A stretch of DNA of 64,000 nt from a virus (IMGVR_UViG_3300017912_002752), one strand, 5' to 3'. Counted from the stretch's first letter, positions 1 to 64,000 are shown. Notes: generated by a model not told the origin, from the sequence alone. Numbers and translations: made by a program.

Positions 1-275
1 AGATTTACTTTTTCACCATCTAACTTAAGTTGGATTCCTGTATTAGGTACAATTACCATATCACCAACTTTTAATTTCATAGGTATTTCTGTACCTGTTG
101 AGGTAAATATACCACTACCAACTGCGAGTACTTCACCTTTCATCTGTTCTTTGTTAGATTCAGGTTTGTATAACCCACCTTTGGTCTTTTCCTCTTCTTT
201 GATTACTTTGACTAAAACATAGTCATTTAGTGGTTCATACGATTGCCACCACTTCTTTTTTGCAGTCTTTGCCAT
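1..275 (-). CDS. groES: co-chaperonin GroES (runs off window edge)
   Basis: Manual translation from ATG at 275: MAKTAKKKWWQSYEPLNDYVLVKVIKEEEKTKGGLYKP...GEVLAVGSG...MKLKVGDMVIV; classic Cpn10 motifs; not in ORF track. Confidence 0.9.
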   Translation of the reverse strand, partial: MAKTAKKKWWQSYEPLNDYVLVKVIKEEEKTKGGLYKPESNKEQMKGEVLAVGSGIFTSTGTEIPMKLKVGDMVIVPNTGIQLKLDGEKVN

Positions 276-295
276 AACTTCTTTCTAATTTGTTT

Positions 296-327
296 ACAAT
301 ATACAACTTTTTTTTGATATACACAAG
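296..327 (-). promoter_or_regulatory. Bacteroidota-type sigma promoter upstream of groES
   Basis: Minus strand CTTG-N20-TATATTGT, same spacing as the other promoters. Confidence 0.55.
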
Positions 328-329
328 TA

Positions 330-608
330 TTATTCTTGATTTCTTTTTAATATCTCAATCACTTGTCTTAAATCTTCTGAATCACGGAATACTATTGCAT
401 TATCCGTAATTGTTACTTCCAACTCATTATCCCACTCATCAGTAGTATTTGATTGGAATTCAATCTCATCAATTAATAATGAATAAAATGCTGGTGGTTC
501 GAACTCTTCGAATACACCATCCATGTTCACAACACTATATTCGTTATTAACTGATGTCTCTTCTCTATCGAAACCTAATTCGATGAGGTCTTGTTCAGTT
601 ATCATCAT
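330..608 (-). CDS. hypothetical acidic protein
   Basis: ORF tightly packed with neighbours; MITEQDLIELGF start. Confidence 0.7.
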   Translation of the reverse strand: MMITEQDLIELGFDREETSVNNEYSVVNMDGVFEEFEPPAFYSLLIDEIEFQSNTTDEWDNELEVTITDNAIVFRDSEDLRQVIEILKRNQE

Positions 609-820
609 TATATTTTCCCCGCGTCTAACTTATCAGTATTATTAATATCTTCAATTAATGACTCAATTTTTTCCTTGGTTAAATCTATGAAACCATCTTC
701 TAACAAACCATATACTTCCCAAAGATTGTCTACAACTAATCTTTTTGAACATAAAGGACTTTTTGCTTTGATTTCTTTTCCTTCCGTTAACCAATCTTTT
801 ACATCGTCTCTTAAACTCAT
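608..820 (-). CDS. hypothetical protein
   Basis: ORF abutting neighbours. Confidence 0.65.
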   Translation of the reverse strand: MSLRDDVKDWLTEGKEIKAKSPLCSKRLVVDNLWEVYGLLEDGFIDLTKEKIESLIEDINNTDKLDAGKI

Positions 821-830
821 GTTACCATAA

Positions 831-1181
831 TTATACCATTACACTATCAAACCCACCATTCTTGTCAACAATAATTCCTTTTGCTCTGACTTGAGAAGGA
901 TTTTTATCACTTTTATTGTTGATTAAGATTCTCTCATCTCTACCAATTCCCATCACTAACTGATGAAATGGTATTCCTAAGATATCCATTTCTTGAATTG
1001 TATCGTCTCTCAAAGACTCAGGTCTTGCGGTAGTCAATACAATATGGTGTCCACTTTTGAACCATGAAACCATCTTCTCAACTACACCAGGCAGTGCCTT
1101 AGATTTGAAAGGGTCAATATCATCGAAAGGTACTTGGTAAACCAAAGTCCCATCGATATCGCTAAAAATTGTTTTACTCAT
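831..1181 (-). CDS. HAD-superfamily phosphatase
   Basis: Motif I IFSDIDGTL, motif II LTTARP; start moved to ATG 1181 (or 1190) because the promoter lies at 1201-1232. Confidence 0.8.
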   Translation of the reverse strand: MSKTIFSDIDGTLVYQVPFDDIDPFKSKALPGVVEKMVSWFKSGHHIVLTTARPESLRDDTIQEMDILGIPFHQLVMGIGRDERILINNKSDKNPSQVRAKGIIVDKNGGFDSVMV

Positions 1182-1200
1182 ATTTCTCATTTTTACAGTA

Positions 1201-1256
1201 CTAAAGTACAAAATTTATTTATAATTTCCAAACTTTTAATATTAAATAATTGTTAA
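1201..1256 (-). promoter_or_regulatory. promoter with upstream 11-bp-period direct repeat
   Basis: TTAACA-N5-TTAATA-N7-TTTG-N20-TACTTTAG. Confidence 0.75.
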
Positions 1257-1259
1257 ATT

Positions 1260-1901
1260 TTACCAGTTTTCTCTTCTTTTTTGTTCATCATCCCATACCC
1301 AACTCATCAATCTTGTTTCTTCTACATCATGCAAAACGATTGTTTTATCTGTAATTTTACTATCGTAGAAATATTCATATCCAAAACAAGCAACATCACC
1401 TTCTATTTCTTGAATAATTCTATCAGAAAACATCTTACAACCATTTGCCCAATTTATATCGTGATAAGTATCCATTAATTGATAAATCATTCTTGCACCA
1501 GGCGTTGAACCATATACAGTACAATCAAATAGTGTATTGTTTGCTTGGGTTGGTTTCAAACCTGTAAAGAATGTTATATTTTCTGAAAGTTGATTTAGGA
1601 CAATATCAAATGATTGGACTGGCTTACAATCTGCATCACAATATATTCCACCATAGTCTCTAAGTAATAGTAATCTAATTCTGTCACATATAAATGCCCA
1701 TCGATATAAATCCGGCTCTCTGAGATAATTTGTTAGGTATGGGTCATCTTTGTACATTTCAAATACCTCATTACCCCAAACTTTACAATCATAGTCAAGA
1801 TTTACTACTGCCATATCATCAGTAAACTTTTTGATATAATCAGGTATGGGGTTTTCACCAACCCATAGTTGGTGTATTATTTTAGGTATTTTTGTTTTCA
1901 T
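1260..1901 (-). CDS. GT32/OCH1-like DXD glycosyltransferase
   Basis: KIPKIIHQLW, DRIRLLLLRDYGGIYCDAD motifs. Confidence 0.85.
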   Translation of the reverse strand: MKTKIPKIIHQLWVGENPIPDYIKKFTDDMAVVNLDYDCKVWGNEVFEMYKDDPYLTNYLREPDLYRWAFICDRIRLLLLRDYGGIYCDADCKPVQSFDIVLNQLSENITFFTGLKPTQANNTLFDCTVYGSTPGARMIYQLMDTYHDINWANGCKMFSDRIIQEIEGDVACFGYEYFYDSKITDKTIVLHDVEETRLMSWVWDDEQKRRENW

Positions 1902-2086
1902 ATACTTAAGTGTCCTAATTTTTCGTGTAACCTCTTCATGTGTTTACATGGTGAATAAGGCCTAAACTCTCTTGCTTTACATTCACAATCTGATATGTGA
2001 TAATCCGTAACAGTTACATTGTAATAAGACAACTTACCTGTCTTCTTGTTACGACTACCCATTTCTCTATACTGCCACTTCCTCAT
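1898..2086 (-). CDS. SWIM zinc-finger protein
   Basis: CECKAREFRPYSPCKH (CxC...CxH). Confidence 0.7.
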   Translation of the reverse strand: MRKWQYREMGSRNKKTGKLSYYNVTVTDYHISDCECKAREFRPYSPCKHMKRLHEKLGHLSI

Positions 2087-2354
2087 CGTCTATTTTTTTC
2101 ATTAGTAAATCATACGACAACTCAGTTGGTTCTTGAAATAGAACCTCATGGTCACGATACTCAAACTTTTCCAAGTCATTGGATTGTTCCTTAACTATCT
2201 CAGTTAATTTACCTTCCAAGTCATCAGTATACATTACAACATCCGTTGCCACTTCCATTGTGAACTGATGTCCACCTTTCGGTTTCCAATGAGTTCGTCC
2301 CTCATGAAATCCATAATTCTCATAATACTGAGTATCAATTACAATCTTTGCCAT
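2067..2354 (-). CDS. hypothetical phage protein
   Basis: ORF with TQYYENYG...HWKPKGG motif. Confidence 0.7.
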   Translation of the reverse strand: MAKIVIDTQYYENYGFHEGRTHWKPKGGHQFTMEVATDVVMYTDDLEGKLTEIVKEQSNDLEKFEYRDHEVLFQEPTELSYDLLMKKIDDEEVAV

Positions 2355-2366
2355 ATTTCTTAATTT

Positions 2367-2522
2367 TTAATGAACAATAAAATCTGTTAACTCTTCACCG
2401 ATACCAACTCCGTTTTTAGTTATCTCATAACTGGGGTCCATACCTGAACTAATTACTGAATCAACTAGCTCTTGAATCGTATCAAAACTTTTATCATAAT
2501 AACTACAATCTAAACTATACAT
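2367..2522 (-). CDS. hypothetical protein
   Basis: Likely start ATG 2522 (MYSLDCSYY) after the upstream small ORF. Confidence 0.6.
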   Translation of the reverse strand: MYSLDCSYYDKSFDTIQELVDSVISSGMDPSYEITKNGVGIGEELTDFIVH

Positions 2523-2533
2523 ATTTTTTATTT

Positions 2534-2674
2534 TTAACATGGACAGAATATCCACAATGAAACATATAACAATGCGAAAACACTACCTATAAACAAGGTA
2601 GAAACAATTGCATCTACTGGATTTTCAATCAAATACTTTACTGCCTCTTTATTAAATTCGTACCAATCTTTCAT
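2534..2674 (-). CDS. small membrane protein (46 aa)
   Basis: Manual: MKDWYEFNKEAVKYLIENPVDAIVSTLFIGSVFALLYVSLWIFCPC; one hydrophobic segment. Confidence 0.6.
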   Translation of the reverse strand: MKDWYEFNKEAVKYLIENPVDAIVSTLFIGSVFALLYVSLWIFCPC

Positions 2675-2695
2675 ATTTTTTACTTTTTAGTTTTT

Positions 2696-2760
2696 AAAAA
2701 AAAGGTGGTTTGTTTCACAGGTTTTTGTCCCTTAAGTCTAACCACCTTAAGAAAAGACTT
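2696..2760 (-). ncRNA. candidate structured RNA (H-type pseudoknot) or terminator
   Basis: AAGTCT/AGACTT and AAGGTGGTT/AACCACCTT interleaved stems followed by U-run. Confidence 0.45.
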
Positions 2761-2768
2761 GCGTTTCT

Positions 2769-2996
2769 TTATACAAATGAACCACTATTGATAAACTTAC
2801 TAACAACTCCGTATTCTGAGTGACTTAAAGCGTCATACCAATCTGATGCCACCTCATCTTCTACAAGAGATATCGGACAATCAAAGTCTGGTTTGTTGTT
2901 AACAAATGCTGGATAAACAATTCCTGTGTTGGTGTCGACCCAACTTCCTACTGATTTCAATTCTACTAAATTCATATTTTTTAATTTATTACTCAT
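2769..2996 (-). CDS. hypothetical protein
   Basis: ORF directly below a repeat-bearing promoter. Confidence 0.65.
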   Translation of the reverse strand: MSNKLKNMNLVELKSVGSWVDTNTGIVYPAFVNNKPDFDCPISLVEDEVASDWYDALSHSEYGVVSKFINSGSFV

Positions 2997-3006
2997 TATT
3001 ACACTA

Positions 3007-3062
3007 CTAATATCGTTAATTTTTTTGACAATTCCAAATTTTTAATGTTAAGAAATTGTTAA
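3007..3062 (-). promoter_or_regulatory. promoter with TTAACA direct repeat
   Basis: TTAACA-N5-TTAACA-N7-TTTG-N20-GATATTAG. Confidence 0.75.
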
Positions 3063-3065
3063 ATT

Positions 3066-3704
3066 TTATACACATCCCATTATTGAATCGATGTTCTTAA
3101 GAACACTTTTACTCATGTATTCTTTATTCCAATCTAACCAGCCACCTTTTTGAACAACCTTGTCAATATATTCTTGAGTGTTGTCATTTTGGTGAGTGTA
3201 GTTCTTACTGATTTCACACCACTCGTTCCACTCATTTATCCAATATTCTTTTGAACCCCAATTAGGTTTGTTCTCAATAAAGATGTAAGAAGGAAAATAC
3301 TTTAATGGAGTGCCATTGTCAGTAGTTGGTGAATCTTCTCTCATTTCGTACATATCAATCATACCATTGAAAGTACCACCTTGTAAGATACCTTTCCAAG
3401 TCTCTATCTTTTGAAAATCAATAGGGTCTACTTTAGAACCATCTTTCTTACAGACATTCACTCTTACTGAAGAACCACCACTATAAACATCAGAAGTAGC
3501 GGAACAAACTAAGTTAGGAAAGTTTTTCTTGACATATTGTTTGATTATCGAAGCGCAATACTTTGCTCTCATTTGGATGTAAGTTTCGTCATCCCATTGA
3601 GTTGAACCTTTTAGTACTAATGCTGCTTTTGGTAATTCGTAGATATCACCATTGATTGTTAATTTGATTTTTTTACTCATATTTTTTAATTTACTATTTC
3701 TCAT
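3066..3704 (-). CDS. LPD29-like (large polyvalent protein-associated domain) protein
   Basis: IKQYVKKNFPNLVCSATSDVYSGGSSVRV and FNGMIDMY resemble LPD29. Confidence 0.6.
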   Translation of the reverse strand: MRNSKLKNMSKKIKLTINGDIYELPKAALVLKGSTQWDDETYIQMRAKYCASIIKQYVKKNFPNLVCSATSDVYSGGSSVRVNVCKKDGSKVDPIDFQKIETWKGILQGGTFNGMIDMYEMREDSPTTDNGTPLKYFPSYIFIENKPNWGSKEYWINEWNEWCEISKNYTHQNDNTQEYIDKVVQKGGWLDWNKEYMSKSVLKNIDSIMGCV

Positions 3705-3714
3705 TCTTACATAG

Positions 3715-3770
3715 TAAAGATACGCAAAAGATATGGTTTCGCCAAATTTCTAATGTTAAATAATTGTTAA
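3715..3770 (-). promoter_or_regulatory. promoter with TTAACA direct repeat
   Basis: TTAACA-N5-TTAACA-N7-TTTG-N20-TATCTTTA. Confidence 0.8.
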
Positions 3771-3773
3771 ATT

Positions 3774-4406
3774 TTACCTAAATTTGAATTTTTTTCGTGG
3801 TTTTTCCCACATATCATAGACTTCGTCTTTTTCATATCCAAAATTAACATAATCATTGTAAAATCTATCATAACAAACTTGTCTAAGGTGTTGTTCATCA
3901 AATGAAACTCTTGGAAAGGCTGACTTACCTATAAATGGAATCTCAAAATCATCAGGCATAAACCAAAGTTCTTTTAAGTCTTCTTTAATACTTTCTGCTC
4001 TGATGAGTAAATCTACTTGTGGTCCAACATTTTTTATCCCATTCCACAATCCCCATGCATCTATCCAATCTTGTGACATAGATTGTAGAGATTCTATTGG
4101 TCCAGCTTTGGGGTCATCAATTTCGTGTTGTTGTCCTGAGTATGCGTACTTCCAATAACTTAACCACCTATAATATGGATGTCTGATACTAGCTATGTGA
4201 ATGTAATCATCACCTGCCTCTTCAGGCCAAATGTTTACATGGGTAAAATTAGATGGGTGTTCTTCACTTGGCCAATCGGGGTTTAAATCACAATGTTCTA
4301 TAAAAATATCTCTTACAGACCTTGATGCAACCTTTGCAGGTGCAGTCCATACAAATTTGTATTTGTGACTTATATTTGCACCCCTTTTTTGACTATCAAA
4401 TGACAT
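3774..4406 (-). CDS. sulfotransferase family 2-like protein
   Basis: 5'-PSB-like PAKVASRS and 3'-PB-like IRHPYYRWLSYW; C-terminal DYVNFGY. Confidence 0.75.
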   Translation of the reverse strand: MSFDSQKRGANISHKYKFVWTAPAKVASRSVRDIFIEHCDLNPDWPSEEHPSNFTHVNIWPEEAGDDYIHIASIRHPYYRWLSYWKYAYSGQQHEIDDPKAGPIESLQSMSQDWIDAWGLWNGIKNVGPQVDLLIRAESIKEDLKELWFMPDDFEIPFIGKSAFPRVSFDEQHLRQVCYDRFYNDYVNFGYEKDEVYDMWEKPRKKFKFR

Positions 4407-4987
4407 TATCTCTCTGTATTAAAAAAGAATGTTTGGAATAATCTTCCATCGTATTTGTCTCTACCAAAATAATCTAAAGACTGATGAAAGAAATCACCTC
4501 TATAAATTACTAATCTGTTATAGACATTTGCTAATCTTTCAGTCATTTCCCATTTTGTCATGTCTTGGGAATCTTTGTAAATTTCATCCATTAGTTCTTT
4601 ATCATAAGAACCATCGTCTTTTAGTGGATGACTAACTAAGCCAGTTTCTTTGTGTTTAAATAAACCTGTTCCTGCGCTCAATGGGGCGTTTGGTGTTAAG
4701 TAACAAACTCCTGCCCATCTCGTTGTATTATCACAATGAATCCAACTTCTTTCTCTTGAAGTTGTGTATTGATATGCTCCTGTATATTCATCACCCCAAT
4801 CAATAATTCTACCCCATTGTGGTGACAATATACCTTCAATGGTATCCATTACTGATTTATTGAGAAAGGGTTTTGTTCTTTGTCCTGGGTAGTTACCTCT
4901 GACACCGAAGTCTTGTTGTAGTGCGAATTCTCTTACTTCATCTACATTTGAGTAAAAGTCATCAACAATGTATGCGTTTACATTCAT
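4406..4987 (-). CDS. 2OG-Fe(II) oxygenase-like (DUF6445-like)
   Basis: IVDDFY, NYPGQRT, WIHCD, YNRLVIY...FHQS, RLFQTFF. Confidence 0.8.
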   Translation of the reverse strand: MNVNAYIVDDFYSNVDEVREFALQQDFGVRGNYPGQRTKPFLNKSVMDTIEGILSPQWGRIIDWGDEYTGAYQYTTSRERSWIHCDNTTRWAGVCYLTPNAPLSAGTGLFKHKETGLVSHPLKDDGSYDKELMDEIYKDSQDMTKWEMTERLANVYNRLVIYRGDFFHQSLDYFGRDKYDGRLFQTFFFNTER

Positions 4988-5003
4988 AACTTTTTTCTAA
5001 TAA

Positions 5004-5147
5004 TTAAATTGTTCTAAATCTTCTCGATGAATTCCAATATATTCTTGGAGTTGCTCCTAAGTACTTTTTTTTATGAAGTCTTTCATTGAAATCGTTACGA
5101 GTCTGATTTAGTTGTGCGTTTCCGTTTTGTTGTTCTTGATTTACCAT
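5004..5147 (-). CDS. small hypothetical protein (47 aa)
   Basis: Manual translation MVNQEQQNGNAQLNQTRNDF...RRFRTI fills the intergenic gap. Confidence 0.55.
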   Translation of the reverse strand: MVNQEQQNGNAQLNQTRNDFNERLHKKKYLGATPRIYWNSSRRFRTI

Positions 5148-5151
5148 TAAT

Positions 5152-6060
5152 TTATCTCATATACTTTGTTATACTTTCAGGTGCGTTGTCTTTAACCCAC
5201 GCGAATAGTAACATTTTCCAAGTCTTTTCAGGTAGAATTCCTTTACCCTCTCTTTTAACTGGCAGAGATAAGAATCCTTTTGCTATTCCTTCTACATTGT
5301 TTCCGTCTGCGTCCTTGTAGAATACCGTATGTTTTGGGTTGTTAAGAATCACATCAACCCTACCATTTAATCCATTTGGCATTGCCTTTGTTATAAGACC
5401 CCAAACAGTATTTGCTGCACCTTCATGAGTTTTTAGTAAAATATCTTCAGGCACCATTCGTTCTCGTTTTCTATTATTTTCCATTGCGGTTACATAGTTA
5501 GTAAGTACCCATGTTAAGTGAATATTTTTAGACTGATATCCGGCTTTCTTTAACATTGGAATTACATTTGTAATATCTGTAACATCCTTTGCGGTGATGT
5601 CAAACATGATATTAGGAAGTGTTTCAGGATTATCTTTTCCGACTAATAGTTTTTCTAAGGAACTATCTTTGATACCTGTTGCTTTTACTAATTGATGTAA
5701 TGCTCTAACATGGTCAGGTTTTTTTAGTTGTAAGTTTCTTAACTGAAACCCTTGTGATTGTAAATTTCTGATGTTTTCTATTTCTTTTGCTGGAATGTTT
5801 CTACCATATTTCTTTATGATACCATCTATGTCTATTTTACCTAATCTGTTTAGAATTTGAAGTTGTTTTTTCATTTGGTCAACATCACGAACTTTAAATG
5901 CGGTGTTGTCTATAAAATGTGAACTTGAGAAACCTTTACCACTACCTGCACCACCTGCCAAAAAGACAACTTGACCATAAGGTTTTCTTTGATTATATAC
6001 AATTAATTTTTCATCTAATTGTTCTTCTGTGATTACTTCGTATATTAAATCTTTAATCAT
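5152..6060 (-). CDS. P-loop kinase (zeta-toxin/AAA_33-like), possibly head-packaged
   Basis: Walker A VFLAGGAGSGKG; NRKRER lid; N-terminal LIYE/LDE leader. Confidence 0.7.
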   Translation of the reverse strand: MIKDLIYEVITEEQLDEKLIVYNQRKPYGQVVFLAGGAGSGKGFSSSHFIDNTAFKVRDVDQMKKQLQILNRLGKIDIDGIIKKYGRNIPAKEIENIRNLQSQGFQLRNLQLKKPDHVRALHQLVKATGIKDSSLEKLLVGKDNPETLPNIMFDITAKDVTDITNVIPMLKKAGYQSKNIHLTWVLTNYVTAMENNRKRERMVPEDILLKTHEGAANTVWGLITKAMPNGLNGRVDVILNNPKHTVFYKDADGNNVEGIAKGFLSLPVKREGKGILPEKTWKMLLFAWVKDNAPESITKYMR

Positions 6061-6333
6061 TTATGCCCTTTTCTGAAACTTTCGTTTTAATCTTTTCTGT
6101 TTTTCAGTTTCTGGTCTTACACTTTTTACACTATCTGCCGAACCTGGCTGACCTTGTACTTTATAGGGAAACATCTTATTTAGTTTATCCTGGCGTTCAT
6201 CACACCCACAATCGTCTGCTCCTGCCACCTCTGCAATCTTTTCAGCAAGTTTATCTAACTTTGTGGCCGATGTGATTTTTTTAATTGTATCACCCAATCC
6301 TTTTGATTGTTCATTCCATTTCATAATTTTCAC
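6061..6333 (-). CDS. conserved phage hypothetical protein
   Basis: GLGDTIKKIT...DCGCDERQDKLNKMFPY motif. Confidence 0.7.
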   Translation of the reverse strand: MKIMKWNEQSKGLGDTIKKITSATKLDKLAEKIAEVAGADDCGCDERQDKLNKMFPYKVQGQPGSADSVKSVRPETEKQKRLKRKFQKRA

Positions 6334-6550
6334 CTATTTCAACATTGAAACCATCTTTAAGAAACAATTGATATAGGTTTTCAACCATTACCATGTCCCC
6401 TGTATAAATATCACACTTTCCATTATTATGTACTATTTGAGCTATCGATTGTCCCTGTGTCACTGGATACGACAAATACTTTCTTAGTACTCTAATAACA
6501 TCCTCAAAAGAGTGATGGTCATCATTTAATAAATATAGTGTTGAATTCAT
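6311..6550 (-). CDS. clpS: ClpS-like Clp protease adaptor
   Basis: LYLLNDDHHSFEDVIRVL...AQIVHNNGKC. Confidence 0.75.
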   Translation of the reverse strand: MNSTLYLLNDDHHSFEDVIRVLRKYLSYPVTQGQSIAQIVHNNGKCDIYTGDMVMVENLYQLFLKDGFNVEIGENYEME

Positions 6551-6726
6551 AAATCATAATAAATTACATTTTCTATATCGTATTCATTTTTATACTTTTC
6601 AACATATATTGGTACTTCGATACTTGCACCTATAACTGCTTCAACTTTTACATCATCATTTGTTTGTACATAAACTATAAACTCTTCCTCAAACATTGGG
6701 TCAAGTTTTTTTACTACTATTTTCAT
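6547..6726 (-). CDS. hypothetical protein (59 aa)
   Basis: Manual translation MKIVVKKLDPMFEEEFIVYVQ...; ATGA overlap with clpS. Confidence 0.6.
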   Translation of the reverse strand: MKIVVKKLDPMFEEEFIVYVQTNDDVKVEAVIGASIEVPIYVEKYKNEYDIENVIYYDL

Positions 6727-6913
6727 TTGGTTTCTCCAACATATCCATTAGCTCTTTAATGTGTTGACATTTAGTATAATCTTCTATATCTTCATAGAAG
6801 TTTAACATCTTGTTCAACAAGCGTTTTTTAGTAGACAAATCAATGTAATCAGGATTATACAATAAGATATCGTAAACCTCATCCATTGCCTTTGTTACAT
6901 ATTCTTCAGCCAT
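6701..6913 (-). CDS. hypothetical protein
   Basis: FYEDIEDYTKCQHIK UVR-like helix motif. Confidence 0.65.
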   Translation of the reverse strand: MAEEYVTKAMDEVYDILLYNPDYIDLSTKKRLLNKMLNFYEDIEDYTKCQHIKELMDMLEKPNENSSKKT

Positions 6914-6939
6914 AAATATATTTTGGAAAGTTAATAAAA

Positions 6940-7323
6940 CTACATTTTTGCGATAGCTTCAGAGAAAATCCACCCTAAAATACCAACAATACCACTAAAA
7001 AGTACCCAAAGTGCCTTTACAACACCACTTTTCCACTCTTGAAGTTTTTCCAGCTCGTTTTTTAATTCTGATATTTCTTCAGGTAATTCACCTGCATTTT
7101 TTCTGAATTCAGTATTTTTGTTTACTCTGACAATTACACCATTTTCTGGATTAAGTAAGGTATATTTTATATCTGAGAAATCTTCCTTTAAATCTTGTTG
7201 AAACTCGTGTAGAGCATTGATTGTTTGTTCCATTCGTTTAAGTTCACCATTTGGTAACTTAGTTTTCATCTTCCCAATCTCTGCGAGAATCTCGTTAAGT
7301 ATGTCTTTTTGTGTACCTGCCAT
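6940..7323 (-). CDS. coiled-coil protein with C-terminal TM helix
   Basis: Heptad-like region, then ALWVLFSGIVGILGWIF. Confidence 0.7.
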   Translation of the reverse strand: MAGTQKDILNEILAEIGKMKTKLPNGELKRMEQTINALHEFQQDLKEDFSDIKYTLLNPENGVIVRVNKNTEFRKNAGELPEEISELKNELEKLQEWKSGVVKALWVLFSGIVGILGWIFSEAIAKM

Positions 7324-7343
7324 TGCGTAAATCCCTTTTATTT

Positions 7344-8072
7344 TTATAAATATGAAGTTTTATACCAAATCGCAGCTTTACTATCTGATTTTTCGTGTTC
7401 TGGTCTATCTTTTGTAAAGTAATATAATGCGAATGAATATCTTGATACTTCCTCAGGACAAACTAATGGTGTTGGGTGTCCATGTATTGAGTCATCCGTT
7501 GTATTAAATATTACTGCTCTATTAAATGTAGGTAGTATAGATTTTACCTTAACTAATGGGTCTTTTTCATATAAATCTAAATGACCATTATAGTTCCAAT
7601 TTGGAGTAAGATATAATAGTAAGTTAATTCTTCTCCAGATATCTTTGTTTGGATGTTTGTTATAGTCTGAATGTAATTCTAATCTACCACCATTTTTAAT
7701 TTTGTGAATTCCACCACCTTCGAAGTCAACATCTGCAATCAAATCTTTTATGCCTGTTAAATTCTCTAAAAATAATAAAAATGGTCTTGAGTTAAAATAT
7801 TGTAAACATTTCCAAACTGCGGGCATATCTGATTCTATTCTGTTTTTGGAATCTGTATCGAATGGAGTCCACCATTTGTTTACCTGCGAGTCCCTTTCGT
7901 CTTCAGGATATCCCATCATAGAATCAAACATCCACTCTTGGTGTTGAGACATTTGATTGTAACATTGTAACGCCAAGTCTTCTGGTATGAAGTCATCAAT
8001 GACAATATGTGGAAACGGATTTGCTAATGCGTAGTTTGACCTACAACTATCAGCCAATGATTTGTTTATCAT
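7344..8072 (-). CDS. 2OG-Fe(II) oxygenase (prolyl-hydroxylase-like)
   Basis: PFPHIVIDDF, GGGIH, LHSD, FNRAVIF...HGHP, RYSFALYY. Confidence 0.85.
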   Translation of the reverse strand: MINKSLADSCRSNYALANPFPHIVIDDFIPEDLALQCYNQMSQHQEWMFDSMMGYPEDERDSQVNKWWTPFDTDSKNRIESDMPAVWKCLQYFNSRPFLLFLENLTGIKDLIADVDFEGGGIHKIKNGGRLELHSDYNKHPNKDIWRRINLLLYLTPNWNYNGHLDLYEKDPLVKVKSILPTFNRAVIFNTTDDSIHGHPTPLVCPEEVSRYSFALYYFTKDRPEHEKSDSKAAIWYKTSYL

Positions 8073-8638
8073 AACTTATTTGTATATAATTCTTGTATAT
8101 AATTCTCTAATATTTCTTTTCTCTGACTTGGTTTAAGATGTTCTACTGCAAGTACAGATTTGATTCTAACATTAGGATATTTTTTCTGTAATTTTTGTAC
8201 TGCTCTTACATTCTTTATTGAGTCATCCATGAATGCGATGTCAGTATATCCCTTCTCAATATGTTTCTCAATCCAATCTGCTTTGTCTTTAGGATTATTA
8301 CTTGCCAATGTGACAGGATAAACATCCATACCATAAGTGTCTTTGAAAAACTTTCTGATTGGAAATCCTAATGCTCTTGCGGTTAATATTGTTACCTTTT
8401 TTTCTGGATTAGATAACATCTTCTGTAATAATTTGAAATTCTTTTTGATTACTTTAGGATTATTCAACATACTATTGAAATCTCTAAAGTCAAACTCATC
8501 ACCCCTTTGTGGTTTGTATTTTGCGTATTGTCCAGGGTCTAATGTAGTTTCTGTACCATCTTTATGTGTAACATAGATATATGCGGTACTCTTTGCGAGT
8601 GTATCATCAAAATCAAAAACTCTTAATACTCTACCCAT
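8069..8638 (-). CDS. HAD-superfamily hydrolase
   Basis: VFDFDDTL, ILTAR, FMDDSIKN. Confidence 0.8.
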   Translation of the reverse strand: MGRVLRVFDFDDTLAKSTAYIYVTHKDGTETTLDPGQYAKYKPQRGDEFDFRDFNSMLNNPKVIKKNFKLLQKMLSNPEKKVTILTARALGFPIRKFFKDTYGMDVYPVTLASNNPKDKADWIEKHIEKGYTDIAFMDDSIKNVRAVQKLQKKYPNVRIKSVLAVEHLKPSQRKEILENYIQELYTNKL

Positions 8639-8654
8639 AATTTATCCTTTTGAA

Positions 8655-8686
8655 TAAATATACGAAAATATTCGCAAATATCCAAA
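8655..8686 (-). promoter_or_regulatory. Bacteroidota-type promoter
   Basis: TTTG-N20-TATATTTA. Confidence 0.7.
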
Positions 8687-8689
8687 CTT

Positions 8690-9067
8690 TTATTTGATTT
8701 TCTTTAGGATAGGTTCTATATCTAATGCTATCGTATACTGTTCTTTATGTCTGTATGCGATAGGTTCAAACTTTTGTTTTGTTATCTTCGATACGAACTT
8801 TGCTAATTGTTTAGTGATATCATCTTTTGATATACTACCTAAACTATCAATCTTATCTAAATCTTTTGAACTCTTTGGAATACAAACTAAAGTTGGTCCT
8901 TTACCTAAAAAATCAGGATGAACATAATTAAAATTAAACTCAACATATTGAGATGGCATTTGTGCGTCTTTTGCGTTTGATGTTAATACAACCTTTGCTT
9001 TTCCATAAAACATTACTTCGTTTAATGGTTGTTTTCCTTCGTTTAATATGTCTTTTAATTTTATCAT
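8690..9067 (-). CDS. hypothetical protein, candidate internal head protein
   Basis: Leader MIKLKDILNEGKQPLNE with LxE sites. Confidence 0.65.
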   Translation of the reverse strand: MIKLKDILNEGKQPLNEVMFYGKAKVVLTSNAKDAQMPSQYVEFNFNYVHPDFLGKGPTLVCIPKSSKDLDKIDSLGSISKDDITKQLAKFVSKITKQKFEPIAYRHKEQYTIALDIEPILKKIK

Positions 9068-9077
9068 AATTTTCTTT

Positions 9078-9617
9078 CTAATCTAATAAGTAACCATAAG
9101 GTGTTGCGTCTATATCCAATCCAATTGGATAGTTTTCTAACTTTAAATCCACAGTCATAGTTCTCTGAATGTATGGATTATAAAATTCACCTTCGGCGTC
9201 TAAACAAATTAATCCATTGTGTACATCTGCTACTAAAACATTATTCCAAACAACATATTCTTGGTCACCTGGAATCTCTATTCCTGCATACTTGTTGTCG
9301 ATATTTTCCCAAGTGTAAGTTCCGATGTCTAACAATGCATCATTGTCGTCACCATCTGAATCTAAAACATACAATGCGAAGTGTTGTCTATCTAATCTTG
9401 GTTCACCATCATCTACTTGTAGATACAGAATGAATATTTTTTTGATAGTATCGTCAATGTATTTTACACCACCAAATGATTTGATTTGTGCATATCTCTC
9501 ATTTGGGTCAAAAGATTCCCCATCAAGTGAAATCTCGAATACAGGTTCTAATACTTCTTCTTTTTCACATCCTAAAATTAGGAATAAACTTAATAATAAT
9601 AATAATTTTTTCATCAT
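9078..9617 (-). CDS. lipoprotein
   Basis: Signal MMKKLLLLLSLFLILG-C lipobox followed by EKEE. Confidence 0.75.
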   Translation of the reverse strand: MMKKLLLLLSLFLILGCEKEEVLEPVFEISLDGESFDPNERYAQIKSFGGVKYIDDTIKKIFILYLQVDDGEPRLDRQHFALYVLDSDGDDNDALLDIGTYTWENIDNKYAGIEIPGDQEYVVWNNVLVADVHNGLICLDAEGEFYNPYIQRTMTVDLKLENYPIGLDIDATPYGYLLD

Positions 9618-10606
9618 TTTAACCTTGCTCTAAATGGTATGTCATTTTCTCTCCAAAAAGCGTTTAGCATACTATGAAAGTTTTTGATAAGTTTTATCGC
9701 TTCTTTCTTCTTTTCAGGTGTATGGGTATCTAATCTTCCCTGTGGAATAATTCCTTTCGTAAATTGACTGATTTTAAATATACCAACCTCATTTACAGGT
9801 TCAGTTAGATTATCACCACCATCTTTACCCTTTCCTTTGTGTAAAGACCTATTCATGCCAACGCCTTCTTTCTGATAAGTGTTCCTACCACCTAAACACC
9901 TACCATCTAATGTAACCGGCCCTGGACATTTGTTTCCAAGGTTATCATAATAAATCTCTTTTATATACTTATCTTTCACTAACATTTGATGTAACTCTTT
10001 ACCTTTTCCTTTTATATCTTTCTCTGCCATTCTATATGTAGGTCCTTTGAATAATTTTACATATAGTTTTTCTAAGAAATCATACTTTTTTTCATCAGGT
10101 AAAGATTTCATTACTTTATTTATTTTTCCTCTATTTTTGTATATGTATTTTTTCATATCATCGTAGAAGAATGTATTTACATTTTCGTTTATTGATTCAT
10201 TGAATATACTTGTTTTTCGTGTATCAATTTTTAACTTTTTTAGTAAATCATAAATCTGATATATTTCACTATCTTTATTGTGACCAGGATGTAATTCAAT
10301 ATCTATTGTTTTTCCATCGAGTGATGCACCTTTAAATTTTCTATTGATTTTCTTTAAACCTAAATTTAATGCTTTAAGTACTTGTTCAGAGTTTTCATCC
10401 ATCGGCATATCTTTTGGAAACTCAACTTCAAAACTTTCTTTAACAATTCTAAAGTTGACTACCCTTCTACCATTAATTGTTGGCATACCATGGTCATCTT
10501 TTCCGATTGATTTAACAACTACTTTCTTGTTCTTAAATCTACCTGTTAAGATGGTGTCGCCTACTTTTACTGGCAATACGATATTTTCCGACCAAAGTGT
10601 TTTCAT
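9614..10606 (-). CDS. multi-segment hypothetical protein, candidate internal head protein
   Basis: Likely start 10606; KVGDTILTGRFKNKK domain; recurring hydrophobic-x-E junctions. Confidence 0.65.
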   Translation of the reverse strand: MKTLWSENIVLPVKVGDTILTGRFKNKKVVVKSIGKDDHGMPTINGRRVVNFRIVKESFEVEFPKDMPMDENSEQVLKALNLGLKKINRKFKGASLDGKTIDIELHPGHNKDSEIYQIYDLLKKLKIDTRKTSIFNESINENVNTFFYDDMKKYIYKNRGKINKVMKSLPDEKKYDFLEKLYVKLFKGPTYRMAEKDIKGKGKELHQMLVKDKYIKEIYYDNLGNKCPGPVTLDGRCLGGRNTYQKEGVGMNRSLHKGKGKDGGDNLTEPVNEVGIFKISQFTKGIIPQGRLDTHTPEKKKEAIKLIKNFHSMLNAFWRENDIPFRARLK

Positions 10607-10610
10607 TTTT

Positions 10611-10973
10611 TTATTTTTTAGTTGTGTTTTGAAACTTAAACTTCTCACCTGTAATAGATAACTTATCTATAACTTCAGTTTGAACATCTCTTAATAGTTT
10701 CTCTAACTTGTCTTTTTCGACAACCATAGCAGATACCTTGTCTTCTAATGCCTCATTCCTAGCTTTTAGTGATTCTACCTCTTCAGGATTCTTACCTATA
10801 AAAGTATAGATAACAACTGAAAGTGAACCAACTAACATACCGACAATTACTTTGAATATATCGTTATTAGTTTCAGGTATCTCAAAAAATGCTAAAAATA
10901 ACAAAAGTCCCATTACAAGTATGAATACTGTAGCAGCACCTATATATCCTCTTAGTTCTTTATCTTTAAACAT
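10611..10973 (-). CDS. two-TM plus coiled-coil membrane protein (holin/spanin-like)
   Basis: Two hydrophobic helices then a coiled coil. Confidence 0.6.
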   Translation of the reverse strand: MFKDKELRGYIGAATVFILVMGLLLFLAFFEIPETNNDIFKVIVGMLVGSLSVVIYTFIGKNPEEVESLKARNEALEDKVSAMVVEKDKLEKLLRDVQTEVIDKLSITGEKFKFQNTTKK

Positions 10974-10986
10974 ATCCCCTCTTTTC

Positions 10987-11634
10987 TTAAACTCTTTTTG
11001 TTTTTTTTAAATAATTAAACATTTCATGACCCAGTTTCATTCCAAACTTGGAATCACTTGGGTAATGTGCTCTTCCTATATTTCTACTTTTAGATATGTC
11101 TCTACCCAAACTCATTAAATTATATTGATGTTGGGGGTACATATCTGATAAAACTCTACCTATAAGTATCCCCTGACAAGAATGTCCGCTTGGATATGAT
11201 GGAGTTTTCATTGAATCCATAATAGTATCATCACCAATACTCATATCTATCAATGGATGTTGTGCCAATTGATATGGTCTTGGTCTATTATAGTGATATT
11301 TTAATTTCATTATTAGTATAGAACTATCTTGTAATAATTTTTCTACTATGCTATCTGGAAATTCTAATCCGACTGTATCTAAATACTCTTTGAATGTTCT
11401 ATCGACATCATCCATTTTTTTTACAAAATCTGGATCCTGTCTTAATTTTGATAATTCTTCTAATTCTATTCGAGTTTTTGATGAGGCATTACATGAAGGT
11501 GGATTTCCCATGAAGTTTTTTAGTGGAAAATCTTGGAGTAAGGATGGGGTTCTTTTCATTTTTTTCAGATGTTTTGGTTTTATTTCATCTGTGTATCCCA
11601 TTTTTTTAAGATTGTGTATATCTGTAAGTTTCAT
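10987..11634 (-). CDS. PAP2-superfamily phosphatase
   Basis: KYHYNRPRP, PSYPSGH, SRNIGRAHYPSD. Confidence 0.9.
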   Translation of the reverse strand: MKLTDIHNLKKMGYTDEIKPKHLKKMKRTPSLLQDFPLKNFMGNPPSCNASSKTRIELEELSKLRQDPDFVKKMDDVDRTFKEYLDTVGLEFPDSIVEKLLQDSSILIMKLKYHYNRPRPYQLAQHPLIDMSIGDDTIMDSMKTPSYPSGHSCQGILIGRVLSDMYPQHQYNLMSLGRDISKSRNIGRAHYPSDSKFGMKLGHEMFNYLKKTKRV

Positions 11635-11768
11635 CTTCCTTGTCCGCGATATTTCTTCTTATAGTGTTTACTTCCTTTACTTCTTGATGTTTTGGTCTTT
11701 GAGTGTATACCCGGCCTCTTCTTTGGGGGTGTACGATGATAGGTACTAACTACCGCTCTCTTTGCCAT
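11631..11768 (-). CDS. small basic protein (45 aa)
   Basis: Manual: MAKRAVVSTYHRTPPKKRPGIHSKTKTSRSKGSKHYKKKYRGQGR; ATGA overlap with PAP2 gene. Confidence 0.7.
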   Translation of the reverse strand: MAKRAVVSTYHRTPPKKRPGIHSKTKTSRSKGSKHYKKKYRGQGR

Positions 11769-11780
11769 TTTATAACCTTT

Positions 11781-12185
11781 CTAAAACTGAGATGCTGACT
11801 TAACCTCATCTATATGTTCTTGTAACTCGTCTAAAGTAACTGGACATTCTAAGTCCAATCCTGCTTTATACATTTCTTCTTTTATACCATCTTTGAATAC
11901 TATGATGGTCGGCGCCATTCGTATTCTATATTCTTTTTTAGCGTTTGGTGCAGTTGCTATATCAATTCTGTAATAGTGAGTTATTCCTTTAAGTTTGTCC
12001 CAATCTTGAAATGCGTTTGCATCATTAAATTTTGCCCAAAACTCAACTATAACGATTGACATTTCATCGTCACCAAATGCGGACTTATTAGATATTTTTT
12101 CATCAAAGTTACTATCTGTTATCCAATCTTGTCCAAATGAGTTACTACTAATAAGTAACATCACTAAAAATAACAATTTTTTCAT
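11781..12185 (-). CDS. secreted thioredoxin-fold protein lacking CxxC
   Basis: Signal peptide; IVEFWAKFN in place of WCxxC; YRIRMAPTIIVFKDG cis-Pro strand. Confidence 0.7.
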   Translation of the reverse strand: MKKLLFLVMLLISSNSFGQDWITDSNFDEKISNKSAFGDDEMSIVIVEFWAKFNDANAFQDWDKLKGITHYYRIDIATAPNAKKEYRIRMAPTIIVFKDGIKEEMYKAGLDLECPVTLDELQEHIDEVKSASQF

Positions 12186-12200
12186 ATACTGAAACCTGTT

Positions 12201-12488
12201 TTATCTACGACTTTGTTGTAATTCGTAGAGTCGTTCATCAATTTTATCAAGTTTATCCTTGATATCGTCTACATCGTCTTGAGTATCTAAAATGGTCTGG
12301 CGAATTAATTCGTCCTTCAGGTCATACTCAGTTCTATCAATGACAGGTGCAGGTAATTCCTTTGCCTCTTGGATGTCACCTTGAAGAGTAAACCACATTC
12401 CGACAACCGTTGCTACAAAAAACAGAATTACCCCGATTGTTTTTAAATCAAGGGTAATTTTAGTTTCTTCTGATACTTGCTTTGCCAT
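12201..12488 (-). CDS. single-TM coiled-coil membrane protein
   Basis: TM IGVILFFVATVVGMWF then coiled coil. Confidence 0.7.
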   Translation of the reverse strand: MAKQVSEETKITLDLKTIGVILFFVATVVGMWFTLQGDIQEAKELPAPVIDRTEYDLKDELIRQTILDTQDDVDDIKDKLDKIDERLYELQQSRR

Positions 12489-12505
12489 AACAATCTCTTC
12501 CTCTA

Positions 12506-13759
12506 TTACCTAAATGTATAGTTTATACCAAATGTTGTAATGAAAAATTTAGAATCCCACATTTGAGTATATTCACCTTCTGCGAATAATCCAATTGATT
12601 TTCCGATTTTCCATCCAAAGTTTGCACCTGCTTGGTAATCCCACCATTGTTCACCTTCTGCTGCGTCTGCCAACCCATACTGGTCCCAATCGTTTCTGTA
12701 TAGGTAAGATAGGGGAACTCTACCGAAATCATCTTTATCACCCATTACATACTTGTGATGTGGTAAAAATGCTGAACCATATAGGTGTAGCCAAAAGTTT
12801 GACTTGTAGTGATAGAAATCGAATCCGACTACTGGTGAAATTAATCCAAATTCTGCCGTATTACCTAAAATATCATTATTGTATTCTGAGATTAACCTTT
12901 TATATGCACCATCTCTAAATTCTAAATCCGAAGATGCAATTCTTCTTCCTTCAGGGTCCCACCAAAAATAACCACCTATATTTTGTTCTTGACCTGTTAT
13001 AGGATTTAAAATAGTTGTTGTATAAAATGCGTCTTGATATCCGTATTCATATGCAAGTTCATACCAGTAGTTAGCTTGTGAACCATCAGGATTTAAAGCA
13101 CTTACCCAAATTTCATATGGATTTACACCATATACTCTTTCGTGAGTTCTGAATGCTGCTCCTGCTGATATAGAGAACTTTTTACCAATTGGTAATCTTC
13201 CTCTTACTTCTGCTGCACTATAATTAAAGTCAAATGCACCTTGATATCTTTGTTCTAATTTTACAATATGGTGTTTACCTGTATGTCTAAGGAAATATCT
13301 TAGGTTAGACCATTCTTCACCTCTTCTTCTCTCTTTTTCAAAGTGGAATAAGTATTCCCACCCTGTTACTGCTGAAGTTGGTGCGATTAGTGCGTTTTGT
13401 CTTTCTAAGTTTTGGTCACCTGTCCAAAAGTTACCTGGCTTTCTTTCGTATCCAAAGCGACCTAATTTACGAATACCAAACCCGATTCTATAATCTGATG
13501 GGAAGTATTCAGTAACATCTACTACTTCAGGTACATCATAAATACCTTGTCCATCTGGTGTTCTAATTAAGTATTTTTTGTCCGAACTTTCGTAAGGTGC
13601 TCTATAATCACCTGCTCCATATACTGTTGCGTATTTGAAGAAGTTATTATAGAAAGTTTTTAATATTGGTTTTTTGTCTTTCTTTTTTTCATCTTGTGCA
13701 TTGACACTCATTGGTGTAATCATCAAGATAATCATCAAAATTGATAATAAATTTCTCAT
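12506..13759 (-). CDS. probable outer-membrane beta-barrel protein
   Basis: Signal peptide (..VNA-Q), aromatic-rich amphipathic strands, C-terminal FGINYTFR. Confidence 0.6.
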   Translation of the reverse strand: MRNLLSILMIILMITPMSVNAQDEKKKDKKPILKTFYNNFFKYATVYGAGDYRAPYESSDKKYLIRTPDGQGIYDVPEVVDVTEYFPSDYRIGFGIRKLGRFGYERKPGNFWTGDQNLERQNALIAPTSAVTGWEYLFHFEKERRRGEEWSNLRYFLRHTGKHHIVKLEQRYQGAFDFNYSAAEVRGRLPIGKKFSISAGAAFRTHERVYGVNPYEIWVSALNPDGSQANYWYELAYEYGYQDAFYTTTILNPITGQEQNIGGYFWWDPEGRRIASSDLEFRDGAYKRLISEYNNDILGNTAEFGLISPVVGFDFYHYKSNFWLHLYGSAFLPHHKYVMGDKDDFGRVPLSYLYRNDWDQYGLADAAEGEQWWDYQAGANFGWKIGKSIGLFAEGEYTQMWDSKFFITTFGINYTFR

Positions 13760-13777
13760 TGTGGTTCTAACCCCTCT

Positions 13778-14026
13778 TTACTTTTTAGCAAATTTTTCTA
13801 ACCCTGCGATACCAAAACAACCAAGAGTTACAAATACGAATGAATTGTAAATGAACTCATTGATTACTAAATCTTTTCCAAAGTATCCAGTTGCAAGGTC
13901 AAAGAATGCGAATAGAGTCATGACTGCGAAAGACATGAAACCAATTACATTCTTTTCATTAATGTCGTTGTCGTCCTTAAAGATGTTTTTAAATGCCATC
14001 CATTTTCTCCCGATATATTTAAACAT
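13778..14026 (-). CDS. putative holin (2 TM)
   Basis: Two TM helices, basic ends, adjacent to putative endolysin. Confidence 0.55.
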   Translation of the reverse strand: MFKYIGRKWMAFKNIFKDDNDINEKNVIGFMSFAVMTLFAFFDLATGYFGKDLVINEFIYNSFVFVTLGCFGIAGLEKFAKK

Positions 14027-14081
14027 AATATATAACCTTTTATTTAAAACTGATTACTAATATAAATAGTCTATTTTAGTA

Positions 14082-14696
14082 TTAACCGTTTATGTCATTT
14101 GAATTAATTAAAGTGTATGTAAATGAGTTACCCCAAACATCTCTTGCTTTTCTACAAATTTCCATAAACAACTTAAAATCATCGTTTGCTGCGATTACTT
14201 GACACCCTGCCGACCACTTGTCAACTTGTACTGATTTACCACCTTCTCTTGCAGTAGCTCTGTGAATATTAATTCCATAAATTCCTTCATGTACATTCTC
14301 TTCAATAAAGTCGTATGTGTCATCTCTATCACCATCTCTATATACTTTTAATGGTTTCTTTTGTCTCAGTGCCTCATACTTACCTTGATGTAGTCCAATC
14401 TTATGTGAACCTCTGTATTGACCTTCTTTTAGAATTGCCACTCCATTTTTATTTAGAAGTTGTTTCTCAGTCCAATGTGAACCTGGGTCCGTAGTTGCGT
14501 CAAAACAATGAAAGTTCCACTCACCATTTTCATTTTTGTATGAGATAGTAAGATGGTCATCGAACCTATTTGTTACTTCATTATTAGTATCTGCGTTTCT
14601 TACACCAACGATATTTACATCATAATTGTCCGATGTAAACCATTTGTATCCTTTTGCTTTTACTGCGTCTTGTATTTGTTCTCTTGTATAAGACAT
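14082..14696 (-). CDS. putative endolysin, L,D-peptidase (YkuD-like)
   Basis: GINIHRA...WSAGCQV His/Cys motif. Confidence 0.7.
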   Translation of the reverse strand: MSYTREQIQDAVKAKGYKWFTSDNYDVNIVGVRNADTNNEVTNRFDDHLTISYKNENGEWNFHCFDATTDPGSHWTEKQLLNKNGVAILKEGQYRGSHKIGLHQGKYEALRQKKPLKVYRDGDRDDTYDFIEENVHEGIYGINIHRATAREGGKSVQVDKWSAGCQVIAANDDFKLFMEICRKARDVWGNSFTYTLINSNDING

Positions 14697-14698
14697 GA

Positions 14699-15019
14699 TT
14701 ATTTCCTTTTTTTACGACCTGCACAATGAGCTTTTTGTGAGAAACCCTTTGGATTACTGCAGTCGATTGATTTTTTATATTTATCTGACCATTTCTCATC
14801 AATCTTTTTGATAAGTTCCTCTAACCTTTTTTCTAAGGTTTCTTTTTTAGATGGGAGTCCTTTATGTTTAGTTGCCGCATATTTTCTAACATCAGATGGT
14901 TTCATGTTCTTAGCAACCTTTTGCGCATCCTTTGAAAAGTCTGACGCCTTTGCATCACCTTTTTGTATCGCTCTAACGATACCCATGAATTTCTGTTGTT
15001 GTTTACTTAGTGCGGGCAT
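14699..15019 (-). CDS. DUF3008-like basic phage protein
   Basis: MPALSKQQQKFMG...ATKHKGLP plus KWSDKYKKSIDCSNPKGFSQKAHC domain. Confidence 0.7.
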   Translation of the reverse strand: MPALSKQQQKFMGIVRAIQKGDAKASDFSKDAQKVAKNMKPSDVRKYAATKHKGLPSKKETLEKRLEELIKKIDEKWSDKYKKSIDCSNPKGFSQKAHCAGRKKRK

Positions 15020-15031
15020 AAAATCTCCTTA

Positions 15032-15187
15032 CTAATAAGTATCTAATAAAAAATTTATAGGGATGGTCCAAGTAATATCAAATGGGTCATTAACCTCTGC
15101 TACGCCCTTTTGTTCGTTGAGTGATATAAGAGTCACCCTTTCGCCCTCTACCAGACTTCCCCTGTGATTGCTGAAAGTCTCCCTCAT
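15032..15187 (-). CDS. hypothetical protein (SH3-like)
   Basis: MRETFSNHRGSLVEGERVTLI...; A-rich upstream; overlaps next ORF. Confidence 0.45.
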   Translation of the reverse strand: MRETFSNHRGSLVEGERVTLISLNEQKGVAEVNDPFDITWTIPINFLLDTY

Positions 15188-15281
15188 CAATATTTTTTTT
15201 CCTATTTCTTCTTGTAAATTTTTCATAAGTTTCGTAGTATTCGTCTTCAAAGTCTATACTTCTTAAATCAATTTTTCCCAT
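15090..15281 (-). CDS. small charged hypothetical protein
   Basis: Start overlaps the 3' end of the upstream gene. Confidence 0.5.
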   Translation of the reverse strand: MGKIDLRSIDFEDEYYETYEKFTRRNRKKNIDEGDFQQSQGKSGRGRKGDSYITQRTKGRSRG

Positions 15282-15519
15282 GTTTGATTACCCTTAAATT
15301 CTTGATTTTTTCAAGAAATTGTTCAACTGTATAATTTTTGTTTTGTTCGTCTTTTATTTTGACTTCTGTAAGTGTATCAGGATATTTTTCTACCAATCTT
15401 TCAAGAATTCCAAACCCTTCTTCTGTCCAAAAATTTTTGAAAGAAACCTCACCTAAGATGTTTGTTGTAAAGTCTGCATCTTCTTCTGAATCGTCTGGTA
15501 GTAATATAAAGTATCTCAT
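15268..15519 (-). CDS. hypothetical protein
   Basis: ATGA-coupled ORF. Confidence 0.7.
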   Translation of the reverse strand: MRYFILLPDDSEEDADFTTNILGEVSFKNFWTEEGFGILERLVEKYPDTLTEVKIKDEQNKNYTVEQFLEKIKNLRVIKHGKN

Positions 15520-16703
15520 AGATTTATTAAACTTTTTTCATAGTGTTTTATTCGATTAACCTTTATATTAAATATGTCTAACTCAAACGAACCGACTTCT
15601 AAATCGTTCCCGTCAAAGATTTCTGACCACTTTTGGATGTAGGAATATGAGTTGTTTGTAAGTCTATTTGCATCAAAACTTATTTCGATATCAGAGTCTT
15701 CGTGGACATTTATTTTTTCTCTTAAATCAAAATTAGTATTTGGTTGTTCCAATTTTATGTAACTATCAATTGCGTCTTCATCAATATCAATTGTAATTCT
15801 ATCACACCATGGTTCTAAAATGTTTAGTATTTGGGAATTACCATTTTCTACATTGAACTCAATATCATATTTATGTGGAACTTCAGGCAACATTAAATTA
15901 TCATGTTTTACAAAATGTCCCCATTTTCTAATAAAATTCCTTGTTGACCTCATGTTTTGTTTCAACCACTCATCTGACTCTTTACCCACTTCAGTTAATG
16001 TTGGATTATATCTTGAACCTCTACAAGTCATATGATATACACACCCATCCCAAGTCTGAATCAAGTCGTATCCATTCAGTAAGAATCTGTTAAATATGTC
16101 AGAGTCTTCTTTTGATTGTGGTGCATACAATGGGTCGTGTCCACCGATTGATGTAAAATCTTCTTTAAATAAAAACCAAGGTGCAAATATACCTTTAGTT
16201 GTTTTTCCGTGTTTATATCTTTCTTTACCTGAGTTAAACCATTCTAAGAATCCATCTTCATCAAAGTCTTCAGGTTCAGTTTTCCAATCCTTCAACACTT
16301 TTTCAGGCCCATCGGGGTGAAGTGGTGGTTCAATTCTTGTCAATGAAATAACACTTAATGGTTTAATATGTTCTAATACAGATTCTAATGCGTTTGGACA
16401 TAGATACATATCAGCATGATAGATTCCTACAATCGGAGTAGTTGCAACTTCATTTATCAATCTATCATACAGAATAGTATGTCCCAATCTTGTTGGTCCT
16501 TCATTTCTAATAGCTTTGAAGTTTGGGTCTTCTTTCATTCTATCTTGACACCACTCCCAAGTTCCATCAGAACTGAAATCATCTGCTACACATATTGTTG
16601 GGTCAGGTCCACCATTTTTTCTGATTGACTCGTATGACCATTTTAAATACTTCAAGTTATCTCTTGAAGGCTGGATAAAACTAATATCTTTTTTACTTAA
16701 CAT
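15516..16703 (-). CDS. glycosyltransferase family 2
   Basis: VADDFSSDGT, HADM, EDSD, VYHMTCRGSR. Confidence 0.85.
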   Translation of the reverse strand: MLSKKDISFIQPSRDNLKYLKWSYESIRKNGGPDPTICVADDFSSDGTWEWCQDRMKEDPNFKAIRNEGPTRLGHTILYDRLINEVATTPIVGIYHADMYLCPNALESVLEHIKPLSVISLTRIEPPLHPDGPEKVLKDWKTEPEDFDEDGFLEWFNSGKERYKHGKTTKGIFAPWFLFKEDFTSIGGHDPLYAPQSKEDSDIFNRFLLNGYDLIQTWDGCVYHMTCRGSRYNPTLTEVGKESDEWLKQNMRSTRNFIRKWGHFVKHDNLMLPEVPHKYDIEFNVENGNSQILNILEPWCDRITIDIDEDAIDSYIKLEQPNTNFDLREKINVHEDSDIEISFDANRLTNNSYSYIQKWSEIFDGNDLEVGSFELDIFNIKVNRIKHYEKSLINL

Positions 16704-17514
16704 AATTTTTTACCTTTTTAATTAAATCATCGTAGGTTTGTACATGATATATTTTTTGACCTGATAGTTTAGGGAAGAATCTTTCATATGAGTTATGCTT
16801 TACTTCATACCCTTTTATTCCATATATAATATTTTGTCCACCAAAGTATGATGCCAATGCTGAGTTACCACCTTGTGTTGATATATGATAATCACAATTA
16901 CTCAAAACTGCCATTTGTGTTGTATTGTAATCTAACTTGTAATCTTTTTGGAAGTCTTGCATCAATGGAATCCCCATTTGATTTGCCAAGTTCCAATCAC
17001 CCCATACTCGTTGTGGACTTCCATCATTCGTAATATCAGTTGAGGATGGTCTATTATATACAACTTGAAATTTATCTTTACACAACTCAAATATTATTTG
17101 TAATGATTCTAAATCAATGTAATTTATAGGATGGTTGCCCCATTCTGTTTGAAACTTATTTGAGATTACCAATAATGGTTTCTCTAAAAACATTTCATAC
17201 TTTGATTGATAATAATCTTTTAGATTTGGCGGTGACCATTTATCTTCCCACATTAGTTTATCACCAACGACAGGTTTTGAAAAAACACCTGCCACATGAT
17301 TATGTGGTTTGTAATAAGATTCACCATCGATGTCTACTCTTAAAAATGGTTCTCGTGAGTTGTATATTTCATTTACTTTTATATTCGGATAAAGTAACTT
17401 TGCACCAACTGCACCATTCACTACAATATCGTGACCTTGCTCTTTATACCAATTGACTAAAGGTAGTGCGGTAAATAACTCGTAACCAAATTCACCATTA
17501 ATATCGAATGTCAT
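16693..17514 (-). CDS. putative glycosyltransferase (GT-B-like)
   Basis: GEFGYEL start, ISTQGGNS; glycan-cluster context. Confidence 0.55.
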   Translation of the reverse strand: MTFDINGEFGYELFTALPLVNWYKEQGHDIVVNGAVGAKLLYPNIKVNEIYNSREPFLRVDIDGESYYKPHNHVAGVFSKPVVGDKLMWEDKWSPPNLKDYYQSKYEMFLEKPLLVISNKFQTEWGNHPINYIDLESLQIIFELCKDKFQVVYNRPSSTDITNDGSPQRVWGDWNLANQMGIPLMQDFQKDYKLDYNTTQMAVLSNCDYHISTQGGNSALASYFGGQNIIYGIKGYEVKHNSYERFFPKLSGQKIYHVQTYDDLIKKVKNYVK

Positions 17515-18401
17515 TATAAATCCAATTTTAATTGTTTACCTTTATAAAGAGATTTTATGTAATCTTCTAATCTATCTTTTGGTTCCCAGTTAAGGAACTC
17601 TATTGCTTCATCAGACTCTCTGATTGTCTCTCTGTAATTACCATGTTGGTCTGGAATATATACTTTGGTTGCACCACCATACTTTACAAACATATCAGCA
17701 ACTTCATTGATTGAGTAATTCATACCTGTACCGAGTTCCCATGCATCAAATGTTGGTTTAACATCATGTCCATTCAATCTTAGTAATGCGTCAACAATAT
17801 CGTATACATGAGTAAAGTCTCTTCTTTGTTCACCATCACCAACGATTGTTATTGGTTCACCATTTTGAACTTGTCTTCTCCATATACCAATCACTGCGGC
17901 CCAATCACCTTCGATAACTTCATGTGGTCCATAAACATTATAGAATCTACAAATCTCAATATCCATATTGTAAGTTCTTTTATATAACTTACACAATTCT
18001 TCACCAAGATATTTACAAGCCGCATATGGTGATTGATATGGGTCGTGGTGTTTTGAAGATGAACCTGCGTAAATTACTTTTAAATCTTTTTTTCGTGCCC
18101 ACTCAAGAACTCTTTGAGTACCTATTGTGTTTACATTAAAGGTTTCTGATGGATTTTCGAAAGATGGCTGGATTCTTGATAGTCCAGCCAAGTGATAAAC
18201 TAAATCAAAACTATTGTCCATTCCAAAATAATAGTTTACATACTCAACCGTACCCTCAACATAATGACACCCATTCACATGATTTTTTTCTGTACCTGTT
18301 GAGTAATCATCAAGAGATACTACTTCGTGTCCGTTTGTAACTAATCTTTTAATTAAATTTGTACCGACAAATCCGGCACCGCCTGTAACTAATATTTTCA
18401 T
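17514..18401 (-). CDS. NAD-dependent epimerase/dehydratase
   Basis: GGAGFVG, YAACK (YxxxK), RFYNVYGP, GDGEQRRDF. Confidence 0.92.
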   Translation of the reverse strand: MKILVTGGAGFVGTNLIKRLVTNGHEVVSLDDYSTGTEKNHVNGCHYVEGTVEYVNYYFGMDNSFDLVYHLAGLSRIQPSFENPSETFNVNTIGTQRVLEWARKKDLKVIYAGSSSKHHDPYQSPYAACKYLGEELCKLYKRTYNMDIEICRFYNVYGPHEVIEGDWAAVIGIWRRQVQNGEPITIVGDGEQRRDFTHVYDIVDALLRLNGHDVKPTFDAWELGTGMNYSINEVADMFVKYGGATKVYIPDQHGNYRETIRESDEAIEFLNWEPKDRLEDYIKSLYKGKQLKLDL

Positions 18402-19306
18402 AATAATGGTATTCTATTTGGATTATCTGTTCCCTCTATTGGTTTTACAAAAGTTTGGTCATCGTGTTCAGGCAATCTACCCCACTTGTTGATAAACTTT
18501 CTTGCGTTATTTGATTCTGATTCTTGTTGTCTTTTTGATTTAGAATTTAATTTATCTTTTGCCTCATCTCTAAAATGAGAACCTCTTGCTGAAAAATGAT
18601 ATACAACTGACTTGGATGACATAACAAATTTATATCCTTCTAATTGCATTCTAATAAATAAATCCATGTCATCGTATGATGCGGGTGCGAATAGTGGGTC
18701 GTTACCACCAATCCAAACATAGTCTTCTTTTTTACAAAAGAATCCTGCACCACCACCTTTTCTTACACGAGTCTCTGGCATATCTGATAATTTTTGTGAC
18801 CAATCATCAAACCACTCTTTATCAAAGTTATGATGGAATTCTCCAAACTCATCAGTTGATACAAATACAGTACCAGGTCGGTAATCAGGGTCATTAGGAA
18901 ATATTTTAGGTTGGATTCTAAATGAAGATGCGATTATTCTGTCAATACCATCACCCTCTTCGACAATCTTTTGTAACTCTATATCTTGATTTGGTGCAAT
19001 CCACATATCAGAATGAATTATGTTTACATACTCGGTTTCTGATTTGTCAACACAAAAGTCCATACCACCACCAATTCCTCTTGGTATATCGTTATGTTCT
19101 ATAAAACCTTTTAGATTCTTGTCCTCTTGCATTTGGTTAAGTAACCACTCGTCTGTACCATCGGTACAATTCTCTGCGTGAATCACAATCGGTTGGTCTT
19201 TGTAATATGCATTCTTTCTTACTGATTCGTAAGCAAGTTTTACATAATCAAGATTATTATTTGTCGATATACAAGTTGTTATTGGACTTTCCATACATCT
19301 TTCCAT
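18398..19306 (-). CDS. glycosyltransferase family 2
   Basis: ENCTDGT, HSDM, DDMD, VYHFSARGS; paralog of 15516..16703. Confidence 0.85.
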   Translation of the reverse strand: MERCMESPITTCISTNNNLDYVKLAYESVRKNAYYKDQPIVIHAENCTDGTDEWLLNQMQEDKNLKGFIEHNDIPRGIGGGMDFCVDKSETEYVNIIHSDMWIAPNQDIELQKIVEEGDGIDRIIASSFRIQPKIFPNDPDYRPGTVFVSTDEFGEFHHNFDKEWFDDWSQKLSDMPETRVRKGGGAGFFCKKEDYVWIGGNDPLFAPASYDDMDLFIRMQLEGYKFVMSSKSVVYHFSARGSHFRDEAKDKLNSKSKRQQESESNNARKFINKWGRLPEHDDQTFVKPIEGTDNPNRIPLL

Positions 19307-20229
19307 TTATATGTTTTCGTTTGTTTCATAAAGTTGTAAGCATTGTATTTAGAATACTCACTTGCTTTAGGATACCAATCGGTTGACTTTCTTTGTTCAT
19401 TTATATCTTTTCCATCCTCACCAACAACATATTTTCTTTTTCTTGGATGTTCTCTATTATGTACTAATAAAATATTCTTTACAATATACAAAGGAATTTG
19501 GTTATTTCCAAATATTGTTAACATTTTATTCATAAAAGCAGTATCTTCGTGAGTGAAGAATACTGATTTAGGTATGTTTACACCACTTCTAATGATTTCA
19601 GATGAGATTACTAAACCACATCCGTTAAATTTGTAGTTGTATGTAGATTCTATATGTGGTGATTCAACATCTGAATTTATCTCTTCCATTTTATCATAAT
19701 CCATATAACATCTTGTTCCATACCATGCGTGTGCGTCTCTTGGTAAATCAGTTAGTTTTGGATGTTCTAATGGTTTCCATGAATCATCCCACATTTTACA
19801 AGTTGAAAAAAATCCAACCCACTTTGGTGTTTGGTCTTTAACTGCTTCATGTAATGATAATATTGTTTCCATCGCTTGTGATGGTACTAACATATCAGAT
19901 TCACCCCAAAACAATACATCTACAAGTTCACAATACTTTTCGTTAAAATCTCTTCTATAATCTGCGATAGTATATAACTCATCTTTTGTTGAGTATGTGA
20001 TATCGTAACCTTTAAGTTTATATTGATTACAAACTCTGACATACTTTTCCATAATGTATGTCAACATATCGACTTCTTCAGAAATCTTTTCTAAGTCTTG
20101 ATTTGTGACTAAACACATATCAATCTTGACCTTATCTTTTTGATTACCAATTGATTTAATTAAAGAATCTAAATATTCCTCAAACATATCAATCTCATAC
20201 CATTGTACTAAACAACCTGCCGCTATCAT
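19279..20229 (-). CDS. GT-A fold glycosyltransferase-like protein
   Basis: WGESD, HEDT, LLVHNR; cluster context. Confidence 0.55.
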   Translation of the reverse strand: MIAAGCLVQWYEIDMFEEYLDSLIKSIGNQKDKVKIDMCLVTNQDLEKISEEVDMLTYIMEKYVRVCNQYKLKGYDITYSTKDELYTIADYRRDFNEKYCELVDVLFWGESDMLVPSQAMETILSLHEAVKDQTPKWVGFFSTCKMWDDSWKPLEHPKLTDLPRDAHAWYGTRCYMDYDKMEEINSDVESPHIESTYNYKFNGCGLVISSEIIRSGVNIPKSVFFTHEDTAFMNKMLTIFGNNQIPLYIVKNILLVHNREHPRKRKYVVGEDGKDINEQRKSTDWYPKASEYSKYNAYNFMKQTKTYKWKDVWKVQ

Positions 20230-21047
20230 AGTTCTATTCTTGGGATACCTTCATAACCAGGATTGGTATCTGAGACCATTTCCCATTCTACACCTTGTTC
20301 TTTTAACCAATAGTAAATACCTTTAGTTGCTTTTGCAACTGATTTTATTTCTCTTGGCCCCATTGATGTTTTTGCATATACAATCTTTTCGTGTTCGTCA
20401 CCATAGAAGTGTTCTTGAAACACTCTTTGTGTATCATCTTCTGTTCCATTTTCAAATGATGATAAATCACCAATATCCCAACCAACCGTAACAATCTTTT
20501 TACATCCTAAGTAAAGTGCTAATGGTAATGCCATTTCGTACATGATACCAGGTCCCCAAGGTTGATTGAATCCATATTCGGGGTGGTCTAACTTCATAGC
20601 GTCCCAATCCTCTCGTTCTGATAATGAGTGAATCATTTTGTTAGGACCAACTCCACCGCCTGTATTTGGATTATTTCTAAATATAGGAATGAATAAATCT
20701 GATTCTAAATTATTCTCGAAAATCATTTGAGGATGGAATTGTTCAAAGATTGCCCATGTTATGATTGATTTGTTGTCTGACCAATCGTATGGTGCGAAGT
20801 TACAAAAGTTTAGTAAGTGAAAGTCAGTAACATCTTTTACTAAATTATATGATTGTTTGATTGGCATACATAACTTGTCTGCCATAAACTCATTAAGGAA
20901 TTGTTTATCATACTTTTTAAGTGAAGGACCGCCTGCAATTATATATGCAGTTTCATCTTTGTACTGATTCTTTAGTACCTTTAATCTATCTTCAGGTTCT
21001 TCTAATTGTAAAAGCTCTTTTCGTAACTTACTTGTTTGTAATTTCAT
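20226..21047 (-). CDS. DUF115/Maf-like (sialyltransferase-fold) protein
   Basis: AYIIAGGPSL and ALYLGCKKIVTVGWD. Confidence 0.7.
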   Translation of the reverse strand: MKLQTSKLRKELLQLEEPEDRLKVLKNQYKDETAYIIAGGPSLKKYDKQFLNEFMADKLCMPIKQSYNLVKDVTDFHLLNFCNFAPYDWSDNKSIITWAIFEQFHPQMIFENNLESDLFIPIFRNNPNTGGGVGPNKMIHSLSEREDWDAMKLDHPEYGFNQPWGPGIMYEMALPLALYLGCKKIVTVGWDIGDLSSFENGTEDDTQRVFQEHFYGDEHEKIVYAKTSMGPREIKSVAKATKGIYYWLKEQGVEWEMVSDTNPGYEGIPRIEL

Positions 21048-21429
21048 TGAATTGTTTCAAAGTTTGTTCCCATGATTCAAACCTAATACCTCTATCATCT
21101 ATGTAACAGATTGCTCTTGGTTTTTCACAAGTTATTTCTTTTATATAAGTATCAATCTCATATTTAGTTAACCACTCCCAAATCAACTCTTCACCTGTTT
21201 TACCATTTACAAGTGGTCTATCGGGTTTTACTTTTGCGGTAAATAAAACTATATCGTACCCTTGAGACTTAAACCACTTGATTGCGTCTAAAGAACCCTC
21301 AATAGGTGGGTCATATACAGTTCCATCATGGAATCCTTTTGAATTACCATGGACAACACCATCAAAGTCTATCGCAACTTGATAGTTGTTTTCGTGGTGT
21401 TGCATTTTGTCATATTCATCAATATTCAT
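21028..21429 (-). CDS. HAD-superfamily phosphatase
   Basis: IDFDGVVH, LFTAK, KPRAICYIDDR. Confidence 0.8.
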   Translation of the reverse strand: MNIDEYDKMQHHENNYQVAIDFDGVVHGNSKGFHDGTVYDPPIEGSLDAIKWFKSQGYDIVLFTAKVKPDRPLVNGKTGEELIWEWLTKYEIDTYIKEITCEKPRAICYIDDRGIRFESWEQTLKQFNEITNK

Positions 21430-22116
21430 TTATTTGTTTCTTTTTCTAAATACATCACCATTTCTATATGAATAAGAACCATAGATAAACTTTCTTGGTG
21501 ATTTTGTATTAAATTGTTTAGATACTGAATGATATGAATCAGGCGTTGATAGGAAAAATATTCCTTTGTTTTTCTTTGCCTCAACTGTTTGGTGTACAGG
21601 TAATGCGTTTTCGTTCCATAACCTTTGGTCTAACCTTGTCATACTATCAGATGAATGTATTACAAAGTCACCACCTTCCCAATCTTTATCATTAAAGAAT
21701 ATCAAGAAGTTCCAAATTCTCTTGTCAGTATCTCTATGTATTTCTCTTACATATCCATCTGTCGCTGACGACCAATCTATGTGTAAAAAACAATTGGTTT
21801 TAAGTGAACTATCTTTAGATATTACACTATTCCATTTTTTTAAATCGTCATTATAATAGTCTACAAAACTATGAAATACAGAATCGTCATTCAGATAGTT
21901 ATAAAACTTTTTCCAAGTTGGTGCAGTTTCTAACCATTCATTGAACTTAGGACTTCCTGAGTTCATTTTTTTTCTACCACCCATTACTGTTCCTTCTGAA
22001 GATACATCAGGGAACTCTTGTATAAGATTCTCAAGTGTTTCTTCATCAAAACAATTTTCTACTTCTATAATAGGAAACGGGTAGTCCGTTGAATTTCCTT
22101 CACTAAAATTTATCAT
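21430..22116 (-). CDS. 2OG-Fe(II) oxygenase
   Basis: YPFP, EIHRD, GGDF, SYHSV, RKFIY. Confidence 0.8.
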   Translation of the reverse strand: MINFSEGNSTDYPFPIIEVENCFDEETLENLIQEFPDVSSEGTVMGGRKKMNSGSPKFNEWLETAPTWKKFYNYLNDDSVFHSFVDYYNDDLKKWNSVISKDSSLKTNCFLHIDWSSATDGYVREIHRDTDKRIWNFLIFFNDKDWEGGDFVIHSSDSMTRLDQRLWNENALPVHQTVEAKKNKGIFFLSTPDSYHSVSKQFNTKSPRKFIYGSYSYRNGDVFRKRNK

Positions 22117-22126
22117 ATCTTTCTTT

Positions 22127-22819
22127 CTATTTTATGTTTTCGTACTCTAATATCTTGACATTCAGTCCTTTAAGTACTTCCATTTCTTTATTATAATTAT
22201 GCACCCTACGACCTTCCCTATCAAGTCTTGATGTAGGGTCTTCTAAATCATAGTAATGATATCTTCCTTTTTTATTTGGAATATTTTCAGTATAAAATGT
22301 ATTACCAAAACTCCAAACCTCATCGTATTTATCACAGGCAATCTTGACTAATTGTAATCCTATACAATTTGAGTCAGTACCAAATACATTCGTTACTTTT
22401 GTCATATCAATATTTTGAAGAAGTCTTAAGTATCCTAATTTTGCATTTGTTTCAACTTTGAACTTATCAAATATATCGTGACCCAATTTTTCTAATTCTC
22501 GTAATTCTTTATTCACTTTTTCTTTTGTCCAAGGTGTATGCCATATTGGTCCTGGAGGTCCTGCCGTTCTAATCCAATACTCATTAACATCATGAACACC
22601 ACTATCTAATTTATGTGTTTCTAATTGACCTGATACTGCGTCTATAAACTCAGGCGAATGTCTGAATGACCACACATCAGTTTTTGTTCCAACATATTTT
22701 TCAAATCCCTCAATCCGATACCAGTTACATCTGATAACAACATCAAAGTATTCGTCTATGAATTTACCATATTCATATTCAAGAACCGAAGGTGAATTAC
22801 CAATTACGATTGCTTTCAT
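22127..22819 (-). CDS. GT29 sialyltransferase-like protein
   Basis: Sialylmotif-L-like AIVIGNSPS...GKFIDEYFDVVIRCN...VGTKT; HYY and HxxxxE (HNYNKE) motifs. Confidence 0.75.
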   Translation of the reverse strand: MKAIVIGNSPSVLEYEYGKFIDEYFDVVIRCNWYRIEGFEKYVGTKTDVWSFRHSPEFIDAVSGQLETHKLDSGVHDVNEYWIRTAGPPGPIWHTPWTKEKVNKELRELEKLGHDIFDKFKVETNAKLGYLRLLQNIDMTKVTNVFGTDSNCIGLQLVKIACDKYDEVWSFGNTFYTENIPNKKGRYHYYDLEDPTSRLDREGRRVHNYNKEMEVLKGLNVKILEYENIK

Positions 22820-23211
22820 TAATCGTATTTTTGATATATTTTTTCTTCAAAAAATTCTGAGTTTAACAAGTGATTAATTTCTTTCTTTTCAGCTGCTCTT
22901 CTATCATTTGTATAATAAACTGCTCTTGCCAACTCAATAAACTCTTCGTCAAATTTATCATCTTTTTCTTTTAATCTAACTGAATCTTCGATGACCCACA
23001 TTTGACCATTAGTCTTTTTAAGTCTATCATAGATTTCTTTTAGTTCTTCACCACCTGCGTTCCAAAATGGTTGTAACTTATCTTGTAAGTAATTAAGTTC
23101 ATTTTGTATATTTTGTTTTTGAACTTCATCTTTTACATTTTCAAGTTTTATTTCAAGGATTGATAACTTATCGAATGCGTCACCAATCGGTGTTTTAATT
23201 TCTATCGCCAT
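22819..23211 (-). CDS. DUF6165-like protein
   Basis: DKLSILEIK...ARAVYYTNDRR...EEKIY. Confidence 0.7.
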   Translation of the reverse strand: MAIEIKTPIGDAFDKLSILEIKLENVKDEVQKQNIQNELNYLQDKLQPFWNAGGEELKEIYDRLKKTNGQMWVIEDSVRLKEKDDKFDEEFIELARAVYYTNDRRAAEKKEINHLLNSEFFEEKIYQKYD

Positions 23212-24130
23212 ATTTTAACATTTTATTTATTCCGTCTTCTAAACATACAAAATCTTCATAACCTATGCAACTTTTTAACTTAGAAAGTGATGGTTTTCTC
23301 CATTTTGTATCATTAGACCACGCTGGTTTATACTCTACTTTAAATTCTTTATCCATTATTTGATGTATAACCATCGCCAAATCATGAATAGTAATCTCTT
23401 CATCAAATCCAACATTTACTATTTCGTCAGATGTATGTCTAATTAACTCAGTAACGATATTAGCATGGTCTGTAACATAACAAAAAGACCTTGTTTGATT
23501 TCCATCACCATACAAGTAAAAGTCCTCATCTGATTTGATTCTTTCAATAAACTCAGGAATCACCTGACCATATCCACCTGTTGCCATTCTTGGACCATAA
23601 GTGTTGAAAGGTCTAACTATCAAATATTCTTTTCTTTTTTCATCTGCCCACAATCTTACTAAGAACTCACCCATACCTTTTGAAGATGCATAAGAATCTC
23701 TATTTGCAGATGGGTGTAGAATCATAGGTTCTGTTTCTTTGGTTGGAACAATTGGCGCTGGTCCATAAATCTCAGATGAAGATGCGTATACTACTTTTAT
23801 TACTGAAGGTGTACATGCGTTCAATACATTCTGAGTCATTAAGATATTATGATTACAGACTTTAAATGGAATATCATAAAAATATCTTGTTCCATTTATT
23901 GCTGCGTAGTGAACAACTATGTCGAACTGATGTTCTAACATAAATTCTTTTATTGGTTCACTATAAACTAAGTCTAGCTCTTTGAATGTAAAATTTTCAT
24001 GAGTTGGTAAATTACTTACCTTTCCTCTAAAAAAGTTATCTACTCCAACAACTTTGTGACCATCATCTAATAATGAATCACAAAGATGTGAACCCAAAAA
24101 TCCTGCTGCACCTGTAACTAATATCTTCAT
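23195..24130 (-). CDS. UDP-glucuronate decarboxylase-like SDR
   Basis: GAAGFLGSHLCD, SSEIYG, YASSK, FNTYGPRM, GDGNQTRSFCYV. Confidence 0.8.
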   Translation of the reverse strand: MKILVTGAAGFLGSHLCDSLLDDGHKVVGVDNFFRGKVSNLPTHENFTFKELDLVYSEPIKEFMLEHQFDIVVHYAAINGTRYFYDIPFKVCNHNILMTQNVLNACTPSVIKVVYASSSEIYGPAPIVPTKETEPMILHPSANRDSYASSKGMGEFLVRLWADEKRKEYLIVRPFNTYGPRMATGGYGQVIPEFIERIKSDEDFYLYGDGNQTRSFCYVTDHANIVTELIRHTSDEIVNVGFDEEITIHDLAMVIHQIMDKEFKVEYKPAWSNDTKWRKPSLSKLKSCIGYEDFVCLEDGINKMLKYGDRN

Positions 24131-24933
24131 TAAATATCGTATCTCATTCCTGGTGGTACTTTTTTCACGAACTTATCATTTTCTTCATCAATAAATCTGA
24201 AAATATCCACATCAATTTTATATTTGTCACATAATACTTTCATAGCTTTAGTATCTTTAGGAAGACACATTCCACCATAACCACCAAAGTCTTTATTTAC
24301 ATTTAAGTAGTGACCTTCACCAACTCCGTGAAATAAAAATGCGTCCTTGATTGCATCATAGTTTGCACCAAAGTGTTTAGCTACTTTGTAAAAAGAGTTT
24401 GCAAATGTGATTCTCATTGCCTTGTAGGTATTAGAGAAGTACTTCATCAACTCTGCGTCAATTATTTTTACTTTTACCTTGTGCATTGGTAATCTACCAT
24501 GACTCTTTACAATCAAATCATAGTTTTCATCACTATCAGTACCAACAACTAAAATGTTATTATTGTATACAAAGTCTTCGTATGCACATCTTTCTCTTAA
24601 GAACTCAGGTACAAAACACATATTCAGATTTGGATATTCTCTTCTTAATCTATTTGTTGTACCAGGTTCTATTGTACTTTTTAATGCTACAAGACCCTTG
24701 TAATTAAAACTACTAAGTTGATTTATTACACTATTAACCGCAGTTAAATCACATTCATCATTTGGACCTGTTGGAGTTCCAACTGTAATAAAAACTATTT
24801 CTGTATCTAAAGTGTCTTCAATCTTAGTTTCTGGCATCTTGATATCATAACCAACGACATCATGTCCCAAGTATTCAAATCCTTTAGATATTGCAGAGCC
24901 GACTGCTCCGATTCCGATTACTCCTAATTTCAT
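24130..24933 (-). CDS. ugd: UDP-glucose/GDP-mannose 6-dehydrogenase (short form)
   Basis: GIGAVG, KSTIEPGTT, PEFLRE, GYGGMCLPKD; lacks the C-terminal domain. Confidence 0.85.
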   Translation of the reverse strand: MKLGVIGIGAVGSAISKGFEYLGHDVVGYDIKMPETKIEDTLDTEIVFITVGTPTGPNDECDLTAVNSVINQLSSFNYKGLVALKSTIEPGTTNRLRREYPNLNMCFVPEFLRERCAYEDFVYNNNILVVGTDSDENYDLIVKSHGRLPMHKVKVKIIDAELMKYFSNTYKAMRITFANSFYKVAKHFGANYDAIKDAFLFHGVGEGHYLNVNKDFGGYGGMCLPKDTKAMKVLCDKYKIDVDIFRFIDEENDKFVKKVPPGMRYDI

Positions 24934-25607
24934 TTTTTCCATATATAATTCCAATTGTTTTTATGCCATTTTCCGGCTTTTATATTCTCTATGATTTCAT
25001 AGTGTTCCATCCGTGGGTCAAAGTAATGTGGTTTACAATACAAGTGACCATACAGAGGTACTGACCCATCTGTTACTGAGTCTGCAAGATTCATGAAACT
25101 TCCCTCGTAAACATGAATTTCTTTTGCTTTTTGCATTATTGTTGTGTAGTCTAATATATGCCCATGCCTTCCATCAACATTGATTACAGGTAAATCTTTA
25201 TTTTCAAAGTGACTTCTGTCAATAGGATACATATGTCTACTTGAATTGTCTGATTGTCTTTCATGGATTATGATATAATCTTTTCCATGTTTGTCGACTA
25301 TTTCATTATACAACTTATTTTCTTCGTTTAAATCTCTGTTCCAAGTTAAATTTCGCCAAGAACTTGTATGTTCTACACTATCTTTGAATACAATTCTTTT
25401 TGACCTTTCTCTTGTATAAATTGGTGACTTTTTACCTAAAACTATATTATCAACATCATTATATAATTTTACATTTAACCAATTTAAGGCAGGAACATCT
25501 AAATAGACCATATCATATTCTTTACAATAGTGCTCCTTTATAACTGATGAGAACATTAACCCATCACCTACTCCACGCTTATGCCAAATATCAGCTATCT
25601 TTTTCAT
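24930..25607 (-). CDS. putative glycosyltransferase
   Basis: RGVGDGL start, AKEIHVYEGSF; cluster context. Confidence 0.5.
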   Translation of the reverse strand: MKKIADIWHKRGVGDGLMFSSVIKEHYCKEYDMVYLDVPALNWLNVKLYNDVDNIVLGKKSPIYTRERSKRIVFKDSVEHTSSWRNLTWNRDLNEENKLYNEIVDKHGKDYIIIHERQSDNSSRHMYPIDRSHFENKDLPVINVDGRHGHILDYTTIMQKAKEIHVYEGSFMNLADSVTDGSVPLYGHLYCKPHYFDPRMEHYEIIENIKAGKWHKNNWNYIWKK

Positions 25608-27328
25608 TAACTTAACATCTTTTCAACTATTTCGATATCTTCAGGATAATCAACTGCGTGTGATACATTCTCTACCATCACCATCTTTACTTTATATCCC
25701 ATTTCTATAAATCTATCAATCTCGATATCTTCTTGAGATTCAAGTGGTGTCTTTTTACCATATTCCCAAAATGATTTTAAATGCTCCCTATTGAATCCAT
25801 AGATACAAACTTGTTTTAGTGGATTACTGGTCGAACCCTGTTTTGTACCTGGGAGTGGACTTCTTGAACACCAAATCAACTCATCATTTAGATTTGTGAT
25901 TACTTTTGGTATCTTTGTATCTTCCACTCTTTCGTGAGGATTAAGTTTCGCCATACAATTTACAATGTGGTCAGGATTATTTATCTTTGCCTCAATCACT
26001 TTTTGGATATCTTCTGGCGATAACATTGGTTCATCACCTTGTACATTGATAATAAAGTCTGCGTCAATCTCTAATGCCGCCTCTGCAACTCTATCTGTTC
26101 CTGTTGGACAATCGTCTGAAGTTAGAATTACTTTCCAACCATGTTCTTTTACAACATCAACGATTTCTTGATTCTCAGTTGCGATGTAAACATTCTCTTG
26201 TCCTACCGCCCACTTCGCAGTTTCAGCTACCCAAAGAATCATCTCTTTTCCATGAATCTTGGCAAGAGGTTTGCCAGGGAATCTTGATGATTTGTATCTT
26301 GCGGGGATAACTACTGCCACTTTAGGTTCTAATACTCCATCAAGTTTCTTCTCGTCAAAACTTACTGATTCAGGAATGTCAAGTAATACATCTTCTATTC
26401 TATTAGGATGTAAAAAAGATTGTTGTAAGTTCTGAGGATACAATGGATGAATATGTTTCAACCCACTAACCATATAATTGTGTGTGAATCCCCACTTATG
26501 TTCTTCCATTAAAGGAATCATCCAATCAGAAATAACTTTTTGTAAAGGTTTACAATTATACTCAGTTTTATCATGTGAAAGAAATTTCATCTTGTCTTTC
26601 GCATATTGATGATAAGTCACAAGTTGTTCGGTTTTTACATTTCCAACTCCCCTACCCATTCCAAGTAAAGTACCATCCAACCAAAGTGCTCCTTCGGATT
26701 CTGCGGCAATACAATTAGCGAATGCAAGACCAAGGTTGTCGTGTGTATGAACCCCAATCTTTGAATCACCTTCAAATAGTTTAACAACTTGTTTTGTTCT
26801 ATCAGGCGTCAATGCACCATACGAATCAGCAAAGTATAAAACAAGAGGGTCTAATCCACTCATTACTTTTACAAAGTCATATATTTGAGTATCAGTCAAT
26901 AAAGTTATACCCATCAGATTTACTATCAAATCATATCCTTTTGCTTTGACATAATCACCAATCTTGACAGAATGGTCTAACTCCGAATACTTTATTGCCA
27001 GACGACAGATGTCAAATGGTGAATCTTCACTATCATGGATAACATCATCAATCAATGAATAATCTACTTCATCATCTTTGATGAAGTCTTTTGCGTCAAT
27101 CATAAACGCAAGTTTCAAGTTTACTGGTTTTCTATAATCTAATACATCCCAAATAAACCTATCGTTACACTTACGATACTTACCACCCTTGACAGGCGAC
27201 TTGTATCCCATTTCCATCACTCCAACTCCTGAAAGGTCAAGGGCTTGTACTAAGTCTTTGACCATCTGAGTGTCAAAGTTCCAATTGGTGTAGTAACCAC
27301 CATCTCTTAATGTACAATCTAATATCAT
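25607..27328 (-). CDS. DRE-TIM aldolase fused to KdsB-like CMP-ulosonate synthetase
   Basis: N-term LDCTLRDGG, ADSYG, HTHDNLGLA, GMGRGVGN; C-term IPARYKSSRFPGKPL, GTDRV, NVQGDEP, VDYPED. Confidence 0.88.
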   Translation of the reverse strand: MILDCTLRDGGYYTNWNFDTQMVKDLVQALDLSGVGVMEMGYKSPVKGGKYRKCNDRFIWDVLDYRKPVNLKLAFMIDAKDFIKDDEVDYSLIDDVIHDSEDSPFDICRLAIKYSELDHSVKIGDYVKAKGYDLIVNLMGITLLTDTQIYDFVKVMSGLDPLVLYFADSYGALTPDRTKQVVKLFEGDSKIGVHTHDNLGLAFANCIAAESEGALWLDGTLLGMGRGVGNVKTEQLVTYHQYAKDKMKFLSHDKTEYNCKPLQKVISDWMIPLMEEHKWGFTHNYMVSGLKHIHPLYPQNLQQSFLHPNRIEDVLLDIPESVSFDEKKLDGVLEPKVAVVIPARYKSSRFPGKPLAKIHGKEMILWVAETAKWAVGQENVYIATENQEIVDVVKEHGWKVILTSDDCPTGTDRVAEAALEIDADFIINVQGDEPMLSPEDIQKVIEAKINNPDHIVNCMAKLNPHERVEDTKIPKVITNLNDELIWCSRSPLPGTKQGSTSNPLKQVCIYGFNREHLKSFWEYGKKTPLESQEDIEIDRFIEMGYKVKMVMVENVSHAVDYPEDIEIVEKMLS

Positions 27329-27380
27329 AGGAAATTGTTAAATTTTCTTTTTGACACACGAATCGTTCCCAAAATGGGAG

Positions 27381-28004
27381 TTACACGAGGGTGTCATAAT
27401 AATCGTTTTGTTTTATTTGTTTTTCAATATCTTTGTGGTGGAACAATGCTAGTTCCTCTACCCAAGGTAAATTTGAAATAGTATCAAACCCATCGAGTTT
27501 CTCGTGTACCTTATTTATCCAACGAATGGATTCGGATTTCTTATAAACTCTCCATTGTGGGTCTGGCCAATTCACTCTACCTTTATCATCAACATTCCAT
27601 TTCCATTTTTGAATGTACTCGTCTGTTAACCCATCTACCAAATTTACTCTCGGTACAAGGATTACATCTACTGAATTCATCTCAAGAATTTGTGGAAGGT
27701 TTTGAATTAGTTCTTCGTTTGGAATCTCATCTGCATCAATCTGAAATATGTAATCACCATTACACAAATCAGTCAACTTGTTTTTCCAATTTGCAAAATG
27801 CCCATCAAACTCACCACTATGCCATGAGTAACTTGGGTTTACTGATTTTGCTCTTAAATATTCCTCTACTTTTTTATCACCATTTTTAGAATCGTATAGT
27901 ATTACTATCTCATCTTCTGGTCTGATGTTATCTAAAAGATATGGAATTAGTTTTTGAATTTCTGTAAATTCATTACAAACTGTAACTGCGTAACTTATTT
28001 TCAT
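27381..28004 (-). CDS. glycosyltransferase family 2
   Basis: VCNE, FANWKN, IDADE, KVHE. Confidence 0.85.
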   Translation of the reverse strand: MKISYAVTVCNEFTEIQKLIPYLLDNIRPEDEIVILYDSKNGDKKVEEYLRAKSVNPSYSWHSGEFDGHFANWKNKLTDLCNGDYIFQIDADEIPNEELIQNLPQILEMNSVDVILVPRVNLVDGLTDEYIQKWKWNVDDKGRVNWPDPQWRVYKKSESIRWINKVHEKLDGFDTISNLPWVEELALFHHKDIEKQIKQNDYYDTLV

Positions 28005-28013
28005 AATTTAATT

Positions 28014-28529
28014 TTATAATCCTACGGGTGGAGTATCTTGTGTTGTTTCCAAATCCGTATCATCTTTCCTTACTTGTTCTTCTTGCCTTCTCTTAGACCT
28101 CGGTGATATTTTATCGTAAACACCGAAATCATAATTATACACCGTAACTTGACCTACATTCTTTTCTACTAAAGTTCTGTATCCGTTTTGTAGGTCTTTG
28201 TTTTTTAACTTTGATGTATAAAATTGTTTAGAGTTAACTTCTACTCTTAATTTACTTAAATCTAATTTTCTAATCTTAGGAGTATTACTTGTTACCTCAT
28301 CTAAATCTTCTGCAAGTTTAATAAACTTATCTGGTGCACAATCTTTCAAGTCTAAACAATGAAAGTAATTTTTAAAATTAGGTTGTAGAATAAAGACAAA
28401 CATATCTCTCTGAGTATTGTCTCTTTTCTTATATCTAATCTTAGCAACCATACCTCTCTCTAATTTAGAATTAGAGACTCTTGTAGGGTCTGTCATATTA
28501 CTTCTATGTCTACTTGTATAATCAGGCAT
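28014..28529 (-). CDS. hypothetical protein
   Basis: ORF in operon; faint resemblance to T4 gp2-type proteins, unconfirmed. Confidence 0.6.
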   Translation of the reverse strand: MPDYTSRHRSNMTDPTRVSNSKLERGMVAKIRYKKRDNTQRDMFVFILQPNFKNYFHCLDLKDCAPDKFIKLAEDLDEVTSNTPKIRKLDLSKLRVEVNSKQFYTSKLKNKDLQNGYRTLVEKNVGQVTVYNYDFGVYDKISPRSKRRQEEQVRKDDTDLETTQDTPPVGL

Positions 28530-29808
28530 CTTTCTTCTTCAATTTAGGTAACTTTAATCCTACTTGTGTTGGACCTTCACCAACTTTATATTTTTCAAGT
28601 AATTCACCCAACTTAGTTGTCATGTGTTCTTGTGTAAAATTATCTCTAACAAATTGTCTATTCTTACGAGACATCTCTAATGCTTTCTTATAATTTTTAT
28701 ACACAGATTTCAAAACACCAGTTGCTTGTTGGTGGTCTATCTTAAACCACTTTGAACCTTCGATGTTCCATTTATTTCTTGCTGATTTGTGTACTTCTTC
28801 TATCTTACCACCAACTAAGAAGTTAAATGAAGGATTTAAAAAATCTAAGTGACCACTCCATGCTGATGCAATAATAGGTTTACCACTAATACATGCCTCA
28901 AGTAATGGTCTACCAAATCCTTCACCATGAGTAAACGATACATGAGATTTCACTTTTGGATGATTATATACTGAATTCATTTCGTCATCGGTTAAATCAC
29001 CATCTAATATATAAATATTAGGGAAGTTACTTCCACCAATTCTTCTTTTACATCTTTCAATTATCTTTTTAATTCTATGTATATTTGATATGGAAGGATT
29101 TCCATTATTAGTTTTTAGAATCAACGCAGGTTTACTACCACCTCTAAGATTTGTACCTTTAAATGTATTTAAGAAAACTTTTATTAATGAGTATATATTT
29201 TTTCTATCATGTCCATCATCACCAGGCAACCAATGTCCTACAAATAAGAAACAAAATTGTTCAGGTATTTTTTCAAATACTGATTTAACATTGTTATTAA
29301 TAGGTTTTTTGTTGTCATAGATATTCTTATCAAACCCCTCAAACAAAACCTCAACAGGTTTTTCTAATTTCAATTCACCAATCTTTTGTTTAGTTTGGTC
29401 ATTAAGTTTATCATATACTGCACTTAATGTTCTTGCTGAATGAACGGATGATGTTAGGGTTAAATCCATTCTATTACACCCATCAATAAATTCTGCAGAT
29501 GCATCAGAGGTTTCAATAACTGCAGATACACCAATATTAAAATTACCTACTGGCTGAAATTCACTTGGGATAGTTATCTGAATCCATACTTCTGGTTTCT
29601 GTTCTAAGTTATTGATGATTCTTGAAGTTAAATCACTATCTTCTGGTGTTAATGCATTCATAGGACATTGACCCCATCTTTGAGACAAAATTTTAATATC
29701 CCATTCCTCACCTTTTACATCTATTAAGGACCTAACGAAATCTCTACTTCTTGCTCCATAACCACTTCTTGTAGCTACTGGACAACTAATTACACATAAT
29801 TTTTTCAT
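28522..29808 (-). CDS. glycosyltransferase family 4 (GT-B)
   Basis: SGYG, RKNI, GEGFGRPLLEA, SGHLDF. Confidence 0.88.
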   Translation of the reverse strand: MKKLCVISCPVATRSGYGARSRDFVRSLIDVKGEEWDIKILSQRWGQCPMNALTPEDSDLTSRIINNLEQKPEVWIQITIPSEFQPVGNFNIGVSAVIETSDASAEFIDGCNRMDLTLTSSVHSARTLSAVYDKLNDQTKQKIGELKLEKPVEVLFEGFDKNIYDNKKPINNNVKSVFEKIPEQFCFLFVGHWLPGDDGHDRKNIYSLIKVFLNTFKGTNLRGGSKPALILKTNNGNPSISNIHRIKKIIERCKRRIGGSNFPNIYILDGDLTDDEMNSVYNHPKVKSHVSFTHGEGFGRPLLEACISGKPIIASAWSGHLDFLNPSFNFLVGGKIEEVHKSARNKWNIEGSKWFKIDHQQATGVLKSVYKNYKKALEMSRKNRQFVRDNFTQEHMTTKLGELLEKYKVGEGPTQVGLKLPKLKKKDA

Positions 29809-31217
29809 ACTTTGTAAATATCAAATCTTTGTCTTGGTTTCCAATTTTCTAAACATCCATCAATTGCTTCAATGAATTTTTCACCCATTTTTTCTGATGC
29901 CATGTCACCATCGTTCACAATAAAGTCATGACCTTTTTTACCAGCCTCTTCACATCCATCTCTTCCCTTTTCATACCATCGTTGTATTGCCTCACCAATA
30001 TCTTTATATGAACATCTGTCATCGAAAATGTATGGAGTCAAAGGTGAACCTTGTAGTGATAAGTTAGATGGCCATATAGGTTCTACCCACTCACCCCAAG
30101 TTAATTCATCTATGATAGGATTGTCTTTGTCGTGTAGTGACCCAATCTCAACATAATCATCTGCGGTTAAAAACTTACCATTTCTTTTGAATCCACATTG
30201 GTCTTGTAGTCCACCTGTAACATTGACTACAACAGGAGTACCTGCTCTTAGTGCTTCACAAGAACCTAATCCAAACCCTTCATTGGATGCTACATTTAAA
30301 ACTACATCACATGAATTGTAAAACATATTTAGTTGTTCGGTTGAGAGTTTGTCTGTACTAAACCCTACATTACCAAACTTACAATTCATTTTAGCTAACT
30401 CAGGCATATCAGTACCATTGTCATCAATCGGATTTGTATGCATCCACAATAACATTTTCTTATCGGGGTGTTTTGCTGCAAATTGTTCAAATCCAAGAAT
30501 CACATCACCTGGTACTTTTCTACGAATATTTCTATTACACCACCCAACTATAAAATCATAGTCATTAAGTTTATACTTGTCTTTGTATGCTAATAGATTA
30601 GTGTCTGTAATCTCAAGTGGTTTGAATAATGGTGTTACACCATGTGGTATATATTTGTATGCCCAATCTTCTTTTGCCATATCATACCAATCAAGAGTTC
30701 TTTTGTTGATACCATATGTTTGTTTTGAAATACCTAATAGTAAATCACAACTTGCATAAAATGGTGAATTCCAATGTGGGTCTGGTAAAGAGTCCCAAAT
30801 ATTGTAATACATGATTGGACAAACTTGTCTTACCTCAACTTCCATATCATACAACCATCCCCAAAATCTTGGGTCTGTAAAATGTAATATGGCGTCAGGT
30901 TTTTCTATATTGATTAGTTGTCTTAAGATTTCAGGATTACCATAGCCAGTATTTGCGTATATTTTTAGATGTGCATCTTCTACGCCTGTAAACTTTCTTA
31001 TATCATCGTCCAATATGAATTGTTTTCCGTGGTCAGGATGTTTAAGTGCTGCACCTAACTGAACCCAATCATATTTGTGAATAGTAGATACAACAATCTC
31101 TTTAGATTGTGTTGCGATTCCACTATGTAATCTTAAATCATCTGAGAGTAAAAGTATCTTTGGTTTTTTAGGACCATCATTAGATACCTTTCTTAGTTTT
31201 GGTAGTTCTATACTCAT
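29805..31217 (-). CDS. glycosyltransferase family 4 (GT-B)
   Basis: NRNIRRK, NEGFGLGSCEA, TGGLQDQ. Confidence 0.88.
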   Translation of the reverse strand: MSIELPKLRKVSNDGPKKPKILLLSDDLRLHSGIATQSKEIVVSTIHKYDWVQLGAALKHPDHGKQFILDDDIRKFTGVEDAHLKIYANTGYGNPEILRQLINIEKPDAILHFTDPRFWGWLYDMEVEVRQVCPIMYYNIWDSLPDPHWNSPFYASCDLLLGISKQTYGINKRTLDWYDMAKEDWAYKYIPHGVTPLFKPLEITDTNLLAYKDKYKLNDYDFIVGWCNRNIRRKVPGDVILGFEQFAAKHPDKKMLLWMHTNPIDDNGTDMPELAKMNCKFGNVGFSTDKLSTEQLNMFYNSCDVVLNVASNEGFGLGSCEALRAGTPVVVNVTGGLQDQCGFKRNGKFLTADDYVEIGSLHDKDNPIIDELTWGEWVEPIWPSNLSLQGSPLTPYIFDDRCSYKDIGEAIQRWYEKGRDGCEEAGKKGHDFIVNDGDMASEKMGEKFIEAIDGCLENWKPRQRFDIYKV

Positions 31218-31267
31218 TCTATAACTTCTTCTTTTTTATTTAACTATAAATATACAAAAAATATTTA

Positions 31268-31612
31268 TTAAATCCTATTATATTCATCAGAAATTCTAAC
31301 AATATCATCTTCACCGAAATATGTACCTGTTTGAACTTCTATAAACTCAACGGGTTCATCAGTTTCGTTCCATGCTCTGTGTTTTGCACCTTTTGGTATT
31401 CTGATGGATTCCCCGTATTCTCTAAATACCTTTTCGTCATCTAAAACTATTGTTAGATTACCTTTCGTAACAATCCAACATTCTTGTCTTAAAAGATGAT
31501 ATTGATACGATAATTTTTGTCCTGGATTTACTGTAATCCTTTTTACTTTTGTTGTTGGGTCATCTAATAGTACCTCGTACTTTCCCCATGGTCTTTCATC
31601 TATTTCATTCAT
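31268..31612 (-). CDS. cupin, type II mannose-6-phosphate isomerase C-terminal domain
   Basis: RPWGKY, VKRITVNPG, LSYQYH, IEVQTGTYFGEDDIVR. Confidence 0.9.
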   Translation of the reverse strand: MNEIDERPWGKYEVLLDDPTTKVKRITVNPGQKLSYQYHLLRQECWIVTKGNLTIVLDDEKVFREYGESIRIPKGAKHRAWNETDEPVEFIEVQTGTYFGEDDIVRISDEYNRI

Positions 31613-32004
31613 TGTACAAAACTTGCCTTCTTTTTCCATCTATTTAACAATCTGTTAAAGTGATTAAATTCTTTTCTTGTAATTTCACCGAAATAAACTA
31701 TTTTGTCTGAGTTGTGTACAATACAATCATATTGATGAAGTGGTTGTGTTGGATGATATGGTCTATCATAATATTCATCGTCCATTCCACTATATAATGT
31801 TCTTGAGGTATGTGCAGGATTAAATTCAATATACTTTAGATTCATTTCTAATGCATATTTACGAACCCATTTTTCTACACCATTCTTTTTTCCTCTTGTG
31901 ATAATTGTTAAATCCTCACCAAACTTTTGTTTTAATTTAAAAATGGTCTCTTTTAGTTCACCTCTATTCTCGTATTTTTCATCCCCTATAAGAGCTATCT
32001 TCAT
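31609..32004 (-). CDS. SLOG/DUF2493-like protein
   Basis: MKIALIG...IITRG...GVEKWVRKYA; likely start 32004. Confidence 0.55.
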   Translation of the reverse strand: MKIALIGDEKYENRGELKETIFKLKQKFGEDLTIITRGKKNGVEKWVRKYALEMNLKYIEFNPAHTSRTLYSGMDDEYYDRPYHPTQPLHQYDCIVHNSDKIVYFGEITRKEFNHFNRLLNRWKKKASFVQ

Positions 32005-32488
32005 TTTTATTAAGTGTGTTTTGTACCTTTTTCCAATACTTTTTAGTTTGTTTCTTCTGTAATCCCTTCGGACCACCATTCCAGCACCTAGCGATTTCTT
32101 CATATGAACTCTCTTTGTGATAATAGTCTACAAACACATAAAACATTTCAATGGACTTTTCTTTGTCCCATCTATCGTCAAGTGTATAAAATCTATCATC
32201 TTTGTTTAGGTTTAATATTCTGTTTACATCATTTACCATGATAGGTCTAATTTGTAAAATTCCTGCAGCGTTTTCTCTTTTTGCATATGCGTCTTCTTTA
32301 CCTTTAGACTCTACCCATACCATTGCCTCGACTAAGTCATCGACATTTCTTACAATGGGTGCTATTTTAATTTCTTTTTGTTCAATTTTTATTTCTTCAA
32401 TTGGTAATGTCTCTATTTCATATACCATATCGGGTGAGTTTACCGAAGTACACAACAACCCCATCAACATTATTGAAAAATTTCTCAT
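31979..32488 (-). CDS. lysozyme-like/lytic transglycosylase with N-terminal signal
   Basis: VES catalytic Glu, AAGILQI, ARCWNGGP. Confidence 0.8.
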   Translation of the reverse strand: MRNFSIMLMGLLCTSVNSPDMVYEIETLPIEEIKIEQKEIKIAPIVRNVDDLVEAMVWVESKGKEDAYAKRENAAGILQIRPIMVNDVNRILNLNKDDRFYTLDDRWDKEKSIEMFYVFVDYYHKESSYEEIARCWNGGPKGLQKKQTKKYWKKVQNTLNKNEDSSYRG

Positions 32489-33435
32489 ACATTTTTTATT
32501 CGTTCAACTTTGGGACATAATTCAGATGTCTTAAAAGGACACCACTTACAATTCTTATTATTTTTACCTGCCATCGCAGGAAAGTCCCCTTCTGAATTGT
32601 AAGAACCATCATCATTGAAAGCCACATCAATAAACTCATCAAAGTTTTTTACAATTTTATTTAATGTTGGTTTTCCATGTGCTGGTACAAATTCTTGTAC
32701 TCTTTGTTGAGCAAACATGGCCTCTTCCCATAGTTTCCTCTTTACTATAAAGTATCTAACTTGTATCTTTTCTATCGGATATCCGTATTGTTCTGAGAAA
32801 AACTTTTTGTATAAAACCAACTGAGCCGTTTTAGTTTTATCAGCTTTCTGCCACTTATTCCATCCTCTCGTGGATGTTTTGATATCCCAAATCTCTATTG
32901 TATTATCTGCCAGATTCTCAAATACTAAGTCTAAGAATCCTTTCATCATAATATTTTCGTTTGATTCTGACGCTGGGTAGTATATTGGTAATTCAACACC
33001 AACTAATCTCATAGTCCTTGTTGAAAAATACTTTGCTCTGTTCTTTCTTAAGAAATCCAATATCTGAATACCATCATCGTAGAACTCATTCATTTCATCT
33101 TTGGTAGTAAACTTTACTCCATAGATTGCCATCATCTTTTTGTACTCTTTAGCCATTTCTTCTAAGAGTAACTTTTCCAAGTCCATGTCGTTTGCTTTCA
33201 CCGCAGAATCATTATACATGACTTGTAACCATGCTTGAATAGTCTCGTGCATGGCAGTACCAAATACAAGATGTATGGATGGGTCAAAGTCTTTGTGACC
33301 ATCCATATATGTAAGTTTCCATTGTTTAGGACAATTTGCCCACATTGTATATTGTGAGTAGGAAACCTTTACATCATCCTTCCCCTCTTTATGTACGGGG
33401 AAATTAAATATATTGGATACCATTGATTTTTTCAT
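32485..33435 (-). CDS. PD-(D/E)XK RecB-like nuclease
   Basis: SYSQ...CP, FGTAMHE, GFLDL, DIKTS, QLVLY, CKWCPF...C. Confidence 0.88.
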   Translation of the reverse strand: MKKSMVSNIFNFPVHKEGKDDVKVSYSQYTMWANCPKQWKLTYMDGHKDFDPSIHLVFGTAMHETIQAWLQVMYNDSAVKANDMDLEKLLLEEMAKEYKKMMAIYGVKFTTKDEMNEFYDDGIQILDFLRKNRAKYFSTRTMRLVGVELPIYYPASESNENIMMKGFLDLVFENLADNTIEIWDIKTSTRGWNKWQKADKTKTAQLVLYKKFFSEQYGYPIEKIQVRYFIVKRKLWEEAMFAQQRVQEFVPAHGKPTLNKIVKNFDEFIDVAFNDDGSYNSEGDFPAMAGKNNKNCKWCPFKTSELCPKVERIKNV

Positions 33436-33440
33436 CTACC

Positions 33441-33496
33441 TAAAGATAAGAAAAAGACTTGGAATCGCCAAATCTTTTATGTTAAATAATTGTTAA
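33441..33496 (-). promoter_or_regulatory. promoter with TTAACA direct repeat
   Basis: TTAACA-N5-TTAACA-N7-TTTG-N20-TATCTTTA. Confidence 0.8.
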
Positions 33497-33499
33497 ATT

Positions 33500-33910
33500 T
33501 TACTTAGCCCACTTCTTTCTTTGGACTATCTGTGCTATAATTCCATAAACACTCATATCTTCGTAAGTATCTTGAATGTTTTCACCAACCTCATCTGGCT
33601 GACCTAAAACTACTAATTGTTTTAGTCTTTGGATTTTATCATTCATTCTAAACCATAAACCTGTTAGTGATATTTTTATTTCATCATCAGTTTGTAAATT
33701 AGTTCCAACTGATATGTTATCAGGTCCATAATTTCTTTGCTTTTTACAGAATGTTTCATACATTTCTTCTTGAATCTTTTTAAATTCATTTGTAGTATTT
33801 GGATACATTCTTTCACAATACTCTATTGCGGTCTCATCTACATTTCTATTCTCTACTCTCTCACCTTGCCACTCTACTTTATTTTTTCTATCTTTTATTG
33901 TTTGAGCCAT
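33500..33910 (-). CDS. DUF1599 / nucleotide modification-associated domain 1 protein
   Basis: KKQRNYG, RMNDKIQRL, ENIQDTYEDMSVYGII. Confidence 0.75.
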   Translation of the reverse strand: MAQTIKDRKNKVEWQGERVENRNVDETAIEYCERMYPNTTNEFKKIQEEMYETFCKKQRNYGPDNISVGTNLQTDDEIKISLTGLWFRMNDKIQRLKQLVVLGQPDEVGENIQDTYEDMSVYGIIAQIVQRKKWAK

Positions 33911-34341
33911 TTCTTTATTTCTTTTTTATCTAAACCATATTTTAACAATATTTCTGTAATATCGTCTTTGCTTAATATCTCAAGATAATCTCTAACTTCT
34001 CTTTGAGATACTTGATAATATTTTGCAAGATATTCTAAAACATTAGAATTATATTTGTCATCCTTTTTACCTTTTATGTATTTGTCAAATGACCTTCTTT
34101 TTGGTAAAAAGTCAAGGTACATTTTATAAACATCTCTTGGACTGAGTTGACCAATAGTAAACTTTTGAAGCTCGTTTACCAACTCCAATAGTCCCATATT
34201 CATAGAAAGAAACCTATTAACCATAAATGGTTCAAAGGTTTTTTTATCCATAACTGAAAGACTATCCCAAGGAGTTTTACTTTCCTTAAGTCCAGATAGA
34301 TGTTGAAATAATGTTTTAGCCTTCTTCGTTGACGCCATCAA
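33895..34341 (-). CDS. clamp loader small subunit (gp62-like)
   Basis: PFMVNRFLSM, YLAKYYQVSQRE; position near clamp loader ATPase. Confidence 0.7.
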   Translation of the reverse strand: MMASTKKAKTLFQHLSGLKESKTPWDSLSVMDKKTFEPFMVNRFLSMNMGLLELVNELQKFTIGQLSPRDVYKMYLDFLPKRRSFDKYIKGKKDDKYNSNVLEYLAKYYQVSQREVRDYLEILSKDDITEILLKYGLDKKEIKKWLKQ

Positions 34342-34606
34342 TCAATTCCTTTGGTGTAAATTTAGGATGAACAGTTCCACAATTGTTACACAATACAATT
34401 GGTATTGGTAACATTGACGCTTGACCTGATGGTGATTGAACCGCAGGTACTTCTTTGTACATGGTTACTTCATCAAAAAATATCCCACCACATTCAGGAC
34501 ATTTCACTGTCTCTAACTTTCTTGGGTCAAGTTTTAATTGAGGTTGTTGTTGTTGTGAATTTGGTTTACCAAAGTTGACAACTTTTCCTTTTCCTTTTTT
34601 TGCCAT
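34316..34606 (-). CDS. zinc-ribbon protein
   Basis: CPECG...CNNCG. Confidence 0.7.
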   Translation of the reverse strand: MAKKGKGKVVNFGKPNSQQQQPQLKLDPRKLETVKCPECGGIFFDEVTMYKEVPAVQSPSGQASMLPIPIVLCNNCGTVHPKFTPKELIDGVNEEG

Positions 34607-34608
34607 AA

Positions 34609-35529
34609 TTACTTTCCTAATGTCATTAAAATATTTAATATCATAGCCATCACATTGATTTCTTTATCAACGACCATTGAGTCTTTATATTGACCATCGG
34701 CTATATTCAAAATCGTGTGTCCAACTTTACCACTTGCATATGAATCTACTTCATCATAAAGTGCTCTATATAATGGTGTAAAATCTTTCACTTTAGAGTC
34801 TGCAATAATTTGTCTTATAGTATTGAACTTTGTTTTCATTTCACCACTATCTTGTAAAACTTTAATTACATCCTCGGTGTAGTTTGCCTGAATCGTAGAT
34901 GTAGTATCTATTTTTAACTCACCTTTGACAACTTGTCTTTGTGCCGAGTTCAATACTCTACGAATATCAGGGTAACCACTATTGACCAAAATTGCTAAGT
35001 CTTCTTTTTCAAACTTAACTGATTCCTCGTTTAATATATCAAACAATCTTTTAGCAACTTCCTTCTTTGAAGGTGGTGTTATTGCGAATGTCTGACAACG
35101 AGATTGGATTGGGTCAATAATTTTTTCTACATAGTTACAAGTTAAAATGAACCTTGTAGATTTACTAAAAGTTTCCATTAGATTACGAAGAGCTGCTTGA
35201 GCATTTGGTGTCAAATAGTCTGCTTCATCTAATATAATAACTTTCCACTTTCTGAAACCCATGGATGATGCGAATCCACGAATCTTATCACGGACTGCAT
35301 CAACAGAGTTTTCATCAGAAGCGTTGATATACATCAAATCACAATCAATCTGATTAGTGATTATCTTTGCGAGGGTAGTCTTACCTGTTCCTGCAACTCC
35401 ATAGAGTAACAAGTGTGGTACATCCTCATTCTCAATGTATATCTTTACTTTGTCTAAGATATGTTGATTACCAACATAACCATCTAATGTATCGGGTCTA
35501 TACTTTTCAACCCATAGTGAATTACTCAT
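34609..35529 (-). CDS. clamp loader AAA+ subunit (RFC/gp44-like)
   Basis: LWVEKYRP, GVAGTGKT, DEAD, SRC. Confidence 0.95.
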   Translation of the reverse strand: MSNSLWVEKYRPDTLDGYVGNQHILDKVKIYIENEDVPHLLLYGVAGTGKTTLAKIITNQIDCDLMYINASDENSVDAVRDKIRGFASSMGFRKWKVIILDEADYLTPNAQAALRNLMETFSKSTRFILTCNYVEKIIDPIQSRCQTFAITPPSKKEVAKRLFDILNEESVKFEKEDLAILVNSGYPDIRRVLNSAQRQVVKGELKIDTTSTIQANYTEDVIKVLQDSGEMKTKFNTIRQIIADSKVKDFTPLYRALYDEVDSYASGKVGHTILNIADGQYKDSMVVDKEINVMAMILNILMTLGK

Positions 35530-36716
35530 CTACCTACTTCTTTTAAATATGTTTCTTTTGCTTTGTCCCAACTCATTCCAATAATATCCATGTAATACAA
35601 TGTATCTGGTTTCAATCTGTTTTCATCGTGTAACTTAGTGTATCTTCTGATAGCTTTCTTTTTCCACCATCTGATTGTGTAATCGTCACCTTCTTCAAAC
35701 TTCTTCTTCATCTTAAGTTGACTTTCATCAATCTCATTTCTAAGAAATTCATTTCCGTTGTCATACATCATTGCGAAGTAAACACCTCTTTTGAATCCAT
35801 GTTGATATTGTGTACTTTTGATTCCTAACTCTTTAAAAATCATAGACAATATTCTTTGCTTGATACCAGATACAGGTCCTTGAATACCTTCTTTTTGAGT
35901 TGTAACTTTTTTATATTCTTCGGATTTGTTTTCTTTAATCCATTGATGCCAGATATCGTAAAATTCATTATCAGGTTTAGTGGAAACTTTACCTGTTGAT
36001 TCACCTAATGTTTTGAAGTGTGGGATTCCATTATACTGAGAATGGATTCCATAAAGAGAAGTTGTGCCAACTGCTATAAGAGTTTGTCCATACTTTTCTT
36101 TCCACAAGTCTCTGAATGTAGGTGAGGTTGTTAATGCTGATACAAGTTTACCACCTAAGAAATTATATCCTAAAGGTTGTGTTGCGATGATAGATGTTCC
36201 AATCGTAGTATGATTTAACTTACCATCTTTAAACTTATTCTCTTTATCCCAACCAATGTATTTATCACGGACACCTAAAGATGTTACATCAGAACCAAGA
36301 GATATTACACCAAGGACTTTACCACTTTTTCGGTCTTTAGCAAATGCTTTTATATTACGACCAGGATTAGCAGTAAATTCCATAGATGAAATACACTTAC
36401 GAATGTCAGTCCACTTCGCAGTGCCTGATGAATCTGTAATTAACTCAACATAAGGTTCTAACTCCTCAATCTCTTTGATTGTTAGTTCCTTATTGTAAAT
36501 GTCAGTCGGAGTCCAAATCATATCAAAAGACTTTGCAAGACTTGGTTTTCTTGCCATAGACTTTGGTAAATCTGAATTCCATTCCTGCCACTTTTTGTAA
36601 AGAGTTTGTTCTTCGACAGGCATAGTAGACAAATACTCCATGTTGTCAATGAATCGTTTTCTCTCTACATCGTAGTCAAAAACAGGTTTCGCTGGTTCTG
36701 TATCCCAAAATTGCAT
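35526..36716 (-). CDS. DUF4338/DruA-like protein (Mom/GNAT-related)
   Basis: PGRN, RDKYIGW, PLGYNFLGGKL, TTSLYG...SQYN, LGESTG. Confidence 0.7.
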   Translation of the reverse strand: MQFWDTEPAKPVFDYDVERKRFIDNMEYLSTMPVEEQTLYKKWQEWNSDLPKSMARKPSLAKSFDMIWTPTDIYNKELTIKEIEELEPYVELITDSSGTAKWTDIRKCISSMEFTANPGRNIKAFAKDRKSGKVLGVISLGSDVTSLGVRDKYIGWDKENKFKDGKLNHTTIGTSIIATQPLGYNFLGGKLVSALTTSPTFRDLWKEKYGQTLIAVGTTSLYGIHSQYNGIPHFKTLGESTGKVSTKPDNEFYDIWHQWIKENKSEEYKKVTTQKEGIQGPVSGIKQRILSMIFKELGIKSTQYQHGFKRGVYFAMMYDNGNEFLRNEIDESQLKMKKKFEEGDDYTIRWWKKKAIRRYTKLHDENRLKPDTLYYMDIIGMSWDKAKETYLKEVGR

Positions 36717-37411
36717 TACTTAATCTCTACTAAATAATAGTTAGACTTAAATCCATCATTCTCAAATGAGACATGAGCTAATCCACTTGGTGAAATCTTC
36801 AATGAAGATGATTTTGCACCTTTGTTAGCATTAAGGATTTCTTTTAAGTATTTTGCTGAGAATGAAATTGGTTCTACATCACCATCACATTCACACTCTA
36901 CATTAATAGAAATTCTGTTAGAGTTAATCTTTGAGTAACCTAAGATTACTTCACCTTTGTCACCTTTACAACTGAATGTAAATGTATCTGAATCAGATAA
37001 TGCACCTTTTGATTTTACAAACTTGTTTACAAAATCATTGTCCATCTTGATTGTAGATGTAAACTCAGGTAATTGTTTTAAATCTGGCACAACAGGTATA
37101 ACAGATAAATCAGCCAACATATAGTTTACTGAAGTTCCTTTATCTGAGAATACAAGTGATGCGTCACCTTCGTTTACATCAATGTCAGAATCTAATACAG
37201 TTAGTAATCCTTTTAATTGAGAGGTAGTGTAAACACCAAACTCACCACTTGGGAAGTCTTTGTTATCACTACTTACATTTCCTAATAGGGTCTTATCATC
37301 AGAAATAAATTTGACAGATAATCCCTCTTCTGTTGAATCAATTTTAACTGATTCGACTTCACCACCCAAGTTGTAACGAGTAATGAAACCTTCAAACGAG
37401 CTTTTTTTCAT
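36716..37411 (-). CDS. sliding clamp (gp45-like)
   Basis: 231 aa, EFGVY and FSAKYLKEIL; sits between PolB and clamp loader. Confidence 0.75.
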   Translation of the reverse strand: MKKSSFEGFITRYNLGGEVESVKIDSTEEGLSVKFISDDKTLLGNVSSDNKDFPSGEFGVYTTSQLKGLLTVLDSDIDVNEGDASLVFSDKGTSVNYMLADLSVIPVVPDLKQLPEFTSTIKMDNDFVNKFVKSKGALSDSDTFTFSCKGDKGEVILGYSKINSNRISINVECECDGDVEPISFSAKYLKEILNANKGAKSSSLKISPSGLAHVSFENDGFKSNYYLVEIK

Positions 37412-37433
37412 AATTTACTATTGTTTATTTTTA

Positions 37434-37465
37434 TTAATATACGAAATTTATTTTTAAAATCCAAA
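37434..37465 (-). promoter_or_regulatory. Bacteroidota-type promoter
   Basis: TTTG-N20-TATATTAA. Confidence 0.7.
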
Positions 37466-39970
37466 AAATTCTGAAGCTTTATTTAGATTTGGGTTTGGTT
37501 TCTCCCAATCCATAGCTTTATAGAAGTCATCAAGTTTATTTTCTAACTCCTTTTCCCAAATTTTATCGTAGTCGATATATTGTTCTACAAGTTTTAAAAT
37601 CTGAGGTGGGTCATTATGTCCTTTCAGACCCGTTGCCTCTAATCCAAGAGGATTCTTTTTCAAATATACCCACTTTATCTTGTCACCATCTTTCATAGGT
37701 TCGTATTTATATGGTACTTTATAGAAAGCAAGTAATTGATTGTATGTTATTGCTGCCTTTACATGAGCAGGTGAACCTTTTTTAAACTCACCCAATACTT
37801 GTGTTTTTGTTGTATATTTACTCATACCTTTGACTGCTGAGTTCTTTGCGATATCAATAAATGGTCTATCTTCCATTTCTTTTTTATAGTCAAGAATCTT
37901 AGTATCAATTTCTTTTTTATCAACGGACCTTAGAATATCTAACAAAACAGTTTTCATAACTTCTTTGAAGTAAGTTGGGAATGAACTTCTTTTAACATCC
38001 AATCCTTTTACATCTAACTTGTCACAATCAACTTCGTTATCATTGATAATCCATTGTGCGTATCTTTTCTTTGATACCCAAAATCCACCCTTTGCAATTG
38101 TTTCTTGTTTAATATCAAATTTATGAGAATCAATATTAAACAATCGTTTTGCCATTGTATCATAAACCTTGTTGATATGAGTTTCTACTTCTTTTGCTGC
38201 GGATAGAATCGCAGGAATCATTTCTTCATCCGAATCCTCATTGAGTTCAGGATTACGAGATTTTACTAATGGAGCGGCCTGATAAAAAACAGAATCAGTA
38301 TCGGTATAAACATTGTAGTCATCTTCTTTTCCTATTACTTTTGAATAATATTGATTTGCAATCAACTCAGTTGTTTTAATTACAGTTTGACCTGTAATCG
38401 TAGTTGCCTCTGCGTTATCTACATCATAAAATCTGAATGATGGTAGTCCCAGCACTCCATACAATGAGTTCAACATAATCTTTTGTACCAATTGTCGTTT
38501 ACCATAGAACTTGTATTGTTCGTCATTACCCTCTTTACCATACTTTTTCATCAAGTTTTTGTATTCAACTCTTTTGTCAAACCAAACACTTAGTATCTCA
38601 GGTATAACCCCAACTTTATCAGTTCTATATAAAACACCATTTGCGGCAACAGAGTATTTGTTTTTCTCAATAAACTTTAGAAACTTTTCTTTAGGTAAAG
38701 GTGGAAACTCATTACCACCATCATCTATAATTGAATAAGTTTCAAGATTACCTTTCATATGTTGTTCAGCAGAATAACCTTTTAGTTTACCAATCTTGGT
38801 CTCAGGTGATATATTGATACTCATAATAATAGATGGATATAGAGAAGTTAAATCCAAATCGTAAACCCATTTGTAAAGACCAGGTTTAGGTTCTTTTACA
38901 TACGCACCTGTAAATTTACCTTCACCATCAGAACCATCTTCATTTCTTGGTTTTCGTCTTGGTTTGTTGGGCGCCACCCTACCACTTCTTCTAAGGAATG
39001 TTAATATTGCTCCTTCTAACCATTTTGATGAGAATAAAAAATCTTCGTAGAACACATGACCTGTGTGACATATTGCCCTTGCCAAATCAATGAACTGAAG
39101 TTTTTTATCCAAGTCCACTACTAATTCAACATCAACTAAGTTGTACTCAATAAACTTCTCTATATCATCCCTAAATAATTGGTCCAAGTTACCTTCATAC
39201 TCAATCTTACCTCTACCCAACTCAATAGTTGCTACCGTGTCTAATCGATAGTTAGGTAATTCGGTAAAGTTGTAACACTTATAAAGTGCTAAATAATCCA
39301 AACAACTAACACCACCAATAATGTATCTACTTCTATATTTGTTATAGGATACTTTACCAATCGGTGACAACTGATTTGCGAATTGTTGACCAAACAATAG
39401 TTTGTATCTATTGTAAAGATAAGTAACATCAAAGTAGTCTATATTCCAACCTGTAACTATTGTTGGATTTATTTCTCTCCACTTTGTCATGAACGCTGAT
39501 AATAGACCTTCTTCAGTATCAAATGATTCTACCTTAGCTCCTTTGATTGTTTTATTAATCTTTTCACCTTGATTGACAACATAAACAAAATAATCATTTG
39601 TAATAGAATCGTGACCTGCGATTGAAGTGATTGCGTTACTTGCCGTTTCTATATCAGGCAACCCACTATTCATTTCAACCTCGATATCAAATGTCATGAT
39701 TGTATGTCCTGTTGAAACTTCATCAGAGTCACCATACTCATCAATCAAGAAACGAGTCATTTCGTTTACATCTGATTCATATAATTGTAAATCATCGTCT
39801 GCTTTCCAAAAATTTAATTTCTTGAGTCTTTCACCATGAATAGATTGGTGTGCTCCATTTCCATCCTTCACATAAGCATATCTACGATACTTAGATGTAA
39901 AGTAACCTTTCTGGTCATCCCAACAATGGATGATAGACTTTTCTTTTTCGAAGAATACATTTTGATACAT
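37454..39970 (-). CDS. DNA polymerase family B (gp43-like)
   Basis: Exo FDIE and GWNIDYFD; pol DLTSLYPS, KIMLNSLYG, YTDTDS, KKRY. Confidence 0.97.
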   Translation of the reverse strand: MYQNVFFEKEKSIIHCWDDQKGYFTSKYRRYAYVKDGNGAHQSIHGERLKKLNFWKADDDLQLYESDVNEMTRFLIDEYGDSDEVSTGHTIMTFDIEVEMNSGLPDIETASNAITSIAGHDSITNDYFVYVVNQGEKINKTIKGAKVESFDTEEGLLSAFMTKWREINPTIVTGWNIDYFDVTYLYNRYKLLFGQQFANQLSPIGKVSYNKYRSRYIIGGVSCLDYLALYKCYNFTELPNYRLDTVATIELGRGKIEYEGNLDQLFRDDIEKFIEYNLVDVELVVDLDKKLQFIDLARAICHTGHVFYEDFLFSSKWLEGAILTFLRRSGRVAPNKPRRKPRNEDGSDGEGKFTGAYVKEPKPGLYKWVYDLDLTSLYPSIIMSINISPETKIGKLKGYSAEQHMKGNLETYSIIDDGGNEFPPLPKEKFLKFIEKNKYSVAANGVLYRTDKVGVIPEILSVWFDKRVEYKNLMKKYGKEGNDEQYKFYGKRQLVQKIMLNSLYGVLGLPSFRFYDVDNAEATTITGQTVIKTTELIANQYYSKVIGKEDDYNVYTDTDSVFYQAAPLVKSRNPELNEDSDEEMIPAILSAAKEVETHINKVYDTMAKRLFNIDSHKFDIKQETIAKGGFWVSKKRYAQWIINDNEVDCDKLDVKGLDVKRSSFPTYFKEVMKTVLLDILRSVDKKEIDTKILDYKKEMEDRPFIDIAKNSAVKGMSKYTTKTQVLGEFKKGSPAHVKAAITYNQLLAFYKVPYKYEPMKDGDKIKWVYLKKNPLGLEATGLKGHNDPPQILKLVEQYIDYDKIWEKELENKLDDFYKAMDWEKPNPNLNKASEFFGF

Positions 39971-39974
39971 AAGT

Positions 39975-40006
39975 TAAATATACAAAAATTTTATGACATT
40001 ACCAAA
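39975..40006 (-). promoter_or_regulatory. Bacteroidota-type promoter
   Basis: TTTG-N20-TATATTTA. Confidence 0.7.
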
Positions 40007-40787
40007 AACTAACTGCGTTTTCTGGTGTATAAGTTTCATGTTTTTCTATTGGTGGTAAAAACTCCTCAGGGTCTTTTGGATATGGACTTGTTTTGTGTTT
40101 TAACATTTTACTAAGTTTCCGTTTTTCCGATTTGTTCTTACCTAAGATTTGAATGTACCTATGTTTAGGCGCCTCTTTCTTTCGCCAGAACTCTCTTACA
40201 TTCTGTTTTCCTATTTCTTTTTTTAAATGTTCTACATTATGTGACCCCCACTTAGAAAATACAGTCCTTGAATGAATCCAATCGTAAGGACTATCACTAA
40301 GTGATACTGAATAGTTTGGCATTAGTTGTATATCACGACAATCTTGATATAACCAATTAGTTGCTTGATAAATGCCACCGAGGTGTAATTGTTCAGGGTC
40401 TGCATAACTTAACAACATTTTAATTTTTGGTGCGTTTTCTTTCATCCATTTAAAAGACTGACCCATTGCGTATGATTCTATATTTGAACCATATCCATCA
40501 TGGATGAACAATCTTGTCAACTCCAAACACTCATCTTTCTCTAAACCATCAATTACAGACTTAATAGCTGAACGACCTACGGGATATCCATATACCAAGC
40601 AACCAATTAGTTTTTCACTACCAAAGAATCCATCATCACCATTGTAATATACACCGAGTGCATATCTACACATAGTCCACGCATGAGAGTAGTGATATTT
40701 TATAATCATCTGTTTTGCCACACTTTTATTGATTTCTCTAATAGAAACCTTTGATGTGTCTACATAATGTTTATTAGGTTCTTTCAA
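39999..40787 (-). CDS. Mom-family (GNAT-fold) DNA modification protein
   Basis: HYSH, LELTRL, ESY, SYADPEQLHLGGIYQATNW, KHRY. Confidence 0.8.
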   Translation of the reverse strand: MKEPNKHYVDTSKVSIREINKSVAKQMIIKYHYSHAWTMCRYALGVYYNGDDGFFGSEKLIGCLVYGYPVGRSAIKSVIDGLEKDECLELTRLFIHDGYGSNIESYAMGQSFKWMKENAPKIKMLLSYADPEQLHLGGIYQATNWLYQDCRDIQLMPNYSVSLSDSPYDWIHSRTVFSKWGSHNVEHLKKEIGKQNVREFWRKKEAPKHRYIQILGKNKSEKRKLSKMLKHKTSPYPKDPEEFLPPIEKHETYTPENAVSFW

Positions 40788-41526
40788 TTGGTTCTAATTT
40801 TTTTATTTCTTCTTCAAATAACTCACTCTGTTTAGGATATGGTAATGAAGGATATTTTAAACTCTTTAATATACGACTTTTTTTTGACTTATCCAAAATA
40901 TAAATGTATCTATGCTTTCTTGGTTCTTTTTTTATCCAAAAAGTTTTACCAATTACCTTTTGTATTTTAGTTGGATTATTAGTTCCATAATATGGAAAAA
41001 TTGTTCTACCATGTTGCCACTCACCATTTTCCTCAAACTTAAATAACCAACTATCATTTGGTCTAATTCTATTTCCTTGATATATCCAGTTTGTAGATTG
41101 ATAAACAGTTCCCAAATGACCTGCTTTTGGGTCTGAGTATGATATCAATCCTTTAATATGTCTTGCGTGTTTTCTTAACCACTTAAATGTTTGTCCAACA
41201 AACCAACTCTCAACATTACATCCATATCCATCGAATACGAATAATCTTGTGAGTTCTAACACTTCTTTTCTGTCTAATAACTCTGATATTGATTGACCAG
41301 AGTGTCTTCCGATTGGGTCACCATATGTTGCAACACCAATTAACTTATCTGTTGATGAAAAGAAAGAGTGTGAATCATCCTCGACATATAACCCCAAACA
41401 ATAACTAACTTTAGTCCAAATACCACTATAATGGTTTTTTATGATAATGTCCTTTGCTACTGATTTTGAGATAGGTCTTACGGATAACTTTGAAATATCT
41501 GTATACTCTTTCCCTTTAATTTTCAT
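40774..41526 (-). CDS. Mom-family (GNAT-fold) DNA modification protein, paralog
   Basis: HYSG, LELTRL, ESW, SYSDPKAGHLGTVYQSTNW, KHRY. Confidence 0.8.
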   Translation of the reverse strand: MKIKGKEYTDISKLSVRPISKSVAKDIIIKNHYSGIWTKVSYCLGLYVEDDSHSFFSSTDKLIGVATYGDPIGRHSGQSISELLDRKEVLELTRLFVFDGYGCNVESWFVGQTFKWLRKHARHIKGLISYSDPKAGHLGTVYQSTNWIYQGNRIRPNDSWLFKFEENGEWQHGRTIFPYYGTNNPTKIQKVIGKTFWIKKEPRKHRYIYILDKSKKSRILKSLKYPSLPYPKQSELFEEEIKKLEPIERT

Positions 41527-41726
41527 TGATAATCGTTAAATTCACCAAACAATAAATGTTTCCAAGTTTCACCTCTAACTATTTTTCTTATGTTAGCAGG
41601 TGACACACCGTTGTTTCTTGCCAATACTCTAATGTTACGATGACCAACAGACCACAACTTACGAATAGACCTTACTTGTCTTTCCGTTAATTTATGTTGT
41701 GGATGTAATTCACCTCTTAATGCCAT
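41523..41726 (-). CDS. small HTH DNA-binding protein (HNH-endonuclease C-terminal type, no nuclease domain)
   Basis: GELHPQHKLTERQVRSIR...LARNNGVSPANIRKIVRGETWKH; ATG 41726 lies below the promoter. Confidence 0.7.
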   Translation of the reverse strand: MALRGELHPQHKLTERQVRSIRKLWSVGHRNIRVLARNNGVSPANIRKIVRGETWKHLLFGEFNDYQ

Positions 41727-41740
41727 TCTAAACCTTTTCA

Positions 41741-41772
41741 CTAATATACAAAATTTTTATTAATTTTCCAAA
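41741..41772 (-). promoter_or_regulatory. Bacteroidota-type promoter for HTH-mom-mom unit
   Basis: TTTG-N20-TATATTAG. Confidence 0.72.
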
Positions 41773-42317
41773 AATAAATCACCAACTTCTAAACCAGATG
41801 GTACTTTATCCCATAAGTTGATTGCGATTGCTCTTCTTGTACCACGAGTAACTTTAGTAACTCGATGTGTATGTTCACCTGCAGGAAATATAACCAATCT
41901 ATTGTATTTTGGTTCTAATCTTTCAGGTTCACCATGTTGCCCATGTGGATAAATTTCAAGGTAACCACCATCGATATCATTTTCCCATGGATAAAAAACA
42001 GTACCTATTACAGGTGTAACTATTTCTTTTGTTTGATTATACCAATACTCATCTTTATCAAAATGAAATGGTAAATCATCTCTTTCTTCGGTTGATGAAT
42101 AAACACCAATCCAATATTCAAACCCCTCAACATTTACTGATGGGTATGGTGAGTTTTCACCCCAAATATATTGTATCAATCTTTTTTTAATTGTATTTGC
42201 AGGTGAGTTCCACCAACCATCCCACCACATATAACCTTTGGTATCAAAGAAGGTCGTGTCATTCTTTAGGTCATTTAATAGTTGTTGGTCTTTTATGAAA
42301 TCATCTATTACAATCAT
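41760..42317 (-). CDS. 2OG-Fe(II) oxygenase (prolyl 4-hydroxylase-like)
   Basis: FHFDKDE (HxD), GGYL, NRLVIF...HRV, RRAIAINLW. Confidence 0.82.
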   Translation of the reverse strand: MIVIDDFIKDQQLLNDLKNDTTFFDTKGYMWWDGWWNSPANTIKKRLIQYIWGENSPYPSVNVEGFEYWIGVYSSTEERDDLPFHFDKDEYWYNQTKEIVTPVIGTVFYPWENDIDGGYLEIYPHGQHGEPERLEPKYNRLVIFPAGEHTHRVTKVTRGTRRAIAINLWDKVPSGLEVGDLFLEN

Positions 42318-43405
42318 AAGTCTTCTACTTTCTTTAGTGCCGATGCGATTACTTGGTGCATATCGTAATACTTGTATTCTGCTAATCTACCACCAAATAT
42401 AACTTTATCTTGTGCATCAGCTAATTTTTTATACTTTTGATATATCTCGTTGTTAGTTTTATCATTTACAGGATAATATGGCTCTACTCCCCTTTCATAA
42501 GGTTGTGGATACTCCCAACTAACATAAGTTCCTTTTTGATTTTGATTATCAAAATGTTTATGCTCTATAACTCGTGTATATGGTGTTTCTGAGTCCGTAT
42601 AATTCATTAATGCACATCCTTGATGATTATCTTTTGATTTATACATCTTACTCATCCAATGTAAAGACTTGTATTCCAAATCACCATACTTGTAGTCAAA
42701 ATACAAATCAATCGGACCTGTATAAATTACTTTATCACCCAACCCATCCCAAAAATCTTTTTTATCAAAATAATCTGTATTTGTAAATACTTCAACATCC
42801 TCTAATAATCTTTCAAATATCTGAGTGTATCCACCAATTGGTATTCCTTGATATTTGTCATTAAAATAATTGTTGTTATATGTGTATCTTACAGGCAGTC
42901 GTTTGATAATTGACTTTGGAAGTAACTTAGCTGGCTTCATCCATTGTTTTTGAGTATAACCTTTTATTAACTTTTCGTAAATATCTTTACCAACAAGAGC
43001 CTCTGCTTGTTCTTCTAAGTTAGTAGGATTACCTTTAAATCTTTGTGACTCAATCTTTTGTTTTGCTCCTTCAGGTGTTGTCACTCTCCACATTTTATTG
43101 AATGTGTACATATTGAAAGGTAGTGGATATATTTCACCTTTATAGTTTGCAACTATATTAAGTTGAAACTGATGAAAGTCTACAAACTGATTTATCCAAT
43201 GCCAAACCTTTTCATTATTTGTATGAAATATGTGTGGTCCATATTTGTGTACATGAATACCTTCTATTTCTTCGGTATAACAATTACCACCAATGTGGTC
43301 TCGTTTTTCAATAACACAAACCTTTTTACCTTGTTCTTTAAGTTCATATGCACATACTGCCCCAAAGAAACCTGAACCCACTATTACATAATCATATTTA
43401 GCCAT
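42314..43405 (-). CDS. glf: UDP-galactopyranose mutase
   Basis: IVGSGFFG, HIGGNCY, HKYGPHIFHT, YQGIP, GRLAEYKYYDMHQVI. Confidence 0.95.
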   Translation of the reverse strand: MAKYDYVIVGSGFFGAVCAYELKEQGKKVCVIEKRDHIGGNCYTEEIEGIHVHKYGPHIFHTNNEKVWHWINQFVDFHQFQLNIVANYKGEIYPLPFNMYTFNKMWRVTTPEGAKQKIESQRFKGNPTNLEEQAEALVGKDIYEKLIKGYTQKQWMKPAKLLPKSIIKRLPVRYTYNNNYFNDKYQGIPIGGYTQIFERLLEDVEVFTNTDYFDKKDFWDGLGDKVIYTGPIDLYFDYKYGDLEYKSLHWMSKMYKSKDNHQGCALMNYTDSETPYTRVIEHKHFDNQNQKGTYVSWEYPQPYERGVEPYYPVNDKTNNEIYQKYKKLADAQDKVIFGGRLAEYKYYDMHQVIASALKKVEDL

Positions 43406-44528
43406 CTATTCCTTTTAATGCGATTAAGTGTAATCTACTTGGTTCATCACTCGTATCGGTATATGAGTGGTCTTCAATCAAAAATTGCCATTTTGGGAAT
43501 GGATTTTTTCTGTTAACATCAACTAACATTTTTGTAGCTTGAAGCATTCTGTGATAATCTTTGTTCTTTTCATGGATTTTCGCCAATAGTGTAAAGTTTT
43601 CATTTCTATCAGGACAAAACTCATGTGCTCTATTTAACCATTCTATTGCTTTTTCAGTTTCACCTATAAGTTCATATGCATTACCAATACCTAAACAACA
43701 CCAATAAGTAAACTCATCACCTACTACATCTATTTTATTGAAAAATCTATATTCTGGATTTACAACATAGATATATTGCTTAAAGTAAAATATGCATCTT
43801 CGTACAAACTCTTTTCGGTGGTCTTCACCAAATGGAAAATCACTTCTAAGAGTATCATAATAGGACTTTGCTATATAAAATAAGTGATATTTATCTTCTA
43901 ATACCTTATTATTAGGTATTGTATCTAATTCTAAATTTAGTGCATCTTTTAGAAACTTCATAGGTTGTAACCATGTCTGACCATCATTGGTTAAAATATG
44001 TCTAAACTTTTTATCTAAATTTACTCTTTGAAAAGTTTCTCCTATATCATCTCTATCTAAGTAAATTGTTTCATGTGCTTTTTCAGGATAAAATCTCCAA
44101 GGTTCTTTAGCATTCCACAACCAAGTTCTGAAATACATTATACCAGGCCCTTGACATGGTACATTCCAACTTTGTACTGATGTATCATTAAATACTGACC
44201 AATCAAAACCATCATCGACTTGTAATTGTTCGTCTGCATCAACTCTAAGAATCCAATCACATCCGTGGTCTGCCTCTAATGCGGTTCTTACACAATGGTC
44301 TCGATTTATACCATGTCCCTTCCACCAATCTAATTGATATAGGAAACCAGGTATTCCCTTCTCGTTAAAAAAGTTTTTAATTATGTCTTGAGTTCCATCG
44401 GTTGAACCATTATCTTGAATAACCCAATAGTCAATGTATGGGTATACACTTTCCAACATTCTCTCAATAACATGAGATTCGTTATTAACCATTGTGTTAA
44501 AACAAAACTTTGCAGTAGTGTTTTTCAT
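43398..44528 (-). CDS. glycosyltransferase family 2 with TPR-like C-terminus
   Basis: MVNNESHVIERML, DNGSTDGT, DADE, HE; helical repeats. Confidence 0.85.
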   Translation of the reverse strand: MKNTTAKFCFNTMVNNESHVIERMLESVYPYIDYWVIQDNGSTDGTQDIIKNFFNEKGIPGFLYQLDWWKGHGINRDHCVRTALEADHGCDWILRVDADEQLQVDDGFDWSVFNDTSVQSWNVPCQGPGIMYFRTWLWNAKEPWRFYPEKAHETIYLDRDDIGETFQRVNLDKKFRHILTNDGQTWLQPMKFLKDALNLELDTIPNNKVLEDKYHLFYIAKSYYDTLRSDFPFGEDHRKEFVRRCIFYFKQYIYVVNPEYRFFNKIDVVGDEFTYWCCLGIGNAYELIGETEKAIEWLNRAHEFCPDRNENFTLLAKIHEKNKDYHRMLQATKMLVDVNRKNPFPKWQFLIEDHSYTDTSDEPSRLHLIALKGIDG

Positions 44529-44544
44529 AACTTATTTTATTTCT

Positions 44545-44781
44545 TTATGCAGATAAATACTCATTCATAGGTTTAACACCAATGTGTCTTTTAACTTCTT
44601 GTCCACCTTCTAACAGAACTACTGTTGGTACACTTCTAATTCCATACTTCTGTGCGAAGTCGGGTTGTTCATCTACATTTACTTTTTTTACAGGAATAGT
44701 GTTACTCACTTGTTCCATTACAGGACTCAACATTTTACATGGTTGACACCATGGTGCTGAAAAATACAAATATTCTTTCAT
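44545..44781 (-). CDS. thioredoxin
   Basis: WCQPC, IRSVPT. Confidence 0.92.
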   Translation of the reverse strand: MKEYLYFSAPWCQPCKMLSPVMEQVSNTIPVKKVNVDEQPDFAQKYGIRSVPTVVLLEGGQEVKRHIGVKPMNEYLSA

Positions 44782-44795
44782 TTTATTTACCTACA

Positions 44796-46580
44796 TTAAC
44801 CATCGCAAGATACACAATCGGGGTCTAATGCTCGTGCTGCGATGTCACCACGAAGGACAGACTCCGTTCTCATATAATATAAAGTTTTGATTCCTTGTTT
44901 CCACGCTTCCATAGTGACTTGATTAATCCACTTTGGACTTGCTTCAGATGGAAACGCCAGATTCAACGAAACCGATTGGTCAACATATTGTTGTCTAACA
45001 CCTGCTTGTCTAATTAATTCTAATTGATTAATTTCTTTGAAGGTTTTAAATACATCCTTGACCCAAAAAACTTGGTCTTTTTCAAATGCCTCTTGAGGAA
45101 TGTCTTCTTTTTTCAAAAGTTTTCCATCTACATATCCCCAATTATCCAATTCTTTAATATCTTGAACCGAACCACCATCTTCTAAGACTTTATCCCAAGT
45201 TCCTTTTTTATTTATACCCACTTTTCTAAATACCTTTTCTAATTCAAGGTTTTTACGGATGAATGTTCCCTTTGCCGTTTGTTCCGTAAATACATTGGAA
45301 GGCCAAGGTTCGATTCCTGCGGATACATTACCACTTAATTTAGAATTAGAAACAGTAGGAGCAATTGCTCTTAAGTGTGTGTTTCTAAATCCACTATCTT
45401 TACACCATAATGGTTCACCATACTCGGTAGCTAAATCTCTACTTGCTCTTTCTGATTCAATCTTAATTTGAGAAAAAATCTTACGAGTTTCAAACTGAGC
45501 GGTCAGTCCTTCAAAGGATATACCTTTTCTTTGTAAGTAGGTGTGCCATCCAAGAACTCCTAAACCTAATGCTCTACCTTTTTCTGCTGAACGAACTGCG
45601 TTTTCAAAACCTCTCATGTTTTTTGCTTTCTGTAAAAACTCTGAAAGGACACCATCTAAGAAATAAGTTGATGTATAAATTAAATCTGTATCTTTCCACT
45701 CATCATACTTTGCTAAGTTGAGTGAGGATAAACAACAAACAAAACTATGTGATTCATCCGTATGTAGTACAATCTCAGAACAAATATTTGTCATAAAGAC
45801 TTTTAGTCCATTATCTTTGTACATCGCAGGATTTGCTTTGTTTACATTACCCTTAAACATTATATAAGGTTCACCTGTTGCTTTTCTCTTTTGAAGTACT
45901 TTACCCCACCTTCTTCTTGCTTCAGGTACACCATCTTCTAATTGTCTCATGAACTTATCACCAACAACAATACATTGGTGTAGGTTCATACATTGTCTAT
46001 TTACATCACCCTTTGGTTCTCTGATTTCAATCCACTCATCAAAATCATCGTGTTCAATGTTTAAGTTTACAGATGCTGCTCCTCTTCTAACTGCACCTTG
46101 GTTTGTAGCAAGGATTGTAGAATCATAAATCTTACAAAATGGTACAACACCATCTGATGTTCCGTTTTGTGTAATATTAGCACCTGCAGGTCTGATTTGA
46201 TTTACACCAATACCAACACCACCACCATGTTTTGCAAGTAACATCATTTCTAAGTTCTTAGTACCAATTTCAAAGATACTATCACCTACATCGATACCAA
46301 AACAAGAAATAGGTAATCCTCTATCCGTGCCAGTATTAGATAAAACAGGAGAGGCTAGATTCAACCAACCTTTCCAAATGTAATCAAAGAACTTTGAAGC
46401 AAGTTGTGGTTTGTTCAGTCTTCTTGCTACTGCCGTTGATACTCTCCAATATGCATCTTTGGGTTTTTCGCCAGGAAGTAAATAACCATTTGATATTGTT
46501 TTTACATATATTTCGGTGTTTGCCCAAACGGGAAAATCTACACCAACTTCCCAACCTAAATTTTCTGCGTGATTCTTCAT
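44796..46580 (-). CDS. nrdA: ribonucleotide reductase class I alpha subunit
   Basis: PISC, TNICSE, VCCLSS, IAPTVSNS, KTLYY, C-terminal CVSC; no obvious ATP cone. Confidence 0.95.
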   Translation of the reverse strand: MKNHAENLGWEVGVDFPVWANTEIYVKTISNGYLLPGEKPKDAYWRVSTAVARRLNKPQLASKFFDYIWKGWLNLASPVLSNTGTDRGLPISCFGIDVGDSIFEIGTKNLEMMLLAKHGGGVGIGVNQIRPAGANITQNGTSDGVVPFCKIYDSTILATNQGAVRRGAASVNLNIEHDDFDEWIEIREPKGDVNRQCMNLHQCIVVGDKFMRQLEDGVPEARRRWGKVLQKRKATGEPYIMFKGNVNKANPAMYKDNGLKVFMTNICSEIVLHTDESHSFVCCLSSLNLAKYDEWKDTDLIYTSTYFLDGVLSEFLQKAKNMRGFENAVRSAEKGRALGLGVLGWHTYLQRKGISFEGLTAQFETRKIFSQIKIESERASRDLATEYGEPLWCKDSGFRNTHLRAIAPTVSNSKLSGNVSAGIEPWPSNVFTEQTAKGTFIRKNLELEKVFRKVGINKKGTWDKVLEDGGSVQDIKELDNWGYVDGKLLKKEDIPQEAFEKDQVFWVKDVFKTFKEINQLELIRQAGVRQQYVDQSVSLNLAFPSEASPKWINQVTMEAWKQGIKTLYYMRTESVLRGDIAARALDPDCVSCDG

Positions 46581-46592
46581 AACTAATTTTTC

Positions 46593-47585
46593 TTAAAATA
46601 TGTCGTCCCAATCTTCACCTTCGTTTGCCTTACTATAATCAGTAGGTCTGATAGCGAAGAAGTCCGTATGTGTTTGTCCACCTGTTAAGTGGTAGAACCA
46701 ATCTAAATTACCTGCTTTCTCTGCATCAAAGTCAAAGATACCATCATATCCTAACTCTTTTAATTTAGAATTTGTTCTTGATTTTATAAATTCTTTTAGG
46801 TCATCTGCTTTTAGATTTTCCAAGTCACCCATCTCAAACATCTTATCAATGTACTTCAACTCAAGTTCAACGATTAGTTTAGCCGCTTCCTCGATTGAGT
46901 CTTTACATTGGTCTAATAATTCAGGGTATTCTTCACACATATGTCTAAATAACTGACATCCCATCTTAGAATGTAAAGATTCGTCTCTTACACTCCATTT
47001 CATTTGCTGACCTATACCTTTTAACTTGTTTCTCATTTGAAATGAGTAAAGTACTGCGAATGAGGAATATAACGCCACACCCTCTGTAAATGCTGAGAAT
47101 ATAGCGAGTGATTTTCCTACTTCTTTTCTTGCGTCTGCATTATCTTTAAGGTCTTCCCAAGTATATCTGTTTGTTATACTAGCAAGGTTCTCAAATCTTT
47201 CTGCAGTCGCTGGTTCATGTAGGAATGCCTCAAAGTCTTCTAATCCGAGAGACTCGTTTAAATATGAATATGCCGTTGCGTGAATGGTTTCTTGTGAACC
47301 AAACATCATTGCCATTTGTTTTATTTCGTGTTTTGGAAACCATTCTGTTACCCAACCTGTCCAATAATCTGATACTGCACATTCGGTTTGTGCGAATCCA
47401 AGTAGAATGTTACCGACTAAGTTTTTTTCCTCTGGTGTAAGATGTTCATTCCAATCTTTTATGTCCCCTTGCATTGGAATTTCAGTATGTAACCAAAATG
47501 CCTGTGCTTGTTTTAACCAACCTTCTGTGTAATACTCAGGGTATTCAAAAGGTTTAAACGGAATACGATTATCAAATAATCCCAT
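46593..47585 (-). CDS. nrdB: ribonucleotide reductase class I beta subunit
   Basis: ETIHATAY, EGVALYSSF, RDESLH, HTDFF. Confidence 0.95.
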   Translation of the reverse strand: MGLFDNRIPFKPFEYPEYYTEGWLKQAQAFWLHTEIPMQGDIKDWNEHLTPEEKNLVGNILLGFAQTECAVSDYWTGWVTEWFPKHEIKQMAMMFGSQETIHATAYSYLNESLGLEDFEAFLHEPATAERFENLASITNRYTWEDLKDNADARKEVGKSLAIFSAFTEGVALYSSFAVLYSFQMRNKLKGIGQQMKWSVRDESLHSKMGCQLFRHMCEEYPELLDQCKDSIEEAAKLIVELELKYIDKMFEMGDLENLKADDLKEFIKSRTNSKLKELGYDGIFDFDAEKAGNLDWFYHLTGGQTHTDFFAIRPTDYSKANEGEDWDDIF

Positions 47586-47644
47586 AGTGATTTTATAGAT
47601 TTTAAATTATACTTTTTGTTATATGTCGGTGATAATATATATGA

Positions 47645-49003
47645 TTAAAAATCTATATCACCCGACATTTCTTTATATTTTTGCGCTAATTCTTTTCTTA
47701 CTAAACTCTCCCCTTGTTTCATCTGGTTAGTGGTTCTTTTACCATCAATGGAATCGTCATTATAAATGTGAATTTGCCCTGTCGAGAAGTTTGCTTTAGA
47801 TGGGAATGTCATTCCATCAGGCCCAAACCTATTTTTTATTACATGCCATCTACCCGTACCTGCGAGTTTATCTTCTATTTTTCGAGATAAAGATACAACA
47901 AAATCTGCGGTCATCATTTTAGAAAACGAACCTGCGATTTTTGTACCTGTAATGATGTCATCTTCTGCACCACTTCTATTGATTTGTGATGCCGTATAAA
48001 CAGGTACCTCGTACTCACCTGCCATACCACGAAGGTCTTCAATGATTTCTTCTAACTCTTCGTGTCTTTTTTCTTTTGTTGGTCCTCTTAATAAGTCTGC
48101 ATAATCGACAATAACTACATCAGGTCTTTTACCTTGTAGAATCATCTTGTCCATATGTGCTTTTAATGAAGTTACACTAGCGGTTTTAGTAGGATAATGT
48201 TTTACCACCAAGTCACCTGATACATTCTCAACCGACTTTTTTACATCTTCCATGTTGTATTTAAGATTACCAACTGCTACACCACTTAATACTGCATCGT
48301 ATCGTTGACCAACATAACCTTCGTTTAGTTCTAATGTATAATGTGCTACTATTTTACCTTTTTTCATAGCATTGACGCCAATATTAACTAATGACCAAGA
48401 TTTACCGATACCAGGTGGTGCAGCGAATAAAATTAATTCACCTTTTCCAAAACCACCTTGAGTAATTTCATCAATAACTTGCCAACCAGTAGATACTACA
48501 TTTCTTACAGTATCTTCGTATCTTTCAACAATCATAGATTTGTATTCATGTCCAATATCAGAATCTTGACCTGCTTTCATTGCGGTATCAATATTCTTTT
48601 TGATTTGGTCATACTTACCATTTTCTAATAATGGTACTGAATCCAAGATTGCGTTTTTGATAGATTGATTCTTACAGAAATCAAGAACTTGTTCTTTTAC
48701 AAACTCCAAATCATCACTTTCTAAATGATTCCAAGCAAACTTTAGTGTATCTACTACCGATGTTTTTAATACATCTCGTTCTATGGTATTTATTTTAACT
48801 TTGAGAACATCCAAGGTTGGCATTTTCTCAAAATCATCAAAATACTTTAGGATTGTTTTTACCAACCACTCAGATGATTCAGAATCAAAATATTCTGGCT
48901 TCATAATATCATAAATCTGCCTTGTAAAAGACCTATCTGATAATATGGAAGATATTACTTTGTTCTGAAATGAGGTGCTGAATTTACTTCCTAATTTTTC
49001 CAT
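47645..49003 (-). CDS. replicative DNA helicase (DnaB/gp41-like)
   Basis: APPGIGKS, TLEL, VDYADL, TASQINR, KNRFG. Confidence 0.92.
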   Translation of the reverse strand: MEKLGSKFSTSFQNKVISSILSDRSFTRQIYDIMKPEYFDSESSEWLVKTILKYFDDFEKMPTLDVLKVKINTIERDVLKTSVVDTLKFAWNHLESDDLEFVKEQVLDFCKNQSIKNAILDSVPLLENGKYDQIKKNIDTAMKAGQDSDIGHEYKSMIVERYEDTVRNVVSTGWQVIDEITQGGFGKGELILFAAPPGIGKSWSLVNIGVNAMKKGKIVAHYTLELNEGYVGQRYDAVLSGVAVGNLKYNMEDVKKSVENVSGDLVVKHYPTKTASVTSLKAHMDKMILQGKRPDVVIVDYADLLRGPTKEKRHEELEEIIEDLRGMAGEYEVPVYTASQINRSGAEDDIITGTKIAGSFSKMMTADFVVSLSRKIEDKLAGTGRWHVIKNRFGPDGMTFPSKANFSTGQIHIYNDDSIDGKRTTNQMKQGESLVRKELAQKYKEMSGDIDF

Positions 49004-49009
49004 ATGATA

Positions 49010-49041
49010 CTAATATACATAATTTTTTTTAAATAAACAAA
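49010..49041 (-). promoter_or_regulatory. Bacteroidota-type promoter
   Basis: TTTG-N20-TATATTAG. Confidence 0.7.
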
Positions 49042-49043
49042 CA

Positions 49044-49589
49044 TTAGTCTAATAAAATTGGTGGGTGATAGATATATCCTGCTTTCCTAGCATTTATGTG
49101 TTTTTCCATAGGAAATTTAGAATTCTTACAATATAACCCATCTGCATTTAGTTTCCATTCATCTAAGTTCAATTTGTTTCCATCTTTAACAAAGTGATTA
49201 GAAACTTGATATGCTTTTATTTCTTCTTCAGGTTTCCCCGTCTTACAATACTCATGTATTGCCCATAACTTTTCATAAAATGTTATATCAACATAAAGAT
49301 GTAAATCAAATGAAATTCTAAGTATGTCTTCCATTACTGATTTTATCTTTGTAGGATTATACTTACCTATTAGTAATAAGTCAATATCCCAAGACATCCA
49401 ATTTTCAAGAGTTCCACCCACTACATATAATTTAAAATCACTAAGGTCAGAACATTCGTTTTTTATTCGACTTACTAATGTTTTAAATAATGGATGTTTA
49501 GTACCACCAATTGCATACCAATTGGTTTCTTTAAACTTGTGATATTCAATCGTTCCTTGAAATAATTCAGTTGCGTAATGGTTATGCAT
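49044..49589 (-). CDS. Pol-beta-superfamily nucleotidyltransferase-like protein
   Basis: LYVVGG...SWDIDL...YVDI. Confidence 0.55.
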   Translation of the reverse strand: MHNHYATELFQGTIEYHKFKETNWYAIGGTKHPLFKTLVSRIKNECSDLSDFKLYVVGGTLENWMSWDIDLLLIGKYNPTKIKSVMEDILRISFDLHLYVDITFYEKLWAIHEYCKTGKPEEEIKAYQVSNHFVKDGNKLNLDEWKLNADGLYCKNSKFPMEKHINARKAGYIYHPPILLD

Positions 49590-50622
49590 TCTTTATGTAA
49601 TTGTGTAATGATGTAAATGAGTTTCTTAACCAAGAATCTACATTTGCAAATGCCGTATACAGTTTATCATACATAAACATTTTTTTAAACTCTACCAAAT
49701 CCAACTGAGGACGATGTGTATCCATTAACTCTCTAACATTTGACTTTATGGATGATGATATATCAGGGTCAGCTAATTGCATAAGACCATAATTCATATT
49801 AATAGTATCTAAATTATCTTTGAGTTTTTTTGCCAACTTATCTTCACACTCTGAAGAACATTTCTCAATGAATGTGTCTAAAGAAAGGTCATTTTCAGTT
49901 AAAAACTTCATTTTGGATTCTATTGTTTTAATACCAACACCATTTACACCTTTTATGTTGTCAGATTTATCACCCATAAGAACTCTGTAAAATATCAGAT
50001 TTTGTGGAGTAACCCCATAATCCTCTATCACCTCTTTTTCGGTGTACATTTTCTTTTTAGTAGGTGTAAAAACTTTAATTCTTTGATTTACTAATTGTAA
50101 AAAGTCCTTGTCAGATGATAAAATCGTAACTTCTTTTTTAAAGTAGTGATTTGCTAAGTATGCGATGATATCATCTGCTTCAACATAATCTATATAAGTC
50201 ATTGTGATAGGTAGTATCTGTAAGTATTCAATGAGTCTCTTGAATTGATTTCTCATTGATACTTGTTGGTCTTCTAAGTCTTCATATCCTGCAAGTCTAT
50301 TCAACTTAGTTAAACCTGTTCTACCTTCCTTATATCCTTTATATACGGACTTTCTTCGGTTAGAACCACCCTTTCCATCAAAAACTATAACGACACGAGT
50401 TGGTTTTAATCTTCTAATCGTTGCAGCAGTGGACAGGAGAAAACCTGTCACACCACCACAATGTTCACCATCATCATTCAAAGCAGGAACTGCCCCAAAT
50501 ACTCTAATAAACTGATTAAGACCATCAATGATAAGAACTCTATCATCGAGTGATTCGTTTTTTACTTCGTTATGTTCTTTACTTACTTCTTTGAGTAGTT
50601 CTTTATACCTGTTATTCATCAA
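49582..50622 (-). CDS. 5'-3' exonuclease (T4 RNase H/FEN-like)
   Basis: IIDGLN, VFDG, YKEGR, EADD, SSDKD, GDKSDNIKGV. Confidence 0.92.
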   Translation of the reverse strand: MMNNRYKELLKEVSKEHNEVKNESLDDRVLIIDGLNQFIRVFGAVPALNDDGEHCGGVTGFLLSTAATIRRLKPTRVVIVFDGKGGSNRRKSVYKGYKEGRTGLTKLNRLAGYEDLEDQQVSMRNQFKRLIEYLQILPITMTYIDYVEADDIIAYLANHYFKKEVTILSSDKDFLQLVNQRIKVFTPTKKKMYTEKEVIEDYGVTPQNLIFYRVLMGDKSDNIKGVNGVGIKTIESKMKFLTENDLSLDTFIEKCSSECEDKLAKKLKDNLDTINMNYGLMQLADPDISSSIKSNVRELMDTHRPQLDLVEFKKMFMYDKLYTAFANVDSWLRNSFTSLHNYIKNA

Positions 50623-51745
50623 AATCTGTTACTTCAACATTATCGATATTTGCCTCTTCACTTGATTGTTTGTAAGCCATAATATATGAATTACAAATCT
50701 CATTGTAAATAGACTCTTTTAATTCGGGTCTTTCTTCTAATAAGTCTTCAAAGTTCTTTGCTTGAAACTTTAACTCCTCACCTGTTTCTTTATCGACATA
50801 AGTGTACCATGCACCACTTTGAGTTACCAACTTATATGTTTTCATCATTTGTAACCATGAACCATAATTGTCGATACCACTATCAAAGTAGATATCATAG
50901 TCAACTGAACGAAGAGGTGGCCCCATTCTATTCTTGATAACTTGAGCACGAGTTTTGATACCAACTACTTGGTCTACTCCACCAATTTTAGATTTAAGTT
51001 GTCCCATTGATTTTAACCTAATTCTACAAGAAGAGTGGAATGCGATTGCTTTACCACCACTTGTAGTCCAAGGGTCACCAAATGAAACACCTAATCTTGT
51101 TCTTAATTGATTTGTGAAAATTAAAGATATTCTTTCTCTACCTATAAGATTTGTAATCTTTCTCATAGCTTTAGAAATAATAATCGCTTTCTGAGTAGCA
51201 TAACCTGCTTGGTCGTAGTCTGCAGATATCTCTACTTTGGTAGATGCACCTGCGACAGAATCCACTACAATAGTTACTAGCTTTTTCTTGTCGGATGACC
51301 TTACTGATTCTATAATTGAATCAATACCTTCAAAGATATCCTCAACAGTTTCAAGTGGAACATACAACATTTTCTGAATGTCAACTCCTATCGCCTCTAA
51401 AAACTCAGTATTACAAGCGTTCTCAGTATCTATATAAACACCAAGACCACCCTTTTTCTGAGTATCTGCGATTGCGTGAGCTGCCAATAGTGATTTACCA
51501 CTTCCTTCTAAACCTGTAATTTCTGTAATACGACCTACGGGTAATCCACCATTAGGTCTGTTTGAAATTGCCAAATCTAACATCGGTGAACCTGTCGAAA
51601 CCCAACCATCAAGGTCAGTCGGCGTTTGTTCACCCCCATCCAAGAAGTAAGCCACCTTATGGGCGGACTTAAACTTCTTGTTTAGGTTATCAGCTAAGAT
51701 GGAAGATAGTTCATCACGAACTGATTCTTTCTTCTTCTTTGCCAT
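50612..51745 (-). CDS. recA: RecA/UvsX recombinase
   Basis: GLPVGRITEITGLEGSGKS, DSVA, NQLR, TSGGKA, KNR, GAWY. Confidence 0.95.
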   Translation of the reverse strand: MAKKKKESVRDELSSILADNLNKKFKSAHKVAYFLDGGEQTPTDLDGWVSTGSPMLDLAISNRPNGGLPVGRITEITGLEGSGKSLLAAHAIADTQKKGGLGVYIDTENACNTEFLEAIGVDIQKMLYVPLETVEDIFEGIDSIIESVRSSDKKKLVTIVVDSVAGASTKVEISADYDQAGYATQKAIIISKAMRKITNLIGRERISLIFTNQLRTRLGVSFGDPWTTSGGKAIAFHSSCRIRLKSMGQLKSKIGGVDQVVGIKTRAQVIKNRMGPPLRSVDYDIYFDSGIDNYGSWLQMMKTYKLVTQSGAWYTYVDKETGEELKFQAKNFEDLLEERPELKESIYNEICNSYIMAYKQSSEEANIDNVEVTDFDE

Positions 51746-51748
51746 AGA

Positions 51749-52510
51749 TTATTCGTTAAATAAGTCGTCAAACGCTTCTTTTACATTACTCGCTGGGGAA
51801 GTTGCAGTTGTAGTTTCTTTTACTTCAACTTTAGGTTCTTCTTTCTTGTCAGAAACTTCACCTGTATCCAACCATTCTTTTAACATTCCTTCCATTTCTT
51901 CATAAGAAACTTTTTTGAACATATCACCAAGAACGATTTGGTCTTTAGCGGTTTCTAATATGTTCTTGTCCTCTGAGATAGCTGATGTATTTGGTTTTAC
52001 TCTGATGTAAGTCTCAGGATAAGTTTTACCTAATTCTGCAGCAGTTTTAAATTCTACTGTTACATCTCTACCATTTACAGGGTCAGTTAAATCACCATAG
52101 TCAGGGTCAGCGAAGAATCCAAGAAGTTCTTGGTATACATTCTTACCGAATCCCCAAAACTTAACACCTTCAGACTCCTCACCTCTTACTAAGATAGGAA
52201 CATAAGTTCTCATCTTTGGAGTAAGTTTTCTTGAAAGTTGATAGTCATTTCTATCACCTGTTGCTTTCAACTTTTCTGCAAACTCTAAGATAGGGTCTGC
52301 TTCACCAAAAGAACTCGGGGAGATAATGTTTTTACCACCAAATCCAAAATGGAAATAAAGTTCGATGAACGGGTTAGAGGGATTGTGAACATAAGGAAGA
52401 ATCCTTACTTGTTGTTTGCCGGGTTGTGGTTTCCACAAGTTGTCGGTCTTTGTTACTTTTGTCTGAAGAGAGTTCAGACGATTTCTGATTGCGTTTAAAT
52501 CAATTGCCAT
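51749..52510 (-). CDS. single-stranded DNA-binding protein (gp32-like)
   Basis: LWKP, VRILP, DLTDPVNGRD, acidic tail FDDLFNE. Confidence 0.8.
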   Translation of the reverse strand: MAIDLNAIRNRLNSLQTKVTKTDNLWKPQPGKQQVRILPYVHNPSNPFIELYFHFGFGGKNIISPSSFGEADPILEFAEKLKATGDRNDYQLSRKLTPKMRTYVPILVRGEESEGVKFWGFGKNVYQELLGFFADPDYGDLTDPVNGRDVTVEFKTAAELGKTYPETYIRVKPNTSAISEDKNILETAKDQIVLGDMFKKVSYEEMEGMLKEWLDTGEVSDKKEEPKVEVKETTTATSPASNVKEAFDDLFNE

Positions 52511-52549
52511 AATTTACCTTTTTTAATTATTAATTATTTATGTTAGTCA

Positions 52550-52585
52550 CTAATATACAACATTTGGTTGACAAATCCAAATGTT
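52550..52585 (-). promoter_or_regulatory. promoter overlapped by 9-bp inverted repeat
   Basis: TTTG-N20-TATATTAG; AACATTTGG/CCAAATGTT at 52559-52585. Confidence 0.7.
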
Positions 52586-52649
52586 TTTTCATTTTTTTTA
52601 TTTTGCAGTTATCACTACTGGTATAAATATGTAAAAATATTTAATAACA

Positions 52650-53381
52650 CTATACATTCTGAACCGGCGTTGGTCGTTTCTTCGTCATGAGTAGTTTTCT
52701 TGCTGATGGTGAGAATTTTGTAAAATCCGTGTATTTAGAGTTTTGGGTGTATTTTTTAAAACCCCTATTTTTTGACTGATAATTATACAATAATCTATTG
52801 TCGTCTTCATAAGTCAAAAATATTTTTCCGTTTGATAATTCTCTTATTCTATACTCTTTATTTTTTACAGAATCTTCCCACAACCATGCTCTTTGTTCTG
52901 CCATAAAAAGCCAAGTGTCATTTTCAAATCTAAACTTTACACTATCAGAGTGTCTAAAAATTCTGTTCGTTACTTTTTTATCAAAGTTACTGCCTGCTAT
53001 AATACATTTTGTAAATGGATAGTATTGTTTTACCATATCAAGTTGTTTTTCAACTGATGATGTGATATAAATCAAATCAATAGACTCCCATTTGTTTTTG
53101 AAGTATCTGTTAAATTCTCGTGATGGTACAAATACAACATTGTTACTGAAACCTTTAAAGTTATAACTTTTATCTACTATTACAAATATTTTTGTAAAAA
53201 CATTTGAATTCATAAGTTTTGTAGTAACTTCTGGTTCATACCCTATCTGAAGTACGGATTTGTTCTGAACATAATTGTCAGGTGTATTTTCACCACTTCC
53301 TATTTGAAAGGAATCCTTATCTGAGTAGAATTTAGAAACGAATGTTATTAATTCGTCAAGACCTTTGTAACTTTTTTGCAT
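52650..53381 (-). CDS. hypothetical protein (possible degenerate methyltransferase fold)
   Basis: VLQIG and SIDLIYI loosely resemble class I MTase strands. Confidence 0.5.
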   Translation of the reverse strand: MQKSYKGLDELITFVSKFYSDKDSFQIGSGENTPDNYVQNKSVLQIGYEPEVTTKLMNSNVFTKIFVIVDKSYNFKGFSNNVVFVPSREFNRYFKNKWESIDLIYITSSVEKQLDMVKQYYPFTKCIIAGSNFDKKVTNRIFRHSDSVKFRFENDTWLFMAEQRAWLWEDSVKNKEYRIRELSNGKIFLTYEDDNRLLYNYQSKNRGFKKYTQNSKYTDFTKFSPSARKLLMTKKRPTPVQNV

Positions 53382-53386
53382 AAAAC

Positions 53387-53776
53387 TTAATTTACATTAA
53401 CAATTCTAAATAAACTTGTCTTTAATATTTTGTAACCTTCACCATCGGTTAGAATCATAGAGTTTTTATAATCTTCCCAATTAATTTTGTATGTTTTATC
53501 TTCAACACCACCATTTAGGTCCACAATCAATCTGTTTAATGCGTTGATTGTATAAATGGTATTTGATTCTTTCTTACGATGTGCCAATATAGTACTTCCT
53601 AAGAATTTTCTTTCATTGTTCGGTATGATATTATAACTAATCACCAATTCTTGTGATGGTTTTAATTTTAAAATAAATATTTTTCTACTATAAAGGATGA
53701 ATGAGTCTTGAATATTTTGTAAAACTGATTCAAATTCGGCCTCATTAGTAAATGTACATAGTAATTGCGTTCTCAC
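53387..53776 (-). CDS. conserved phage hypothetical protein
   Basis: QLLCTF...HRKKESNTIYTINALN. Confidence 0.7.
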   Translation of the reverse strand: MRTQLLCTFTNEAEFESVLQNIQDSFILYSRKIFILKLKPSQELVISYNIIPNNERKFLGSTILAHRKKESNTIYTINALNRLIVDLNGGVEDKTYKINWEDYKNSMILTDGEGYKILKTSLFRIVNVN

Positions 53777-53790
53777 CCATTCCCCTATAA

Positions 53791-55695
53791 CTATCCAATC
53801 AAAATATACTGATTTGAGTCATAATCAAAAACTTCTTTTAGTGCGTTTTTGAATACTTTGCCCATTTTTGGGTCATCTAATACTTTTTGACTTATCAATT
53901 TTTTATCTATTAGGTATTTAATCATTCCTTGTTGACCTTTACCTTTTAATCTATATTCATCTGAGTTACCAACTTTTCTTGCGTTGTCCCATTCTTTTTT
54001 AAACTCTTCTTGCTTATCAGGATTCTCAGCCATTGATAATACAAATCCTCTATACAAATTGTCAGAAGATAATTTAATAGTTCTTCTACCAGTCTTGTCA
54101 GTAAGTCCTCTGGCCATACCCATAGCCATAATAGTATCTTTTCCTAATTCAGACCTTAAAGTAGATATTTTCTTTTGGTCTTTTTTATTTTCTACGACTC
54201 TTTTAAATTCGTCTCTTGCATTTTCAAAATTATCATCGTCTAAATCAAAGGTTTGTTTTAAAGTATTGTAATCATAACCTTTTTTGATTTTACCACCTTC
54301 AAGTATTAAAGCTGCAGTTTGCTCTGATTTGGAAGCGACTTTATTTACTTCTTCATATGCTTTATCTGCCGATTTAAAATCTTCTTCAGATTTATCACTT
54401 TGAGAATCAACATGCCTTTCTATAAAGTCTTTCATAGACATATTTGATTTTTTCTGATTTGTGTTTGTAGCGGTAACAATCATATTATTACCATGTTCTC
54501 TATCTAAGTAGTTTTGCTCAGTAGGAGTTCCGTTATCATTATTATCAAACGCAACTACATGCTCTAAGTCAATATTCGCCAAATCTAATGGTAATCCTGT
54601 ATATGGGTCTTTACCACCTTGTTCTAATATGGCTCTCCAAATATATTTACCCCTATCTTTACTTGGTGGGTTTCCTCTTTTAACTTCAGGTTTACCATCT
54701 TCACCTTTTTTAATGTTTGGGTCGTTTTTGTCTGATGTCACACTACCATCTTCTCTTACATATCCTAAGAAATGTTTATTTTTACCTGCGTCACCAACCT
54801 TACCCTTACCACTTAATGCTTTCTGAAGTGAATCTGGTAACAAATCAAAAGATGAATCTACATAATTTTCACTAACTTTGATTGGTCTTGAATTATCAAC
54901 AAATTTTTCTATCTGTTCAGGAGAACCATCACCATATGATTCAATCAAGTAGTCTTTGTTTTCAGATAGGTTTTTTACATCTAAATAACCTAATCTGTTT
55001 TTTCCAATACCTGAGTTAGGTCGTCCTTCATATGTTTGACCTTTTGCGAAAATATTATTTGCGGTGTTTTTTACTTCAGGTGGTAAGTTTTTAAAAGACT
55101 CTCTTAAACTATCAAGTTCTTTTAATCTATTTACTTTTTTCTTACCCTCTAACTCCAATGCTTGTTTTTGTTGATTATCTAAGTATTTGTTAAAATCATC
55201 CAAAGAGTCTAACACCTCAGGATTAGCTACATATTCTTTTTTAAGTTCTACAAATGATTTCTCGTTATCCGATGTATCTTTTTTAGAGTCATCACCATCT
55301 TTAGCTTTTGCTTTTTCTACTTCACCCTTTGATGGAGTTGTATGTTTAGCTGGATTTGGATTTTTTACTTTATATACATTACCTGTCTTTTTATTTTTGA
55401 CATAGGTTTTTTCTTCGATATCTTGTTTTTCTTTTTTCTTTCTGAGATTGTCCTTTTCAATTGCAGTCATCATTCCAAACTTATCTATGTCTTTTTCATC
55501 ATCAGATTCGTCTTCGGATTCTCTTTGAAATTCTTGAATTAGGATGTCGGCTGATTCTTCACCAACTTCATTTAATAAATGTGAATAAAAGGATTTTATG
55601 AAATCTTCGGTATAAATACCCTCAGCCATTTTGACATCAATATCTTGCCAAACTTTCTTTAATAAGTTGTCTACTATCTGTTCGGATTTCTTCAT
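53791..55695 (-). CDS. large protein with HNH endonuclease motif
   Basis: EQGGKDPYTG...DLEHVV...NNMIV...NQKKSN at about 54440-54650. Confidence 0.7.
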   Translation of the reverse strand: MKKSEQIVDNLLKKVWQDIDVKMAEGIYTEDFIKSFYSHLLNEVGEESADILIQEFQRESEDESDDEKDIDKFGMMTAIEKDNLRKKKEKQDIEEKTYVKNKKTGNVYKVKNPNPAKHTTPSKGEVEKAKAKDGDDSKKDTSDNEKSFVELKKEYVANPEVLDSLDDFNKYLDNQQKQALELEGKKKVNRLKELDSLRESFKNLPPEVKNTANNIFAKGQTYEGRPNSGIGKNRLGYLDVKNLSENKDYLIESYGDGSPEQIEKFVDNSRPIKVSENYVDSSFDLLPDSLQKALSGKGKVGDAGKNKHFLGYVREDGSVTSDKNDPNIKKGEDGKPEVKRGNPPSKDRGKYIWRAILEQGGKDPYTGLPLDLANIDLEHVVAFDNNDNGTPTEQNYLDREHGNNMIVTATNTNQKKSNMSMKDFIERHVDSQSDKSEEDFKSADKAYEEVNKVASKSEQTAALILEGGKIKKGYDYNTLKQTFDLDDDNFENARDEFKRVVENKKDQKKISTLRSELGKDTIMAMGMARGLTDKTGRRTIKLSSDNLYRGFVLSMAENPDKQEEFKKEWDNARKVGNSDEYRLKGKGQQGMIKYLIDKKLISQKVLDDPKMGKVFKNALKEVFDYDSNQYILIG

Positions 55696-55707
55696 AACTA
55701 TAAATAT

Positions 55708-56931
55708 CTAAATATTGGCCTTAACCATATTATCATAATCTTTTCCGATTTCTAATTGTGTAGGGAATCCATCTTTTTCCATTACTCTTTTTACTTCCCT
55801 AATATAATTCTCTTCGTCTGCCGCAACATCAAATAGAATCGAATCGTATGTATATAATATAGGTATTGACTTTTGATTCAAATCGATTTTGGACAATTTG
55901 TCTAATATAAGTATGTTTCTTTCAGTTTCAAGCGCTTGTAAAACATAATTAAATAACTTATTTTTATTGAGTGAGTCGTTTATTTCTATTTTCCGGCTCA
56001 TAATTGGTGTGTTTGTGAGTCGATTACGCAAAAAGTCCATCCACATTGAGTTTATATACTCAGATGTCTTTTGAAAGAACGGAATGTGATAATACTCGTC
56101 TTCTATACCACCATATAGTTGTCTAAATGTAATTGACTTTGCTTCACTCAAATCTTTACCATACTGATTTGCCAACCATTCGTGTGCTTTGACATCTAAT
56201 GGAATGTCTATGCCAATTAGTTTTGAAATAAGTCTAATATGATATCCATCGAAATCTAATTGGCACAATTTACCATTTTCAAATCTTGATACAAATCTAC
56301 TACGAACACCATCATCTTTTTTAAGTGCCGCATAGTTTGTTCCTTTAAATGTATTGGATGGTCTTGATGTTATTGTCAATGGATTATAACGAGTATATTC
56401 ATAACCCATATTAGTATACAACCCATTCTTTTCTACCCAACCTAAACTCTTTGGATAAAGTTGTGAGAATTTAGAAATTTTTGAGTCACCAAAAATTTTC
56501 TTCCAATCTTCGAATTGTTCATAGTGTTTCCATATAGGAATCAAATCATTTGCTTTAGGTGCCTGTCGTCTTCTGAAGATAGTGTAGATGGGTTTCTCTT
56601 CTACATCAAAGTTTTTAGCTTGCCAAAATAAAGACATCTCTAAATCGTACATATTAGGTAAAAAGTCATAATGATATAAGAAGTCTTTCATACCTACTAT
56701 GTAAACTTCCTTGAAGTTATGGAACTCTACTTTTTCGTCTATTTTAGTTGCGTCTATGTTATGATAATTGATAAATAGGTCCAATGTACCATCTGATATG
56801 ATTAATGCGGATATTCGTGTATGTATAGGGTGTTTCTCTAAACTTGTAAGTATAGGGTACACCAATATCCTTTCCCTTTGGAGTTGGGATATATGTTTCC
56901 TAAGTTGTTTGTTGCTATCTACAATTTTCAT
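55708..56931 (-). CDS. compact family A DNA polymerase-like protein
   Basis: Motif A QLDFDGYHIR, motif B AKSITFRQLYGG, motif C LYTYDSILFD. Confidence 0.75.
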   Translation of the reverse strand: MKIVDSNKQLRKHISQLQRERILVYPILTSLEKHPIHTRISALIISDGTLDLFINYHNIDATKIDEKVEFHNFKEVYIVGMKDFLYHYDFLPNMYDLEMSLFWQAKNFDVEEKPIYTIFRRRQAPKANDLIPIWKHYEQFEDWKKIFGDSKISKFSQLYPKSLGWVEKNGLYTNMGYEYTRYNPLTITSRPSNTFKGTNYAALKKDDGVRSRFVSRFENGKLCQLDFDGYHIRLISKLIGIDIPLDVKAHEWLANQYGKDLSEAKSITFRQLYGGIEDEYYHIPFFQKTSEYINSMWMDFLRNRLTNTPIMSRKIEINDSLNKNKLFNYVLQALETERNILILDKLSKIDLNQKSIPILYTYDSILFDVAADEENYIREVKRVMEKDGFPTQLEIGKDYDNMVKANI

Positions 56932-56937
56932 CCGTAA

Positions 56938-56969
56938 CTAATATACGAAATATTTATGAGTTTTCCAAA
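56938..56969 (-). promoter_or_regulatory. Bacteroidota-type promoter
   Basis: TTTG-N20-TATATTAG. Confidence 0.7.
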
Positions 56970-57103
56970 TTTATATGGGTTTCAATCAAGTCTATGATTT
57001 GTAATCTTGATTTATCCATATTTGTCTCGTAGCATAGACTCCAAATGTCTGATACTAAATTCCTTAATTTTAAGTTTTCTTTTTTTAATTCTAAATTTGT
57101 CAT
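56954..57103 (-). CDS. small hypothetical protein (49 aa)
   Basis: Manual translation MTNLELKKENLKLRNLVSDIWSLCYE... Confidence 0.5.
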   Translation of the reverse strand: MTNLELKKENLKLRNLVSDIWSLCYETNMDKSRLQIIDLIETHINLENS

Positions 57104-57104
57104 A

Positions 57105-57440
57105 TTAATATCCTATAAATTCTAAGTCAATATCACTTACTAATCCTTTTTCAGCATAGTAAGAATACTCTTCGTTTAACCAATAGTTTTGAACATTATC
57201 AAGTTGGTTTATAACTTCTTCGTATAATTCTGAAGTATCATCATCACTTCCGTATGATGCTCCCCATTGGATTCCACCACAAAGTTGTATCAGTTCGTTG
57301 AGTTTATCCCAATTATTTTTATTGTTCTTAATACTAAGTAATATCTCAGCTTTCATCAATTCTGCTACTTTGTCATTGTGGTCATACATTTCTTTTGACC
57401 ATGGTTTTGTAATTTCAATTCCGTATTTCATATTTTTCAT
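57105..57440 (-). CDS. hypothetical protein
   Basis: ORF below a repeat-bearing promoter. Confidence 0.65.
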   Translation of the reverse strand: MKNMKYGIEITKPWSKEMYDHNDKVAELMKAEILLSIKNNKNNWDKLNELIQLCGGIQWGASYGSDDDTSELYEEVINQLDNVQNYWLNEEYSYYAEKGLVSDIDLEFIGY

Positions 57441-57441
57441 T

Positions 57442-57660
57442 TTATCTGTACATTATTACTACCGACCCAAACTTATCATCAAATACTTTTATTAAGTTTT
57501 CGTAATCACCACTCATCATTTCATCCAATATTGGTTTAGATGGGATACCTACTTGTTTACAAAGGTTTTTAGCCATCGCTAAAATGTAATAAGCATTACC
57601 TTGAGGACCTGTCAAGTCTATTTCAATTTTTCCGTTACTTTTTGGTTTTGATTTTATCAT
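57442..57660 (-). CDS. conserved small phage protein
   Basis: IDLTGPQGNAY...MMSGDYENLIKVF; start 57660 lies below the promoter. Confidence 0.7.
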   Translation of the reverse strand: MIKSKPKSNGKIEIDLTGPQGNAYYILAMAKNLCKQVGIPSKPILDEMMSGDYENLIKVFDDKFGSVVIMYR

Positions 57661-57679
57661 ATCTCTTAATCTTACACTA

Positions 57680-57735
57680 CTAAAGTACGACAATTTATCG
57701 AGATATCCAAATTTCTAATGTTAAATAATTGTTAA
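57680..57735 (-). promoter_or_regulatory. promoter with TTAACA direct repeat
   Basis: TTAACA-N5-TTAACA-N7-TTTG-N20-TACTTTAG. Confidence 0.8.
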
Positions 57736-58310
57736 ATTTTTGCTAACTCTGTAAGATTTGTAAGATATCGTTCCAATCCTAAGAATGTGTTTTGATATAG
57801 TTGGATTGTTCTTCTATTTGTGTCTATTATTCCACTTTCTTCTGAGGTGTCGTTTAGTGGACCTGATATTTTCCATTTTAACTCAAGTTTTTGATAGTAT
57901 GGCGTTTCTAATTCACCAAAACCTTCTTCACTAAGTTCAAATATAGTAGTTGACCCTTTTCTTTTTGCAAAATATCTTTTTACAAAAGAATTGTCATAGT
58001 CTTCTTGGGTTGGTTGTGGAACATATGGGTCAGGAATGTCAAGTATTTCTGTGTAATCCTCTACAACTTCTTTCAAGGTATTATATTGAATCGTATTAAG
58101 TTCAAACTGATTGTTTAAATTATAATATCTTATTAGTTTTTTAGATACATCTTTTATATAGTAGGATTCTGTAAATACCTCTTTTGTGTTCAGATATCTG
58201 TGATATTGACCAATATACTCTGTTCCATCTTCAAACATCCACTCAGCACCACTTGTGTATAGACCTTTTTGGATAGAACCTTCTGGATAATATATTCTTT
58301 TTCTTCCCAT
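57732..58310 (-). CDS. putative baseplate/tail-associated protein
   Basis: YIGQYH, PTQEDY...RYF, LKWKISG; last gene of tail block. Confidence 0.55.
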   Translation of the reverse strand: MGRKRIYYPEGSIQKGLYTSGAEWMFEDGTEYIGQYHRYLNTKEVFTESYYIKDVSKKLIRYYNLNNQFELNTIQYNTLKEVVEDYTEILDIPDPYVPQPTQEDYDNSFVKRYFAKRKGSTTIFELSEEGFGELETPYYQKLELKWKISGPLNDTSEESGIIDTNRRTIQLYQNTFLGLERYLTNLTELAKI

Positions 58311-60046
58311 TACGCATCAATCATCATTAAGCCACTAATTTTAGTAGTCCAATCACCTGCACTAAATTCTTGACCAATTTTTGTTACTATAAAATATGCT
58401 TTATCTCTTATTCTCGCAGGTAATCTATCAACAGTAAAACTTTGACCATATCTTGGTCCAACATAACCATCACAAGTTAGTTCACATTCTAATCCATAAC
58501 TAATAGATGGTACAAACTTTTTATTTTGTCCTTTTACAAAAGCTTTTAGTGCCTGTTTCATATTTGTTATATCATCATTTGATATATTATCACCAAGCGC
58601 TTCTGCCGCTTCTTCGAGTGCACCTTCTAAATCTTCACCTTCACCAGCTGGTTTAGTTTCATAACAACCAGTAAATACCACATTTAATTGTTCACCACCT
58701 TCACCATCCATAGCCGCCGCAGTTGCCATACCAATTAATTCAGAATCAAGATTTGAAGTTAAACTTATATCTCTAATACCATTTTGATATCCTTTAGCAA
58801 CACTAATCATAGTAGGGGATGATTTTTTACTTGCAGTAGGTTTATTTAATACTAAAAACTTACCATCAAAACATTCGTCTGGGTCATTGTATAAACAAAG
58901 TTGAATTGCACCGCCTGATAATTCTTTAACTTTATCAAAAACTTTTTTCAGAAATTTACTTGTTGATACTCTACGACCTGCATCTTCTTTTCCTGGCGGA
59001 GTTTTTAAATCAGTATATGTTTTTTGTAACCATCCTATATGAACCCATATTTTTCCTAACCCATTATAATCCTTATCGTTCATAGAATGATATTTTGCGT
59101 TATCACCATATTGTGCAGCACCTCTCGTATGAGTGAAAATCATTTCTATTGGATTTGCTGATTTTATTTTAGAATCCAAAGGTGGCATTTTTAACTCACT
59201 CATTACAAATTTTTCTTTTGGTGTTCCTTTAATACCTTGACTATTTTGATTTATGTAAGTTATTAATTGCCCAATAGTAACATATGGTTGAACATTATCA
59301 TTTGAAGTAAAGTAACTGAAAAATCCTTCTCGTTCCATTTGATGATTTACTAATCCGATTTTTATTCCTTTTTTTGTAAAATAATCAGCTCTACCATCGT
59401 CAGGTTTATCGTCAATTTCAGCTGCTGCGGCTATAAAATTTGCAAATATGTCAGTAGCCGTTACTCGTTTTTCACTTTCTTCGTCTTCATAGTCTAATGC
59501 GGTTTTATCTCTTAGTGTAGTATAATCTGCGTTTGCTAATCCATCACCAGCACCGGCAATACTTAAAGTTACATCATAACTTAAGTCCTGATTGATAGTG
59601 AAACTAAAACCTGTTATTTCACCTTTGATTACTTTTTTCTTTCCACCAACCCAACCTAAAGTTAAATCAACTTTTTGACGAGGTGTCATAAAAGTCACAT
59701 CGATATCATCAAAGTCATCTTTTCTAAATACTTTAACAGAAACATCTGCCTGAAATAACATGGCATCTTCAATATTTTGTCCACCATCATTACTTAATGA
59801 TACACTTTCCAAACTAGGTGGTGGTGCTAATCTACCACTATCAGATTTTAATAACTCAGAGTGTTTTTGTGTAATTGCAGATTCAATCTTTGTTATACCA
59901 CCCGCACATCCTACAAGGGATGCATCACTTGAAAGTTCTAAACTTGCATATGCTCTTTTGTGGACACCTACACCTGTTGCAATTCCTGAAGATTCCATAA
60001 AGCTTACTGGTGGTGGTAGTGGGCTATTTCCTAATTCAAATGCCAT
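58310..60046 (-). CDS. putative baseplate hub (gp27/GpD-like)
   Basis: LGW, GEITGFSFT, C-terminal FIVTKIGQEFSAGDWTTKI; follows LysM gene. Confidence 0.55.
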   Translation of the reverse strand: MAFELGNSPLPPPVSFMESSGIATGVGVHKRAYASLELSSDASLVGCAGGITKIESAITQKHSELLKSDSGRLAPPPSLESVSLSNDGGQNIEDAMLFQADVSVKVFRKDDFDDIDVTFMTPRQKVDLTLGWVGGKKKVIKGEITGFSFTINQDLSYDVTLSIAGAGDGLANADYTTLRDKTALDYEDEESEKRVTATDIFANFIAAAAEIDDKPDDGRADYFTKKGIKIGLVNHQMEREGFFSYFTSNDNVQPYVTIGQLITYINQNSQGIKGTPKEKFVMSELKMPPLDSKIKSANPIEMIFTHTRGAAQYGDNAKYHSMNDKDYNGLGKIWVHIGWLQKTYTDLKTPPGKEDAGRRVSTSKFLKKVFDKVKELSGGAIQLCLYNDPDECFDGKFLVLNKPTASKKSSPTMISVAKGYQNGIRDISLTSNLDSELIGMATAAAMDGEGGEQLNVVFTGCYETKPAGEGEDLEGALEEAAEALGDNISNDDITNMKQALKAFVKGQNKKFVPSISYGLECELTCDGYVGPRYGQSFTVDRLPARIRDKAYFIVTKIGQEFSAGDWTTKISGLMMIDA

Positions 60047-60050
60047 AACT

Positions 60051-60356
60051 TTATTCCTCTATATCATTTAACTCATTGTATTCCGATATTATTTTATCTA
60101 CATTTTCAGGTATTCTTAATTGGATTCCTACTTCAGGAAATAAATTACCTTTACCAATATTGTTAGCTCTTGCGATAATCCACCACAAAGTTGGGTCTCT
60201 ATAATATTCCCATGCTAAATTATCTAATCTATCACCTTGTTGAGTTATAATATATGTATCAGTTATATCTGCATTGATGATTGGGTATACAACAGTAGAG
60301 GTATATTTTCTAATACCTTCTTTTTTTAATATTTCTATGCTTTCGTATCTATTCAT
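60051..60356 (-). CDS. LysM-domain baseplate protein (gp53/P2 X-like)
   Basis: GDRLDNLAWEYYRDPTLWWIIARAN...QLRIP. Confidence 0.85.
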   Translation of the reverse strand: MNRYESIEILKKEGIRKYTSTVVYPIINADITDTYIITQQGDRLDNLAWEYYRDPTLWWIIARANNIGKGNLFPEVGIQLRIPENVDKIISEYNELNDIEE

Positions 60357-60358
60357 AA

Positions 60359-63238
60359 TTAAACTCTAAAATTTCCATCAAAAACAAATACATCTTGACT
60401 ATCATATTCATGTAGTGCGTTTCCAAGTATAGTACACCCAACTTGAATATCTATTCCCATAGGTAATCCAAAATCTATATCCCACGATGTATCATCTGAG
60501 TATGAATAAGATAGTGATGTAAGTAACATAGGGGTTTCTACATACAATTTACCAATTGTTAGTAACAACTCACTTTCACCAGGTCCATTACCAGGTGCAC
60601 TATATCCACCATCACTATATCTTGGCATTGTATATGTTGATAATCTTTCTAACTTAGTGTATATTGGTTGCATCTCAACTCTCGAAGTTGGATATATTTT
60701 AAAATTAAAACTGATATCTCTTTTAAATGAATCATATACATAAACAGGTTCTGCTCTACCACTATACTTTATTTCACTATAACTCGGTGAGAAGTTTTCT
60801 GATAAACCTGATATTGTTCCTCTAAATTGTAGTCTACTATTGTCTGTACCTAATTTAAAAATTAATGGAACTAAATCATCACCAACTTCACCAATCTTAA
60901 GTGCGTTAATCTTATCATAATGACTTGTAAAGTCTTTTAATTTACTAAAGTCAACCCCAAACTGGTCTTTTCTAACTTGACTATTACCATCCAACATTTT
61001 ACCTGGATTACCAAATCCAAATTTTTTCTCTATGTTTTCTTGGTCGTATTCTTTAGCATTAAGTTTACCACGAGTACCATCAGGTAATTCATTTCTAAAG
61101 TCTTTAGTTGTTCCATTATCTCTTCTGTTTTTAGCCAATCCTTGAAGTTTACCATAGGTCATCATATTGTAATCTGCAATATCATTGTTAAAACCTGCTG
61201 CAGTACCTTCTTTAGATAATTTTGTTGGAGTTAGATTATCTACATCATCTCTTAGTTTTTCAAAGTCTGAGGATTCACCAATATTAGTTACACCAAAATT
61301 AGATAAACTTTCACCAGTTCCAAAGTCTTCTGCTTTAGCATCTACAAAAGCTTTTCCGTAAGTCTCTTCAAACTTTTTGTCTTCTGTGGTAAGCTTACCT
61401 TTAACCATAAATGGATTATATGGTTGAATCGCCTCCATATCTCGTTTTGCTTGGTTTACATTTTGAATAGTTGTTTGTAATGCAAAACCAAGTGAAATTG
61501 CTCCAGTTAATCCAAGTGGAGTTACAAAACTTCCCTTCGTAAGATTTAAAAATCCAAATGTGTTAACAAATCTTGATGTATTAGTTAATCCGATTCCATA
61601 TAAAGAATCTATACCACCTTTATTATCTATTTGACTTGCGAATGGTGTTCCACCTGCCACTCGACTTTGCATAATAAGGTCACCATAGATATCAGATATT
61701 TTTGACTTATATTCAGTTGGACTTAGTACTTTTTGATATTTTCCATCTACATCTAATCCAAGTATACCACTTCTATCAGGTTTAAGTCCTATATGTTGTC
61801 CACCTATTGCAGCTAAGAAATTAGCAGGTGTCCATGTTTTATTGTATTTGTTAGTTCTCTGTAATCCTATTTGTGTTGCGGACCATAGTAAACCTTTTAC
61901 TGATAAGAAGAATGAACCTACTCTAAGAACATCTATTAATGCTCTTTCAGTTGATGCAACTACACCACCACGGATTAAACCATCATCAATAGGGAATCCA
62001 AGACCCCAACTTTGAGGTTCACCTTTTTTCTTTCTTTGTATACCTCTTAAGATGTATGGTTGAGGTATCAAACTAAATTTATTTGCTGCTGGGTCTTTAA
62101 GATTAAATTTAGAATACATTTCATCCAAGAATGATGGTGATTGTCTCTGTTGTAGTAAATCACCTATACTTGTAAATGAATCTATATACCTATCACCATC
62201 TGGTGAATATCTTTGAGTATCTCCTGTTGGTTGTCCAACTTTATATTGACCATATCCTGCGTGGAATGATATTCCTCTACTTGAACCACCAAAATTACTT
62301 AATAACGAAGATGCGTTATCAAACTGAGTACCACTTATACCTGTAAATTTAGTATCATCTTTAGTTTTCATGAATGGTGAGAATCCCTCTGCCTTATCAT
62401 TTGTAAAGAAATCTACTTTTTGAGGTACTTCTAATCCTTGACTTTCTAATTTTCCATTAAATGTAAAATCACTTGGTGTTGTCTCACCTTTAAACCTATC
62501 ACCTTGTGTTATATTTTGTCTATCAGTTTCACCTAAGAATTGTTCTGATAAATTCATTTCATTAGGAGTTGTTTCACCTAAGAACTTAGAAGACCTATCT
62601 GATAAGTTAGGAGTCGTTTCACCTAAAAATTTAGAACTTCTATCTGATAAGTTAGGAGTTGTTTCACCTAAAAATTTAGAACTTCTATCTGATAAGTTAG
62701 GAGTTGTTTCACCTAAGAACTTAGAAGACCTGTCTGATTCTTTTTGAGTTGTCTCACCTAAGAATTGTTCTGAGTTGTTTGCACTCTTTGGTGTTGTTTC
62801 ACCTAAGAATTGTTGAGTAAACTTAAATTCATTTGGAGTTGTTTCACCTAAGAATTGTTGACTAAATTTAAAGTCACTTGGAGTTGTCTCACCTTTGAAC
62901 TTTTCTGATAAATTTACTAATGCGGGTGTTGTCTCACCTTTAAACTTGTCACCTTGAGTTACTTGAGTAGGTTCGGTCTCACCTTTGAACTTATCACCTT
63001 GAGTTACTTGGGTAGTTTCTGTTTGTCCTTTGAACTTATCACCTTGAGTTACTTTATTTGGATTTGTACCAACTTTTTCAGGTGTTTGTTTTGATGATTG
63101 TATTTTTTTATCTTGAACTTTATCAGATAGAGGCATTGTATTAAATGAAGTAGGTTCTGGTCGTTCCTTCTTACTTAATAATTCTTTTTTTGGCTTTCTA
63201 TAATCACCAAGATTTGATTTTAAATCTTTTAATGACAT
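60359..63238 (-). CDS. tail/baseplate protein with N-terminal repeats and C-terminal tube-initiator-like domain
   Basis: C-term LQFRGTISGLSE...YSGRAEPVYVY...RDISFNF; lies between tape measure and LysM genes. Confidence 0.65.
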   Translation of the reverse strand: MSLKDLKSNLGDYRKPKKELLSKKERPEPTSFNTMPLSDKVQDKKIQSSKQTPEKVGTNPNKVTQGDKFKGQTETTQVTQGDKFKGETEPTQVTQGDKFKGETTPALVNLSEKFKGETTPSDFKFSQQFLGETTPNEFKFTQQFLGETTPKSANNSEQFLGETTQKESDRSSKFLGETTPNLSDRSSKFLGETTPNLSDRSSKFLGETTPNLSDRSSKFLGETTPNEMNLSEQFLGETDRQNITQGDRFKGETTPSDFTFNGKLESQGLEVPQKVDFFTNDKAEGFSPFMKTKDDTKFTGISGTQFDNASSLLSNFGGSSRGISFHAGYGQYKVGQPTGDTQRYSPDGDRYIDSFTSIGDLLQQRQSPSFLDEMYSKFNLKDPAANKFSLIPQPYILRGIQRKKKGEPQSWGLGFPIDDGLIRGGVVASTERALIDVLRVGSFFLSVKGLLWSATQIGLQRTNKYNKTWTPANFLAAIGGQHIGLKPDRSGILGLDVDGKYQKVLSPTEYKSKISDIYGDLIMQSRVAGGTPFASQIDNKGGIDSLYGIGLTNTSRFVNTFGFLNLTKGSFVTPLGLTGAISLGFALQTTIQNVNQAKRDMEAIQPYNPFMVKGKLTTEDKKFEETYGKAFVDAKAEDFGTGESLSNFGVTNIGESSDFEKLRDDVDNLTPTKLSKEGTAAGFNNDIADYNMMTYGKLQGLAKNRRDNGTTKDFRNELPDGTRGKLNAKEYDQENIEKKFGFGNPGKMLDGNSQVRKDQFGVDFSKLKDFTSHYDKINALKIGEVGDDLVPLIFKLGTDNSRLQFRGTISGLSENFSPSYSEIKYSGRAEPVYVYDSFKRDISFNFKIYPTSRVEMQPIYTKLERLSTYTMPRYSDGGYSAPGNGPGESELLLTIGKLYVETPMLLTSLSYSYSDDTSWDIDFGLPMGIDIQVGCTILGNALHEYDSQDVFVFDGNFRV
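62470..63055 (-). repeat. 13 x 45-bp (15-aa) coding tandem repeat
   Basis: Units built on F[KL]G[EQ]T(T)P, including three identical NLSDRSSKFLGETTP copies. Confidence 0.9.
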
Positions 63239-64000
63239 TATTCTCCTCTACTCTGTCTTGTTCTTTGTGCTCTTGATATTTCACTAATAACTCTGTTGTC
63301 AAATACTATTTGTATTGGTTGTGATTGCATATCTTGTCGTAATCCTCTAATCTCTTCCAATAATGGGTCACCTTCACCACCACCTGCGGCTTCTGCACCT
63401 GCCTCTTCACCACCCATACCGAGTGCACTTGTAATAAGAGGTAACATAAGTCCTAATACTACTAATGTACCAATGAAAGGTGTAATTAGTGCCAATCCAA
63501 GTGCGAATGGTATCATTGATAATCCTAACATAGTAAATGCACCTGCCAATGCTATTAATCCTGGTGCAATTAATACTAATTGACTTAGTCCTAATGACAT
63601 CGCTTCAATTGCAGGAACTGCCGCCTGTAAAACTAATGATGCTATTCCAAACGCTAAAATACCAGGCGTTGCGAGTAGTAACCCTACACCCAATGCCATC
63701 ATTCCCATTCCAAGTAATCCTAATATCATGGTTAATGGTAGTAACGCTGGAGCAATCATAATCAGACCCATTAAGGATTCTGTCATATTACCCATCATTT
63801 CAAATCCTGTTGCCATTTCTTGTATGGCGATTCCGAGAACTAATACTGCCGCGGCTATTAATATCATTGCCCCTGCAGCTATTAGAATAAGTGCGTATTG
63901 AGGTCCACCTATCAACAATCCAAGAAGGGCAACTGCCCCAACTAAGGCTAACATTGATACTATTGCCATTCCAATGGATTCCCAACTAACTTCCATAAAT
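63238..64000 (-). CDS. tail tape measure protein, C-terminal part (5' truncated)
   Basis: Long Ala/Gly/Leu-rich hydrophobic helices, ends LLEEIRGLR...IQIVFDNR; frame open to window edge. Confidence 0.7.
   Translation of the reverse strand, partial: FMEVSWESIGMAIVSMLALVGAVALLGLLIGGPQYALILIAAGAMILIAAAVLVLGIAIQEMATGFEMMGNMTESLMGLIMIAPALLPLTMILGLLGMGMMALGVGLLLATPGILAFGIASLVLQAAVPAIEAMSLGLSQLVLIAPGLIALAGAFTMLGLSMIPFALGLALITPFIGTLVVLGLMLPLITSALGMGGEEAGAEAAGGGEGDPLLEEIRGLRQDMQSQPIQIVFDNRVISEISRAQRTRQSRGE

What the first reader, a model, noticed from the sequence alone, without database searches (positions are those of the whole stretch)
33500..41772. Replisome-embedded multi-enzyme DNA modification candidate: HTH-Mom-Mom, PolB, clamp, DUF4338, clamp loader, DUF1599
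Seen: two divergent Mom-like paralogs in tandem (39999-41526) with their own promoter, and an ATGA-coupled HTH gene, directly upstream of PolB. A DUF4338/DruA-like protein is wedged between clamp and clamp loader, and DUF1599 ends the clamp-loader run. Known: Mu Mom is a GNAT-fold adenine-modifying enzyme, and DUF1599 is associated with phage nucleotide modification. Inference: three Mom/GNAT-type enzymes within the replication block suggest a layered or heteromeric base modification laid down during replication, of undefined chemistry.
Basis: partly seen in the sequence, partly recalled or inferred. Interest (0 to 1): 0.8.

Follow-up and report, generated by a model that had tools for sequence, protein, structure and literature searches.

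The report
Mom and DruA acyltransferases in replication block
An uncultured T4-like phage carries two intact copies of the Mom DNA-modifying enzyme and a related DruA-type enzyme among its DNA-replication genes, and this layout, kept across many relatives, suggests the DruA family works on DNA too.

Summary
All genes lie on the minus strand, in the order HTH, Mom1, Mom2, PolB, clamp, DruA/DUF4338, gp44, Zn-ribbon, gp62, DUF1599.

- **Mom pair:** both proteins are strong Pfam Mom hits. They are 48% identical and keep six of the seven proposed active-site residues of Mu Mom. They form two old sister clades in relatives.
- **DruA-like protein:** its model is confident (pLDDT 94). Its best solved-structure match out of 48,161 chains is Mu Mom (Z 10.2).
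- **Synteny:** the layout is conserved in IMG/VR relatives down to about 66% identity.

The genes look like separable accessory modules, not one obligate multi-enzyme machine.
- The nearest isolate, Mel-JY01, has the same replication backbone without Mom or DruA.
- Cyanophages carry DruA inside the clamp-loader cluster without a detectable Mom.
- One relative keeps only Mom2.
- DUF1599 is missing from relatives that keep the other genes.

Short DruA-family genes occupy Mom slots in some relatives, which ties the two families together functionally. Mom2, the extra paralog Mom3 and some methyltransferases end in aromatic tails like the PolB clamp-binding tail. Whether they ride the clamp is untested. 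I rate this a new variant of a known kind.

The scan had also noted this stretch, and the tail idea, in overlapping windows of the same genome.

The parts
41743..41752 (-). Promoter-like motif TTTGTATATT directly upstream of the HTH-Mom1-Mom2 unit
   Evidence: the motif occurs 9 times in the window against 1.34 expected; it is kept upstream of the HTH gene in close relatives.
41523..41741 (-). Small HTH-like gene (72 aa; the true start is probably the ATG at 41726, giving 67 aa), translationally coupled (ATGA) to Mom1
   Evidence: weak HTH hits; sequence. It travels with the Mom genes in all relatives, including the rearranged L056 and L073.
40774..41526 (-). Mom1, a Mom-family GNAT (250 aa)
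   Evidence: Pfam Mom E 9e-46. PDB 8bv8 Mu Mom E 2.6e-11. Residues H58, Y59, R111, S124, D149, Y159 and W181 are kept; position 151 is K. It forms a monophyletic clade.
39999..40787 (-). Mom2, a paralogous Mom-family GNAT (262 aa; TTG start overlapping Mom1 by 14 nt)
   Evidence: Pfam Mom E 9e-49. 48% identical to Mom1. The same catalytic residues are kept; position 151 is E, F or G. It is the sister clade to Mom1.
40002..40073 (-). Mom2 C-terminal extension beyond the Mu Mom end (PYPK), ending in an invariant F-W at the C-terminus
   Evidence: The aromatic tail is shared only with PolB, Mom3 and DNA methyltransferases among 612 distinct ORFs.
39977..39986 (-). Same promoter-like motif upstream of PolB
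37454..39970 (-). Family B DNA polymerase (gp43-like) with a T4-type C-terminal tail ..NKASEFFGF
   Evidence: The T4 gp43 tail is ..EEKASLDFLFG.
37436..37445 (-). Promoter-like motif TTCGTATATT upstream of the clamp gene, conserved in nearly all relatives
36716..37411 (-). Sliding clamp (gp45-like)
   Evidence: phrog_223 E 8e-10 and PCNA_C weak. Position as in T4.
35526..36716 (-). DruA/DUF4338-family protein (396 aa): N-terminal helical region, Mom-like GNAT core (about residues 81-340), C-terminal helices. Its start overlaps the clamp stop (TAATG) and its end overlaps the gp44 start.
   Evidence: Pfam DruA 68 bits. PADLOC DruA. AF2 pLDDT 93.9. Best solved match is Mu Mom, Z 10.2. 1049 representative clusters.
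34609..35529 (-). Clamp loader large subunit (gp44-like AAA+)
   Evidence: phrog_168 E 2e-82.
34316..34606 (-). Small Zn-ribbon protein between gp44 and gp62 (part of the backbone, not of the modification genes)
   Evidence: Conserved in relatives. A small ORF sits in the same slot in Mel-JY01.
33895..34341 (-). Clamp loader small subunit (gp62-like)
   Evidence: Phage_clamp_A E 1e-7; phrog_225 E 4e-21.
33500..33910 (-). DUF1599-like all-helical protein of unknown function, last gene of the clamp operon
   Evidence: Pfam 24.2 bits against a cut-off of 25. Atlas neighbours are all DUF1599. Absent from relatives that keep DruA, and in L039 also Mom1 and Mom2.
33452..33478 (-). Terminator-like hairpin followed by a T-run, closing the clamp-to-DUF1599 unit

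Best explanation
The stretch is the T4-type replication block (PolB, clamp, clamp loader) of an uncultured phage whose near-complete relatives are about 175 kb. Accessory DNA-modification genes have settled in this block as separable modules. A shared promoter-like motif suggests they are expressed with the replication genes.

**Module 1: the HTH-Mom1-Mom2 unit.** Both Mom paralogs look catalytically competent. Each most likely does what Mu Mom does: it takes an aminoacyl group from a charged tRNA and puts it on the N6 of adenine in double-stranded phage DNA, which protects that DNA from host nucleases. I think the paralogs are specificity variants, differing in sequence context or in the aminoacyl-tRNA donor, whose coverage adds up. 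I do not think they are an obligate heterodimer.

**Module 2: the DruA/DUF4338 protein.** It is co-translated with the clamp. It is a GNAT whose closest solved relative is Mom. I infer that it is a second nucleic-acid-directed acyltransferase of the same functional class. Its donor and target are unknown.

**DUF1599.** It is a dispensable neighbour of unknown role.

**Shown here:** family membership, kept residues, the fold, synteny and independent occurrence of the modules.
**Inferred:** activity on DNA, the chemistry, and divergent specificity.
For: **Mom pair**
- Pfam Mom E 9e-49 and 9e-46; direct hits to the Mu Mom structure 8bv8.
- H58, Y59, R111, S124, D149, Y159 and W181 of Mu Mom are kept in every Mom1, Mom2 and Mom3. 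Their importance is documented in PMC13219725.
- Mom1 and Mom2 are reciprocally monophyletic sister clades (SH-aLRT 96 and 97). Each has many clade-specific invariant positions: 52 and 37, with 10 fixed differences. This fits long purifying selection on two distinct functions.

**Copy number varies, as expected for specificity paralogs**
- One Mom gene in L073 and L062; two in most relatives.
- Three in L046, and in L005, L010, L031, L033 and L072, which carry an extra 203-aa Mom3 between PolB and the clamp.

**DruA-like protein**
- AF2 pLDDT 93.9. Best of 48,161 chains is Mu Mom: Z 10.2, rmsd 3.5, 165 residues. Generic GNATs score 8.8 or less.
- Relatives are fused to ParB_N and UDG DNA-binding domains. 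A ParB_N-DruA cluster has 235 members, mostly viral.
- Short DruA-family genes (Pfam 33-35 bits) replace Mom3 in the PolB-clamp slot (L039, L041), or sit between HTH and Mom1 (L048, L051).
- A 56-58% identical DruA sits near the terminase in unrelated small phage contigs, a mobility that would fit an autonomous accessory gene.

**Modularity**
- Mel-JY01 has the PolB-clamp-gp44-small ORF-gp62 backbone without Mom or DruA.
- In L056 the Mom unit and the clamp-DruA unit lie apart.

**Synteny counts**
- clamp-DruA-gp44 in 54 of 73 loci.
- Mom1-Mom2-PolB adjacent in 25 of 32 loci that reach 2 kb upstream of PolB.

**Shared expression signal**
- The motif occurs 9 times against 1.3 expected, upstream of HTH, PolB and the clamp.
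Against: - No DNA modification has been measured; the phage is known only from metagenomes.
- Mu residue R151, essential in Mu, is K in Mom1 and E, F or G in Mom2. The Mu dimer residue W48 is S or A. Mechanistic details therefore differ from Mu.
- A profile-profile comparison of DruA against Mom is not significant (probability 12%). The link rests on fold and gene context.
- Foldseek E-values to PDB are weak, and Z 10.2 is only 1.4 above generic GNATs.
- GNATs mostly acylate proteins and small molecules, so a non-DNA substrate for DruA is quite possible.
- Strict start-stop overlap of Mom1 and Mom2 in nearly all relatives would also fit a heteromer.
Confidence: 0.55

Rival explanations
1. Mom1, Mom2 and the DruA-like enzyme, perhaps with DUF1599, form one layered or heteromeric pathway. 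It is tethered to the sliding clamp and marks DNA as it leaves the replisome.
For: - Mu Mom is an obligate dimer (PMC13219725). Mom1 and Mom2 are start-stop overlapped in nearly all relatives.
- DruA is start-stop overlapped with the clamp gene.
- Mom2 ends in an invariant FW, and Mom3 ends in WFGF or QWFG, like the PolB tail FFGF/FFSF. That PolB tail matches the T4 gp43 tail ..KASLDFLFG.
- Among 612 distinct ORFs of the related loci, such tails occur only on PolB, Mom2, Mom3 and two DNA methyltransferases.
- Cyanophages of four genera also keep DruA inside the clamp-loader cluster.
Against: - L073 keeps Mom2 without Mom1, although its sister L056 has both.
- No Synechococcus phage was among the listed Mom-hit organisms, yet 25 of them carry DruA.
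- DUF1599 is absent from relatives that keep DruA, and L039 also keeps Mom1 and Mom2.
- In L056 the Mom unit is far from the clamp-DruA unit.
- Mom1 and the DruA-like protein have no aromatic tail.
- The tail pattern was defined after seeing it. The two methyltransferases are homologous to each other, and a third homologue with the same tail sits in a contig that is not T4-like.
- The gp45-gp44-gp62 region of T4-like phages holds many unrelated accessory genes, such as denV, speD and a methyltransferase. Position alone is therefore weak evidence.
Confidence: 0.2
2. The DruA-like GNAT does not modify DNA. It acylates a protein (a replisome or host protein) or a small molecule, and merely shares the GNAT fold with Mom.
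For: - Most characterised GNATs act on proteins or small molecules; the structural hits other than Mom are of that kind.
- There is no significant sequence-profile link to Mom.
- It is co-translated with the clamp and clamp loader in two phage groups.
Against: - The best structural match is Mom, not a protein acetyltransferase.
- Relatives are fused to the ParB_N and UDG DNA-binding domains.
- Short DruA genes occupy Mom slots and sit inside the Mom operon.
- It is also found next to the terminase in small phages that show no clamp genes in the fetched stretch.
Confidence: 0.2
3. One Mom paralog is a non-catalytic partner, for specificity or regulation, of the other.
For: Tight translational coupling. 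Position 151, essential as R in Mu, is variable (E, F or G) in Mom2 but is always K in Mom1.
Against: Both clades keep H58, Y59, R111, S124, D149 and Y159 invariant. Position 151 is also not R in the single Mom of Polaribacter phage P12002L. L073 keeps only Mom2.
Confidence: 0.08
4. The phage DruA homologue is an anti-defence decoy or inhibitor aimed at host Druantia type I systems.
For: It belongs to the signature family of Druantia type I. Phages do sometimes carry homologues of defence proteins.
Against: - The family is large and mostly viral in the Atlas clusters.
- Many residues are near-invariant in the alignment, which suggests a working enzyme rather than a decoy.
- It is present in phages of cyanobacteria and SAR11. 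No Druantia genes lie nearby.
Confidence: 0.05

Closest known systems
Bacteriophage Mu Mom (PDB 8bv8; Silva et al. 2026, PMC13219725)
   Same: Same Pfam family. Alignable over Mu residues 30-232, including the essential helical insertion (W181). H58, Y59, R111, S124, D149 and Y159 are kept. A small regulatory-looking gene overlaps the start, as com does for Mu mom.
   Different: - Two to three paralogs per genome instead of one.
- Embedded in a T4-like replication block instead of the end of a transposable phage genome.
- R151 and the dimer residue W48 are not kept.
- Mom1 and Mom2 have C-terminal extensions; the Mom2 extension ends in an invariant FW.
- The upstream gene is HTH-like, not a zinc-finger Com.
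- Donor tRNA and target motif are unknown.
DruA (DUF4338, PF14236), signature protein of type I Druantia defence
   Same: Pfam and PADLOC family hit. GNAT core, as Aravind's group stated for DUF4338 (PMC10853773).
   Different: It is phage-encoded and has no DruB-E neighbours. Only the central region matches the bacterial DruA profile (residues 105-358). It belongs to a largely viral subfamily. The function of DruA itself is unpublished in the literature I could search.
DruA-like 'putative cytoplasmic protein' (T4-like GC 1216) of marine cyanomyoviruses, and DUF4338 proteins of the pelagiphages HTVC008M and Mosig
   Same: Homologous at 26-33% identity. In cyanophages it also lies inside the clamp and clamp-loader gene cluster. 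The structural likeness to DruA was already noted in the Phold preprint.
   Different: A different slot (gp44-gp62 rather than gp45-gp44). No Synechococcus phage appeared among the listed Mom hits. The pelagiphage copies lie outside the clamp-loader cluster, between other accessory genes.
Clamp-tethered DNA-modifying enzymes such as eukaryotic DNMT1 with its PCNA-binding motif, and the T4 gp43 C-terminal clamp-binding tail (from my own knowledge)
   Same: The PolB tail here closely matches the T4 gp43 tail. Mom2, Mom3 and some methyltransferases carry similar aromatic C-termini.
   Different: No binding has been shown for any of these phage enzymes. Mom1 and DruA lack such tails.

Membership tests
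Mom family (PF25680) | Profile HMM match above the curated cut-off | tested here: met
   166.3 and 156.5 bits against a cut-off of 27.1. Mom3 of relatives scores 118.8 bits.
Mom family (PF25680) | Catalytic and active-site residues H58, Y59, R111, S124, D149 and Y159 of Mu Mom | tested here: met
   All are kept in every Mom1, Mom2 and Mom3 sequence (alignments).
Mom family (PF25680) | R151, essential in Mu Mom | tested here: not met
   K in Mom1; E, F or G in Mom2; S or T in Mom3. It is also M in the Polaribacter phage P12002L Mom, so this residue is not family-wide.
Mom family (PF25680) | Homodimer through the W48 interface | tested here: not met
   W48 is S or A in both paralogs. The oligomeric state itself was not tested.
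Mom family (PF25680) | Helical insertion between the last strands (Mu 175-209), needed for activity | tested here: met
   The alignment to 8bv8 runs through this region with W181 kept. The fold of Mom1 and Mom2 was not predicted here.
Mom family (PF25680) | Aminoacyl-tRNA-dependent acylation of adenine N6 in dsDNA | not testable with these tools
   Biochemical property. Known for Mu Mom and two metagenomic homologues (PMC13219725).
DruA / DUF4338 (PF14236) | Profile HMM match above the curated cut-off | tested here: met
   68 bits against 27. PADLOC DruA E 3e-22. Nearest Atlas clusters are 100% DruA.
Type I Druantia defence system | DruA encoded together with DruB, DruC, DruD and the DruE helicase | tested here: not met
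   The neighbours are clamp, gp44 and other phage replication genes. This is a phage genome.
GNAT superfamily (for the DruA-like protein) | GNAT fold of the core domain | tested here: met
   The pLDDT 93.9 model has Mu Mom as its top hit (Z 10.2), followed by dozens of GNATs at Z 7.6-8.8 over residues 81-340. Foldseek hits are all acyltransferases.
GNAT superfamily (for the DruA-like protein) | Acyl-CoA pyrophosphate-binding loop (Q/R-x-x-G-x-G/A) after strand 4 | tested here: inconclusive
   The near-invariant Q180-P181-x-G183 and G188-G189-K190 follow strand 170-178, which resembles the loop. No structural superposition or ligand test was possible.
DUF1599 (PF07659) | Profile HMM match above the curated cut-off | tested here: inconclusive
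   24.2 bits against 25, covering profile positions 18-59 of 61. All 30 nearest Atlas clusters carry DUF1599. The AF2 model was too poor to use (pLDDT 58).
T4-type clamp-binding C-terminal tail | Extreme C-terminal aromatic motif like T4 gp43 ..KASLDFLFG | tested here: met
   For PolB only..NKASEFFGF against T4 ..EEKASLDFLFG.
T4-type clamp-binding C-terminal tail | The same motif, and actual clamp binding, in Mom2 | tested here: inconclusive
   Mom2 ends in an invariant FW on a conserved extension. Binding is not shown.

The most novel reading that the evidence does not exclude
The DruA/DUF4338 family is a sister class to Mom: enzymes that acylate nucleobases in DNA. On this reading, this phage lineage stacks up to four or five Mom- and DruA-class enzymes, several of them held on the sliding clamp by polymerase-like C-terminal tails, so that new DNA is hypermodified as it is made. 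It would also follow that type I Druantia uses DruA to mark or sense DNA by acylation.
Probability: 0.2. Interest if true: 0.85.

Novelty: new variant of a known kind. Interest (0 to 1): 0.62.

Why it matters
- **Mom paralogs.** Mom was only recently shown to be a tRNA-dependent DNA hypermodifying enzyme, and it has been studied as a single gene. This is a widespread uncultured T4-like lineage found in marine and other environmental metagenomes. It keeps two anciently diverged, intact Mom paralogs, plus an optional third. That offers a natural experiment on how donor and target specificity evolve in this enzyme class.
- **DruA.** The DruA family defines type I Druantia, yet I found no published function for it. 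Three findings here make a DNA-directed activity directly testable by simple expression and nucleoside mass spectrometry. Its nearest solved fold is Mom. Its short forms swap places with Mom genes. It is fused to ParB and UDG domains.
- **Clamp tails.** The polymerase-like tails on Mom2, Mom3 and the methyltransferases suggest clamp-tethered DNA modification in phages, which has not been described.

Tried and rejected
- **Clamp-tail complex.** Complex prediction with the clamp trimer plus the Mom2 tail (residues 222-262) gave no verdict: score 0.03 against a mark of 0.32, and the controls were not run. This is neither support nor evidence against binding.
- **DruA versus Mom profiles.** hhalign of the DruA profile against the Mom profile gave probability 12%, so there is no sequence-level link. 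A single short DruA against the Mom1 profile gave probability 2.5%, with only a motif-level likeness (G-x-V-Y-x-A-x-N-W).
- **DUF1599 structure.** AF2 gave pLDDT 58 with a shallow alignment, so I made no fold search with it.
- **Nucleotide search.** Megablast of the region against isolated phages found no match. No whole genome is held for this window.
- **Literature.** Searches on DUF1599 and 'Nmad' found nothing usable. No paper on DruA function was found.
- **Fusion contexts.** The contigs carrying the UDG-DruA and ParB-DruA fusions were too short to add information.
- **Generic sigma-70 scan.** It found no more sites than shuffled sequence (59 against 60.8).
- **Glycosyltransferases as DNA glycosylation.** I considered linking Glf, GT2-TPR and the GT4 genes to DNA glycosylation and did not pursue it. 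They vary among relatives, and they belong to, or resemble, a large glycan island.

Full report
**What is there.** The window has about 32% GC, all genes lie on the minus strand, and it has no tRNA genes. Read along the coding strand, the region holds these genes:
- a small HTH-like gene (41523-41741)
- Mom1 (40774-41526)
- Mom2 (39999-40787)
- family B DNA polymerase (37454-39970)
- sliding clamp (36716-37411)
- a DruA/DUF4338 protein (35526-36716)
- clamp loader gp44 (34609-35529)
- a Zn-ribbon protein (34316-34606)
- clamp loader gp62 (33895-34341)
- a DUF1599-like protein (33500-33910)

Upstream lie a 2OG-Fe(II) oxygenase, UDP-galactopyranose mutase, a GT2-TPR protein, NrdA/B, a DnaB-like helicase, UvsX and SSB. 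Downstream lie an exonuclease and a glycosyltransferase island. The only weak items are the HTH assignment and DUF1599. DUF1599 scores 24.2 bits against a cut-off of 25, but all 30 nearest ESM-Atlas clusters are DUF1599.

**Transcription units.**
- A motif TTYGTATATT occurs 9 times in the window against 1.34 expected, and none of 100 shuffles reached 9.
- On the coding strand it sits just upstream of the HTH gene, PolB, the clamp gene and a glycosyltransferase gene.
- It is conserved upstream of the clamp gene in nearly all relatives.
- A terminator-like hairpin follows DUF1599.
- Gene junctions overlap: HTH/Mom1 by ATGA, Mom1/Mom2 by 14 nt, clamp/DruA by TAATG, and DruA/gp44 by 4 nt.

The predicted units are therefore HTH-Mom1-Mom2, PolB, and clamp-DruA-gp44-Zn-gp62-DUF1599. 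All three sit behind the same kind of signal. The motif abuts the annotated GTG of the HTH gene, so its real start is probably the ATG at 41726.

**The Mom pair.** Mu Mom is now known to be a GNAT. It transfers glycine from Gly-tRNA(Gly) to N6 of adenine in dsDNA after replication, and the adduct then rearranges. The enzyme is an obligate dimer. Residues H58, Y59, R111, S124, D149, R151 and Y159 were proposed as its active site, W181 is also needed for activity, and a helical insertion is essential (PMC13219725).
- Mom1 and Mom2 hit the Mu structure 8bv8 directly.
- In an alignment with Mu Mom they keep H58, Y59, R111, S124, D149, Y159 and W181.
- Position 151 is K in every Mom1 and E, F or G in Mom2. 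It is not R in the Polaribacter phage Mom either, so it is not a family-wide requirement.
- The Mu dimer residue W48 is S or A.
- Mom1 and Mom2 are 48% identical.
- In a tree of 37 sequences they form two well-supported sister clades that each span the whole phage lineage. The duplication is therefore old, and both copies have been kept under constraint.
- Mom1 has 52 clade-specific invariant positions, Mom2 has 37, and 10 positions are fixed differences.

**Relatives.** The DruA-like protein recovered 73 IMG/VR loci. The near-complete contigs are 168-178 kb.
- The order HTH-Mom1-Mom2-PolB-clamp-DruA-gp44-Zn-gp62-(DUF1599)-exonuclease is kept down to about 66% protein identity.
- clamp-DruA-gp44 is adjacent in 54 of 73 loci. 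Mom1-Mom2-PolB is adjacent in 25 of the 32 loci that reach 2 kb upstream of PolB.
- The Mom set is plastic. L073 has only HTH-Mom2, followed directly by DruA and PolB, while its sister L056 has both Moms. L046 has three Moms in tandem.
- L005, L010, L031, L033 and L072 add a 203-aa Mom3 between PolB and the clamp. L062 has a lone Mom between DruA and gp44.
- In L056 the Mom unit and the clamp-DruA unit lie apart.
- DUF1599 is missing from a whole subgroup that keeps DruA; L039 of that subgroup also keeps Mom1 and Mom2.
- The nearest isolated phage by PolB, Microcystis phage Mel-JY01 (48%), has the same PolB-clamp-gp44-small ORF-gp62 backbone but neither Mom nor DruA.
- Among 291 isolated phage records with a Mom match, none has two.

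These facts point to separable accessory modules placed in a conserved replication backbone. The Mom copies behave like specificity paralogs rather than subunits of an obligate complex.

**The DruA-like protein.** It belongs to PF14236 (68 bits) and to the PADLOC DruA profile. It has 1049 representative clusters of relatives, many of them alignable over the full length.
- With a 58-sequence alignment, AlphaFold2 gives pLDDT 93.9.
- An exhaustive structural comparison with 48,161 solved chains puts Mu Mom first: Z 10.2, rmsd 3.5 Å, 165 residues, model residues 81-326. Ordinary GNATs follow at Z 8.8 or less.
- Foldseek finds only acyltransferases, including Mom, at weak E-values.
- Sequence profiles of DruA and Mom do not match significantly.

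Context supports a nucleic-acid substrate.
- Longer relatives carry N-terminal ParB_N or UDG-superfamily domains. A ParB_N-DruA cluster of 235 mostly viral members exists in the ESM Atlas.
- Small phage contigs that are not T4-like carry a 56-58% identical copy near the terminase, together with a short 232-aa DruA paralog.
- Most telling, short DruA-family genes (192-207 aa, 33-35 bits) sit in the slots that Mom genes use in other relatives. They lie between PolB and the clamp in L039 and L041, and between HTH and Mom1 in L048 and L051.

Isolated phages also have the family.
- It is in two SAR11 myophages and 25 Synechococcus myophages.
- In four cyanophage genera it lies between gp44 and gp62.
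- No Synechococcus phage was among the listed Mom-hit organisms.
- The likeness of these cyanophage proteins to DruA was noted in the Phold preprint. DUF4338 was called a GNAT by Aravind's group.
- I found no paper on what DruA does.

**Clamp tails.**
- PolB ends ..NKASEFFGF, close to T4 gp43 ..EEKASLDFLFG. That this tail binds gp45 is from my own knowledge of the T4 literature.
- Mom2 has a conserved extension beyond the Mu Mom C-terminus that always ends in FW. Mom3 ends in ..KWFGF or ..QWFG.
- Among 612 distinct ORFs of 100 aa or more in the related loci, a pattern covering these endings matches 56. They are 34 PolB, 15 Mom2, 5 Mom3 and two DNA N6/N4-methyltransferases.
- The pattern was written after seeing the tails. 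The two methyltransferases are homologues of each other, and a third homologue with the same ending lies in a contig that is not T4-like.
- Mom1 and the DruA-like protein have no such tail.

This is a real but modest lead for clamp-tethered modification.

**Reading.** Most likely (about 0.55), this is a phage that protects its DNA with several Mom-class acyltransferases expressed alongside the replication genes. Mom1 and Mom2 would be two independently active, specificity-diverged, tRNA-dependent adenine modifiers. The DruA-like protein would be a further nucleic-acid-directed GNAT of unknown donor and target. DUF1599 has no demonstrated link to either module.

**Novelty.** Mom, DruA-like phage proteins and T4-type replication blocks are all known. 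Four things are new:
- the conserved multi-paralog Mom array in a T4-like lineage
- the structural and positional tie between the DruA and Mom families
- the recurrent placement of DruA in the clamp/clamp-loader cluster of distant T4-like groups
- the polymerase-like tails on DNA-modifying enzymes

I rate this a new variant of a known kind, with interest 0.62.

Noticed in passing
window 41760-44528: Three overlapping genes lie just upstream of the Mom unit: a 2OG-Fe(II) oxygenase (prolyl-hydroxylase type), UDP-galactopyranose mutase (Glf, E 1e-74) and a GT2-TPR glycosyltransferase. Their presence varies among relatives: the oxygenase is often kept next to the HTH gene, while Glf and GT2-TPR are often absent.
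   Followed up: partly
window 25607-31639: A glycan island: an HMGL-like aldolase fused to a cytidylyltransferase (573 aa), a GT2, two GT4 genes and a mannose-6-phosphate-isomerase-type cupin. The GT4 operon is preceded by the same TTTGTATATT motif, fused to a TATTTATA element.
   Followed up: partly
window 8657-8666, 31249-31258, 37436-37445, 39977-39986, 41743-41752, 56940-56949 (minus strand): The promoter-like motif TTYGTATATT occurs 9 times against 1.3 expected, mostly 1-31 nt upstream of start codons. It is very close to the start at HTH, PolB and the 56931 gene, which may mean short or absent leaders. The promoter class is unknown.
   Followed up: partly
L039:6176-8673: PolB is split into two overlapping ORFs (500 aa and 354 aa) in this relative. 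This could be a frameshift, an assembly error or a genuinely split polymerase.
   Followed up: no
L012:97-918, L050:4247-5215, L066:428-1999: DNA N6/N4-methyltransferases (PF01555) in related contigs all end in ..KFW or ..NFWG. The L012 copy sits in the PolB-clamp slot that Mom3 or a short DruA uses elsewhere.
   Followed up: partly
BFVD hits of model m2ee76399c77a: Giant viruses (Faunusvirus, Yasminevirus, Dasosvirus) have proteins with the DruA-like fold (Foldseek E 9e-19 to 7e-9), some over 1100 aa long.
   Followed up: no
window 34316-34606: A small Zn-ribbon protein between gp44 and gp62 is conserved through the lineage. An ORF of similar size sits in the same slot in Microcystis phage Mel-JY01. 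It may be an extra clamp-loader accessory protein.
   Followed up: no
window 31609-32488: Two overlapping ORFs after the exonuclease: one with an SLT lytic transglycosylase domain (E 9e-6) and one with a weak SLOG/YspA-like hit (E 2e-4).
   Followed up: no
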